From positions 1-29,011 of the forward strand of contig PRDJ01000022.1 in the NCBI GenBank assembly GCA_003345555.1: a stretch of 29,011 nucleotides of DNA, read 5' to 3'. Numbering within the stretch: the first letter of the stretch is position 1; each line of letters opens with the position of its first letter. The translations under genes were made by a program, and so were the position numbers. Source of the DNA: Candidatus Thorarchaeota archaeon (GTDB lineage: Archaea > Asgardarchaeota > Thorarchaeia > Thorarchaeales > Thorarchaeaceae). Below, piece after piece: positions 1-29,011 of the stretch. Under the pieces are notes generated by a model that was not told the origin of the DNA, searched no databases, and saw nothing but the letters and a program-made list of their open reading frames with translations.

Positions 1-1998
1 TCTCTCTTAGCGCATGCCGAAAGGAACACACCCAAGGAGATTATGGATATTCTGTACACAGGTTCAACGTTCGTGCTTACCGAAGTGGCTGGTTTCGGCC
101 ATGTCAGCATCAATTATCCGATGCTATTCTCAGTTGGATTTGACAGAATCAGAATAACGGCAGAAGAACGGGCTCGCGAGTACGGCACAAAAACCGATTC
201 GACCTCGCTTGCCAAAGTTCAGTTCTACAATGCCGCGAGAATCGTCGCTGGCGCTATTGTCAAGTTTGCTTCACGCTACGCCGAAAAGGCAGCAGCCATG
301 GCAAGAGCAGAGAAGAACGTACCGAGAAAAAAGGAACTCGAAAGATTAGCGGAGGTGTGTCGACATGTTCCGGGAAAGCCCCCTAGGAACCTCCAAGAAG
401 CGATTCAGTTCGTTAGGTTCACTCATCTAGCCCTGAGCATGGAAGCATACGATGGTCAAGCCGTTTCAATGGGGCGAATGGATCAGTATCTTCAGCCATT
501 CTATGAAGCAGATCTGAAGTCAGGTACGGTGGATCGAGAGAGAGCTGTACAGCTAATTGAGATGCTATGGATCAAGACCAATGACTTGGTGCCCATATAT
601 GATACTGTGGCGGGGATGTACTTCGAGGGACTGTTGACGACCCAAGCAGTTACGATTGGCGGCATTGACAAGGAGGGTGTCGACTCAACAAACGAAATGA
701 CCTATGTGATTCTGGAGGCGACCAAGAACACGCGCCTTCCCCTGCCCAATGTCCATATCAGAATCCATCGTGATAGTCCCGGCAGACTCTTGACAGAACT
801 AGCCTCGACTGTGGCATCAGGGGCTAACAACATCGCTATGTTCAATGACGAGGTGGTTGTAAAGTCGTGGGAGAGACAGGGAGTTCCCACAGAGGAAGCG
901 AGAAACTACTCCACTGTTGGATGTGTCGAGTTGGCTCCATTTGGAACTAGCTTCACCTCATCAGACGCGGCACTATTCAATCTGGCAATATGCCTTGAGA
1001 TGGCTCTGAATAATGGCCGGAGTATTATGGTTGGGCAAAAGCTAGGGGTCGAGACCGGTGACCCATCGAAATTCGAATCGATGGCCGATGTCATTGAGGC
1101 ATTCCGTAGGCAGGTATCGTATTTGGTCGGATTGATGGCAGACGGTTCCAACTGCTTTGAGAATGCGAACGTCGAGTTGATGCCCTCCCCGCTACTCTCG
1201 CTATGTGTTGAGGATTGTTTTGAGTCGGGTCAAGACATAACGACGGGTTCTGCCAGATACAACTTCACTGGCGTTCAGGGTGTGGGCATGGCCGATGTAG
1301 GGGACTCCTTGACTGCTATCGACCAACTTGTATTCACCCAGAAGAGGGTAAACATGGATGAACTCCTTGACGCATTAAGGCACGGTTTTGAAGAGCGTGA
1401 GTCATTGAGACAGCTGCTTCTGAACAAAGCTCCGAAGTATGGTAATGGCGACAAGCTCGCAGACGACTATGCCCGCCTTGTGGCACGCATCTACAGCGAG
1501 GAAGTAGAGAAACACAAGAACGTGAGAGGCGGATCTTTCATTGCGGGTATGTACTCGGTTACCAGCCACGTGCCATTCGGATACTTTACAGGGGCTTTGC
1601 CAAGTGGCCGCTTGGCAACTACGCCGCTGAGTAACGGTGCTTGTCCTGTAATTGGAGCTCCCGTAAAAGGCTTGACCGCAACCCTTGCGTCCGTGGCGGG
1701 CATCGATCATATGCAATATCCGAACGGAACAGCTCTCACTCTCTCATTGGACCCCGGTATCATGTCAGGAAACCAGGGGCTTGAGCCGCTTGTGAATCTG
1801 CTGAAATCATACGTGAAGCTCGGGGGTATGCATATACAATTCAACTTGATGGACCCCGAAATCCTTCATGATGCACAGGTCAACCCCGCCGCGCATCGAA
1901 ACCTACTGGTGAGAGTGGCCGGGTATAGTGCCTGCTTCGTTGACTTGAGCGAAGACGTGCAGAATGATGTTATCGCTAGGTTTCAGAAATCTACGTAG
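1..1998 (+). CDS. Glycyl radical enzyme (PFL2 / eliminase-like family), 5' end outside the window
   Basis: C-terminal glycyl radical motif RVAGYS and thiyl loop GCVEL. Frame 1 is open from base 1 (SLLAHAERNTPKEI-MDILY), so the ATG at 43 is probably internal. Confidence 0.93.
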   Translation, partial: SLLAHAERNTPKEIMDILYTGSTFVLTEVAGFGHVSINYPMLFSVGFDRIRITAEERAREYGTKTDSTSLAKVQFYNAARIVAGAIVKFASRYAEKAAAMARAEKNVPRKKELERLAEVCRHVPGKPPRNLQEAIQFVRFTHLALSMEAYDGQAVSMGRMDQYLQPFYEADLKSGTVDRERAVQLIEMLWIKTNDLVPIYDTVAGMYFEGLLTTQAVTIGGIDKEGVDSTNEMTYVILEATKNTRLPLPNVHIRIHRDSPGRLLTELASTVASGANNIAMFNDEVVVKSWERQGVPTEEARNYSTVGCVELAPFGTSFTSSDAALFNLAICLEMALNNGRSIMVGQKLGVETGDPSKFESMADVIEAFRRQVSYLVGLMADGSNCFENANVELMPSPLLSLCVEDCFESGQDITTGSARYNFTGVQGVGMADVGDSLTAIDQLVFTQKRVNMDELLDALRHGFEERESLRQLLLNKAPKYGNGDKLADDYARLVARIYSEEVEKHKNVRGGSFIAGMYSVTSHVPFGYFTGALPSGRLATTPLSNGACPVIGAPVKGLTATLASVAGIDHMQYPNGTALTLSLDPGIMSGNQGLEPLVNLLKSYVKLGGMHIQFNLMDPEILHDAQVNPAAHRNLLVRVAGYSACFVDLSEDVQNDVIARFQKST

Positions 1999-2108
1999 TA
2001 TCGATGCGAACACATGCGACTTGACGGAATACGTTTCATCGCCCTCATGCAAGTACTGACGATAATCCAGCGGTTACCTCCTGCGGCTAAATCGCAAGTG
2101 TCTTCTGG

Positions 2109-2696
2109 CTAGTTGCCGGACCCGCAACCCCGCGTAAGTTCCAGCAGTTCCGGCCAGTCTGCGTTGTCACAGTATACCACACGTGCTCGGCGTTTCCAGA
2201 GCTGGAAGACGACAATGGGAAACAGCAGTAAGGGCGCCATGGTCAAGCCGATTAGAATCATGGTAGAGAGAGTCGGAAGACTATACAGAACTCCCGACCA
2301 TGAGACGATTACACCCAAAATGAATGTCGCCAGTATTGCCCACTGCAAGCGATAGAGCGTTCGAGCCAGACTTTCAACCTTCGGCGAGATATCATAGGGA
2401 AGCATGACCATTCGTGTGTCAAGGTCGACGATTGTTCGTGGCTCGATTAGTCCGGATGGGTCTTGCACACCAGCCAGCCAAACTTCATGTCCTGTCTCAA
2501 GAGAAAATGGCTTGCGATTCCTCAAGGACACCCTGTATTTGGTATCGCCCGTCATAAGTGTGAAAGCAGGGATCAGTCTCTCTGCCGGAGCTGGATAGGC
2601 GGTTTCCATCTCGGTGACAAACCCCTTGAACGCGAGGAGTTCATCTGAGGAAGCCAACACCCTTCGAATTCTGCCTGCGAACTCCCCCTCTGTCAT
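2109..2696 (-). CDS. Hypothetical membrane protein (soluble N-terminal domain, two C-terminal TM helices)
   Basis: 195-aa ORF filling the gap, with two hydrophobic stretches (WAILATFILGVIVSWSGVLYSL; MILIGLTMAPLLLFPIVVFQLW). Confidence 0.75.
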   Translation of the reverse strand: MTEGEFAGRIRRVLASSDELLAFKGFVTEMETAYPAPAERLIPAFTLMTGDTKYRVSLRNRKPFSLETGHEVWLAGVQDPSGLIEPRTIVDLDTRMVMLPYDISPKVESLARTLYRLQWAILATFILGVIVSWSGVLYSLPTLSTMILIGLTMAPLLLFPIVVFQLWKRRARVVYCDNADWPELLELTRGCGSGN

Positions 2697-2732
2697 TCTC
2701 TTTCGCCAGCAGCCCCAGTTACCTTGTTCGAC

Positions 2733-3638
2733 TCAGGCCACGATGGTGTTTTTCAGGTAGCCTATCTTATCGACATAGAGCTCAAGCTTGTCACCGGCTT
2801 TCAGGTACTCCGGGGGGTTGCGAAGGAATCCGACTCCTCCCGGTGTTCCTGTCGGAATGACATCGCCGGGCTCAAGCGTGAAGGACTCAGATAACCAAGA
2901 GACGAGCCAGGGCACGCCAAATAGCAAGTCTGATGTGTTCGAATCCTGCTTGATGACTCCATTCACTTTTGAGTACAATCTGAGCCCTGAACCATCACCC
3001 AGTTCGTCCGCTGTAGCAATCGCAGGGCCCATGGGACAAAAACCATCAAGCGATTTGGATCGGACCCACTGAACGTCACTCTTCTGCAGCTCTCTCGCCG
3101 TAAGATCATTTACGATGGTATATCCGGCTACGTAATTGAGAGCGTCCTTCTCAGCAACATCCTTGCAGATTCTTCCGATTACGACTGCAAGTTCCACCTC
3201 CCAATCGAGCTTGCTGGTTACTCTAGGGATTGAAATCGACCTGTCAGGTGCTATGACCGAAGAAGGAAACTTGGCGAATACCAGAGGAACCTTCGGCACT
3301 TCATGGCCTAGTTCCTTTATGTGGCTCTTGTAGTTCGTACCAATGGCGATGATTTTGCCAGGTCGAGGAACGGGGGCTTCGAGCCGCACAGAAGAACGTT
3401 CGTAGGTGAGAGGGCGCTCCTCAGTGGGAGTTTTCATGTACCTTCCCAGAATCTGCTTGACAACCTCAATTCCTGACTCCCAGTTCAGAAGGTCAATCAT
3501 TGTGTTAGGAAACCTGTAACCATGGACGTGGTAAGTCCTGCCAAAACAAGAAGCTGCATCGGGAATGTCAAGAATGCCGTTGTCCAAATCCAAACCAATG
3601 GAAGGAACACCTAGCCTCGAATATGTGACAAGCCGCAT
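2733..3638 (-). CDS. Fumarylacetoacetate hydrolase (FAH/FAHD) family protein
   Basis: Motifs KIIAIGTNY, FAK, LDWEVELAVVIG, NDLTARELQ, KSLDGFCPMGP and GDVIPTGTPGGVG. Confidence 0.95.
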   Translation of the reverse strand: MRLVTYSRLGVPSIGLDLDNGILDIPDAASCFGRTYHVHGYRFPNTMIDLLNWESGIEVVKQILGRYMKTPTEERPLTYERSSVRLEAPVPRPGKIIAIGTNYKSHIKELGHEVPKVPLVFAKFPSSVIAPDRSISIPRVTSKLDWEVELAVVIGRICKDVAEKDALNYVAGYTIVNDLTARELQKSDVQWVRSKSLDGFCPMGPAIATADELGDGSGLRLYSKVNGVIKQDSNTSDLLFGVPWLVSWLSESFTLEPGDVIPTGTPGGVGFLRNPPEYLKAGDKLELYVDKIGYLKNTIVA

Positions 3639-3703
3639 GGACTGAGTATCCCAACCGCCTCATTTATCCGTAGCGCCTACAAATCAAAAACGTGGTGTAG
3701 TGC

Positions 3704-4033
3704 TTGGAACCCGCACCATGTCTTGACGACTTACCAAACGAGGTTTTCGCACCTTTAGGCCAGAGGGGAATGGAGCCAATACCCCTGAAGGAATGTACTT
3801 ACGCATGTGATGGAAAAGAAATCACTCTCATTAGTGTGAAGAAGAGTCCATCGAACATAAAGGGTCACGGACTCGAGAAAGTGACAGAAGATTGGCTCGT
3901 GAAGTGCTCCAAATGCGAAAGGCAATTCACTATTCGATGCAAAATCAGATATGTTGACGGCGAAAGGATTGACACGATGGTGAACCTCATCGACGACAGA
4001 GGTAATGATCTCGGCTGGCTGGGTAACTACTAG
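3704..4033 (+). CDS. Small hypothetical protein with two Cys pairs (CTYAC, CSKC), possible zinc-binding protein
   Basis: 109-aa ORF with a TTG start, ending 10 bp before the dehydrogenase gene; protein-like composition. Confidence 0.75.
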   Translation: MEPAPCLDDLPNEVFAPLGQRGMEPIPLKECTYACDGKEITLISVKKSPSNIKGHGLEKVTEDWLVKCSKCERQFTIRCKIRYVDGERIDTMVNLIDDRGNDLGWLGNY

Positions 4034-4043
4034 GTGATGTAGA

Positions 4044-5204
4044 TTGGTTCGGAAGTACAAAATCGCGGTGCTGCCGGGTGATGGAATAGGTAAGGAGGTC
4101 GTTCCACAGGCCGTCGAAGTCTTGGATGCAACCGAGAAAGCTGTCAACGGACTCAGATTCGAGAAGCACGAATTCGAGTGCGGGGGAGAGCATTACCTGA
4201 GAACCGGACGGGAATGGTCAGAGGAATCTGAGAACTTCGTCAAGAATGAAGCGGATGCGATATTGCTGGGCGCGGTTGGTGCAGTTGCCAACAACGGCGA
4301 ACAGGTGCGGCTTCCGGACGGCAACATGGCAGGATACAGCATCGTGATAGGGCTCAGAATGGCACTCGATCTGTATGCAAACGTACGTCCCGTGAGACTC
4401 TACGAAGGTGTGCCAACCCCGCTTGCTGACAAGGGGAGTAAGGACATTGACATGCTCATAGTGCGAGAGAACACTGAAGGATTGTACGCTCCGATTCGGG
4501 GATATTTGTCGAGAGGAGAAAGCAAGGAACTTGCCGTTGACGTGCGAATAATCACCAAGAAAGGTTCCGAGAGGATAGCGAGGTTTGCGTTTCGACAGGC
4601 GATGATGAGAGACGGTGCTCCAGTGGATAAGGTCAGAAGGGTAACGTGTGTCGACAAGAGCAACCTGCTCTCAGGATGCCAGCTTTTTAGACAGGTCTTC
4701 GACGAAGTCTCAGCAGAGTTTCCACAAGTACAGAGAGACTACTCGTATGTGGATGCCTGGACACAGTGGTGCCTGAGAAGACCAGAATACTATGATGTTG
4801 TGGTTGCTCCCAATGAGTTCGGTGACATAATCACGGACTTGGGAGCTGCAGTCCAAGGAGGGCTTGGAGTAGCCCCGGCCGGGAACATAGGCGAGAAGCA
4901 TGGCATGTTTGAGCCCGTCCACGGATCTTCTCCAAAGCACTATGGTCGGAATGAAGCCAATCCGATTGCTTCGATTCTTTCCGCAGGGATGATGCTGGAC
5001 TGGCTAGGCGCCACGCATCGTGATCGCAATTGCACTGAAGGCGGCAGACTCATTCGCGATGCGGTCGCGACGGTATTGAGAGATGCGAAGACTAGGACCT
5101 ATGATTTGTGCGTCGGCAAGTATGCGAAGGTGACGCCCTCGTCGACTCAAGCCGTTGCTGCAGCAGTTGCGGACGCAGTCGGAAAACAGGCGGCCAAGGG
5201 GTGA
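4044..5204 (+). CDS. Isocitrate/isopropylmalate/tartrate (beta-decarboxylating) dehydrogenase family protein, LeuB-like
   Basis: Motifs [44 protein letters not shown] and [17 protein letters not shown] precedes the TTG start. Confidence 0.95.
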
Positions 5205-5208
5205 GCCA

Positions 5209-6477
5209 GTGGGAAAGACACTCGCCGAGAAGATGCTCGCCACCCACACCGAGAAAGGAAAAGCTTCGGCTGGCGAAATCGTTGATGCATCCATTGACCT
5301 CTTGATGGTACACGAAGTCCTGGGTTCGAGGATAATTCCGATTCTGAAGGAGATGGGTGTCAAGAAGATCTGGGACCCGACCAAGGTGCTCGTTGTCAAC
5401 GACCATTGGGCTCCAGCGTCGGACACGCAGAGCGCGGAGATTCACATTAGGAATAGGCAGTTCGTGAAAGAGCAGGGTATAACACACTTCTGCGATGTGA
5501 ACTGTGGAATCTGTCATCAAGTATTGCCCGAGATGGGACTTGTCAAGCCAGGGGACCTCGTGATTGGGAGCGATTCTCATTCGACTACATATGGAGCATT
5601 CAATGCATTCTCAACGGGTCTGGCTGCGACAGACAGTGCCCTAATCTTGGCAACCGGGAAGTGCTGGTTCAGAGTTCCCGAATCGATGAAGATACGTATC
5701 AAAGGTCAACTGCCAGAAATGGTGATGAGCAAGGACCTGATACTGAAGATAGTAAGTGACCTCGGAGTCAATGGAGCCAACTATCGTTCGATTGAGTTTC
5801 ACGGACCCACTGTCGAATCCATGTCCGTCGCATCAAGAATGACCATGTGCAACATGACCGTCGAAGCCGGCGCGAAGTGTGGATTGATGATGGCCAATGA
5901 TGCAGTGAAGGAATGGGTCACAACTCGCAATCCCTCTGCTCAATGGACCCCCGTAGCACCTGACAAAGATGCTCACTATGTCGCAGATATTGACATTGAC
6001 CTAGACGCTGAACCTCTGGATCCAATCGTCGCCTTGCCCCACAGCCCAGCGAATGGCAAACCCGTCTCAGAGGTCGAGGGATTGCACGTAGATCAGGCCT
6101 TCATAGGTTCTTGTACCAATGGTCGTCTAGAAGATCTTGAGATAGCGGCCCGTATTCTGAAGGGAAGGAAAGTCCATCAAGACGTTCGCCTGATTATTAC
6201 CCCAGCCAGCCAGGAGACCTATGTCGATGCCCTAAGGGCAGGCTACATAGACACATTTCTCAGCGCTGGCGCGGTCTTTACTAACTCGACCTGTGGTGCT
6301 TGCATCGGGGGTCATCTGGGTGTGCTGGGACCGGGCGAAATCTGCATCTCAAGCACGAACAGAAACTTCAGGGGTCGGATGGGGCACCCCGATTCCAAGG
6401 TCTACCTCGCATCCCCCGCAACGGTTGCCGCCACTGCAGTGAAGGGAGTCATCACGGATCCTCGGAGGCTCATATGA
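5209..6477 (+). CDS. leuC: 3-isopropylmalate dehydratase / homoaconitase family large subunit (archaeal type, about 422 aa)
   Basis: MGKTLAEK start (GTG at 5209 after GGGGTGA; the ORF track extends it to 5155). Motifs GICHQ, DSHSTTYGA, FIGSCTNGR, CGACIGGH and STNRNFRGRMG; the three Fe-S Cys are present. Confidence 0.93.
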   Translation: MGKTLAEKMLATHTEKGKASAGEIVDASIDLLMVHEVLGSRIIPILKEMGVKKIWDPTKVLVVNDHWAPASDTQSAEIHIRNRQFVKEQGITHFCDVNCGICHQVLPEMGLVKPGDLVIGSDSHSTTYGAFNAFSTGLAATDSALILATGKCWFRVPESMKIRIKGQLPEMVMSKDLILKIVSDLGVNGANYRSIEFHGPTVESMSVASRMTMCNMTVEAGAKCGLMMANDAVKEWVTTRNPSAQWTPVAPDKDAHYVADIDIDLDAEPLDPIVALPHSPANGKPVSEVEGLHVDQAFIGSCTNGRLEDLEIAARILKGRKVHQDVRLIITPASQETYVDALRAGYIDTFLSAGAVFTNSTCGACIGGHLGVLGPGEICISSTNRNFRGRMGHPDSKVYLASPATVAATAVKGVITDPRRLI

Positions 6478-6992
6478 TGTCGACCAGTTTGAAACCAGTC
6501 CGTGGAAGGGCATGGCTCTTTGGCGATAATGTGGATACGGATCAAATCATCCAAGGGCGGTACCTGACCTTGCTCGACTACTCCGAGATGGCCAAGCATG
6601 CGTTTGAGATACCGAGACCAGAGTTTTCTCGAAATGTGAGGAAGAACGACATTGTCGTGGCAGGAAACAACTTCGGAGGAGGATCGTCCAGAGAGGAAGC
6701 TCCACGGGTACTGTCTCAGCTGGGTGTGGGTTGCGTCTTGGCCCAGTCGTTCGCCCGGCTCTTTTATCGCAATGCAATCAACATAGGGCTGCCCGTGCTC
6801 ATGATACCCAACGTGACGCACTCAGTCAATGACGGCATGACCTTGGATGTCAACATCATCAAGTCTGCTGTCATAATCAAGGAAACAGGCGAGACGCTAA
6901 GTGGACAACCACTGTCACGGATGGTGCTCGATATCCTCCAAGCGGGCGGCGCTGTAGCTTGGTTTCGCAAAGTGAAGGAATCCCGAAAGTAG
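6474..6992 (+). CDS. leuD: 3-isopropylmalate dehydratase / homoaconitase family small subunit
   Basis: Motifs GDNVDTDQII, AGNNFGGGSSREEA and SFARLFYRNAINIGL. The ATG at 6474 overlaps the leuC stop (ATGA) and follows GGAGG. Confidence 0.93.
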   Translation: MMSTSLKPVRGRAWLFGDNVDTDQIIQGRYLTLLDYSEMAKHAFEIPRPEFSRNVRKNDIVVAGNNFGGGSSREEAPRVLSQLGVGCVLAQSFARLFYRNAINIGLPVLMIPNVTHSVNDGMTLDVNIIKSAVIIKETGETLSGQPLSRMVLDILQAGGAVAWFRKVKESRK

Positions 6993-7100
6993 TAGACCTT
7001 CGCCCATTCCGCTCTCGCCGCTAGTCCCTGAATTGCAAAACGCTATAAACGATAGGTAGAGAACGAACTCCCAAGTCGGACCCTGTTCGGTGAATCAACA

Positions 7101-8876
7101 ATGAACGTCGTACTCTTCCTTCTGATTTCGCTATTGTTGCACTCAATACCAATCCCATTCTCTACCTCGATGCTGAGTCCGAAGAGGCTGATAAGGTGGC
7201 TTCCGTTCAGACTTGTCTGGGGGACAGTCGCTTGGATTGTGATATGTCTCGCCCTTGCCGAAACCCTGCCGTGGGCGATTCTAACATTGCTGCTCAGCTT
7301 CGGGATGCTTCTTGTTGTCTCAAGCGGCTTTCGTCCTAGACGGCTATGGGGTCTAGCGGACTCCGGAGTGAAGATGCCAATAATGTGCGTCGGATTCCTT
7401 CTCATCTTGGTCATACCATCGTTCTCCGGCATCATAGGTTGGACATCGGACGTTTCGAATGCCAGTTCTTTCAACTCTATGATTACTGCCGGGGAAGGGC
7501 CGTTGTTTTCATCACCCATCCCAGATGAAAAGGTGAGACTGGTGACTCAGGAATATGCAACATACGTCGCGAATCAGCATCTTTCGCCATTCGGGTCGAA
7601 TGTTCTGGTAGCATCAGCCCATATCACTACGCGACTGGGACGCCTTGTATGGGTCTGTACGATAGTATCATCGAACGTCCTCGCAGAGAACTTCCTGAAG
7701 GGATTCATCATTGTCGATGCCAACGACCCGCAGACAGTAAGCCCTGTTCTTATCAACCAGACCTCAATTCCGGTCGGAGAGGGATTGTTCTGGGATCGCA
7801 ACATACAGTTTGGCAACTATCTCAATGATATGTCCGCTAGTTACGAATACGCCTACCCCACGTGGGATCCCGTCGGCAATATGGTGTACGTGCAAACCCG
7901 AACACCCCTGAGCTTTGACTTTGTCGAACGTGCTATAGGGCCAGTCGTGTACTGCGAGAATGGAACTATAGTGAGCTATCCATCAATCGCTGACACGCCC
8001 AAGTGGATTACTCAGGCTTACGCTGAGGAGTGGTTAGAGCGGCAAGTCACCAGGTGGGGCAGCTACCGGAGAGGTACCGGCTTTGATCTCTTTGCAGGGG
8101 GCTTTCTCTGGTTCATCGCTCCATCCAACGAAAGACTCGAGATATCTGAGGACACGCGGTACATTCTGAATCCTGAAACCGACACCGTTGAAGCATTCAT
8201 CTGTGTTCATCCGGTAACAAGCTCCAGGGCTCTCGCGGGGATCTTCAGGGCCACCCACGATACAGTGTACTACTATGACATGAGTTCGTCTGGATACATT
8301 AGTGGTGAAGCTGCAAAGGCTAATGTCGTGTCTCAGTTGCCCCCACCTGCCACGGGCACGTACTATGGCGCCATGCCTCTGCTATATCCGGTTCAGATAA
8401 GTCCCTCGGAAACAAAGTGGACTTGGTACTGTCCGATCTACTGGGCAGACGGCGTTTACGATGACTCCGAATTCTATGTGTCAGATATGAGATTGCATGC
8501 GCTTGCTCTCGTAGACGCAGCGAATGTCGACAAGTTCTATATTCAGGAGTTAGGCGGCACACTTTCGGGGCCAAGCCTCGTCCAGGCAACACGGGAAGGT
8601 TACATAACAACTCTCGGAGGAACAGTGGAAGAGCCACAGGACACATTCGAGCTGACAGCTACTGTCGTTAACAAGACTCAGTACGTCGAAGGAGGCAATA
8701 CACACATCGTCCTAGGAACCAGCAATGCAACGTATGCGTACATTGAGGGTGCCCGGGCGTGGATGAACCTGAGCGATTGGTACACACTCTTGAACCTCAG
8801 CGTGAGTGACAACTTCACGGCCACTATTCACGTGGTAGAAGGGCAGTACCAGATAATCGCCATTGTCAAGAACTAG
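7101..8876 (+). CDS. Hypothetical membrane protein with N-terminal TM helices and a large extracytoplasmic domain
   Basis: 591-aa ORF with GGTGA SD, about 4 hydrophobic segments in the first 115 aa, then a Tyr/Trp/Thr-rich domain with N-x-S/T sequons. Confidence 0.85.
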   Translation: MNVVLFLLISLLLHSIPIPFSTSMLSPKRLIRWLPFRLVWGTVAWIVICLALAETLPWAILTLLLSFGMLLVVSSGFRPRRLWGLADSGVKMPIMCVGFLLILVIPSFSGIIGWTSDVSNASSFNSMITAGEGPLFSSPIPDEKVRLVTQEYATYVANQHLSPFGSNVLVASAHITTRLGRLVWVCTIVSSNVLAENFLKGFIIVDANDPQTVSPVLINQTSIPVGEGLFWDRNIQFGNYLNDMSASYEYAYPTWDPVGNMVYVQTRTPLSFDFVERAIGPVVYCENGTIVSYPSIADTPKWITQAYAEEWLERQVTRWGSYRRGTGFDLFAGGFLWFIAPSNERLEISEDTRYILNPETDTVEAFICVHPVTSSRALAGIFRATHDTVYYYDMSSSGYISGEAAKANVVSQLPPPATGTYYGAMPLLYPVQISPSETKWTWYCPIYWADGVYDDSEFYVSDMRLHALALVDAANVDKFYIQELGGTLSGPSLVQATREGYITTLGGTVEEPQDTFELTATVVNKTQYVEGGNTHIVLGTSNATYAYIEGARAWMNLSDWYTLLNLSVSDNFTATIHVVEGQYQIIAIVKN

Positions 8877-8880
8877 GAAC

Positions 8881-8903
8881 AAGGGGGTCTGCGGCCCCCC
8901 CTT
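8881..8903. terminator. GC-rich hairpin between convergent genes, followed by a pyrimidine tract
   Basis: AAGGGGG-tctgcggcc-CCCCCTT immediately after the 8876 stop, followed by CCTTCTCTTCTC. Confidence 0.5.
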
Positions 8904-8953
8904 CCTTCTCTTCTCAAGGATGAATATCACCCGACAGGTGACCTGCCGACTTT

Positions 8954-10117
8954 CTATAGCTCGAACTCCTTGAATACCTCACGCTGAATCAAGAATCTGA
9001 GAATTTCAGCTGTGCCTCCACCGATGGTCATCAGTCTTGCATCTCTGAGAAAGCGTTCCACCGGGTAGTCGGTTGTGTATCCTGAGCCGCCAAGTATCTG
9101 CAAAGCATCGTTTGTGATCTGTACGGCAGCCTCGGTCGTGTATAGCTTTGCGATTGAGGCCTGCTTCGTTGCCTTCATTCCTTTGTCCAGCATTCTAGCC
9201 GCATTCAGAGTCAATGCGCGGCCAGCCTCGAGCTTCATTGCCATGTCGGCGATTTTGAAACTGACTCCTTCGAACTCCCTGATTCGCTTCCCAAATTGCT
9301 GTCGTTCGTTTGCGTACTTGACAGCAGTCTCATATGGAATACGCGCGTAGCCTATTGCTTCGCCTGCTATGGCAGTCCGCTCGCTATCAAGCTCATCCAT
9401 CAGTATCTTGAAGCCTTGCCCTGGCGACCCAAGGACCATGTCAGGTGGAATACGAACACTATCCAACTTGAGCCACGATACTCTTGAGGATTTCATGCCC
9501 AGAAGGTCGTGGTCCTTGACCACACTGAAGCCACTAGTCTTTGTGTCCACGATAAATGCAGTCATACCGTTTCTCGGGTCCACGTTGGGGTCAGTTATTG
9601 CGAAACAGCATATGTAATCTGCCTGACTACCATTGGTGATGAACCTCTTTTCACCAGTGACGAACCAATCATCGCCATCCTGGACGGCGTGTGTCTTCAT
9701 CCCGGCAGTATCAGAGCCAACGTCAGGTTCGGTGATGCCAATGGCACCAACCTTGTCCCCACGGATAATGGGAGTAAGATACTTCTTCTTCTGTTCCGGA
9801 GTACCGAACTTGCCTACCGGCATACCGTAAAGGGTAGCAGAAGCCATCCTCGCCATGTCAAGGCCGCCGTTGCACCTGCTAATCTCCTCCGCAACTATGA
9901 TTTCATACGAGAGACCCCTAGCAGATCCGCCAGCGGCTTTCTCATGATGTACGCCCATGTAGCCTGCTTTGCCGATTTTCCGAATCAGATCCCTCGGATA
10001 GGGGCCCTTGTCAAGCTTGTCTGCGATAGGCGTGATTTCCTTGTCGCAAAAAGATCGTACTTCCTCACGGAACTTGATTTCGTCTTCTGTCCAGAAGGTC
10101 TTGCTGAGATAATCCAT
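8954..10117 (-). CDS. Acyl-CoA dehydrogenase (isovaleryl-CoA dehydrogenase-type active site)
   Basis: Motifs GAIGITEPDVGSD, GEKRFITNGS, ELDSER, RQQFGKRI, ALQILGGSGY, ERFLRDAR and IGGGT. The start could be ATG 10117 or the upstream GTG 10144. Confidence 0.95.
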   Translation of the reverse strand: MDYLSKTFWTEDEIKFREEVRSFCDKEITPIADKLDKGPYPRDLIRKIGKAGYMGVHHEKAAGGSARGLSYEIIVAEEISRCNGGLDMARMASATLYGMPVGKFGTPEQKKKYLTPIIRGDKVGAIGITEPDVGSDTAGMKTHAVQDGDDWFVTGEKRFITNGSQADYICCFAITDPNVDPRNGMTAFIVDTKTSGFSVVKDHDLLGMKSSRVSWLKLDSVRIPPDMVLGSPGQGFKILMDELDSERTAIAGEAIGYARIPYETAVKYANERQQFGKRIREFEGVSFKIADMAMKLEAGRALTLNAARMLDKGMKATKQASIAKLYTTEAAVQITNDALQILGGSGYTTDYPVERFLRDARLMTIGGGTAEILRFLIQREVFKEFEL

Positions 10118-10257
10118 GATGAACCGACCCGGTCCGGGGTTCACAATGGTGCCTTAAATCAGTAACTGGCTGAGCAGTCAGCGTCATCTTCTGACTGGGC
10201 CCCAATGCTCGATTTATTGCCGCTTGGCAACTCTGGAGCCGTCAAGAGCGAAATAGG

Positions 10258-10602
10258 CTACTCGGGTCTATGGCCCTCAGAAGCCTGTGGTGTGTATCGA
10301 TATCTCCCTTCACGATCCACGTAGACACTTGCTGCTCCACCTATGCGAACATGAGAGGTATCCTCTGTGTCACCGAGACACAAAACCATGCCCCCTTCGC
10401 TCAACTCGACAAGAACCAAGAGAAGAGGCGAGTTAAAACCCTCAGGAGGCATGTAGGACACTGTGTAACTTGCTACCTTCCCTTCTCCAGCCACAGCGAG
10501 ATGAATCGTCTCGCCGGCGCCCGGACCGCAGTATGGACAGATGTCTCTCGGAGGAACTACCGCACGGCCACACCTCTTGCACTTGGAGATATCTATTGTC
10601 AA
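10258..10602 (-). CDS. DUF35 / ChsH2-like zinc-ribbon + OB-fold protein (thiolase partner)
   Basis: CKRCG...PPRDICPYCG ribbon followed by the GKVASYTV...LVLVELSEG OB-fold; lies downstream of the thiolase-like gene. Confidence 0.9.
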   Translation of the reverse strand: MTIDISKCKRCGRAVVPPRDICPYCGPGAGETIHLAVAGEGKVASYTVSYMPPEGFNSPLLLVLVELSEGGMVLCLGDTEDTSHVRIGGAASVYVDREGRYRYTPQASEGHRPE

Positions 10603-10653
10603 TTCAAACAGCCGAACTTCGCCTACTCTTCGCTGGTCAAAAGAGTTGCCATT

Positions 10654-10797
10654 TCAATCTGCTTGGCATGCTATTGCCGTGCCTGAGCATATCGTCGTGA
10701 AGAACTCACACCAATAACCCTGAGATTCCTCTACAGATACGCGATTCTCTATCATACTGTTGAGGATCGAGAGGAATTGACACGAAGGCGTCATCAT
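10654..10797 (-). CDS. Small Cys-rich protein, 47 aa, below the ORF-track cutoff
   Basis: Manual translation gives MMTPSCQFLSILNSMIENRVSVEESQGYWCEFFTTICSGTAIACQAD*. The ATG overlaps the thiolase TGA (ATGA coupling) and the ORF fills most of the operon gap. Confidence 0.55.
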   Translation of the reverse strand: MMTPSCQFLSILNSMIENRVSVEESQGYWCEFFTTICSGTAIACQAD

Positions 10798-11957
10798 CTT
10801 CCGAAGATGCAGACTACCATGTTGTTGCCGAAGCCCCCGATATTGTGTGTCAAAGCAAACTCAGGACTCTTGACCTGAAGTCCTGCGGGAGCTTTTCCTC
10901 GGATTTGGAGAGCCACGTCTCGTATCTGTGCGACTCCGGTTGCCCCGGTGGGGTGTCCTCTTGCTTTTAGTCCCCCAGTGGTATTAACCGGTATGCGACC
11001 GCCAATGGCGGTCTCTCCTTGCTTGACTAAATCAATGGCGTGACCGGGCTTCACCAGTCCAACATCCTCCATGTCAATCAGCTCCAGAATCGAGAAAGCG
11101 TCATGTAGTTCACAGACATCGATGTCCTCAGGTCTCAGTCGGGCCATTTTGAATGCTTTTCCAGCAGCAGAAACAGTAGCATTCAGGGATGTGAGACATG
11201 GTCTGTGTTGAACCGCGTGATAGTCCGTAGCATGGCCCACTGCAAGAACCTTCACTGAGTCATCGGTACGACCAAGTGTCTTCGCAGCTTTGGAGGAAGC
11301 AACGATGACCGAAGCTGCACCATCGGAGGTTGGGGAACAATCATAGAGCGTGAGCGGGTCAGCTACCATCTTGGATGCGCTCACTTTCTCAAGAGCGATT
11401 TCTTCCCTGAAGTGCGCGAGCGGGTTCTTTGCTCCATTCTTGTGTGCCTTGACGGGAATGAGAGATAGGTCATCACGCGATAAACCATAATCATGCATGT
11501 ATCTTCGAGCGACAAGTGCCGCTAGGGCCGCGGGTGTTCCGCCTAGCTTTGCCTCGGAGTCAATTGAAATCATCTTGGCCAGAATCTTGGAAGCAGCGCC
11601 TCGATCGATTCCCGACATCTTCTCTACACCGATAACCAGCACAAGCTGGGCCAGCCCAGACTTGACAAGTGCCACTGCCTCCTCAAATGCGCTCGAACCA
11701 GCAGAAGGGCCGGTCTCCACTCTAGTGGCTCCGGCCGGCACAAGGCCGAGATGATCCGTTATCAGTGTAGAAAGATGACCTACTCCCGTGAACTCGTCAG
11801 GATTCTGACTTCCGACGAGGACATAATCGAACTTAGCGTCGAGAGCATTTGAATCTCGGATGGCCTCCAGCGCGGCAGACTTGGCGAGTTCCGTAATAGT
11901 CTCGTCCAGCGTGCCGAATTTTGTCATGCCAACGCCAGTGACATAGACCTGCTCCAA
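10794..11957 (-). CDS. Thiolase-fold protein, SCP2/archaeal type, lacking the canonical nucleophile Cys
   Basis: Motifs VTGVGMTKFG, GVEKM, CSPTSDGAAS, ELHDAF, NTTGGLKARGHPTGATG and THNIGG. The TTG start at 11957 follows GGAGGGA. Confidence 0.92.
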   Translation of the reverse strand: MEQVYVTGVGMTKFGTLDETITELAKSAALEAIRDSNALDAKFDYVLVGSQNPDEFTGVGHLSTLITDHLGLVPAGATRVETGPSAGSSAFEEAVALVKSGLAQLVLVIGVEKMSGIDRGAASKILAKMISIDSEAKLGGTPAALAALVARRYMHDYGLSRDDLSLIPVKAHKNGAKNPLAHFREEIALEKVSASKMVADPLTLYDCSPTSDGAASVIVASSKAAKTLGRTDDSVKVLAVGHATDYHAVQHRPCLTSLNATVSAAGKAFKMARLRPEDIDVCELHDAFSILELIDMEDVGLVKPGHAIDLVKQGETAIGGRIPVNTTGGLKARGHPTGATGVAQIRDVALQIRGKAPAGLQVKSPEFALTHNIGGFGNNMVVCIFGR

Positions 11958-11970
11958 TGGTCTCCCTCCT

Positions 11971-12504
11971 CTACTCAATCAACACAAGCAAATCTCCTAG
12001 TGCCACGACTGAACCTTTCTTGATGTTGACCTCTCTTACTTTGCCGCTTGACGGGGCTTTCAGTTCGTTAAACATCTTCATTGCTTCTAGGATGCACACA
12101 GTCTCCCCTGACCGGACTTCGTCACCGATTTTGACCTTCACTTCGGAAATCCTGCCGGGCATTGGAGGGTAGATACCTCCGCTGACTCTCTTTCCGCTCT
12201 TTGTGGTCGCGCCAGTCTTCTTTGCGTCCTCGTCTCTTCTTACGTGCTCCCAGTCAATCTCACGGGTCTCACCGTCGATTTCCAGAACGACTCTCTTGCC
12301 CGCTCTCTTGACAATCTTGACGTTGTGATGAAGTGAAGCATTGTCTACTGACCACGTTCCATCTTTCTTTAGGGATGGCTTCAGTGTGAAGGACTCATCC
12401 CCAACCTTCACCACCAACGCGCCCTCTTCGCTTGAAGGCCGCACTTCGACCTTGAAGTCCCTACCATCGGATTTGGCGGTATATTCCTCGCTCACCACAT
12501 TCAT
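11971..12504 (-). CDS. Biotin carboxyl carrier protein with an N-terminal beta-rich domain (about 177 aa)
   Basis: Biotinylation motif EAMKM in a C-terminal lipoyl/biotinyl domain (PPMPGRI...GKVREV). The ATG at 12504 overlaps the upstream stop (ATGA). Confidence 0.93.
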   Translation of the reverse strand: MNVVSEEYTAKSDGRDFKVEVRPSSEEGALVVKVGDESFTLKPSLKKDGTWSVDNASLHHNVKIVKRAGKRVVLEIDGETREIDWEHVRRDEDAKKTGATTKSGKRVSGGIYPPMPGRISEVKVKIGDEVRSGETVCILEAMKMFNELKAPSSGKVREVNIKKGSVVALGDLLVLIE

Positions 12505-14081
12505 CCCTGTTCGCGGCTCTTCATCAAATCCTTTCTTCCAGCCGACGCCCAAATAGAGGGGCTTCGCTCCCATCGACCGCGGGCGCTCTGGCCAGTCCTT
12601 CCTGTCACAATCTCCCCGACACCAGCCTCGGCCCATGCGCTGCCCGCTGCAGCACCGGGTTGCTCGAGAGCGGTTTGATGACTGCTCATATGAAGTACTG
12701 CCGCTATAACAGCAATGTCTTGTTCTATGTTGGTCTTGCCCTTTGACTGACTCTCAGATCTCCTCTTGAAGAATTCAAGCGCGTACTGCGGGAACAATGC
12801 GTATGAAACCTCATCTCGCGGGACATGTGGTATGTCTTTCAGTGCCTCACGAGCCTTCGGCAGCTCGGGTTCAAGCAAGTCAGCCGGTCTCACACTGAGG
12901 GGCTTTTCGTCACCTATGATGAGCTTCTTCACCTTGGGGTCGATTGGCGCAGGAGGTCTGCCATAGAACCCACGGACATACTGCTTGACCTCGTTCAGAA
13001 TTACCTTGTACCGTTCCCCCGTTACCACATTCATTGTGGCCTGTGCCCCAACGATTTGGCTTGAGGGAGTGACCAGTGGTGGATAGCCAAGTTCGGCCCT
13101 GACTCGTGGTACCTCCTTCAGAACCTCGTCATACCTGTCCAGTGCACCTTGTTCTCTGAGTTGGTTGTCCAGATTGGACAGCATCCCTCCAGGAATCTGA
13201 AACACCAGCACCTGCGGGTCAACGCCCTGTAAAGCTCCCTCGAACTTGGAGTACTTACCTCGAACCTTCTTGAAGTACTCTGCTATCTCCGCCAGCAGGG
13301 AGACATCTAGCCCTGTATCTCGAGGCGTACCCTTCAGTGCTTCAACAATCGACTCGGTCGGCGGCTGTGAAGTTGCCATTGCCAGAGAAGAGACTGCGCA
13401 GTCGACGACATCCACACCTGCATCCGCGGCTCTTAGGTATGCCATAGAGGCCATCCCGCTCGTGTAGTGTGTATGGAGCTGAACCGGAATGTCAATCTCT
13501 TCCTTCAATCTCGTTATGAGTTCGAAGGCTACTTGAGGGGAGATCAGACCGGCCATGTCTTTTATGCAGATAGAATCTGCGTCCATCGAGTATAGGGTCT
13601 TGGCATCCTCGACGAACTTCTCTATCGTGTGGAACGGGCTCAGCGTGTAACATATTGCCGCCTGAACATGACCGCCTTCGCGCTTCACGAAGCGCATCGC
13701 GGCCTCCATGTTACGAACATCGTTCAGTGCATCAAAAACCCTGAAAATGTCAAGTCCGGCTGTGACCGCCTCGACCACGAAAGCCTCAAGCACGTCATCT
13801 GCATAATTCCTGTAGCCTACAATATTCTGGGCCCGAAGTAACATCTGGAGCTTGGTATGGGGCAACGCGTCACGCAGGAGTTCAAGCCGCTCCCAGGGGT
13901 CTTCATCGAGAAAACGCATCATGGTATCGAAGGTGGCCCCGCCGAACATCTCAAGGGAATGATAACCCACCCTGTCCAGCTTCTCGCAAATGGGGATCAT
14001 GTCCTCTGTTTTCATCCTCGTGGCGAGAAGGGATTGATGAGCATCACGAAGAACGGTATCGGTTATTTCTAGGCGCGTCAT
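12501..14081 (-). CDS. Keto-acid carboxyltransferase (transcarboxylase 5S / oxaloacetate decarboxylase alpha / PycB CT domain), no fused biotin domain
   Basis: Motifs DTVLRDAHQSLLATRM, GGATFD, FRVFDALND, IKDMAGL, HTHYTSG, PGGMLSN and YPPLVTPSSQIVG. There is no MKM motif at the C-terminus. Confidence 0.95.
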   Translation of the reverse strand: MTRLEITDTVLRDAHQSLLATRMKTEDMIPICEKLDRVGYHSLEMFGGATFDTMMRFLDEDPWERLELLRDALPHTKLQMLLRAQNIVGYRNYADDVLEAFVVEAVTAGLDIFRVFDALNDVRNMEAAMRFVKREGGHVQAAICYTLSPFHTIEKFVEDAKTLYSMDADSICIKDMAGLISPQVAFELITRLKEEIDIPVQLHTHYTSGMASMAYLRAADAGVDVVDCAVSSLAMATSQPPTESIVEALKGTPRDTGLDVSLLAEIAEYFKKVRGKYSKFEGALQGVDPQVLVFQIPGGMLSNLDNQLREQGALDRYDEVLKEVPRVRAELGYPPLVTPSSQIVGAQATMNVVTGERYKVILNEVKQYVRGFYGRPPAPIDPKVKKLIIGDEKPLSVRPADLLEPELPKAREALKDIPHVPRDEVSYALFPQYALEFFKRRSESQSKGKTNIEQDIAVIAAVLHMSSHQTALEQPGAAAGSAWAEAGVGEIVTGRTGQSARGRWERSPSIWASAGRKDLMKSREQG

Positions 14082-14248
14082 GGTCAGCTGCTCCGAAGAA
14101 ACGTGCTCTATTTAGTCGTTCTGCTCGCACACACTGAGGGTGCGACAGAGTGGATGTCAATGGCTGCCGTCTTATATGTGACTGAAAAGCTAGGGAACTC
14201 CCCACAGAACCTAAACGCTATGTTTGAGCGTTCTGCCTTCTGGAAGAG

Positions 14249-14286
14249 AGAGGGCTCCGGTTAATCGAGTTGCGCCCGGAGCCTCT
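14249..14286. terminator. Stem-loop just downstream of the large surface-protein gene
   Basis: AGAG(G)GCTCCGG ... CCGGAGCCTCT, 10 bp beyond the stop at 14296. Confidence 0.4.
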
Positions 14287-14295
14287 TTGAAATGT

Positions 14296-17200
14296 CTACT
14301 TGAACTTCGTTGTCAGGTCACGAGGTTCGTATGGCTTTGCGCCCTTCCTTCCCCTGAAAACGGCCAACAAGGCGACTGCAAGGATAATCCCAGCAACAAC
14401 GTATCCGTTCATGAGGAAATTGAGGATGGCGGTGATGATATTCCCGGTTGGCGATGTGGAGGTTGTAGGTTGTGTGACCATAACCCACACAGTGTCTGTG
14501 ACTGCGTTGCCAGAGCTATCCCTCAAGGTGATCGTGTAGTTATACGCACCTGCACTCAAACCGTCAACATTGATCGTAATGACCTGTGACGGGTTTGTCC
14601 AAGCTGGTGCAGTGACCGGAGTGCCGTTTCTCAGAAGCTGTACTGTGCCGGGAGCTAGGTCATAGACGGTCCAAGAGAGTGTGTGACCAGTAGTGTTGGT
14701 TTCATACTCGAGATCGATAGGCGTCTGAGTCCAGACTGGTGACGTAGTATCCTCCACTGTGACAGTGAAGACTGCGGTCTGTGTGTTACCAAGAGTGTCA
14801 TTGACGTTCACTCGCAGTGCATAAGCTCCAACGGCCAGAGAAGTCTTGTTTGTAATCACGCCGGAGCCATCAACTGCGAAATGCACAGTATCGTTGATCC
14901 ACCAGGTACTGATGCTTGAGAAGTCAGTCGCATTGAGGTCATATCTAAGGCCCTTGCCCAACTCAATGATTTGGTCCGCTGGTGTCTGATCCCAAGTAGG
15001 TGCTGCACTGGGCTGCACTGTGATTTTGAAGGTGCTTGACAGAGTGTTTCCTTGTGTGTCATTCGCATATACCTGCAGCCAATATACACTGGCTGCCAAC
15101 ACAGTCGAGTTTGTGATAACGCCGTCTGCACTGATTGTGAAGTGTGTAGTGTCATTCACCCAATAATGATCGATGCCTGAAAGATCGGTCGCGTTGAGGT
15201 CATACCTGAAGCTGGAGCCTTCCTCAAACTCTTGGTCGACTGGAGCCTGCAACCAAGTAGGCGCAATAGTATCCTGCACAGTGACTTTGAAGGTCGCTGT
15301 CTGCACGTTACCTAGTCTGTCAGTAACATTCACCGTCAGTACGTAGACTTGGACCGACAGGGGGACTATGTTTGTGATGACACCTGCACTATCGATTACG
15401 AAGTTCGTTGTGTCGTTAATCCACCAGCTGCCAATACCCGAGAAGTCAGTGGCATTCAGGTCATATCTGAAGTTGTTGCCAAATTCAATGACTTGGTCAG
15501 TTGGTACTTGGCTCCACGTAGGTGGTGCACTGGGCTGCACTGTGACAGTGAAGTTGGCACTAATGGTGTTGCTCAGGTTGTTGGTGACATTGACCATCAA
15601 TGGATAAGTTCCAACCGCAAGACCAGTCTTGTTTGTGACAACTCCATTTGAATCGATGTCGAAGTTGGTTGTGTCATTCAGCCACCAGCTAGCAATGCCT
15701 GATGGGTGTGAAGCATTCAAATGATACCTGAAAGCATCTCCGAACTCGATTGTTTGGTCCGTGGGAACTTGGTCCCATACCGGCATGCTAGTGTCGCGCG
15801 AATTGATCCGGAATGTTCCTGAGAGCACTAATCCATGATTGTCAGTAACGTCAACCCGGATTCCGTACACCCTTATAGAAAGGGAGGAGATGTTCGTTAT
15901 TATGCCAGAAGAATCAATCTGGAAATTGACCGTATCATTGATCCACCAACCAAAAATGCCGGATACGTCTGAAGCATTGAGGTCGTATCTGAACGGGTTC
16001 CGAAAGTCTGTCTCTTGATCAACAGGAACTTGGTCCCACGCTGGAGGTATTGTGTCTTGGACAATCACGTTGAATGTGCCTATCAGCGGGATGCCCTCGC
16101 CATCGTATACGTGGACTTCCAGACCATAGACACCGACTGCCAATGAGACCGTGTTCGTGATTACACCCGCACCATCGATTACGAAGTTCGTAGTGTCGTT
16201 TATCCACCAACTATCGATGCCTGAAAGATCGGTGGCATTAAGGTCATACCTAAACGAGCTGCCGAATTCAATCGTCTGGTCAACTGGGACCTGCACCCAA
16301 GAAGGTGGTGTGGTGTCTCGTACTGTCACCGTGAAGGTTCCAGTGAGTACATTGCCATTAACGTCCGTTGCGTTGACCCTGACAGGGTATGGCCCCACCG
16401 AGATGAATGTCGCGTTCCTGACGATACCGTCGATATCAATACTGAAGTGTTCTGTATCGTTTATCCACCAAGATACAGTTCCTGAGAGATCCGTCGCGTT
16501 CAAGTCGTATCTGAACGCCGTACCAAGCTCCGTTATCTGGTCAACTGGTACCTGAACCCACGCAGGGTCAACCGTGTCAAGGACAGCTAGCTTGAAGGTT
16601 CCACTAAGAATATTGCCTTGGCCATCGGTTGCATTCACTCTAACGTGATAGACTCCGACTGCGATGTTTGTTGCATTTCTGACTATCCCGTTGCCATCGA
16701 CAGCGAAATGTGCCGTGTCGTTGACCCACCAGCCCGCAATCCCGGACAGGTCAGTGGCGTTCAAGTCGTATCGGAAGACGGTACCGAGCTCGATTGTCTG
16801 GTCAACGGGGACCTCCACCCACATGGGGGCGGTTGTGTCGCGCACCGTCACTTTGAAAGTCCCGCTTAGAGTATTGCCATAGCCATCAGTTGCATTTACC
16901 CTGATGCCGTGAACACCAACCACAAGATTCGTAGCATTTCTGATAATACCGCTCCCATCTATTGAGAATCGACCTGTGTCATTTATCCACCACGTCACTC
17001 CCGAGAGGTCAGTTGCGTTCAAGTCATACCTGAAGGCAGTACCAAACTCGATTGTCTGATCAACCGGTGCCTGAACCCAAGCAGGAGGCTTGGTATCCCG
17101 AACAGTAACTCTGAAAGTCGCGCTGAGGATATTGCTGTGACTGTCAGTTGCATTCACTCTAAGACCGTATACGCCCACAGCAAGATTGGTGGCGTTTCTG

Positions 17201-19323
17201 ATAATACCGCTGCTGTCAATTGAGAATCGACCAGTGTCATTCATCCACCACGTGACTCCTGACGGATCGCTGGCGTTCAAGTCGTATCTGAAGGCAACAC
17301 CAAACTCTGCAGCTTGATCGACAGGAGTCTGGTCCCAAGTAGGAGGCAGTGTGTCCCCAACCATAACCTTGAAGGTGGCACTTAGAATGTTGCCATGACT
17401 ATCTGTTGCATTCACTCTGAGACCGTATACGCCGAAAGCGAGATTGGTCGCGTTTCTGACGATGCCGCTACTGTCGATTGAGAATTGAACGGTGTCGTTA
17501 ATCCACCACGTCACTCCTGAGAGGTCGGTTGCATTCAAGTCGTATCTCAAGGCAGCACCGACTTCAATCGTCTGGTCAACAGGAGTTTGAACCCATGCGG
17601 GGGGTGTCGTATCCTGAACAGCGACCTTGAAAGTCGCACTGAGGATGTTGCTGTGACCGTCAGTTGCATTCACCCTGACGCCATAGACCCCGACAGCAAG
17701 ATTCGTGGCATTTCTGATAACGCCGTTCCCGTCAATTGAGAACCGGACAGTGTCATTTATCCACCATGTCACTCCTGACAAATCGGTTGCATTCAGGTCG
17801 TACCGGAATGAGGTACCAAACTCGACCGTCTGATCAATAGGAGTCTGAACCCATGAGGGTGGCGTCGTATCCTGAACGGTCACCTTGAATGTCGCACTTC
17901 GAACGTTGCTGTAACTATCAGTTGCATTCACCCTAACACCATACACACCAACAGCAAGATTCGTCGCGTTTCTGATAACACCGCTCCCGTCAATTGAGAA
18001 TCGGACGGTATCGTTTATCCACCACGTGATTCCCGACAAGTCGGTCGCATTCAAATCGTACCTGAAGGAAGCGCCAAACTCGAGTGTCTGATCAACAGGT
18101 GACTGAACCCATGAGGGCGGCGTTGTATCTTGAACGGTGACCTTGAAGGTGGCGCTGAGGATATTACCATGGCCATCAGTCGCATTCACTCTTAGACCGT
18201 ATAAACCGACTGGAACATTGGTGGCATTTATGATAATACCACTGCCGTCAATCGAGAAGCGAACAGTGTCATTTACCCACCATGTGACTCCTGAGAGGTC
18301 AGTTGCATTAAGATCGTATCTGAAGGCAGTGCCAAGCTCGACTGTCTGGTCAACTGGTGTCTGAACCCAGGTAGGAGGCGTGGTGTCCTGAACGGTCACC
18401 TTGAAAGTCGCGCTGAGGATATTGCCATAACTGTCAGTTGCATTCACTCTCAGACCGTACACACCAACAGCAAGATTGGTGGCATTTCTGATGATGCCGC
18501 TCCCATCAATTGAGAAGCGAACAGTGTCATTCACCCACCATGTGATTGTTGACAGGTCGGTCGCGTTCAAATCGTATCTGAAGGAACTGCCGAATTCGAC
18601 TGTCTGATCGAGAGGTGCTTGAACCCACGTGGGAGGTGTCGTGTCTTGAACGGTTACCTTGAAGGTGCCGGATAGGGTGTGGCTGGCGTTGTCACTTACG
18701 TTGACTCTTATACCGTACGTACCTACAGGCAACGTCGACTTGTCTGTGATGATTCCGCTTGTGTCAATCTGGAATCTTGTGGTGTCGTTAATCCACCAGC
18801 CCGAAATACCCGAAAAGTCTGAAGCATTCAAATCATACCTAAATGAGCTGCCGTACTCGATCGTCTGGTCTACTGGCACTTGGTCCCAGGTCGGAGGAGC
18901 GCCCGCGATGACAGTGACAAATACTGTGTCCTTGGACTCATTCAGGAATGTATTCGTGACCGTGACCGTGTGGTTGTATACTCCCGGACTCAGACCGTCA
19001 ACGCTGAAGGGATAGGTGCCGTTCGTCGTCCAGCTTGTCGAACCCACAGTCGTTCCGTTACCATCTACTCTGTAATCATTTGGATTGCTGGAATTGAACA
19101 TCCAATTAATGGTGTTTCCAGTTGCATCTTGTTCATAACTGAAATCGGGAGGCGAATTGACGATAGGCGGAACACCTTCAGCAACCACGAACACAGCGTC
19201 AAGTTGTGGTTCAACAGTGTTCGTTGTCGGTTGCAGGGGAGTAACAGCCGAACCACGTAGCAGAGCTAACGAAAGCAATACACAGACAACTACCAGCGTT
19301 CCCTTCGACGCATTCATTCTCAT
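14296..19323 (-). CDS. Large cell-surface glycoprotein / adhesin-like protein (signal peptide, 16 tandem cadherin/Ig-like repeats, C-terminal TM anchor)
   Basis: 1675 aa, with a hydrophobic N-terminus (TLVVVCVLLSLALL), repeats rich in N-x-T sequons, a Thr/Pro linker, a TM helix (YVVAGIILAVALLAVF) and a basic tail (RGRKGAK). Confidence 0.92.
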   Translation of the reverse strand: MRMNASKGTLVVVCVLLSLALLRGSAVTPLQPTTNTVEPQLDAVFVVAEGVPPIVNSPPDFSYEQDATGNTINWMFNSSNPNDYRVDGNGTTVGSTSWTTNGTYPFSVDGLSPGVYNHTVTVTNTFLNESKDTVFVTVIAGAPPTWDQVPVDQTIEYGSSFRYDLNASDFSGISGWWINDTTRFQIDTSGIITDKSTLPVGTYGIRVNVSDNASHTLSGTFKVTVQDTTPPTWVQAPLDQTVEFGSSFRYDLNATDLSTITWWVNDTVRFSIDGSGIIRNATNLAVGVYGLRVNATDSYGNILSATFKVTVQDTTPPTWVQTPVDQTVELGTAFRYDLNATDLSGVTWWVNDTVRFSIDGSGIIINATNVPVGLYGLRVNATDGHGNILSATFKVTVQDTTPPSWVQSPVDQTLEFGASFRYDLNATDLSGITWWINDTVRFSIDGSGVIRNATNLAVGVYGVRVNATDSYSNVRSATFKVTVQDTTPPSWVQTPIDQTVEFGTSFRYDLNATDLSGVTWWINDTVRFSIDGNGVIRNATNLAVGVYGVRVNATDGHSNILSATFKVAVQDTTPPAWVQTPVDQTIEVGAALRYDLNATDLSGVTWWINDTVQFSIDSSGIVRNATNLAFGVYGLRVNATDSHGNILSATFKVMVGDTLPPTWDQTPVDQAAEFGVAFRYDLNASDPSGVTWWMNDTGRFSIDSSGIIRNATNLAVGVYGLRVNATDSHSNILSATFRVTVRDTKPPAWVQAPVDQTIEFGTAFRYDLNATDLSGVTWWINDTGRFSIDGSGIIRNATNLVVGVHGIRVNATDGYGNTLSGTFKVTVRDTTAPMWVEVPVDQTIELGTVFRYDLNATDLSGIAGWWVNDTAHFAVDGNGIVRNATNIAVGVYHVRVNATDGQGNILSGTFKLAVLDTVDPAWVQVPVDQITELGTAFRYDLNATDLSGTVSWWINDTEHFSIDIDGIVRNATFISVGPYPVRVNATDVNGNVLTGTFTVTVRDTTPPSWVQVPVDQTIEFGSSFRYDLNATDLSGIDSWWINDTTNFVIDGAGVITNTVSLAVGVYGLEVHVYDGEGIPLIGTFNVIVQDTIPPAWDQVPVDQETDFRNPFRYDLNASDVSGIFGWWINDTVNFQIDSSGIITNISSLSIRVYGIRVDVTDNHGLVLSGTFRINSRDTSMPVWDQVPTDQTIEFGDAFRYHLNASHPSGIASWWLNDTTNFDIDSNGVVTNKTGLAVGTYPLMVNVTNNLSNTISANFTVTVQPSAPPTWSQVPTDQVIEFGNNFRYDLNATDFSGIGSWWINDTTNFVIDSAGVITNIVPLSVQVYVLTVNVTDRLGNVQTATFKVTVQDTIAPTWLQAPVDQEFEEGSSFRYDLNATDLSGIDHYWVNDTTHFTISADGVITNSTVLAASVYWLQVYANDTQGNTLSSTFKITVQPSAAPTWDQTPADQIIELGKGLRYDLNATDFSSISTWWINDTVHFAVDGSGVITNKTSLAVGAYALRVNVNDTLGNTQTAVFTVTVEDTTSPVWTQTPIDLEYETNTTGHTLSWTVYDLAPGTVQLLRNGTPVTAPAWTNPSQVITINVDGLSAGAYNYTITLRDSSGNAVTDTVWVMVTQPTTSTSPTGNIITAILNFLMNGYVVAGIILAVALLAVFRGRKGAKPYEPRDLTTKFK
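14752..18906 (-). repeat. Intragenic tandem array of 16 units of 258 or 261 bp (86/87 aa)
   Basis: Unit starts at 18906, 18645, 18387, 18129, 17871, 17613, 17355, 17097, 16839, 16578, 16317, 16056, 15795, 15534, 15273 and 15012. Consensus DTTPPxWxQxPVDQTxEFGxxFRYDLNATDLSG...WWINDT..F.ID..G.I.N.T.L.VG.Y..RVNATD..GN.LS.TF.VTV. Confidence 0.95.
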
Positions 19324-19392
19324 TCACCTTGTGCATACGGTATCGCGTAAACCAAAACGTAAGATTCCACGGGCCCTTCGATCATGGAATTC

Positions 19393-19450
19393 GTACCTAA
19401 CGCAGACTACTGCGCCTCTAGGTACAATCCTTTTAGGATTTAACTTAAAG
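19393..19450 (-). promoter_or_regulatory. Putative promoter, palindromic operator and leader hairpin of the large surface-protein gene
   Basis: AT-rich TATA-like tract (minus strand TTTAAGTTAAAT) adjoining the palindrome AATCCT-ttt-AGGATT (19426-19440), and nested inverted repeats GTACCTA/TAGGTAC and CGCAG/CTGCG (19393-19425). Confidence 0.35.
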
Positions 19451-19548
19451 TCGTATATACACAGCGGGCACATGTCTGTTTTCAGAATGCAACAAGGCCG
19501 CTGAGAACAGGACTCGGGAGACAGATCGACTACTTACGATGCTGGCGG

Positions 19549-20022
19549 CTATATTGAGGCACCGCAGTTGGTGCATTTTCTCGTGCCGGCGTCATTCCTC
19601 TGTCCACAGTGAGGACAAATCACAAGCACTACTTCTTTGACTGTGGTTACTCTGAAAGAGGCATCGACAGCCTGAACTGGAGCCTCAACTGGGCGGCCAG
19701 GAGCCTGAGCCTTTCGCTTCGCGACTGCGCGAATCACAGTCTCACCTTCGCTCCTGGAACAGGTGTACTTGTATTGGCCGTTGAAAGTCTCTATTACGAG
19801 CTGTATGCCCAGGAAAGCTGGTTCAATCCTGACTTCCCGAATCTCTCCGAGTTTGATCGAGTGTACGAGACCCTTCGGCCTCACGAAGAACACTCTTCTG
19901 TCAGTTACGACGAGGTCTCCGCTTGACCCACCGAACTTGCAGTTCAGTCTGAGGTCAGCGACCTCATCCGGGAATAGTCCACTCGTTGCCAAGCTATTCA
20001 CAACCAGAAGGAATGCTGACAT
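19549..20022 (-). CDS. PH-like domain + C-terminal double zinc-ribbon protein
   Basis: GDLVVTDRRVFF (bPH-like strand) and CPHCG...CTNCG. Confidence 0.8.
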   Translation of the reverse strand: MSAFLLVVNSLATSGLFPDEVADLRLNCKFGGSSGDLVVTDRRVFFVRPKGLVHSIKLGEIREVRIEPAFLGIQLVIETFNGQYKYTCSRSEGETVIRAVAKRKAQAPGRPVEAPVQAVDASFRVTTVKEVVLVICPHCGQRNDAGTRKCTNCGASI

Positions 20023-20199
20023 TCTTTAGTAATAACTCTTGCTTGCTCGGATTCCAATAAGACGCATTGCCCTCTTCGAGGACCAACCATTCAGCGAGGA
20101 TGTAATGCATACGAGCGGGACATTGGATTCTGGGGGTTGTCTTTGAACTGGCTTCCTTTCGTGAGTCAACTGTGACCTCTGTCAGCTGAGCGCACTTCA

Positions 20200-21366
20200 T
20201 CATATGAAGCTCTGCAGCAATCTATCAATCACGGAATCCATGTTCTCGCCTCTGATGTCATTGGCTAGGCAGATCTGTTCGACTCGAAAGACGCGATTAG
20301 TATCCATGAGGTCTTTCAAGCCCGAAAAGACTCCAAGCCGTCGGCCAATACGATAAAGATCCTGTTTCGCCGGCTCCATGCCTAGAAATGCATCAAGAAT
20401 CTCAAGCATTGCATCTCTGTCTTGTGGCATCTTTCCCTCAAGGTCACCAAACAGATTCAGTACGTGATCGCTCTTGACGACGCTCTTGATTCCATGAAGG
20501 TTCTGAATGAGTGTCTTGATCTCATTCACAATCATTATGTCCGAGCAAACGTGAAACCTACGGGACATGCGTTCTGCTCCCAGAGGTGCCCTGTCAGTAA
20601 CCGCCAATGTTCGGAGTCGTATGAAGTCCGGGTCTATCTGATTGAGGGCATCTGCGGTTTCGAGAGCATGCTCTGCAGACAGTTCCGTGCCACCTAAACC
20701 GGGCATCGCATATTCTGATAGCTCTATGCCCGCATTCTTGACCTTCAGCCCTGCCCTGATGTGCATTTCCTTAGATGCACCCTTCTTCACCATTTTCAGG
20801 ACCTTGTCCGAGCCAGATTCGAGACCTACATGTATCCTGTTCAGTCCCGCGTCGCGCATGGCTTCTAGATCCTCATCAGCGATCCGGACTAGGGTACTCG
20901 ACCGACTGTACGACGTAACGCGTTCGACCCAGGGAAACCTCTCCTTGAGATGACGCAGAAGCTCAATCAGATTTGATGGCTGAGAGGCAAGAGCATCCGA
21001 ATCCTGTAGGAACACACTTTTCATGCCGTTCATGAACCAATAGAAGGCGGCATTGAATGCCACTAGACCGTCTGCACTGACCGTGTTGGCGATTGCCTTT
21101 AGTCCAGGTTCTGTGACTGAGGATGGCTCGTTGAAAGCTTCTCGAAGGCACTTCATGTTTTTGTAGATGAGGTCAATGTCCCGCAGGACATGTTCTAGAG
21201 GCCGTATGGAAAACGAAGACCCTTTGTATACTGGACAGAACGTACAACGATTCCAGGCACAATTGCGCGTCACACGTATCAGCAGGCTATCGGCTTCGCT
21301 TGGCGGTCTTATCGGACCCATTTCGTATCCGTAATAGCTATCAGGACATGCGGATTCTTGCGTCAA
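20200..21366 (-). CDS. Radical SAM protein (COG1032-like, GPIRPPSE subgroup)
   Basis: GPIRPPSE...TRNCAWNRCTFC (CX4CX2C), FLQD, GLNRIHVGLESGSD and MPGLGG. Confidence 0.92.
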   Translation of the reverse strand: MTQESACPDSYYGYEMGPIRPPSEADSLLIRVTRNCAWNRCTFCPVYKGSSFSIRPLEHVLRDIDLIYKNMKCLREAFNEPSSVTEPGLKAIANTVSADGLVAFNAAFYWFMNGMKSVFLQDSDALASQPSNLIELLRHLKERFPWVERVTSYSRSSTLVRIADEDLEAMRDAGLNRIHVGLESGSDKVLKMVKKGASKEMHIRAGLKVKNAGIELSEYAMPGLGGTELSAEHALETADALNQIDPDFIRLRTLAVTDRAPLGAERMSRRFHVCSDIMIVNEIKTLIQNLHGIKSVVKSDHVLNLFGDLEGKMPQDRDAMLEILDAFLGMEPAKQDLYRIGRRLGVFSGLKDLMDTNRVFRVEQICLANDIRGENMDSVIDRLLQSFI

Positions 21367-21617
21367 CTCGCGGCCTCGGTATTCTCAACTCGGATGACTG
21401 TTGACTTTCCACGTGTCGTACAGAAAAAAGGGTTAGCAAGTAGGCGAATCCAGGCCTGAAGCTGAGGACATCTCAGCACGGTGTACAAGCCATGCTGATT
21501 GCGCAATCCACGAGCCAGCATTTGCTTTTTCTCGTGTTAACCAAAAATCGTCAAGGTCATACGGTCTACTGCAAATACGACTCCTTAGCCATCCCGCTGG
21601 GGCAATAACTGGCGTCC

Positions 21618-21630
21618 CGAAAGATTATAT
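21618..21630 (+). promoter_or_regulatory. Archaeal BRE + TATA-like promoter of the second surface-protein gene
   Basis: CGAAAG-ATTATAT about 140 bp upstream of the TTG at 21771, with GGAGGT SD before the start. A similar CGGAAAG-ATTATTT occurs at 26436-26449. Confidence 0.45.
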
Positions 21631-21770
21631 CATAATATGTATGAAGGACCGCCCATCACGCACCAAATCCGCCTCGTCCCCTGAGCACTGAGCTTGAGCA
21701 GAGAAGCCCAAGGCCCCCACCTTTTCGTGTTGAGCAGGATTCAGCACGGTTCAATGGAGGTATCTGAGCG

Positions 21771-24644
21771 TTGCGCAGGATTTCAGAGTCGGCTGCAGTT
21801 TTGATCGTGGTGGCAGCCTTGTTCCTTGGGCTTCAGTACGCGGCGTCCGTGACGCCCCAACGATGCCAAGACAACATGTTGAGGGCTGTGATTCCCGAGA
21901 CGCCCGCTTATGTTGCGCCTGGAGAGGACTCTATTCCACCCGAGACAACAGCGACAGCGTACGGACAGGCAGGACTTGACAATTGGTATGAATCAACTGT
22001 GACGGTCAGTCTAACAGCCGCTGACAATGGGACTGGCGTCTCCGAAACGGAGTACTCCTTCGACAATTACACATGGACCGACTACGAACAGCCTCTGAAC
22101 ATGACTTCCGAGGGGACTTTCATTGTCTACTACCATTCGAGTGACTTGGCTGGCAATAGCGAACCAGTGAAGTTCGTGACGATTCAAATCGATATGACAG
22201 CTCCCGTAACAACACTAAGCCTTGAGGGCTTCATCGGCTTCACAGGGTGGTACTTTACAACTGTCACGTTAACACTGTCCACTGTCGACGCGGTCTCAGG
22301 CGTCGCATATACGCAGTACAGCCTTGGTGACGGTGACTGGGTCAATTACAGTGGACCGTTTGTGATTTCTCAAGATGGGGTGCACAAGTTGTCATTCATG
22401 TCCGCAGACTTGGCCGGTAATATGGAGGGTATTCAGACCACAAGTCTGCAGATTGACAGAAAGGCGCCCACAACAATCGACAGTCTAAGTGGAAAACTCG
22501 GTTCGCTCGACTGGTATGGTTCTGACGTAACTCTGGTCCTGGCGGCCAGTGATGGGGCATCGGGAGTCGCCGATACGGAGTACAATATCGATGGCATAGG
22601 CTGGACATCTTACAGCTATCCAATCACGATTTCTGGAACAGGAGTGCACACGATACAATTCTGGTCTGTGGACGTTGCAGGGAATGCAGAAGAAACGAGG
22701 ACTATTCTAGTTAAGATAGATATGACACCTCCTGTGACGTCAGCACAAATCGAAGGCAGCAAGCTACCTACCGGATGGTATATGTCAAGTGTAACAGTGA
22801 CCCTATCAGCCATTGATGAGACTTCGAACATAGCCTATAGTGAATACACCATCGATGGCAGTGCATGGATCCTGTATACAGGGCCGATTACATTCGTAAA
22901 CGATGGAAGATATGAGATAGGATTCAAGTCTGCGGACTTGGCAGGCAATGTCGAGAACCCTCAGTCGGTGACAATCGTTATTGATAGGACCCCACCAACC
23001 ACCATCGCCGTGCCGGACGGGACTTCGGGACTGAACGGCTGGTACACTTCTCCCGTCATCGTGACACTGGTGGCCTCTGACAACGGCTCAGGGGTAGCAG
23101 ACACTGAGTATAGCTTTGATGGAATTGCGTGGACATCATACTTCGAACCCATCAGATTCTTCGGTGATGGGACATTCACTATCTACTTCTACTCGTCCGA
23201 TAATGCGTACAATACCGAGGAAACAAAGACTGTCACTATCCTTATCGACCAGACCGCACCTGTAACCACTGCGGACGTGCATGGGACCGAAGGACAGAAT
23301 GGCTGGTACATTTCGGACGTTGTCGTCACACTCACATCTGTCGACAGTGGATCAGGCATTGCACGAGTCACCTACTCCTTGGATGGTCTGACATGGACCG
23401 ATTACAAGGAGCCAATCGTCATTATTCAGGAAGGCATCTGGAACATTGCTTTCTACGCCTACGACAACGCAGGTAACAGAGAACCTTCAGAGTCAATTAC
23501 TGTACTCGTGGATAAGTCCGCGCCAGTGACAACTGCTACTCCGCAAGGTAGTCCTGGGTTAAACAGCTGGTATGTTTCCGAAGTTACTGTCGTTCTCACA
23601 GCTATTGACTTGACGTCCAATACGTTCTACACTGAATACAGCTTTGACGGCAACTCCTGGTTTACCTACATGGAACCCATCGTTGTAGGAACTGAGGGGA
23701 CGACTGTTCTCGAGTATCGGTCGGTGGACTATGCTGGCAACACGGAGACTCCCAGTCAGTTGAGCATCTCTATTGACATGACTCCTCCCACTACAGACAT
23801 CGATATGGAATTGTACTACTCCACCGGGATGATCGTCCTGACTGCAACCGATTCGGTGTCAGGCGTGGCTCACACATACTACAGGATAGATGGAGTCAAT
23901 TGGGTCGAATACACTGGACCCTTCCAGTTCAGCGTAACGGCCGGCTTCAACGTGATTGAATACTACAGCGTTGACAACGCGGGCAACACGGAAGCGCCTA
24001 AGTCGACTTCCGTTCTGCCGACTGAGGTTGAAGTCAGTTCGTTCGTTTCTCACTATCCGTATCCGCCATGCGAGAACGAACCCTTGACGTCTCTAAACGT
24101 ATACTTCGTCAAGCACGGACGGACCGGCTACATGCTGATCACGAGGGCATACTACTTCTGGTACAACATCGAGATCACTAATCTGATGCCTACCAGCATT
24201 GGCAATCTGAGCATCACTCCTAAGTTGCCTGCCGAGTTCCTGATGCGGGGGCTTGCCGTCTGGGTTGAGACCTCATCGGGGCACAGAACACTTGCGTACA
24301 TGTACCTCAACACAACCCATAGACATCCGATAATCGTGTGCCCTGGAAGAATGCACCCGGTCTCTATCTCGTACGACGGCCATCAAATCACAATCGCCAG
24401 AATGGCCCCTGAAGGTAGAGTGTGGGTGACAATTGCCATGGAGTACTCACTGAGGAATACATTCTTCAGATCGCCTCAGGACTTCACTACCGAGAGCTAC
24501 ACATTTAGCACAGGCGTCCAAGCATTGGGAACCTACGACTCGTTCTGTGTTCTCCCCGTCGTGAACCATGGTGTGAAGAGCCATTGTATGACTCACTGCT
24601 TCTGGGAGGCTTGGATCGAGATAGCTCACAGGCATCGCTGCTGA
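21771..24644 (+). CDS. Secreted/surface protein with 8 Ig-like (OmpL47-type-like) repeats and an uncharacterised C-terminal domain
   Basis: 957 aa with a signal-like N-terminus (AAVLIVVAALFLGL), repeats DxTxPxT...GWY.S.V.V.L.A.D..SGV..TEYS.DG..W..Y..P......G...I.Y.S.D.AGN.E, and no C-terminal TM helix. Confidence 0.9.
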   Translation: MRRISESAAVLIVVAALFLGLQYAASVTPQRCQDNMLRAVIPETPAYVAPGEDSIPPETTATAYGQAGLDNWYESTVTVSLTAADNGTGVSETEYSFDNYTWTDYEQPLNMTSEGTFIVYYHSSDLAGNSEPVKFVTIQIDMTAPVTTLSLEGFIGFTGWYFTTVTLTLSTVDAVSGVAYTQYSLGDGDWVNYSGPFVISQDGVHKLSFMSADLAGNMEGIQTTSLQIDRKAPTTIDSLSGKLGSLDWYGSDVTLVLAASDGASGVADTEYNIDGIGWTSYSYPITISGTGVHTIQFWSVDVAGNAEETRTILVKIDMTPPVTSAQIEGSKLPTGWYMSSVTVTLSAIDETSNIAYSEYTIDGSAWILYTGPITFVNDGRYEIGFKSADLAGNVENPQSVTIVIDRTPPTTIAVPDGTSGLNGWYTSPVIVTLVASDNGSGVADTEYSFDGIAWTSYFEPIRFFGDGTFTIYFYSSDNAYNTEETKTVTILIDQTAPVTTADVHGTEGQNGWYISDVVVTLTSVDSGSGIARVTYSLDGLTWTDYKEPIVIIQEGIWNIAFYAYDNAGNREPSESITVLVDKSAPVTTATPQGSPGLNSWYVSEVTVVLTAIDLTSNTFYTEYSFDGNSWFTYMEPIVVGTEGTTVLEYRSVDYAGNTETPSQLSISIDMTPPTTDIDMELYYSTGMIVLTATDSVSGVAHTYYRIDGVNWVEYTGPFQFSVTAGFNVIEYYSVDNAGNTEAPKSTSVLPTEVEVSSFVSHYPYPPCENEPLTSLNVYFVKHGRTGYMLITRAYYFWYNIEITNLMPTSIGNLSITPKLPAEFLMRGLAVWVETSSGHRTLAYMYLNTTHRHPIIVCPGRMHPVSISYDGHQITIARMAPEGRVWVTIAMEYSLRNTFFRSPQDFTTESYTFSTGVQALGTYDSFCVLPVVNHGVKSHCMTHCFWEAWIEIAHRHRC
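21927..24014 (+). repeat. Seven 264-bp (88-aa) units plus one shortened eighth unit
   Basis: Unit 1 starts at GAC 21927 and unit 8 at GAC 23775 (7 x 264 bp). The units are divergent and recognisable mainly at protein level. Confidence 0.9.
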
Positions 24645-24712
24645 GGCCAGTGGTTCAGAAGGACGAAACCAGTTGATTATGCGGAAGCATGTGGAAGAAT
24701 ATCATTCGTTAT

Positions 24713-24738
24713 TGTGAGCCGGACTCAACCTGCTCACA
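24713..24738. terminator. Stem-loop immediately downstream of the carboxyltransferase stop, between convergent genes
   Basis: TGTGAGC-cggactcaacct-GCTCACA. Confidence 0.45.
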
Positions 24739-24741
24739 TGG

Positions 24742-26289
24742 TTACAACGGTATGTTGCCATGTTTCTTCGGGGGTCTGCTCTGCCTCTTGCTAGCTAGCA
24801 TCTCTAGTCCTTTGCATATGAGCGGTCGCGTCTCATGCGGGAAGATTACCTTGTCAATGTACCCAAGCTCTGCAGCAATGTACGGGTTAGCGAACTTGTC
24901 CCTGTATTCCTTGACGAGTTCGATACGTCGCTTCTCCTTGTTCTTCGCCTCGTCGATTTCCTTGCGAAATATGATGTTGATGGCACCGTCTGGACCCATA
25001 ACAGCTATTTCTGAAGTGGGCCACGCATAGACTAGGTCTGCACCGATATGCTTGCTGCTCATCACGTCGTATGCGCCGCCATAGGCCTTGCGAGTGATGA
25101 TCGTAATCTTGGGAACTGTTGCTTCACTGAAGGCGTAGAGGATTTTGGCCCCGTGTCGGATTATGCCGCCCCACTCCTGTGTGGTCCCCGGGAGATAACC
25201 TGGCACATCCATGAACGTAATGATAGGAATGTTGAATGCATCACAAAACCTGACGAAACGAGAGCACTTGTCCGAGGCATCGATGTCAATTGTACCAGCT
25301 AAGTGAGCTGGCTGGTTGCCGACGATTCCCACCGAACGTCCGTCGAAACGAGCAAAGCCAACTATCATGTTCTTGGCCCAGTGCTCGTGGACCTCGAAGA
25401 ACTCACCGTTGTCGACTACCTTGGTTACGACATCACGCATGTCGTAAGGCTTGTTGGGGTCATCCGGCACTACTTCATCGACAGATGAATCTACGTTGTC
25501 AGGGGCGTGGCCAGTATTCACGCGAGGAGGCTCCTCAAGATTGTTGCTTGGCATATAGCTCAGAAGCTTGCGTATCTGGCCAATGCATTCGTCCTCATTT
25601 TCACTGGCAAAGCTGGCGACGCCTGAAATTGAATTGTGGGTCATTGCGCCGCCCAGCTCCTCTTGTGTGACTTCCTCACCCGTGACTGTCTTGATAACGT
25701 CAGGCCCTGTGATGAACATGTATGAACTGTTCTTGACCATTAGCGTGAAATCAGTGACCGCGGGGCTATAGACAGCTCCACCTGCACATGGACCCATAAT
25801 CGCTGAAATCTGAGGGATTACTCCACTGGCAATTGTGTTTCGATAGAAAATCCACGCATAGCTTGCCAGTGCCTTGACGCCCTCTTGGACTCTCGCACCT
25901 GCGCCATCGTTCAACCCTATGACCGCCGCGCCCGTCTCCATCGCAAGATCCATGACCTTGCAGATTTTCAGACCATACATCTCAGACAAGGAACCACCGA
26001 AGACCGTGAAGTCTTGGCTGAAGATGTACACCTTTCTCCCGTCGATAGTACCATAGCCTGTAACTACGCCATCGCCAAGTATCTTCTTCTTCTCCATGCC
26101 GAAGTCGGTGCAACGGTGTGCCACGAATTCGTCAAGCTCTACGAAAGACCCTGCATCAAGCAGCTTCTCGATCCTTTCACGCGCCGTATACTTACCGGCC
26201 TCATGTTGCTTCGTGATTCGCTCTTCGCCGCCGCCGAGCTTGGATTCGTCGCGTTTCTTCCGAAGTTGCTCAAACCTGTCATCTGGCAT
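24742..26289 (-). CDS. Acyl-CoA carboxyltransferase beta subunit (PccB / MmdA / transcarboxylase 12S type)
   Basis: Motifs [70 protein letters not shown] and [14 protein letters not shown] 26289 follows AGGTGA (the ORF track starts at GTG 26301). Confidence 0.96.
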
Positions 26290-26401
26290 GGAATGTCTCA
26301 CCTAATGTGCTCTAAAGACGTACTAGCTTGGCATATGGAGTTGGTTTTGAACATTCTGGCTGAACTCCGGAGAGACGAATGATGAATAGATATCGCCGCT
26401 T

Positions 26402-27265
26402 GTGGAGGAACCGTATAGTACGAGCATTATCGGAACGGAAAGATTATTTGGTATCTATACTTGGTTCACGAGAGGGGCGGAACCAACGACTGAGTGCTCA
26501 GACGAGTCACCTGCTGGAGAAGAGAGGAGCACTCGGAACGATGATTTTCCATCGCTGGTCTTGTTGGCCTTGGCGGTTCTTTTCACTTGGTTTGTCTTGG
26601 CGCCTATTCTCTACTGGTTGCTTGTTGCACCTTTCATTCTTTCACTGTTGGGAGCACAGATTCACCAACCTCTGAATATCAGCAGAATAGCACTCTTGTT
26701 GGCAGTCCTCGCGCTCGCAGCTCCCAGTGTCTGCATATACCTGAATGGTATGCTCACATTCTTTGGTGCCTTCGGTGAGTTCGCCGTTCTCTTGGCTACC
26801 GGCTATGTCTATGTGCAGAGCATCTCGCAAGTCGTAATCATTGCATATGCGTTCATGGTTTTCCCTCAGCTAGTTTTCACAGGGCAGCTTTGGAGATACT
26901 ACCGAGGCACTACCACGAGGGAGAACACGACTCTATCTGGAATCATATGCTTTGCTTCGGTATGCGTGCTATTCGCGCTTCCGTACGTGCTAAATGGGCC
27001 GTCTTGGTTCGGTGTAGTCATCCCGCTCACATTAGCTCCTATAATAGGTGCTATTGTTTGGAGATGCTACAAAGGCACCTCAACAAGAAGGGCCAAGACT
27101 CTATTTGGAATCATATGTTTAGTTTCATCATGTGTGCTATTCGCGACTGTGTATCTGCTGAGTATAATGCCTTGGTTTAGTGTACTCATCCCACTTCCGT
27201 TAGCTCTTATCATAGGTCTATTCATCTTGTGGCAGTTTCCACCTCAGCATTCTCCAACCAAGTGA
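26402..27265 (+). CDS. Hypothetical polytopic membrane protein, paralog 1 (true start uncertain)
   Basis: Multiple hydrophobic helices, a 56-aa internal duplication, and codon-conserved homology to paralog 2. Confidence 0.8.
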   Translation: MEEPYSTSIIGTERLFGIYTWFTRGAEPTTECSDESPAGEERSTRNDDFPSLVLLALAVLFTWFVLAPILYWLLVAPFILSLLGAQIHQPLNISRIALLLAVLALAAPSVCIYLNGMLTFFGAFGEFAVLLATGYVYVQSISQVVIIAYAFMVFPQLVFTGQLWRYYRGTTTRENTTLSGIICFASVCVLFALPYVLNGPSWFGVVIPLTLAPIIGAIVWRCYKGTSTRRAKTLFGIICLVSSCVLFATVYLLSIMPWFSVLIPLPLALIIGLFILWQFPPQHSPTK

Positions 27266-28233
27266 AGACTTCCATACTTCGAACTCTCTCATGTGCCTTC
27301 AGGTCTCACCTCTCAGAAGTCCGACAATCGCATCCTCGGAACTCGCGACGGAGTCGGCGCGCAGTACCAAGATGGGTGAACGACTGCTTCTAACGGAATT
27401 CGCATAGTACGATTACCCCAGTAACGGAAGTATTATTGGGTGCCTACGATTGCCTCAGAATAGGGGTGGAATAGACGACTGAGAGCCCGAATGATTCGCC
27501 TCTCTTAGAAGAGAGGCACACGAGGAGCTATGATTTTCCACTGCTGCTTCTGTTCGCTTCGGTAGTTCTTCTCGCTTGCTTTGTCTTGGTGCCGATTCTA
27601 TACTGGCTGCTCGTTGCACCCATGGTTCTGCTGCTATTGGGCGTACAGATTCACAGGCCTCTAAACATCAACAGAATAGCAGTCTTGTTGGCATTGCTAG
27701 CCCTCGCGGCCCCCAGTTTCTTCATGTTATTTCCTAGTACTCTCGTACTCTACGGCACCTTCGGTCAGTCTCTCGTTCCGTTGACTGGAGGCTATTTTTA
27801 CATCCAAGAATCCTACGTGACAATGATCTATGCATTTGTGTTCATGGTTGCACCTCAGCTGCTTTTCACGGGTCAGCTTTGGAGGTACTACCGGGGTATA
27901 GCAACGAGGAAAAAGACAACCCTATTTGGAATTGTGAGTCTGGCTTTTTCGAATGTGCTATTCGCATTTACGTATGCAGTGGGTGGATCATATTCGTTCA
28001 CTGTGCCTAGCATGCTTGCACTGTTCCTCGTCATAGGGGCTATTGTCTGGAGAAGTCATCTAGGAACCGCAACGGAAAGCGCCAAGGTTCGGTCTGATAT
28101 CGTGTGTATAGCCTCTTTTTGCGTGCTGTTCGTGACTATGTATCTGAGTGTAGGGTACTGGTTCAGCGTAGTCATCCCGTTTCCACTGGCTTCTATCACT
28201 GGCCTTGTCATCATGCAACTGCTCCCGCCTTAG
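26405..28233 (+). repeat. Diverged tandem duplication (about 0.85 kb, offset 989 bp) covering the upstream region and gene
   Basis: GGAA..CG.ATAGTACGA, the TATA-like box, ACGACTGAG and the coding regions all align between about 26405-27260 and about 27395-28233. Confidence 0.85.
27475..28233 (+). CDS. Hypothetical polytopic membrane protein, paralog 2 (start uncertain; first canonical start is TTG 27586)
   Basis: The frame is open from 27475 (after TAG 27472-27474) to 28233. TTESPNDSPLLEERHTRSYDFPLLLLFASVVLLACFVLVPILYWLLVAP aligns without gaps to paralog 1 TTECSDESPAGEERSTRNDDFPSLVLLALAVLFTWFVLAPILYWLLVAP. Confidence 0.7.
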   Translation, partial: TTESPNDSPLLEERHTRSYDFPLLLLFASVVLLACFVLVPILYWLLVAPMVLLLLGVQIHRPLNINRIAVLLALLALAAPSFFMLFPSTLVLYGTFGQSLVPLTGGYFYIQESYVTMIYAFVFMVAPQLLFTGQLWRYYRGIATRKKTTLFGIVSLAFSNVLFAFTYAVGGSYSFTVPSMLALFLVIGAIVWRSHLGTATESAKVRSDIVCIASFCVLFVTMYLSVGYWFSVVIPFPLASITGLVIMQLLPP

Positions 28234-28307
28234 CATTCTCTCGCTCAGAGAAGACCCGGTCTTTATCGCGGCATGTGCCAGTTGGGGATTGGGCTAAAGG
28301 CTCTGAC

Positions 28308-28498
28308 TCAAACAGCAGCTATTTCCATTTCGTGAGTATCTCTTCCCTGCGATAGAAGTATCCTCATCGTGGTGGTCTTTCCTGCACCGTTCGGTCCAAG
28401 AAAGCCGAAAACCTCGCCCTCGTCAACATGCAAAGTAAGATTCTCCGCCGCAGTGAGATCACCGAACCTCTTACTCAGATTCTCAGTGTCGATAACAC
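28308..28498 (-). pseudogene. 5' remnant of an ABC transporter ATP-binding gene
   Basis: Translates as [47 protein letters not shown], then unrelated residues and TGA at 28308-28310. There is no Q-loop, signature or Walker B, and the nearby GTG (28498) is out of frame. Confidence 0.85.
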
Positions 28499-28658
28499 GA
28501 AATCCCCCAGTTGTATCTTCAATCTCCTCGTACAGTCGTATCGTCCCGCTTGAGCGCGACGTAAAGGATTTGTCGCTCAGATGGAACCAACATGGTCCAG
28601 CCCAGCGAATACTGCCACGGCGGCCAATGCTACCTGGTTGCCGTGCCGCTTTCAGGTT

Positions 28659-29011
28659 CTACGTCTCTGTAGGCTTGCCGTCATATTCCTCTGGTCTGAC
28701 TAGGGCATCTGCCTTGGTCTTGCGCACTACCTTGTCCTGATGTTCAGGCGGCGAGTAAATGGTGTACAGTTTCAGTTCAGGTTTTTTCGATGTGTTGACC
28801 ACGTTGTGTTTCGCGCCTGCAGGAACAATAACGGCATCTCCGTCCTTCACGCGGTTCTCAACGCCGTCGATGACGACTTTCCCTTCTCCTGCTTCGAATC
28901 GGAAGAACTGATCTACATCAGCGTGCGTTTCTTCACCTATTTCCTCAAGAGGCTTGAGGCTCATGAGCACAAGTTGGCTGTGCTTGCCTGTGTACAACAC
29001 CCGACGAAAGT
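28659..29011 (-). CDS. Cupin domain protein (mannose-6-phosphate isomerase-like), 5' end outside the window
   Basis: (F)RRVLYTGKHSQLVLMSL, GEETH..DQFFRFEAG, VPAGAKHNVVN and LYTIYSPPEH. The frame stays open to the window edge. Confidence 0.92.
   Translation of the reverse strand, partial: FRRVLYTGKHSQLVLMSLKPLEEIGEETHADVDQFFRFEAGEGKVVIDGVENRVKDGDAVIVPAGAKHNVVNTSKKPELKLYTIYSPPEHQDKVVRKTKADALVRPEEYDGKPTET

What the first reader, a model, noticed from the sequence alone, without database searches (positions are those of the whole stretch)
8954..14081. One co-oriented cluster joins biotin carboxyl transfer to Cys-less thiolase/DUF35 and a branched-chain ACAD
Seen: the order 5S-like, BCCP (ATGA overlap), thiolase-like (13-bp gap), 47-aa ORF (ATGA overlap), DUF35, ACAD. 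Inference: a pathway for a branched acyl-CoA comprising dehydrogenation, carboxyl transfer with oxaloacetate/pyruvate as donor or acceptor, and retro-aldol C-C cleavage. It is analogous to leucine or acyclic isoprenoid catabolism but ATP-sparing. I do not know this gene combination from a described pathway, and the substrate cannot be read from the sequence.
Basis: inference. Interest (0 to 1): 0.7.

Follow-up and report, generated by a model that had tools for sequence, protein, structure and literature searches.

The report
Transcarboxylase operon with cysteine-less thiolase
In Thorarchaeota (Asgard archaea) the genes of an ATP-independent methylmalonyl-CoA:pyruvate transcarboxylase are fused into one conserved gene string with a thiolase look-alike that has lost its catalytic cysteine, its small DUF35 partner and an isovaleryl-CoA-dehydrogenase-type flavoenzyme; the parts are known kinds, but the role of the cysteine-less thiolase in propionate/methylmalonyl-CoA metabolism is new and untested.

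Summary
The window comes from a Thorarchaeota MAG.

**What is conserved**
- 5S-BCCP-thiolase-like is a fixed trio in about 32 of 36 family genomes (16 genera). Where sequences were read, the gene gaps are 2-22 nt.
- The 12S carboxyltransferase (window 24742-26301) lies upstream on the same strand in at least 22 genomes, and directly adjacent in some.
- DUF35-ACAD follow downstream, but are often separated from the trio by inserted, unrelated genes.

**The carboxyl-transfer genes**
- No biotin carboxylase or OadB was found in the genome (93% complete).
- It does have methylmalonyl-CoA mutase, MeaB and epimerase.
- So 12S+5S+BCCP is a methylmalonyl-CoA:pyruvate transcarboxylase. This was already inferred for Asgard archaea (PMC7015854).

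**The thiolase-like protein**
- It has Pro at the nucleophile position in all orthologs.
- It keeps the oxyanion-hole motifs (HDAF, GHP).
- It lacks the YDxF tyrosine of the steroid retro-aldolases.
- It belongs to an archaeal clade with no nucleophile Cys; PDB 4YZO appears to be of this type.

**A second, independent link to the pathway**
- In another Asgard order no acyl-CoA carboxyltransferase was found in any of 11 genomes.
- There the same protein sits in a thiolase-THL*-DUF35-mutase operon.

**Best reading:** a non-thiolytic enzyme acting on methylmalonyl-/propionyl-CoA, most likely a biotin-independent decarboxylase. The reaction is inferred, not shown. The leucine-like, retro-aldol reading is weakly supported.

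The parts
24742..26301 (-). 12S-type acyl-CoA carboxyltransferase (MmdA/PccB-like). It lies outside the finding but is part of the same system.
   Evidence: PF01039 at 671 bits, and the only such hit in the genome. NCBIfam mmdA subfamily at 880 bits. It is upstream of 5S on the same contig and strand in at least 22 family genomes, and directly adjacent in G006, G021, G030, L003 and L004.
12501..14081 (-). 5S-like keto-acid carboxyltransferase with no biotin domain. The last 70 residues or so fall outside the family models.
   Evidence: HMGL-like + PYC_OADA. NCBIfam PycB/OadA/5S models cover residues 1-457. The sequence holds the RDAHQS, KDMAG and HTH motifs. Orthologs are 68-92% identical across the family.
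11971..12504 (-). Free biotin carboxyl carrier protein (1.3S equivalent), translationally coupled to 5S by an ATGA overlap.
   Evidence: Biotin_lipoyl at 67 bits; residues 52-177 align to the C-terminal part of PycB. EAMKM biotinylation motif. It is a separate ORF in all 30 related loci, so the split is not a frameshift.
10794..11957 (-). THL*: an SCP2/archaeal-type thiolase homolog with Pro84 in place of the nucleophilic Cys, and HDAF in place of HDCF.
   Evidence: Thiolase_N + Thiolase_C_1. Alignment to 6ESQ, 7YVY and 4YZO. E[TS]GPS[SA]G is invariant in about 30 orthologs, while both paralogs in the same genome keep Cys. Active-site loops are invariant even against 45%-identical homologs.
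10654..10797 (-). 47-aa ORF, probably not a gene.
   Evidence: No family hit. No significant tblastn hit in 32 related loci. Only the last 69 nt or so before DUF35 are conserved with the nearest relative, at DNA level (84%).
10258..10602 (-). Short DUF35 protein (zinc ribbon + OB fold, no N-terminal helix), the presumed partner of THL*.
   Evidence: OB_ChsH2_C + zf-ChsH2. Orthologs all start 3-9 residues before the CxxC. Each of the three thiolase homologs of the genome has its own DUF35 downstream.
8954..10144 (-). Acyl-CoA dehydrogenase with an IVD-type catalytic base. The likely true start is the ATG at 10117.
   Evidence: Three ACAD domains. 'SER' + 'IGGGT' match isovaleryl-CoA dehydrogenase 4KTO ('YER' + 'IGAGT'), not Bcd/SCAD ('GGR' + 'IYEGT'). 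Orthologs are 77-90% identical and always lie downstream of DUF35, directly or with one small unknown ORF between (L005, L027, L028).

Best explanation
The cluster is the remnant of an ancestral Thorarchaeota gene string, 12S -> 5S -> BCCP -> THL* -> DUF35 -> ACAD.

**Transcarboxylase.** 12S, 5S and the free BCCP form a biotin-dependent but ATP-independent methylmalonyl-CoA:pyruvate (propionyl-CoA:oxaloacetate) transcarboxylase. It works with the genome's methylmalonyl-CoA mutase/MeaB/epimerase operon. A Cat1/ScpC-type CoA transferase found in close relatives would complete a succinate <-> propionate route.

**THL*/DUF35.** The thiolase-like protein cannot perform thiolysis, because its nucleophile is Pro. 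It keeps the CoA-thioester pocket and the His/His oxyanion hole, so it can still bind an acyl-CoA and stabilise its enolate. With its DUF35 partner I propose that it acts on the same pool of methylmalonyl-/propionyl-CoA. The most likely activity is a biotin-independent (methyl)malonyl-CoA decarboxylase, analogous to Cys-to-Gln ketosynthases and to the trypanosomal SCP2-thiolase-like protein.

**ACAD.** The IVD-type ACAD is a conserved companion of DUF35. Its substrate is not identified.

**Shown:** gene identities, motifs, conserved linkage and genome content.
**Inferred:** the transcarboxylase activity (about 0.8), that THL* is non-thiolytic (about 0.8), that THL* is functionally tied to the methylmalonyl-CoA pathway (about 0.55), and the decarboxylase reaction itself (about 0.25).
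For: **Transcarboxylase**
- 12S, 5S and BCCP all lie in the window.
- The 5S has its catalytic motifs and the BCCP has EAMKM.
- No biotin carboxylase and no OadB were found in the 93%-complete genome.
- The genome has the mutase, MeaB, the B12 subunit and the epimerase, and a biotin ligase.
- Other Asgard genomes carry MCM-MCE-12S-5S-BCCP or MCE-12S-5S-BCCP clusters.

**Linkage**
- The 5S and THL* orthologs sit about 550 nt apart on one strand in about 32 of 36 family genomes from 16 genera. In the loci read, a BCCP fills that space.
- 12S is collinear upstream in at least 22 genomes.

**THL***
- Pro at the nucleophile position is invariant, and the other active-site loops are invariant.
- The paralogs with Cys serve the HMGCS and beta-oxidation clusters.

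**Independent second link**
- In the order of G052, none of 11 genomes (one complete) has a PF01039 carboxyltransferase.
- Ten of the 11 have a mutase with the Tyr/Arg methylmalonyl signature.
- THL*-DUF35 sits directly upstream of that mutase in G052, G062 and G063.
- In G060, THL* lies 1.4 kb from the mutase.

**Precedent for decarboxylation by a Cys-less SCP2-type thiolase**
- TbSLP, as cited in PMC12329534.
Against: - No assay exists. The decarboxylase idea rests on analogy and on gene neighbourhood.
- TbSLP's activity is very low (kcat 0.005 per s), and the Cys-less Sal showed none.
- A soluble decarboxylase next to a transcarboxylase acting on the same substrate looks redundant.
- Pro-type homologs outside Asgard archaea lie in unrelated contexts.
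- Asgard genomes such as G048 and G058 have the full 12S-5S-BCCP-MCE-MCM set without THL*.
- In the order that lacks carboxyltransferases, a crotonase-type (YgfG-like) decarboxylase was not excluded.
- DUF35-ACAD are separated from THL* by unrelated genes in many relatives.
- In G020 and G029 a giant ORF lies directly upstream of THL*, and 5S was not found in those 81-88% complete assemblies.
Confidence: 0.4

Rival explanations
1. First reader's pathway. An IVD-like ACAD desaturates a branched acyl-CoA. The biotin system carboxylates the product using oxaloacetate as donor. THL*/DUF35 then cleaves a hydrated intermediate by a retro-aldol reaction, giving an ATP-sparing analogue of leucine or isoprenoid catabolism.
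For: - The ACAD has the IVD-type catalytic base.
- THL* lacks Cys and pairs with DUF35, as the Ltp2/Sal aldolases do.
- The carboxyl transfer is ATP-independent.
- Enoyl-CoA hydratases exist elsewhere in the genome.
Against: - The aldolase catalytic Tyr (YDHF/YDCY) is His in all orthologs.
- The only acyl-CoA carboxyltransferase is MmdA/PccB-type, and in Asgard relatives it clusters with epimerase and mutase.
- No HMG-CoA-lyase-family protein other than 5S is present.
- In another order THL* is linked to methylmalonyl-CoA mutase with no carboxyltransferase in the genome at all.
Confidence: 0.1
2. THL*/DUF35 is a non-catalytic acyl-CoA-binding scaffold. Like DUF35 in the thiolase/HMGCS complex and in the Sulfolobus fatty-acid-synthase complex, it recruits other enzymes (ACAD, a true thiolase, or the transcarboxylase) to channel propionyl-/methylmalonyl-CoA.
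For: - DUF35 is a documented assembly mediator (bioRxiv 10.1101/2024.07.05.601840).
- The only position that distinguishes the Pro-type members of the Cys-free clade from Cys-type thiolases is the nucleophile itself, so no new catalytic residue is evident.
- A canonical thiolase precedes THL* in the G052 and G063 operons.
Against: - The oxyanion-hole and substrate loops stay invariant down to 45% identity. This is unusual for a purely structural pseudoenzyme.
- No partner is identified.
Confidence: 0.2
3. There is no shared function. A transcarboxylase module and a THL*/DUF35/ACAD acyl-CoA module are merely juxtaposed in Thorarchaeota and inherited together.
For: - Outside this family the two modules are unlinked.
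- Insertions have repeatedly split the string.
- G020 and G029 keep THL*...DUF35-ACAD without a detectable 5S.
Against: - Gaps of 13-22 nt between BCCP and THL*, held across the loci read from 16 genera at 62-90% protein identity, argue for co-transcription under selection.
- A second, independent linkage of THL* to the same pathway exists: the mutase operon.
Confidence: 0.2
4. THL* is still an acyl-transferring enzyme. It uses the neighbouring conserved Ser85 (or another residue) as nucleophile, as Ser-dependent KAS III-like enzymes do, and so acts as a modified thiolase or acyltransferase.
For: - Ser follows Pro84 in all Thorarchaeota orthologs (GPS[SA]G).
- The sister sequences in the clade have Ser at the nucleophile position itself.
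Against: - Ser85 is not conserved across the Pro-type clade: G052 and several representatives read GPASG.
- Pro occupies the nucleophilic-elbow position.
- No thiolase that uses a Ser one residue out of register is known to me.
Confidence: 0.1

Closest known systems
Methylmalonyl-CoA carboxytransferase (transcarboxylase, 12S/5S/1.3S) of Propionibacterium, and the transcarboxylase-type propionate route inferred for Asgard archaea (PMC7015854)
   Same: - Three separate genes: an MmdA/PccB-type 12S, a 5S without a biotin domain, and a free small BCCP.
- No biotin carboxylase or membrane decarboxylase subunit in the genome.
- Mutase and epimerase are present.
   Different: - The BCCP is longer (177 aa).
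- The 5S carries an extra C-terminal tail of about 70 aa.
- The operon continues, with a 13-nt gap, into a Cys-less thiolase homolog.
Archaeal ketothiolase/DUF35 pairs (M. thermolithotrophicus thiolase/HMGCS/DUF35, PDB 6ESQ/6ET9; S. acidocaldarius KT/DUF35 fatty-acid-synthase complex, bioRxiv 10.1101/2024.07.05.601840)
   Same: - Same thiolase subfamily (251-286 bits to 6ESQ and 7YVY).
- Same gene order, thiolase then DUF35.
- Several pairs per Asgard genome.
   Different: - The nucleophilic Cys is replaced by Pro.
- DUF35 is a short form.
- The neighbours are biotin enzymes and an ACAD, not HMGCS, SDR or MaoC.
ST0096 of Sulfolobus tokodaii (PDB 4YZO), a thiolase-like protein of unknown function
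   Same: - 230 bits over the full length.
- It also lacks the nucleophile Cys (Ser in the aligned position).
- A representative with the same nucleophile-loop motif (P0206) falls in the same Cys-free clade. 4YZO itself was not in the tree.
   Different: - Ser rather than Pro.
- No known link to biotin enzymes.
- No function has been assigned.
Steroid side-chain retro-aldolases Ltp2 and Sal with a DUF35 domain partner (PMC12329534)
   Same: - SCP2-thiolase fold without the nucleophilic Cys.
- Dependence on a DUF35 partner.
   Different: - The catalytic Tyr of YDHF/YDCY is His (HDAF).
- DUF35 is free-standing rather than fused to a MaoC hydratase.
- The organism is an archaeon with no steroid pathway context.
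Trypanosoma brucei SCP2-thiolase-like protein (TbSLP) and Cys-to-Gln ketosynthases (KSQ/CLF)
   Same: - A thiolase-superfamily protein that lacks the nucleophile but keeps the oxyanion holes.
- Weak malonyl-thioester decarboxylase activity has been reported for it. This is the mechanistic model for the proposal here.
   Different: - TbSLP has YDCF, and no DUF35 partner is known for it.
- KSQ acts on ACP esters.
- No activity data exist for THL*.

Membership tests
Methylmalonyl-CoA:pyruvate transcarboxylase (EC 2.1.3.1) | 12S acyl-CoA carboxyltransferase subunit of the methylmalonyl/propionyl type | tested here: met
   PF01039 at 671 bits; NCBIfam mmdA subfamily at 880 bits. It is the only such gene in the genome.
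Methylmalonyl-CoA:pyruvate transcarboxylase (EC 2.1.3.1) | 5S keto-acid carboxyltransferase without a fused biotin domain, with metal and carbamyl-Lys motifs | tested here: met
   HMGL-like + PYC_OADA. The family models end at about residue 457. RDAHQS, KDMAG and HTH are present.
Methylmalonyl-CoA:pyruvate transcarboxylase (EC 2.1.3.1) | Separate small biotin carrier with the A-M-K-M motif | tested here: met
   177-aa ORF with EAMKM. It is a separate ORF in all related loci.
Methylmalonyl-CoA:pyruvate transcarboxylase (EC 2.1.3.1) | No ATP-dependent biotin carboxylase and no Na+-pumping beta subunit that would make it a carboxylase or decarboxylase | tested here: met
   PF02785 and PF03977 were not found in the 93%-complete genome, and the controls gave hits. 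Absence from an incomplete MAG is not proof.
Methylmalonyl-CoA:pyruvate transcarboxylase (EC 2.1.3.1) | Carboxyl transfer between methylmalonyl-CoA and pyruvate | not testable with these tools
   Needs an enzyme assay.
Thiolase (SCP2 / archaeal ketothiolase type) | Nucleophilic Cys in the N-terminal catalytic loop | tested here: not met
   Cys of 6ESQ and 7YVY aligns to Pro84. Pro is found in all of about 30 orthologs.
Thiolase (SCP2 / archaeal ketothiolase type) | Acid/base Cys of the HDCF motif | tested here: not met
   HDAF in all orthologs. Some Cys-bearing archaeal thiolases (7YVY) also read HDAF, so this alone is not decisive.
Thiolase (SCP2 / archaeal ketothiolase type) | Oxyanion-hole His residues (HDxF His and GHP His) and the GG loop | tested here: met
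   H285, H335 and G374-G375 are invariant.
Ltp2/Sal steroid side-chain retro-aldolases | Catalytic Tyr in the YDHF/YDCY motif | tested here: not met
   The motif is HDAF. Motif definition from PMC12329534.
Ltp2/Sal steroid side-chain retro-aldolases | Loss of the nucleophilic Cys and dependence on a DUF35 partner | tested here: met
   Pro84. A DUF35 gene lies downstream in this window and in 13 related loci, some with inserted genes between. Physical binding was not shown.
Isovaleryl-CoA dehydrogenase-type ACAD | Catalytic Glu on helix G, with Gly at the MCAD-Glu376 position | tested here: met
   'SER' + 'IGGGT' against 4KTO 'YER' + 'IGAGT'. Bcd/SCAD read 'GGR' + 'IYEGT'.
Isovaleryl-CoA dehydrogenase-type ACAD | Closest overall similarity to characterised IVDs, and isovaleryl-CoA as substrate | tested here: inconclusive
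   Scores to Bcd/SCAD (276-284 bits) and to IVD (262-272 bits) are about equal. The substrate was not tested.

The most novel reading that the evidence does not exclude
The Pro/Ser-type Cys-less thiolase homologs with their DUF35 partners are a new class of biotin-independent (methyl)malonyl-CoA-processing enzymes in archaea. They would supply the missing methylmalonyl-CoA -> propionyl-CoA step in Asgard lineages that have the mutase but no carboxyltransferase. Alternatively they use the decarboxylation-derived enolate for C-C bond formation. In Thorarchaeota they would then be wired directly to an ATP-free transcarboxylase.
Probability: 0.2. Interest if true: 0.75.

Novelty: new variant of a known kind. 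Interest (0 to 1): 0.55.

Why it matters
Asgard archaea are the closest known relatives of eukaryotes, and their energy metabolism is known almost only from genome inference.

This locus gives a concrete, family-wide operon for ATP-free carboxyl transfer in propionate metabolism. It also singles out a conserved thiolase-fold protein that cannot be a thiolase, although databases annotate it as 'acetyl-CoA acetyltransferase'. Metabolic reconstructions that count it as a thiolase, whether for butyrate, beta-oxidation or fatty-acid synthesis, are probably wrong on this gene.

If THL*/DUF35 proves to be a methylmalonyl-CoA decarboxylase or a related enolate-forming enzyme, two things follow:
- a pathway gap closes in lineages that have the mutase but no carboxyltransferase;
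- a new activity is added to the thiolase superfamily and to the widespread, uncharacterised clade around PDB 4YZO.

Tried and rejected
- **Frameshift splitting one PycB-like gene into 5S and BCCP.** Rejected. Both are separate, full-length ORFs in all 30 related loci.
- **47-aa ORF as a gene or as the N-terminus of DUF35** (same frame, separated by a TGA). Rejected. It has no homolog, and DUF35 orthologs start where the window's does.
- **THL* as the missing methylmalonyl-CoA epimerase.** Rejected as unnecessary. A canonical epimerase lies next to the mutase.
- **The THL*-linked mutase as an isobutyryl-CoA mutase.** Rejected. It scores 670-694 bits to MCM against 339-371 to IcmF, and it has the RQY[AS]GF and GYH[IM]REAG signatures. 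The meaning of those signatures is from my own knowledge.
- **A clade-specific new catalytic residue in THL*.** None found. Only the nucleophile position separates the Pro-type members of the Cys-free clade from Cys-type thiolases.
- **Complex prediction of THL* + DUF35 with ACAD as partner.** The verdict was 'no answer' (score 0.00). This is evidence neither for nor against binding.
- **Context look-ups of six Pro-type homologs from metagenomes.** One contig was too short. The others gave diverse neighbourhoods with no recurrent methylmalonyl-CoA pathway gene; one had a biotin ligase nearby.
- **Literature searches.** No paper describes this gene combination or a function for 4YZO.
- **Bacterial promoter/terminator scan.** Not run, because the organism is an archaeon.

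Full report
**1. Observation**

The window is contig C22 of a 2.28-Mb MAG that is 93% complete. Its close relatives are deposited as Candidatus Thorarchaeota.

On the minus strand lie six ORFs:
- a 526-aa 5S/PycB/OadA-like carboxyltransferase without a biotin domain (12501-14081);
- a 177-aa BCCP, starting in an ATGA overlap (11971-12504);
- a 387-aa thiolase homolog, starting at a TTG 13 nt after the BCCP stop (10794-11957);
- a 47-aa ORF in an ATGA overlap with the thiolase stop (10654-10797);
- a 114-aa DUF35 protein (10258-10602);
- a 396-aa acyl-CoA dehydrogenase (8954-10144).

The 5S has the RDAHQS, KDMAG and HTH motifs, and the BCCP has EAMKM.

The 47-aa ORF is the exception.
- It has no family hit and no homolog in 32 related loci.
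- It lies where the two same-genus relatives have about 700 nt instead of 192.
- Only the last 69 nt before DUF35 are conserved with the nearest relative, at DNA level.
- Although it shares a frame with DUF35, all DUF35 orthologs start just before the zinc ribbon, as the window's does.

I treat it as a chance ORF in a remnant spacer.

**2. A sixth gene belongs to the system**

The only PF01039 acyl-CoA carboxyltransferase of the genome lies in the same window, on the same strand, at 24742-26301. It is of the MmdA/PccB (12S) type, at 880 bits.
- No biotin carboxylase and no OadB-type membrane subunit were found, while the control genomes gave hits.
- The genome has a B12-subunit/MeaB/methylmalonyl-CoA mutase/epimerase operon on C14 and a biotin ligase.
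- A Cat1/ScpC-type CoA transferase is present in four close relatives but was not found in this assembly.
- In other Asgard genomes, MCM, MCE, 12S, 5S and BCCP lie in one co-oriented cluster (G048), or MCE, 12S, 5S and BCCP do (G060).

This identifies 12S+5S+BCCP as a methylmalonyl-CoA:pyruvate transcarboxylase of the methylmalonyl-CoA pathway. Imachi et al. already inferred such a route for Asgard archaea from the same three gene types (PMC7015854). This part is therefore not new.

**3. Conservation of the linkage**

Among 36 genomes of the same family (16 genera), an ortholog of the thiolase homolog (62-90% identity) is present in 35. A 5S ortholog is present in 33.
- In about 32 genomes the two lie about 550 nt apart on one strand. 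In the loci I read, a BCCP fills that space.
- In 30 loci read in detail, the order is always 5S, BCCP, thiolase homolog, with gaps of 2-22 nt.
- The 12S gene is upstream on the same contig and strand in at least 22 genomes, at distances from 17 nt to 24 kb. It is directly adjacent in G006, G021, G030, L003 and L004.

DUF35 and ACAD lie in that order, adjacent or with one small ORF between them, in all 13 loci where they are seen.
- They follow the thiolase homolog directly in L005, L010, L027 and L028, and after a small unknown gene in L002.
- They follow after 3-8 kb elsewhere.
- The inserts are an ArsR-like protein, giant surface proteins, an Arf-like GTPase and small unknown genes.

The simplest history is an ancestral string, 12S-5S-BCCP-THL*-DUF35-ACAD, repeatedly broken by insertions.

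There are two exceptions. In G020 and G029 a giant ORF abuts THL*, and no 5S was found in those 81-88% complete assemblies, while DUF35-ACAD remain 3 kb downstream.

Outside the family, transcarboxylase genes and THL* homologs are unlinked.

**4. The thiolase homolog (THL*)**

Its best solved relatives are archaeal DUF35-dependent thiolases (7YVY at 286 bits, 6ESQ at 251 bits) and ST0096 of S. tokodaii (4YZO, 230 bits).
- The nucleophilic Cys of 7YVY and 6ESQ aligns to Pro84.
- HDCF of 6ESQ reads HDAF.
- E[TS]GPS[SA]G, HDAF, GHPxGxTG and NIGGFGN are essentially invariant in about 30 orthologs.

The two paralogs in the same genome keep Cys.
- One follows HMG-CoA synthase.
- The other sits in a 3-hydroxyacyl-CoA dehydrogenase/enoyl-CoA hydratase cluster.
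- Each has its own DUF35.

Among 150 representatives of sequence space, 86 of the 149 sequences aligned (full-length representatives plus added orthologs and paralogs) have Cys at the nucleophile position.
- All Pro-type sequences fall, together with Ser- and Thr-type ones, in one clade of 37 leaves that contains no Cys. Root support is only 0.40.
- The clade includes P0206, whose nucleophile-loop motif matches that of 4YZO.
- Some Ser-type members of about 500 aa carry weak, sub-threshold DUF35 matches at the C-terminus. These are possible fusions.
- The only position that separates the Pro-type members of this clade from Cys-type thiolases is the nucleophile itself.
- The other catalytic loops stay invariant even against 45%-identical homologs.

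Hence THL* is not a decaying pseudogene. It is a conserved protein with an intact CoA-ester pocket and oxyanion hole but no thiolytic nucleophile.

THL* has His there, so that family's defining feature is not met.

**5. An independent link to the methylmalonyl-CoA pathway**

Pro-type homologs (45% identity) occur in two other Asgard lineages.
- In G052, G062 and G063 (two genera) the operon is canonical thiolase, THL*, DUF35, methylmalonyl-CoA mutase, with overlapping stop and start codons.
- In the complete genome G064 the two genes lie 5.9 kb apart on one strand.
- In G060, THL* lies 1.4 kb from a convergent mutase gene.

The mutases score as MCM rather than IcmF. They carry the Tyr/Arg signature (RQY[AS]GF, GYH[IM]REAG) that, to my knowledge, marks methylmalonyl-CoA specificity.

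None of the 11 genomes of that order has any PF01039 carboxyltransferase, yet 10 have the mutase. Something else must therefore convert methylmalonyl-CoA there, and THL*/DUF35 is the operon-linked candidate.

There is a chemical precedent. A thiolase-fold protein without the nucleophile but with the two oxyanion-hole residues can decarboxylate malonyl thioesters. TbSLP does so, as cited. Cys-to-Gln ketosynthases do as well, from my own knowledge.

I therefore propose a biotin-independent (methyl)malonyl-CoA decarboxylase, or more generally an enolate-forming enzyme on this substrate pool. My confidence in the specific reaction is about 0.25. My confidence in a functional tie to the pathway is about 0.55.

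Points against:
- TbSLP's activity is marginal, and Sal has none.
- A decarboxylase beside a transcarboxylase seems redundant.
- Pro-type homologs in non-Asgard archaea lie in unrelated contexts.
- A crotonase-type decarboxylase was not excluded.

**6. The ACAD**

Overall it is equally close to butyryl-CoA/short-chain dehydrogenases and to isovaleryl-CoA dehydrogenases.

Its catalytic-base geometry is the IVD type.
- It has Glu in 'SER' on helix G and 'IGGGT' near the C-terminus, as in 4KTO ('YER', 'IGAGT').
- Bcd and SCAD read 'GGR' and 'IYEGT'.

A leucine-type route is unlikely.
- 5S is the only HMGL-like protein in the genome.
- The single carboxyltransferase is propionyl/methylmalonyl-type.

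ETF and enoyl-CoA hydratases exist elsewhere in the genome.

**7. Transcription**

The overlaps and short gaps make 5S-BCCP-THL* one unit.
- A hairpin (14253-14283) follows the upstream giant gene.
- A TAAATA box lies about 30 nt before the 5S start (read by eye).
- The 192-nt spacer before DUF35, with its conserved 69 nt, may hold a further promoter.
- So may the 113-140-nt spacer before ACAD, which has an ATTTAAGG box about 38 nt upstream of the ATG at 10117.

'One operon' is therefore not established for all five genes.

**8. Verdict**

- The cluster is real and conserved.
- Its carboxyl-transfer part is a known kind, already inferred in Asgard archaea.
- The KT/DUF35 pairing is a known kind.
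- The fixed fusion of a transcarboxylase operon with a Cys-to-Pro thiolase homolog is not described in the literature I could search. Nor is the recurrent linkage of that homolog to methylmalonyl-CoA mutase.

I rate it a new variant of a known kind, with moderate interest.

A complex prediction for THL*+DUF35+ACAD gave no answer and is not used as evidence.

Noticed in passing
window 4044-6992 (+), whole genome: The window carries isopropylmalate/homoisocitrate-dehydrogenase-like and aconitase-family large and small subunit genes. Yet the only HMGL-like (LeuA/homocitrate/citramalate synthase family) hit in the 93%-complete genome is the 5S subunit itself. The condensing enzyme that should feed these genes was not found.
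   Followed up: partly
L006:9385-12406, L007:6675-14405, L011:3889-11224, L013:2005-9762: In many Thorarchaeota a cassette sits between the thiolase homolog and DUF35-ACAD. It holds an ArsR-like 388-aa protein, a giant (>2000 aa) surface protein, an Arf-like small GTPase and two small unknown proteins. The window instead has giant Ig-repeat proteins between 12S and 5S. This metabolic locus appears to be a hotspot for insertion of surface-protein genes.
   Followed up: partly
L029 (CAVSBO010000004.1), 8001-16400: The nearest relative (90% identity) shows apparent frameshifts in at least five genes of the syntenic region: thiolase homolog, ACAD, the 591-aa unknown, aconitase large subunit and dehydrogenase. 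This looks like an assembly error pattern rather than biology.
   Followed up: no
window 7101-8876 (+): A 591-aa protein with no Pfam or NCBIfam hit is conserved (58-86% identity). It is always convergent to the ACAD gene, in 10 related loci.
   Followed up: no
window 12501-12710 (-): The 5S protein extends about 70 residues beyond all PycB/OadA/5S family models. The tail is retained in orthologs, whose matches run to residue 519-526.
   Followed up: no
window 14253-14283 (-): A perfect 8-bp GC-rich inverted repeat (GGCTCCGG...CCGGAGCC), followed by a CT-rich run, lies just after the stop of the 1675-aa surface protein gene and about 170 nt before the 5S start. It is terminator-like.
   Followed up: no
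L086:3154-6034: In a metagenomic contig with haloarchaeal-type regulators, a Pro-type thiolase homolog + DUF35 pair lies about 700 nt from a divergently oriented biotin protein ligase gene, with one LON-domain ORF between them.
   Followed up: no
P0127, P0140, P0144 (representative proteins): Ser-type Cys-less thiolase homologs of about 500-540 aa carry a C-terminal extension. In two of the three checked it gives weak, sub-threshold DUF35 OB-fold matches. These are possible natural fusions of the two partners.
   Followed up: partly

Follow-up and report, generated by a model that had tools for sequence, protein, structure and literature searches.

A thiolase-fold protein with proline at the nucleophile position in a transcarboxylase operon of Thorarchaeota

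Introduction

What does a thiolase-fold protein do when proline occupies the position of the catalytic nucleophile? This question is raised by a protein, here termed ProTHL, that is encoded in a window of 29,011 nucleotides (the whole stretch of DNA that was analysed) from Thorarchaeota, which are relatives of the eukaryotic ancestor. Its database label is acetyl-CoA acetyltransferase, and in recent work (bioRxiv 2024.07.05.601840) all archaeal thiolase/DUF35 pairs, of which an Asgard genome has about 3.8, are counted as ketothiolases. A preliminary description of the locus proposed that the protein is probably not a thiolase.

A thiolase fold without either catalytic cysteine

The gene and the codons of interest are located as follows.

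10794..11957, minus strand: ProTHL, a 387-amino-acid thiolase-fold protein (putative alpha subunit) without either catalytic Cys (Pfam Thiolase_N and Thiolase_C_1)
11706..11708, minus strand: codon for Pro84 at the nucleophile (CxS) position, from the translation and alignment to solved thiolases
11337..11339, minus strand: Cys207 in the D-C-S-P loop, the sole Cys-bearing site common to all orthologues, each of which has the Cys at either 207 or 208
11094..11105, minus strand: HDAF motif, with His285 retained and Ala in place of the acid/base Cys of HDCF (SCP2 type)
10935..10958, minus strand: GHPTGATG motif, with the oxyanion-hole residue His335

Translation begins at a TTG codon at position 11957, which has a GGAGG ribosome-binding site ahead of it and is located 13 nt past the stop codon of the gene for a biotin carboxyl carrier protein (BCCP). 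The protein scores 419.4 bits against NCBIfam PRK06064, for which the cut-off is 420. Its AF2 model has a pLDDT of 97.1 and matches 6et9_C/6esq_A with a TM of 0.97 in Foldseek.

The segment at 11688-11723 on the minus strand translates as RVETGPSAGSSA and includes the Pro codon that had been assigned to the thiolase nucleophile position. This assignment was confirmed by phmmer alignments in which the residue falls exactly on the Cys of EAACASG in PDB entries 7yvy and 6esq, which are the thiolases of P. furiosus and M. thermolithotrophicus, respectively. Likewise, the HDAF and GHPTGATG motifs described as retained were both found, the former within an ELHDAF sequence encoded at 11094-11111 on the minus strand. 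ProTHL thus retains the thiolase fold, the HDxF His and the GHP His of oxyanion hole 1, whereas Pro84 takes the place of the nucleophilic Cys in the CxS motif (PMC7682436, PMC12960953). The acid/base Cys occurs in HDCF in SCP2-type enzymes and in CxGGGxG in classical enzymes, and ProTHL carries HDAF and HNIGGFG instead. The HDAF motif therefore indicates that the SCP2-type acid/base Cys is absent as well.

Because both Cys residues are missing, ProTHL cannot run the canonical thiolase cycle through an acyl-Cys, and to this extent the view that ProTHL is probably not a thiolase holds. The step from there to a reaction that is not of the thiolase type is unsafe, because the nearest characterised kin of ProTHL are the Ser-type two-subunit ketothiolases BktB/PhaA.

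The proline is strictly conserved

The preliminary description had considered that orthologues might all have Cys at this site, and all of them have Pro. Specifically, Gly-Pro-Ser is found at the nucleophile site in 120 of the 120 best homologues (64-88% identity), and the Pro84 codon is CCT in 21, CCA in 14, CCC in 13 and CCG in one of 49 Thorarchaeota loci. Orthologues are present in 40 of 43 genomes sampled from the same family. A sequencing error or a recent inactivation is ruled out by these homologues, by the use of four codons and by the distribution among genomes. The pattern argues for strict selection on the Pro residue and against drift. The closest relative of ProTHL outside of Thorarchaeota is P0124.

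Conservation extends to the other motifs. Over 78 diverse relatives, conservation is seen for H285, D286, H335 and the G374/G375 loop, with H285 and D286 invariant and H335 and P336 nearly invariant in alignment A1. Ser85 is retained by every Thorarchaeota orthologue, and Ala occupies the third position of HDxF in 32 of 35 members of the clade described below.

ProTHL is encoded with transcarboxylase subunits

The neighbouring genes in the window are the following.

12501..14081, minus strand: 5S-type carboxyltransferase (HMGL-like plus PYC_OADA), with which the 5S-BCCP-ProTHL operon begins
11971..12504, minus strand: BCCP (1.3S-like, 177 amino acids; Pfam Biotin_lipoyl)
24742..26301, minus strand: 12S-type carboxyltransferase, the only one of the genome, which completes a transcarboxylase-type biotin enzyme
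8954..10144, minus strand: short-chain acyl-CoA dehydrogenase (ACAD; Pfam ACAD domains), always directly behind the DUF35 gene

ProTHL is co-transcribed with the 5S and BCCP genes. The order 5S-BCCP-ProTHL, with spacing of 0-15 nt, is kept in about 45 Thorarchaeota loci, where BCCP immediately precedes ProTHL. The tightest conserved linkage of ProTHL is thus with 5S-BCCP rather than with DUF35. The pairing with DUF35 put forward in the preliminary description is likely to be correct, but that account overlooked 5S and BCCP as the strictly conserved operon partners. Among solved structures, the ACAD best matches butyryl- and short-chain ACADs. The ProTHL cluster contains no gene for a MaoC hydratase.

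Several other identities were considered for these genes. The 5S and BCCP proteins were rejected as parts of a pyruvate carboxylase or a Na+-pumping decarboxylase, given that neither a biotin carboxylase (C-domain) nor OAD_beta was found in the host genome, which is 93% complete. Similarly, they do not represent a frameshifted PycB, as 5S (about 527 amino acids) and BCCP (about 172 amino acids) are separate genes at all orthologous loci. The idea that ProTHL stands in for methylmalonyl-CoA epimerase was rejected because a canonical epimerase is present in the genome beside the mutase and MeaB.

The organization differs in other Asgard families. In families f7 and f18 the gene order is thiolase II-ProTHL-DUF35-MM_CoA_mutase, and in f7 the ProTHL gene adjoins that of a complete Cys-His-Cys thiolase. 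Families f12, f13 and f18 carry 12S-5S-BCCP operons without ProTHL, and the transcarboxylase therefore does not always require it. Since the transcarboxylase functions without ProTHL in these families, the link of ProTHL to the operon may reflect co-regulation only. In Thorarchaeota, the ProTHL gene is firmly tied to the operon that encodes the only biotin enzyme of the cell, and its reaction therefore bears on how these archaea handle propionyl-CoA, methylmalonyl-CoA and perhaps fatty acyl-CoA.

This arrangement could be taken to mean that ProTHL is itself a thiolase-fold carboxyltransferase that passes CO2 to or from the biotin on BCCP, and thereby gives the transcarboxylase a second acyl-CoA site that does not depend on 12S. 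The strictly conserved and tightly spaced 5S-BCCP-ProTHL genes, the location of the 12S gene elsewhere, the failure to find a biotin carboxylase in the genome and the retention of enolate-forming machinery all point in this direction. However, such an enzyme is without precedent, a canonical 12S gene is present and ProTHL is absent from other Asgard transcarboxylase operons. We regard this as the least probable of the readings considered here.

A likely DUF35 partner

The candidate partner is encoded at the following position.

10258..10602, minus strand: short DUF35 protein of 114 amino acids (C4 zinc ribbon plus OB fold), likely beta subunit (Pfam PF12172 and PF01796)

The gene is located 191 nt downstream of ProTHL. 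The host genome contains four thiolase-like and four DUF35 genes, and the three other pairs are adjacent; a 1:1 pairing of ProTHL with DUF35 follows by exclusion in this genome and in four others (five in total). A DUF35 gene is found within 4 kb of ProTHL in just 14 of about 45 loci, and 14 Thorarchaeota loci preserve a DUF35-ACAD module. A 47-amino-acid ORF with four Cys codons (10654-10797) was rejected as a subunit because it is not conserved in any Thorarchaeota locus.

A model of the ProTHL-DUF35 complex has a score of 0.91, compared to 0.02 for the best of three controls, with the runs agreeing in 100% of contacts and a partner pLDDT of at least 88. Of 80 solved complexes, 58 reached the mark that this model passes, as did 2 of 110 mismatched pairs; these counts hold only roughly here because the ProTHL-DUF35 run used alignments made for this analysis. 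The pass could also reflect memory of the solved thiolase-DUF35 complexes 6ET9, 6OK1 and 7PXP. Together with the gene counts, the model suggests that the DUF35 protein is likely the beta-subunit partner of ProTHL, in agreement with the partnership proposed earlier. At least two of the four thiolase/DUF35 pairs in the host genome lack the catalytic Cys.

An old clade of cysteine-less relatives

In an IQ-TREE phylogeny, 40 Cys-less sequences (19 with Pro and 19 with Ser) split from the Cys types with 99% SH-aLRT support, and FastTree recovers the same split with a support of 98. The Cys-less clade, with Pro or Ser at the site, includes ProTHL, Sulfolobus ST0096 (PDB 4YZO) and the alpha subunit of Haloferax mediterranei BktB. 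Our best reading is that this clade, with ProTHL, Haloferax BktB/PhaA and ST0096, is old. Ser and Pro have been exchanged repeatedly at the 'nucleophile' position within it, and the genomic contexts of the remoter Pro and Ser relatives are heterogeneous. A search of the clade for new, clade-specific catalytic residues found none, with no Tyr, Glu or Lys that had become conserved. Such swaps within a clade that holds a proven ketothiolase raise the question of whether the clade as a whole uses an acyl-enzyme.

One answer is that ProTHL remains a BktB-type ketothiolase whose acyl-enzyme forms on Ser85 or on the Cys of the D-C-S-P loop. This would accord with the clade shared with BktB-alpha, with the occurrence of Ser85 together with a Cys at 207 or 208 in every Thorarchaeota orthologue, and with a context of propionyl-CoA-forming enzyme and ACAD that fits a 3-ketovaleryl-CoA thiolase. 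Nonetheless, we consider it very unlikely. There is no common hydroxyl position, since the residue that follows the Pro is Ala in other Pro-type members (ENGPASG). The D-C-S-P Cys is just as common among Cys-type relatives, where 75 of 86 have one, and therefore does not constitute a compensating change in ProTHL. Moreover, this Cys presumably lies in the pantetheine tunnel and not at the elbow, judging from its alignment to the Zoogloea thiolase, and the genome already encodes two Cys-type thiolase/DUF35 pairs.

Alternatively, ProTHL might be an inert thiolase-fold subunit that, with DUF35, scaffolds or regulates another enzyme, which could be a true thiolase, the ACAD or the 5S/BCCP module. 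Consistent with this possibility, neither catalytic Cys has a conserved replacement, and a complete thiolase is encoded beside ProTHL in family f7. Inactive thiolase-fold units are known within DUF35 complexes (PMC12960953), as are the dead HMGS-like proteins PhlA/MucA, and DUF35 proteins can serve as scaffolds (PMC6996347; bioRxiv 2024.07.05.601840). However, the thioester-binding motifs HDxF, GHP and NIGG are nearly invariant despite deep divergence, the same clade includes the active BktB-alpha, and selection appears to act on the Pro itself. An inert subunit is therefore unlikely in our estimation.

A predicted enolate-forming acyl-CoA enzyme

We tentatively favour the view that ProTHL belongs to a catalytically active alpha/beta enzyme that handles acyl-CoA at the propionyl-/methylmalonyl-CoA node. 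It is predicted to act via a thioester enolate, with no acyl-enzyme being formed. This node is suggested by the neighbours, which are a methylmalonyl-CoA:pyruvate transcarboxylase and a short-chain ACAD at this locus and a methylmalonyl-CoA mutase in other Asgard families. ProTHL would provide the thiolase-fold alpha subunit and the short zinc-ribbon/OB DUF35 protein the beta subunit of a two-subunit archaeal enzyme. Most likely, a short (C3-C5) 3-substituted acyl-CoA would be bound by ProTHL, where the retained His285 (HDAF) and His335 (GHP), along with the NIGG loop, are in place and both His residues would polarise the thioester. Pro84 lacks both a nucleophilic side chain and the backbone NH that would contribute to the second oxyanion hole, and thus ProTHL presumably cannot form the acyl-enzyme on which the ping-pong cycle of thiolases depends. 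Instead, a bond next to C2 would most likely be formed or broken via a non-covalent thioester enolate. Candidate reactions are the loss of CO2 from (methyl)malonyl-CoA and a BktB-like Claisen step with propionyl-CoA.

The heterogeneous contexts of the remoter relatives and the possibility of mere co-regulation with the transcarboxylase weigh against this preferred reading. In addition, a decarboxylase would have no obvious pay-off beside a transcarboxylase that conserves CO2, and a catalytic role has been reported for the Ser of BktB-alpha that Pro cannot imitate.

A bolder proposal, to which we give a slim chance, is that ProTHL/DUF35 handles a carboxylated acyl-CoA together with the co-expressed transcarboxylase, and that it serves as a carboxyltransferase site independent of 12S or as an enzyme of decarboxylative condensation. 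The condensing variant would be fed by (methyl)malonyl-CoA made without ATP. If true, Asgard archaea would gain an ACP-free, ATP-sparing module for carbon-chain extension that has no acyl-enzyme intermediate.

Comparison with known systems

The best matches to ProTHL in sequence and structure are the archaeal acetoacetyl-CoA thiolase of the thiolase/HMG-CoA synthase/DUF35 complex (6ESQ/6ET9) and the P. furiosus thiolase 7YVY, with 285 and 251 bits. These thiolases share with ProTHL the HDxF and GHx motifs and probably the feature of a DUF35 partner, but they have the CxS Cys that ProTHL lacks. The host genome encodes its own orthologue of the HMGCS-thiolase-DUF35 system elsewhere.

The preliminary description likened ProTHL to Ltp2, which raises the possibility that ProTHL and DUF35 together act as a retro-aldolase on a branched (tertiary) 3-hydroxyacyl-CoA. 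Indeed, Ltp2-ChsH2(DUF35) and Sal-Shy(DUF35), represented by 6OK1 and 9MYR, combine a thiolase fold lacking the nucleophilic Cys with a DUF35 domain. In addition, there is an ACAD in the cluster, and His335 could in principle act as the base on the C3 hydroxyl. The residues of ProTHL do not support the analogy. A catalytic Tyr in YDHF/YDCY defines Ltp2 and Sal (PMC12329534), and ProTHL has His at this position of its HDAF motif. In the model for Sal, the beta-hydroxyl is held by the backbone NH at the Cys position, Gly89 (PMC12329534), a feature absent from ProTHL because Pro carries no amide hydrogen. The second catalytic residue is Tyr344 in Ltp2 and Cys304 in Sal, and the presumed counterpart of Cys304, at the third position of HDxF, is Ala in ProTHL. 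Furthermore, Ltp2 and Sal are bacterial and act on steroid substrates, Ltp2 is a remote match (6ok1, 113 bits versus 285; Foldseek rank 46), and the cluster has no MaoC hydratase. We therefore judge a retro-aldolase to be quite unlikely.

For an enolate-only mechanism, TbSLP (Trypanosoma brucei SCP2-thiolase-like protein, 5AB4-5AB7) and the KS-Q/CLF ketosynthase domains may serve as a working analogy, and we do not claim membership of ProTHL in either group. These thiolase-fold proteins bind malonyl thioesters and decarboxylate them without condensing. TbSLP has 24% identity to ProTHL and carries a YDCF fingerprint in place of HDAF; the Foldseek match 5ab7 is its structure with malonyl-CoA bound. 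A weak malonyl-CoA decarboxylase activity of TbSLP was reportedly described by Harijan in 2016. KS-Q domains differ by having Gln rather than Pro and by acting on ACP thioesters.

Another structural match is the thiolase-like protein ST0096 of Sulfolobus tokodaii (4YZO), which ranks sixth in Foldseek with a TMq of 0.86-0.87. Like ProTHL it is Cys-less (NTSGSG), and its homologue P0206 places it in the same clade. It has Ser instead of Pro at the site and HDMT instead of HDAF.

As summarised in PMC7137286, Haloferax mediterranei BktB is a genetically proven two-subunit ketothiolase that condenses acetyl-CoA with propionyl-CoA, and both BktB and PhaA consist of two subunits with a 'Ser-His-His' triad. 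BktB-alpha belongs with ProTHL to the Cys-less clade of the archaeal/SCP2-type thiolase family, is 36% identical over the full length, and likewise has the HDxF and GHP His residues without the HDCF Cys. A gapless BLASTP alignment pairs the Ser of BktB-alpha (QTSSSG) with the Pro of ProTHL (TGPSAG), and therefore the triad of BktB cannot form in ProTHL although both His residues are present. As with the likely partner of ProTHL, a short zinc-ribbon/OB protein of about 110-120 amino acids is encoded downstream in BktB/PhaA, for which this OB-fold (DUF35) beta subunit is indispensable. The operon partners are PHA genes for BktB and a transcarboxylase for ProTHL, and both proteins are tied to propionyl-CoA metabolism.

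Gene organization

ProTHL, a 387-aa thiolase-fold protein with proline (Pro84) at the position of the nucleophilic cysteine, is encoded within a row of five co-oriented genes on the minus strand of the window. The source genome is of an Asgard archaeon of the Thorarchaeota type; homologues carry the name Candidatus Thorarchaeota.

Features of the window near ProTHL
12501-14081, minus strand: 5S-type carboxyltransferase (5S)
11971-12504, minus strand: biotin carrier protein (BCCP)
10794-11957, minus strand: ProTHL, thiolase fold; length agrees with the 387-aa database form
10258-10602, minus strand: DUF35 zinc-ribbon/OB protein, 114 aa
8954-10144, minus strand: short-chain acyl-CoA dehydrogenase (ACAD)
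43-1998 and 4044-6992, plus strand: PFL-like glycyl-radical enzyme and LeuB/LeuC/LeuD-like trio, downstream of ACAD

The ProTHL start codon is a TTG at 11957, located 13 nt past the BCCP stop codon and immediately preceded by a GGAGG site. The ProTHL stop codon is overlapped by a 47-aa ORF with four cysteines (10654-10797, minus strand), for which no counterpart was detected in about 50 orthologous loci and which is probably not a gene. No link was found between ProTHL and the glycyl-radical enzyme or Leu-like trio of the window.

Active-site residues of ProTHL

The motifs RVETGPSAGSSA, ELHDAF, and GHPTGATG are present where the preliminary description placed them, and in phmmer alignments the proline falls over the cysteine of EAACASG in the thiolases of P. 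furiosus (7yvy) and M. thermolithotrophicus (6esq). Four fingerprints characterize thiolases, CxS, NEAF or HDCF, GHP, and CxGGGxG, and SCP2-type enzymes take their second catalytic cysteine from HDCF (PMC7682436); CxS, HDxF, and GHx are the signature of archaeal ACATs (PMC12960953). ProTHL retains HDxF and GHP, and both catalytic cysteines are absent.

The preliminary description had considered that orthologues might all carry cysteine, as expected for a sequencing error. This is contradicted by the presence of Gly-Pro-Ser at the site in 120 of the 120 nearest homologues (64-88% identity), by the use of CCT, CCA, CCC, or CCG as the proline codon across 49 loci, and by the occurrence of orthologues (at least 61% identity) in 40 of the 43 genomes sampled from the family. 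Pro84 is no artefact. In the AF2 model (pLDDT 97.1), it is predicted to lie at the nucleophilic elbow, the start of the helix following strand 76-80. The top structural matches to this model are 6et9_C/6esq_A (TM 0.97), 7yvy, and 4yzo, with TbSLP ranked 25th and the steroid retro-aldolase Ltp2 46th.

Every Thorarchaeota orthologue has a cysteine at residue 207 or 208 (D-C-S-P, D-C-C-P, or D-S-C-P), which presumably lines the pantetheine tunnel, judging from alignment to the Zoogloea thiolase. Because the same loop carries cysteine in 75 of 86 Cys-type relatives, this residue does not compensate for the loss. In the clade lacking the nucleophilic cysteine (Cys-less), compared with Cys types, no Tyr, Glu, or Lys has become conserved as a possible source of new machinery. 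It is very unlikely that ProTHL is a ketothiolase acting through Ser85 or this conserved loop cysteine.

Linkage to methylmalonyl-CoA enzymes

Wherever upstream sequence is available, all Thorarchaeota loci have the order 5S, BCCP, ProTHL, and BCCP and ProTHL overlap or are 0-15 nt apart. This linkage is stronger than that of ProTHL to DUF35. 5S, 12S (24742-26301), and BCCP are each encoded once in the source genome (2.28 Mb, 93% complete), and neither a biotin carboxylase nor an OAD_beta pump subunit was found in it, indicating that the biotin enzyme is of the transcarboxylase type. Asgard families f12, f13, and f18 have 12S-5S-BCCP without ProTHL, and methylmalonyl-CoA mutase, its B12 subunit, and MeaB often come next. 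The transcarboxylase does not require ProTHL. That ProTHL is itself a carboxyltransferase of thiolase fold, serving the co-expressed BCCP, is highly improbable. The f12 methylmalonyl-CoA-pathway supercluster (L117:4051-12055(+), L118:4795-12078(+)) comprises 12S, 5S, BCCP, large mutase subunit, B12-binding, and MeaB genes and has no thiolase-like gene.

The best ProTHL matches in families f7, f9, f18, and f19 (42-48% identity) likewise belong to the Pro-type, with ENGPASGGSA, HDAF, and GHP. The f7 order is a complete Cys-His-Cys thiolase, ProTHL, DUF35, and MM_CoA_mutase, and the f18 Pro-type gene lies 1.4 kb from mutase and MeaB. Thus, the Pro-type thiolase/DUF35 neighbours two different methylmalonyl-CoA-pathway enzymes in separate lineages, the transcarboxylase in Thorarchaeota and the mutase in f7/f18. 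Farther Pro/Ser relatives have unrelated gene contexts, one being a uracil/xanthine-dehydrogenase-type cluster. The cluster of the f7 kind at L101:2521-6998(-) and L100:4960-9421(-), in an Asgard family other than that of the window, is tight and co-oriented and consists of complete Cys-His-Cys (type II) thiolase, Pro-type, 115-122-aa DUF35, and methylmalonyl-CoA-mutase-family genes.

Replacement of methylmalonyl-CoA epimerase by ProTHL was ruled out, given the canonical epimerase beside mutase and MeaB in the same genome. In many Thorarchaeota genomes ProTHL is followed by a protein of about 388 aa that is conserved, starts with MPEGLAVLKWDDELGPVV, and has no Pfam match (L005:9408-10574, plus strand; likewise placed in about 25 further Thorarchaeota loci); it is absent from the window.

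The likely DUF35 partner

The proposed pairing with DUF35 holds as likely. The source genome carries four thiolase-like and four DUF35 genes, of which three pairs are adjacent and the fourth is the window pair. The adjacent pairs are HMGCS-thiolase(Cys)-DUF35, hydratase-thiolase(Cys, HDCF)-DUF35-hydratase, and a 420-aa Cys-less thiolase-like gene followed directly by a 241-aa DUF35 (L004:664-1389, minus strand). Counts are also equal in four other Thorarchaeota genomes (5/5, 5/5, 6/6, and 6/6), in which the single DUF35 not adjoining a thiolase is short, shares the strand of ProTHL, and lies 11-21 kb downstream of it. A DUF35-ACAD module is downstream of ProTHL in 14 of about 45 loci, at distances of -3 nt to about 4 kb, and in other lineages a 63-122-aa zinc-ribbon/OB or unannotated small ORF immediately follows the Pro-type gene.

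A predicted ProTHL-DUF35 complex scored 0.91 (best of three controls, 0.02), with runs agreeing in 100% of contacts and partner pLDDT of at least 88. Among solved complexes 58 of 80 score this high, as do 2 of 110 mismatched pairs; these counts are only rough guides because our own alignments were used. Since thiolase-DUF35 complexes have been solved (6ET9, 6OK1, 7PXP), the pass may reflect likeness rather than binding by this copy. The model supports, but does not show, binding.

At 107-122 aa, beta subunits of the Cys-less clade are short, and they begin at the zinc ribbon; the DUF35 partners of this genome's Cys-type thiolases are 141-142 aa. The ribbon of BktB-beta (L120:3780-4142(-)), from a Haloferax ketothiolase, appears to be C-H-C-C, and that of the window DUF35 (10258-10602(-)) is C4.

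Family placement

When 1.84 billion representatives were searched exhaustively with HMMER, scores fell sharply (519 to 353 bits) beyond the Thorarchaeota clade. The next relatives very often have Pro or Ser at the cysteine position, almost always together with HDAF. Forty Cys-less sequences (19 Pro, 19 Ser, 1 Thr, and 1 Gly) split from Cys-bearing ones (FastTree 98, IQ-TREE 99% SH-aLRT), with at least two Ser-Pro exchanges among them (five by parsimony). The second Cys-less gene of the source genome (L004:1393-2655(-), contig C7; 420 aa, with RIENGGNTGGSA, HDAF, and GHP) belongs to a clade other than that of ProTHL, beside the homologue P0248.

The gene bktB-alpha on H. mediterranei plasmid pHM500 (4139-5290) encodes RIDQTSSSGGAG and HDMF; its end overlaps with a gene for a 120-aa zinc-ribbon/OB protein. 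BktB-alpha is 36% identical to ProTHL, and because the alignment has no gaps around the site, its serine aligns with Pro84. IQ-TREE places BktB-alpha within the Cys-less clade, beside a sequence like Sulfolobus ST0096. A review describes BktB and PhaA as two-subunit ketothiolases with a 'Ser-His-His' alpha subunit and an indispensable OB-fold beta subunit, BktB condensing acetyl-CoA with propionyl-CoA (PMC7137286). The nearest characterized relatives of ProTHL are therefore ketothiolases, not aldolases. The bktB-alpha/beta genes are divergent to an adjoining GNAT-family acetyltransferase gene (L120:3780-6009).

Possible reaction and comparison with known enzymes

In thiolases, the nucleophile residue contributes half of oxyanion hole 2 through its backbone NH. 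Because Pro84 has no acylatable side chain and this half is gone, we infer that the ping-pong thiolase cycle is excluded for ProTHL. To this extent the suggestion that the protein is probably not a thiolase stands, although its nearest characterized kin are the BktB/PhaA ketothiolases. The His285/His335 site, which polarizes a thioester and stabilizes its enolate, remains. The most economical reading, which we hold tentatively, is that ProTHL is an enolate-only enzyme of the propionyl-/methylmalonyl-CoA node whose substrate is a short acyl-CoA. Its reaction might be (methyl)malonyl-CoA decarboxylation or a Claisen step like that of BktB but lacking an acyl-enzyme. The TbSLP structure was solved with malonyl-CoA, which this protein reportedly decarboxylates weakly, and KS-Q domains also decarboxylate. 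That ProTHL is a catalytically inert scaffold subunit is unlikely.

The Ltp2-type analogy of the preliminary description fares poorly. The defining motifs of Ltp2, Sal, and TbSLP are YDHF, YDCY, and YDCF, respectively, in which Tyr is the catalytic base, and in the Sal model the residue at the former cysteine position holds the beta-hydroxyl through its backbone amide (PMC12329534). In contrast, ProTHL has HDAF, and its proline at this position lacks an amide hydrogen. It scores 113 bits against Ltp2 versus 285 bits for 7yvy (phmmer), and its cluster contains no MaoC hydratase. An Ltp2-like aldolase is quite unlikely.

Recent work counts every archaeal thiolase/DUF35 pair as a ketothiolase (bioRxiv 2024.07.05.601840), and no description of Pro-type members was found in the literature on Thorarchaeota and thiolase. 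The present annotation of ProTHL is very probably wrong. ProTHL appears to be a variant of the two-subunit archaeal ketothiolase family, of which the Pro-type would be a new form.

Follow-up and report, generated by a model that had tools for sequence, protein, structure and literature searches.

Three minus-strand genes in the window, which is the whole stretch of 29,011 nucleotides analysed here (contig PRDJ01000022.1 of the Candidatus Thorarchaeota assembly GCA_003345555.1), probably code for a single biotin transcarboxylase that needs no ATP, each gene supplying one subunit; the enzyme would work like methylmalonyl-CoA:pyruvate carboxytransferase (EC 2.1.3.1). The reading was well supported because these genes are the sole biotin-enzyme parts of the genome, the pattern is class-wide, the genes form an operon in one genus (g16), and the genome also encodes a mutase–epimerase operon, a fumarate reductase, and a succinyl-CoA ligase. 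What it acts on, its assembly into a physical complex, and the way the flux runs are all inferred.

The idea of a transcarboxylase in Asgard archaea is not new. Imachi et al. 2020 (PMC7015854; Fig. 4b and Supplementary Figs 16–18) proposed it, inferring a methylmalonyl-CoA transcarboxylase from genes annotated as methylmalonyl-CoA decarboxylase alpha, biotin carrier, pyruvate carboxylase B, and biotin ligase, and placing transcarboxylation in Asgard propionate metabolism by comparative genomics, without enzyme anatomy. The gene set and the reading are the same here. The present analysis adds the class-wide lack of biotin carboxylase, OadB, and malate dehydrogenase, the operon form, the predicted BT-type domain of the carrier, and the 5S tail.

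Location and Architecture of the Three Genes

A preliminary description of the window had announced a stand-alone keto-acid carboxyltransferase, a coupled free biotin carrier, and a PccB/12S-type carboxyltransferase (12501–14081, 11971–12504, and 24742–26289, respectively). All three were found at these positions on the minus strand, with the domains expected of them. The features of the region are the following:

8954–10144, minus strand: acyl-CoA dehydrogenase
10258–10602, minus strand: DUF35/ChsH2-type OB-fold protein
10794–11978, minus strand: thiolase-like protein without the nucleophilic Cys
11971..12192, minus strand: biotinyl domain of the carrier (residues 105–177, stop included; Pfam Biotin_lipoyl, 66.6 bits)
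12241..12492, minus strand: predicted N-terminal BT-type eight-stranded beta-barrel of the carrier (residues 5–88; AF2, Foldseek, VIA-align)
12504..12719, minus strand: C-terminal tail of the 5S protein (residues 455–526), with A-x-IAAVLHM followed by two W-x-x-AGR motifs; putative docking module
12720..14081, minus strand: catalytic part (residues 1–454) of the 5S/OadA/PycB-type oxo-acid carboxyltransferase (Pfam HMGL-like and PYC_OADA)
14296..24644, no strand: insert between the 5S and 12S genes, not part of the enzyme (Pfam)
14296–19323, minus strand: Ig-repeat surface protein in the insert (Pfam)
21771–24644, plus strand: Ig-repeat surface protein in the insert (Pfam)
24742..26289, minus strand: 12S/PccB/MmdA-type acyl-CoA carboxyltransferase (515 aa from the ATG; Pfam Carboxyl_trans, 671 bits)

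The 12S gene lies 10.6 kb upstream of the 5S gene, on the same strand, and the insert that separates them also encodes a zinc-ribbon protein and a radical-SAM protein (Pfam). Downstream of the carrier, the minus-strand block 8954..11978 is made of conserved neighbours and is given as context. Its thiolase-like protein shows ETGPSAG in place of the EAACASG of thiolase 7yvy, as in three relatives, and in relatives too its gene directly follows that of the carrier.

The 12S open reading frame (24742–26301) opens with a GTG at position 26301; the ATG at 26289 matched the consensus of the orthologue starts better and is the favoured start. The best solved relatives were the PccB chains 1vrg and 6ybp (705–725 bits), and the 12S subunit of Propionibacterium freudenreichii subsp. 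shermanii, 1on3, scored 600 bits. The score of 880 bits against the mmdA model TIGR01117 did not reach the cut-off of 998.8. In the motif GGAYD412VM, D412 is kept; it falls in the alignment column of D407 in the beta subunit of M. extorquens PCC, a position which we take to be the site engineered to alter the substrate. Identity across the class was 78–87%. In-frame TGA codons were seen in the 12S gene of a genome of the same genus, G023.

The 5S gene (526 aa) encodes no biotinyl domain detectable by Pfam. It scored 747 bits against the NCBIfam PycB-domain model NF006761 and 560 against the 5S equivalog NF008984, whose cut-off of 827 was not reached, so that the protein is of 5S type by architecture and is not an orthologue of the Propionibacterium subunit. 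Among solved structures it was nearer to PycB (5ks8, 548 bits) and OadA (2nx9, 506 bits) than to the P. shermanii 5S (1rqb, 468 bits). The motifs LRDAHQS, KDMAG, and LHTH were identical to those of the three chains in the alignment and invariant among 32 orthologues. The tail gave no Pfam match even at E=10, and the alignments to the solved PycB, OadA, and 5S chains did not extend into it. In the orthologue alignment, its residues A457, W483, W504, S509, W511, G515, and R516 were invariant, and L463 and H464 were conserved at 90% or above. A frameshift was considered as the cause of the split between 5S and carrier and was rejected, since the same architecture (approximately 526 aa, no biotin domain) occurs in more than 100 Thorarchaeota protein clusters and the tail is conserved as protein. 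The 5S identity across the class was 68–88%. Contigs of two wetland RNA libraries matched the 5S gene.

The ATG of the 177-aa carrier, at position 12504, overlaps the 5S stop codon (ATGA), indicating translational coupling. The predicted biotin-accepting residue of its C-terminal biotinyl domain is Lys143 in EAMKM (codon 12076–12078), and the segment EAMKMFNELK was invariant among 31 orthologues, the identity of the whole carrier being 51–70% across the class. The biotinyl domain matched the structures of P. horikoshii MmdC (2d5d, Z 14.1) and the P. shermanii 1.3S (1dd2, Z 12.9), and the region from the linker to the biotinyl domain aligned with the PycB C-terminus. The AF2 model of the N-terminal barrel, taken as a domain alone, had a pLDDT of 86. 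Its top Foldseek matches were the BT domains of human PCC alpha (7ybu_A; TM 0.76, rmsd 2.7 over 89 columns), yeast ACC, and MCC alpha. VIA-align gave Z 8.8 with 5csa_B (rmsd 2.4 over 83 residues), the runner-up being at Z 5.3. The Pfam BT models remained below threshold (BT_MCC_alpha, E=0.003; the other, E 0.05). By the fold of the model, and by its placement before the biotinyl domain as in PCC alpha, the N-terminal half of the carrier is probably a BT-type beta-barrel. The carrier contains no helix, whereas the BT barrels of PCC, MCC, and ACC wrap around one.

The Only Biotin-Enzyme Parts of the Genome

The genome, from a wetland Asgard (Thor-type) archaeon, is 2.28 Mb in size and 93.5% complete. 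Profile searches of the whole of it returned one Carboxyl_trans, one PYC_OADA, and one clear biotinyl carrier; a second PF00364 match, in a 137-aa frame on another contig (C26), was weak (25.9 bits). Two carboxyltransferases with one common carrier would make up the only biotin enzyme encoded. The preliminary description had seen neither biotin carboxylase nor OadB in the window and had suggested a wider search for accC/pycA and oadB/mmdB. Both absences held genome-wide: there was no biotin carboxylase (PF02785, TIGR00514), no OadB/MmdB/GcdB (PF03977), and no OadG or gamma/delta anchor (PF04277). Two weak accC ATP-grasp matches (about 15 bits) were RimK-like and Ter-type ligases and were discarded.

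The class survey covered 87 species genomes, two of which are single-contig. Biotin carboxylase was found in none of them, single-contig genomes included, and neither was a credible OadB, the two PF03977 matches being a 61-aa fragment and a 19-bit match. The same search detected biotin carboxylase in 32 of 111 other Asgard genomes and therefore works in the phylum; the biotin carboxylase and OadB models were also positive in controls and in other Asgard families. A two-subunit pyruvate carboxylase was rejected on the absence of PycA/AccC from the genome and the class and on the location of the biotinyl domain on a separate protein. A Na+-translocating oxaloacetate or methylmalonyl-CoA decarboxylase was likewise rejected, PF03977 and PF04277 being absent from the genome and PF03977 matches in the class being limited to the two weak or fragmentary ones.

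Each biotin carboxyltransferase half-reaction requires a second half-reaction to recycle the biotin. As the other carboxyltransferase is the sole encoded candidate for this role, 12S and 5S are paired in our reading. It is improbable that the carrier is served instead by a partner escaping detection, such as a divergent or non-homologous ATP-dependent carboxylase or an unrecognised membrane subunit, in which case 5S could be a pyruvate carboxylase and 12S a propionyl-CoA carboxylase, or both could be decarboxylase pumps. The resemblance of 5S to PycB and OadA, the use of these two names for 5S proteins in public annotation, and the BT barrel, the domain that links the BC-containing alpha to the CT subunits in PCC, MCC, and ACC, are all consistent with such a partner. 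They are opposed by the zero counts among the 87 genomes, obtained with models that work elsewhere, and by the identity of the only ATP-grasp look-alikes. We know of no analogous substitute for biotin carboxylase.

Distribution and Gene Order in the Class

The 5S gene was present in 70 of the 87 genomes, the carrier in 69, and the 12S gene in 72. The carrier adjoined 5S wherever both were placed on one contig. The preliminary description had also proposed to look at co-occurrence. A tight 12S–5S–carrier operon exists in relatives, and the joint presence of 12S and 5S in the MAGs was just loosely positive (61 with both, 9 with 5S only, 11 with 12S only, and 6 with neither), some good-quality genomes showing a single one of the two. 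In four genomes of genus g16, two of which were fetched and aligned, the 12S, 5S, carrier, and thiolase-like genes are consecutive; in L012 the successive gaps are 16, 2, and 14 nt. The 12S–5S spacing is 16 nt in g16, 1–26 kb in other genera, where 12S was without exception the upstream gene and on the same strand, and up to 1 Mb among relatives. Approximately 30 genomes besides these four have 12S on the upstream side of 5S, on one contig and one strand.

This variable spacing, the good genomes with one gene alone, and the TGA codons in the G023 12S gene would fit a situation in which 12S and 5S/carrier form no single enzyme, being instead unconnected or degenerating leftovers of a carboxylase or decarboxylase in an ancestor, with little function today, if any. 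We consider this very improbable in view of the strong purifying selection seen in the identity values of the three proteins, the invariance of all catalytic motifs, the conserved order and strand, and the tight operon in one genus; the RNA contigs matching 5S point weakly the same way.

Metabolic Partners

A transcarboxylase acting on methylmalonyl-CoA would have its partners in this genome. Methylmalonyl-CoA mutase and epimerase, which the preliminary description had suggested to look for, were both found, in one operon on contig C14 (B12 subunit–MeaB–mutase–epimerase), and the mutase keeps the Tyr/Arg specificity residues (RQYSGF, KEYIARG). The genome further encodes a FumC/AspA-like lyase–FrdA–FrdB cluster (fumarate reductase), a succinyl-CoA ligase, and a second, isobutyryl-CoA-mutase-like mutase. 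Neither this genome nor any of the 41 class genomes with a completeness of 90% or more yielded an LDH/MDH-family malate dehydrogenase, and an Ldh_2-type malate dehydrogenase was not found in this genome. The lack of the LDH/MDH-family enzyme leaves the classic oxaloacetate-to-fumarate arm unaccounted for, and the classic propionate cycle is not closed.

The search for birA that had been suggested gave no hit in this assembly (TIGR00121), both PF03099 proteins being lipoate-ligase-like (LplA-like). Among 47 good class genomes, 42 contained BirA, usually a short distance upstream of 12S (0.7–6 kb in many relatives), and synteny with G023 places it approximately 9 kb past the end of this contig. 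Given this synteny and the 42 of 47 presence, the absence of BirA probably reflects a contig break in the assembly rather than a true loss.

The same three-subunit enzyme might use other substrates, for example, acetyl-CoA or a short or branched acyl-CoA at 12S and 2-oxoglutarate or oxalosuccinate at 5S, or might serve a thiolase-like/DUF35/acyl-CoA dehydrogenase pathway and not that of methylmalonyl-CoA. The misses of both proteins at the equivalog cut-offs, the Cys-less thiolase-like gene that is always next, with the DUF35 and acyl-CoA dehydrogenase genes behind it in this window, and the second mutase argue for it. We nevertheless regard it as unlikely: 12S shows a score-similarity of 60–65% to bona fide PccB/12S proteins and retains D412, the active-site motifs of 5S are those of the pyruvate/oxaloacetate enzymes, and the genome holds a true methylmalonyl-CoA mutase–epimerase operon.

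The methylmalonyl-CoA:pyruvate type of transcarboxylase, which the preliminary description had advanced as working without ATP, is thus supported by the parts, the motifs, the missing biotin carboxylase and OadB, the operon in relatives, and the mutase–epimerase operon. Counting against it are the equivalog cut-offs missed by both catalytic subunits, the proximity of 5S to PycB/OadA rather than to the Propionibacterium 5S, the distance of 12S from the other two genes in this window, the loose co-occurrence of 12S and 5S in the MAGs, and the missing BirA and malate dehydrogenase.

Proposed Mechanism

We propose that the carboxyl group would pass between (S)-methylmalonyl-CoA/propionyl-CoA and the carrier's biotin on the 12S-type subunit, and between carboxybiotin and pyruvate/oxaloacetate on the 5S-type subunit. 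The carrier would bind the PccB-like core of 12S through its BT-type barrel, in the manner of propionyl-CoA carboxylase. The conserved tail of 5S would attach this subunit to the carrier and might donate the helix around which BT domains are normally wrapped. The enzyme would then join pyruvate/oxaloacetate to propionyl-CoA/succinyl-CoA metabolism, its role being either the formation of propionate or the ATP-free use of propionyl-CoA derived from amino-acid and acyl-CoA breakdown. To our knowledge, no archaeal enzyme of this three-subunit kind has biochemical evidence.

A more specific joint reading is tentative, and we give it a small share of our confidence. It combines a distinct transcarboxylase built on the PCC plan (the carrier on a PccB-like hexamer, 5S replacing BC, and the tail completing the BT domain in trans) with a class-wide propionate/propionyl-CoA cycle lacking malate dehydrogenase. 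Such a cycle might be closed via aspartate, by an aminotransferase and the aspartase-like lyase beside the fumarate reductase, and might be fed by the ever-adjacent Cys-less thiolase-like/DUF35 pair.

Comparison with Known Systems

The P. shermanii transcarboxylase (12S, 5S, and 1.3S) has the same three kinds of subunits, namely a PccB-fold acyl-CoA carboxyltransferase, a TIM-barrel carboxyltransferase for oxo acids that lacks a biotin domain, and a small carrier on a chain of its own. It shares the active-site motifs and likewise needs no biotin carboxylase. The thorarchaeal enzyme differs by the extra conserved 70-residue tail of its 5S, by a PccB-like 12S of 515–519 aa, and by the dispersion of the genes in this genome. 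Its carrier has a predicted BT-type barrel of 84 residues, whereas the 1.3S protein measures 123 aa with an ordered biotinyl domain at residues 47–123, so that just a short N-terminal peptide remains.

With respect to propionyl-CoA carboxylase PccA/PccB (3n6r, 7ybu), the thorarchaeal 12S is closely related to PccB (about 690 bits), and the carrier corresponds, by predicted fold, to the BT and BCCP part of PccA. Unlike in PCC, there is no BC domain or gene, and 5S presumably replaces BC as the second active site. The catalytic part of 5S matches PycB (5ks8) and OadA (2nx9) best by sequence. In both of these, the biotinyl domain belongs to the same polypeptide, and PycA or OadB/OadG is required. 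Here, the domain is separate, and these partners were found neither in the genome nor, as regards PycA and a credible OadB, in the class.

A BT-like barrel followed by a biotinyl domain was also seen in bacterial stand-alone carriers of 160–176 aa (ESM Atlas clusters, mainly Acidobacteriota and Deferribacterota). The predicted structures superposed on the thorarchaeal carrier with TM 0.74–0.78 over 82–88 residues, with no detectable sequence relation between the barrels. A profile search with the thorarchaeal barrel gave only 21 matches in 1.84 billion representatives, all the good matches being short, carrier-sized proteins.

The Three Genes and Their Active Sites

The preliminary description had put forward a candidate ATP-independent transcarboxylase made of the equivalents of the 5S, 1.3S, and 12S subunits, and the three genes proposed for it were all recovered on the minus strand with the expected domains:

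12501–14081, minus strand: 5S-type protein (526 aa) with an HMGL-like TIM barrel and PYC_OADA, and no further domain
11971–12504, minus strand: carrier (177 aa) with a C-terminal biotinyl domain and the invariant EAMKM motif
24742–26289/26301, minus strand: 12S-type Carboxyl_trans protein (515–519 aa), on the same strand as the 5S-type gene and 10.6 kb upstream of it

The reading of the enzyme as functionally transcarboxylase-type appears correct and is well supported. The carrier ATG overlapped the stop codon of the 5S-type gene (ATGA). The closest NCBIfam models were the PycB domain model and OadA for the 5S-type protein and MmdA/PccB for the 12S-type protein, the equivalog cut-off being reached in neither case. 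Solved relatives were PycB (5ks8), OadA (2nx9), and the Propionibacterium 5S subunit (1rqb) for the former, and many PccB chains together with the Propionibacterium 12S subunit (1on3) for the latter. The biotinyl domain of the carrier matched the 1.3S subunit and MmdC. The motifs LRDAHQS, KDMAG, and LHTH of the 5S-type protein aligned with the same motifs of 1rqb, 2nx9, and 5ks8 and were unchanged across 32 orthologues. The 12S-type protein kept the GGAYD motif, and its Asp412 aligned with D407 of the Methylorubrum PCC beta subunit. Both active sites look intact.

The carrier frame was open for 44 codons upstream, which raised the possibility of a single PycB/OadA gene split by a frameshift. 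This reading was dropped, since more than 100 clusters kept both the separation into two genes and the 5S tail. By descent, the separate 5S-type protein and carrier look like a PycB/OadA chain cut after its catalytic part, and the 12S-type protein is an ordinary PccB-type protein. By the names given to its closest proteins, the source is a Thorarchaeota-type Asgard archaeon. Its DNA recurred in wetland metagenomes. Contigs of two wetland RNA libraries matched the 5S gene and the acyl-CoA dehydrogenase gene in part; they were not counted as evidence of expression, since such contigs cannot show transcription and carry-over of DNA is possible.

Gene Order and Co-Occurrence

Four genomes from a single genus, of which two were fetched and aligned, showed the order 12S, 5S, carrier, and thiolase-like gene, and at L012, a locus from this genus, the successive gaps were 16, 2, and 14 nt. 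In about 30 other genomes, 12S and 5S shared a contig and a strand, with the 12S gene less than 1 kb to 26 kb upstream of the 5S gene. Judged from these relatives, the distance of 12S from the 5S/carrier pair in the window is secondary. The gap was occupied by unrelated genes, for two Ig-repeat surface proteins, a zinc-ribbon protein, and a radical-SAM protein. The Ig-like-repeat proteins (He_PIG, Big_13, PKD-like), at 14296–19323 on the minus strand and 21771–24644 on the plus strand, were very large. In one wetland DNA run, contigs skipped 1053 nt of the larger Ig-repeat gene (15993 to 17047); strains may thus differ in their number of repeats.

Co-occurrence across Asgard genomes had been proposed as a check. 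Among 87 species genomes of the Thor-type Asgard class, which were MAGs of 52–99% completeness, both genes were present in 61; the association did not hold in 9 with 5S only and 11 with 12S only, and 6 had neither. This pattern is compatible with co-inheritance and is not strong on its own. In G023, the nearest relative, from the same genus, the 12S orthologue (contig C4, 48830–50246) was interrupted by three TGA codons in frame and, near 49953, by a change of frame, either a sequencing error or a decaying copy.

Possible Partners of the Carrier

One carboxyltransferase provides half of a biotin cycle, and the other half must load or unload carboxybiotin. In the genome of the archaeon (2.28 Mb, 82 contigs, 93.5% complete), Carboxyl_trans, PYC_OADA, and a clear biotinyl-carrier match each occurred exactly once; a second PF00364 match, in a 137-aa frame on contig C26, was weak (25.9 bits). 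Biotin carboxylase (PF02785, TIGR00514), OadB, and OadG were found nowhere in the whole assembly. Two accC look-alikes on contigs C75 and C27, of 15 bits each, were RimK-like and Ter-type ATP-grasp ligases instead. As a single MAG can always miss a gene, all 87 genomes of the class, including two single-contig genomes, were surveyed.

Gene content of the 87 class genomes
Gene; genomes; remark
5S-type gene; 70 of 87; present in 23 of 24 high-quality genomes
Full-length carrier; 69 of 87; adjoins the 5S gene wherever both are located on one contig
12S-type gene; 72 of 87
Biotin carboxylase; 0 of 87
OadB; 2 of 87; a 61-aa fragment and a 19-bit match

That the biotin carboxylase model is effective in this phylum is seen from 32 positives among 111 sampled Asgard genomes, none of them from the Thor family. 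To the extent that genomes can settle the point, the partner that would have contradicted the proposal, a biotin carboxylase or OadB encoded elsewhere, appears to be absent.

In the absence of both a biotin carboxylase and a decarboxylase beta subunit, 12S and 5S acting on one carrier would form the sole closed biotin cycle encoded by the genome. We propose a carboxyl transfer between methylmalonyl-CoA/propionyl-CoA and oxaloacetate/pyruvate; the parts list is observed, and the step is inferred from the mechanism. The direction of the flux is left open because the Propionibacterium transcarboxylase works reversibly. The neighbouring acyl-CoA genes would suit both the formation of propionate and a carboxylation of propionyl-CoA that costs no ATP.

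The Biotin Ligase

The search for birA advised in the preliminary description gave no assembled gene in the genome of the archaeon: TIGR00121 had no match, and both proteins of the PF03099 (BPL_LplA_LipB) family were lipoate-ligase-like, one on contig C44 (1072–1881), rejected as BirA on this ground, and the other on contig C1 (850–2007 of the stretch L010). A fragment at the contig end (28659–29009) was also discarded, being cupin-like. Of 47 good class genomes, 42 encoded BirA, usually on the strand of 12S and 0.7–6 kb upstream of it, and relatives shared a conserved BirA-12S-5S-carrier neighbourhood. An assembly break is the likely cause of the absence, as the window and the G023 genome are collinear, and in G023 the BirA gene is located about 9 kb past the position that corresponds to the end of this contig.

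Carrier Barrel and 5S Tail

A fold search with the whole carrier returned only biotinyl-domain matches, and the N-terminal part was therefore folded alone. Residues 5–88 formed an eight-stranded barrel, predicted with good confidence. Its best structural matches were the BT domains of human PCC alpha, yeast ACC, and MCC alpha (Foldseek, TM 0.76, rmsd 2.7 over 89 columns; VIA-align, top Z 8.8, runner-up 5.3), and the Pfam BT models matched the barrel below threshold only. BT domains connect the biotin-carboxylase-bearing subunit with the PccB-type core. In the Propionibacterium 1.3S subunit, only about 46 residues precede the biotinyl domain, whereas the carrier has a BT-type barrel. By sequence, the barrel is a tiny family (21 matches in 1.84 billion representatives). 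Judged by shape, several bacterial phyla have stand-alone carriers built in this way, and the design is therefore not unique.

The 5S C-terminus consisted of about 70 residues missing from the solved relatives, with a conserved A-x-IAAVLHM and two W-x-x-AGR motifs. This tail remained unmatched in Pfam at a threshold as loose as E = 10 and gave no usable match in the ESM Atlas feature search; our impression is that its IAAVLHM segment resembles the OadG C-terminus. In the proposed assembly, the tail would tie 5S to the carrier, and the barrel would dock on 12S. A complex prediction with 12S as the scored partner, the 5S tail (440–526), and the carrier gave an ipSAE of 0.00 in two runs without controls, which speaks neither for nor against binding.

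Pathway Context

The methylmalonyl-CoA mutase and epimerase sought in the genome were both located in an operon on contig C14, composed of a B12-binding small subunit, MeaB, the mutase large subunit, and the epimerase. The mutase carried RQYSGF and KEYIARG, whose Tyr and Arg bind the substrate carboxylate in methylmalonyl-CoA mutases, and is of the true methylmalonyl-CoA type. A second acyl-CoA mutase, cut by the end of contig C68 (34500–35390, stretch L002), carried RQFAGM, KEYMAQ, and AFHLPT, with Phe and Gln at the two specificity positions and His where the family usually has Asp; it is isobutyryl-CoA-mutase-like. Both subunits of succinyl-CoA ligase were present on contig C15. On contig C2, a FumC/AspA-like lyase (3306–4697) adjoined the flavoprotein and iron-sulfur subunits of succinate dehydrogenase/fumarate reductase.

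No malate dehydrogenase of the LDH/MDH family (PF02866) was found in this genome or in any of 41 class genomes with a completeness of at least 90%, nor was an Ldh_2-type enzyme found in this genome. The classic Wood-Werkman cycle is thus left without an explained oxaloacetate-to-fumarate arm in the whole class. A route via aspartate in place of malate dehydrogenase is conceivable, because the C2 lyase scored above the aspartate ammonia-lyase subfamily cut-off and below the fumarase cut-off.

Prior Work and Significance

A transcarboxylase was already suggested for Asgard archaea in 2020 (Imachi et al., PMC7015854); beyond this paper, the literature search found nothing on a BT-domain transcarboxylase carrier and no Thorarchaeota-specific treatment. 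Added here are a firmer genomic case with the BirA correction, the class-wide malate dehydrogenase gap, for which the published pathway offers no explanation, and a structural hypothesis on the BT-type carrier and the 5S tail, testable by reconstitution. The interest lies in the missing biochemistry, this gap, and the testable assembly model. If the reading is true, no ATP would be spent on carboxylation and no sodium pumped, the carboxyl group being exchanged for free between C3/C4 acids and C3/C4 acyl-CoAs. The public labels (“pyruvate carboxylase subunit B”, “oxaloacetate decarboxylase”, and “propionyl-CoA carboxylase / methylmalonyl-CoA decarboxylase”) would then imply the wrong energetics. 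This would bear on models of propionate production or consumption and of energy conservation in Asgard sediment fermenters, the closest relatives of eukaryotes.

Other Genes of the Window

Three minus-strand genes followed the carrier:

10794–11978, minus strand: thiolase-like protein, directly after the carrier
10258–10602, minus strand: DUF35/ChsH2-type OB-fold protein, after the thiolase-like gene
8954–10144, minus strand: acyl-CoA dehydrogenase, after the DUF35/ChsH2-type gene

In the thiolase-like protein, Pro replaced the nucleophilic Cys (ETGPSAG versus EAACASG in the thiolase 7yvy), and the Pro form was kept in three relatives. The set resembles aldolases of the Ltp2-ChsH2 type, not a thiolase. 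Open reading frames at 7101–8876, 26402–27265, and 27586–28233, all on the plus strand (591, 287, and 215 aa), had no Pfam or NCBIfam match. The segment 2733–6992 held genes that presumably act on a 2-oxo-acid chain, every one of which scored under the equivalog cut-offs: a minus-strand FAA-hydrolase-family gene adjoined three plus-strand genes, one isopropylmalate/tartrate/homoisocitrate-dehydrogenase-like and two for an aconitase-family dehydratase (large and small subunits). A PFL-like glycyl-radical enzyme (1–1998, plus strand), with PFL-like and Gly_radical domains, ran off the contig start.
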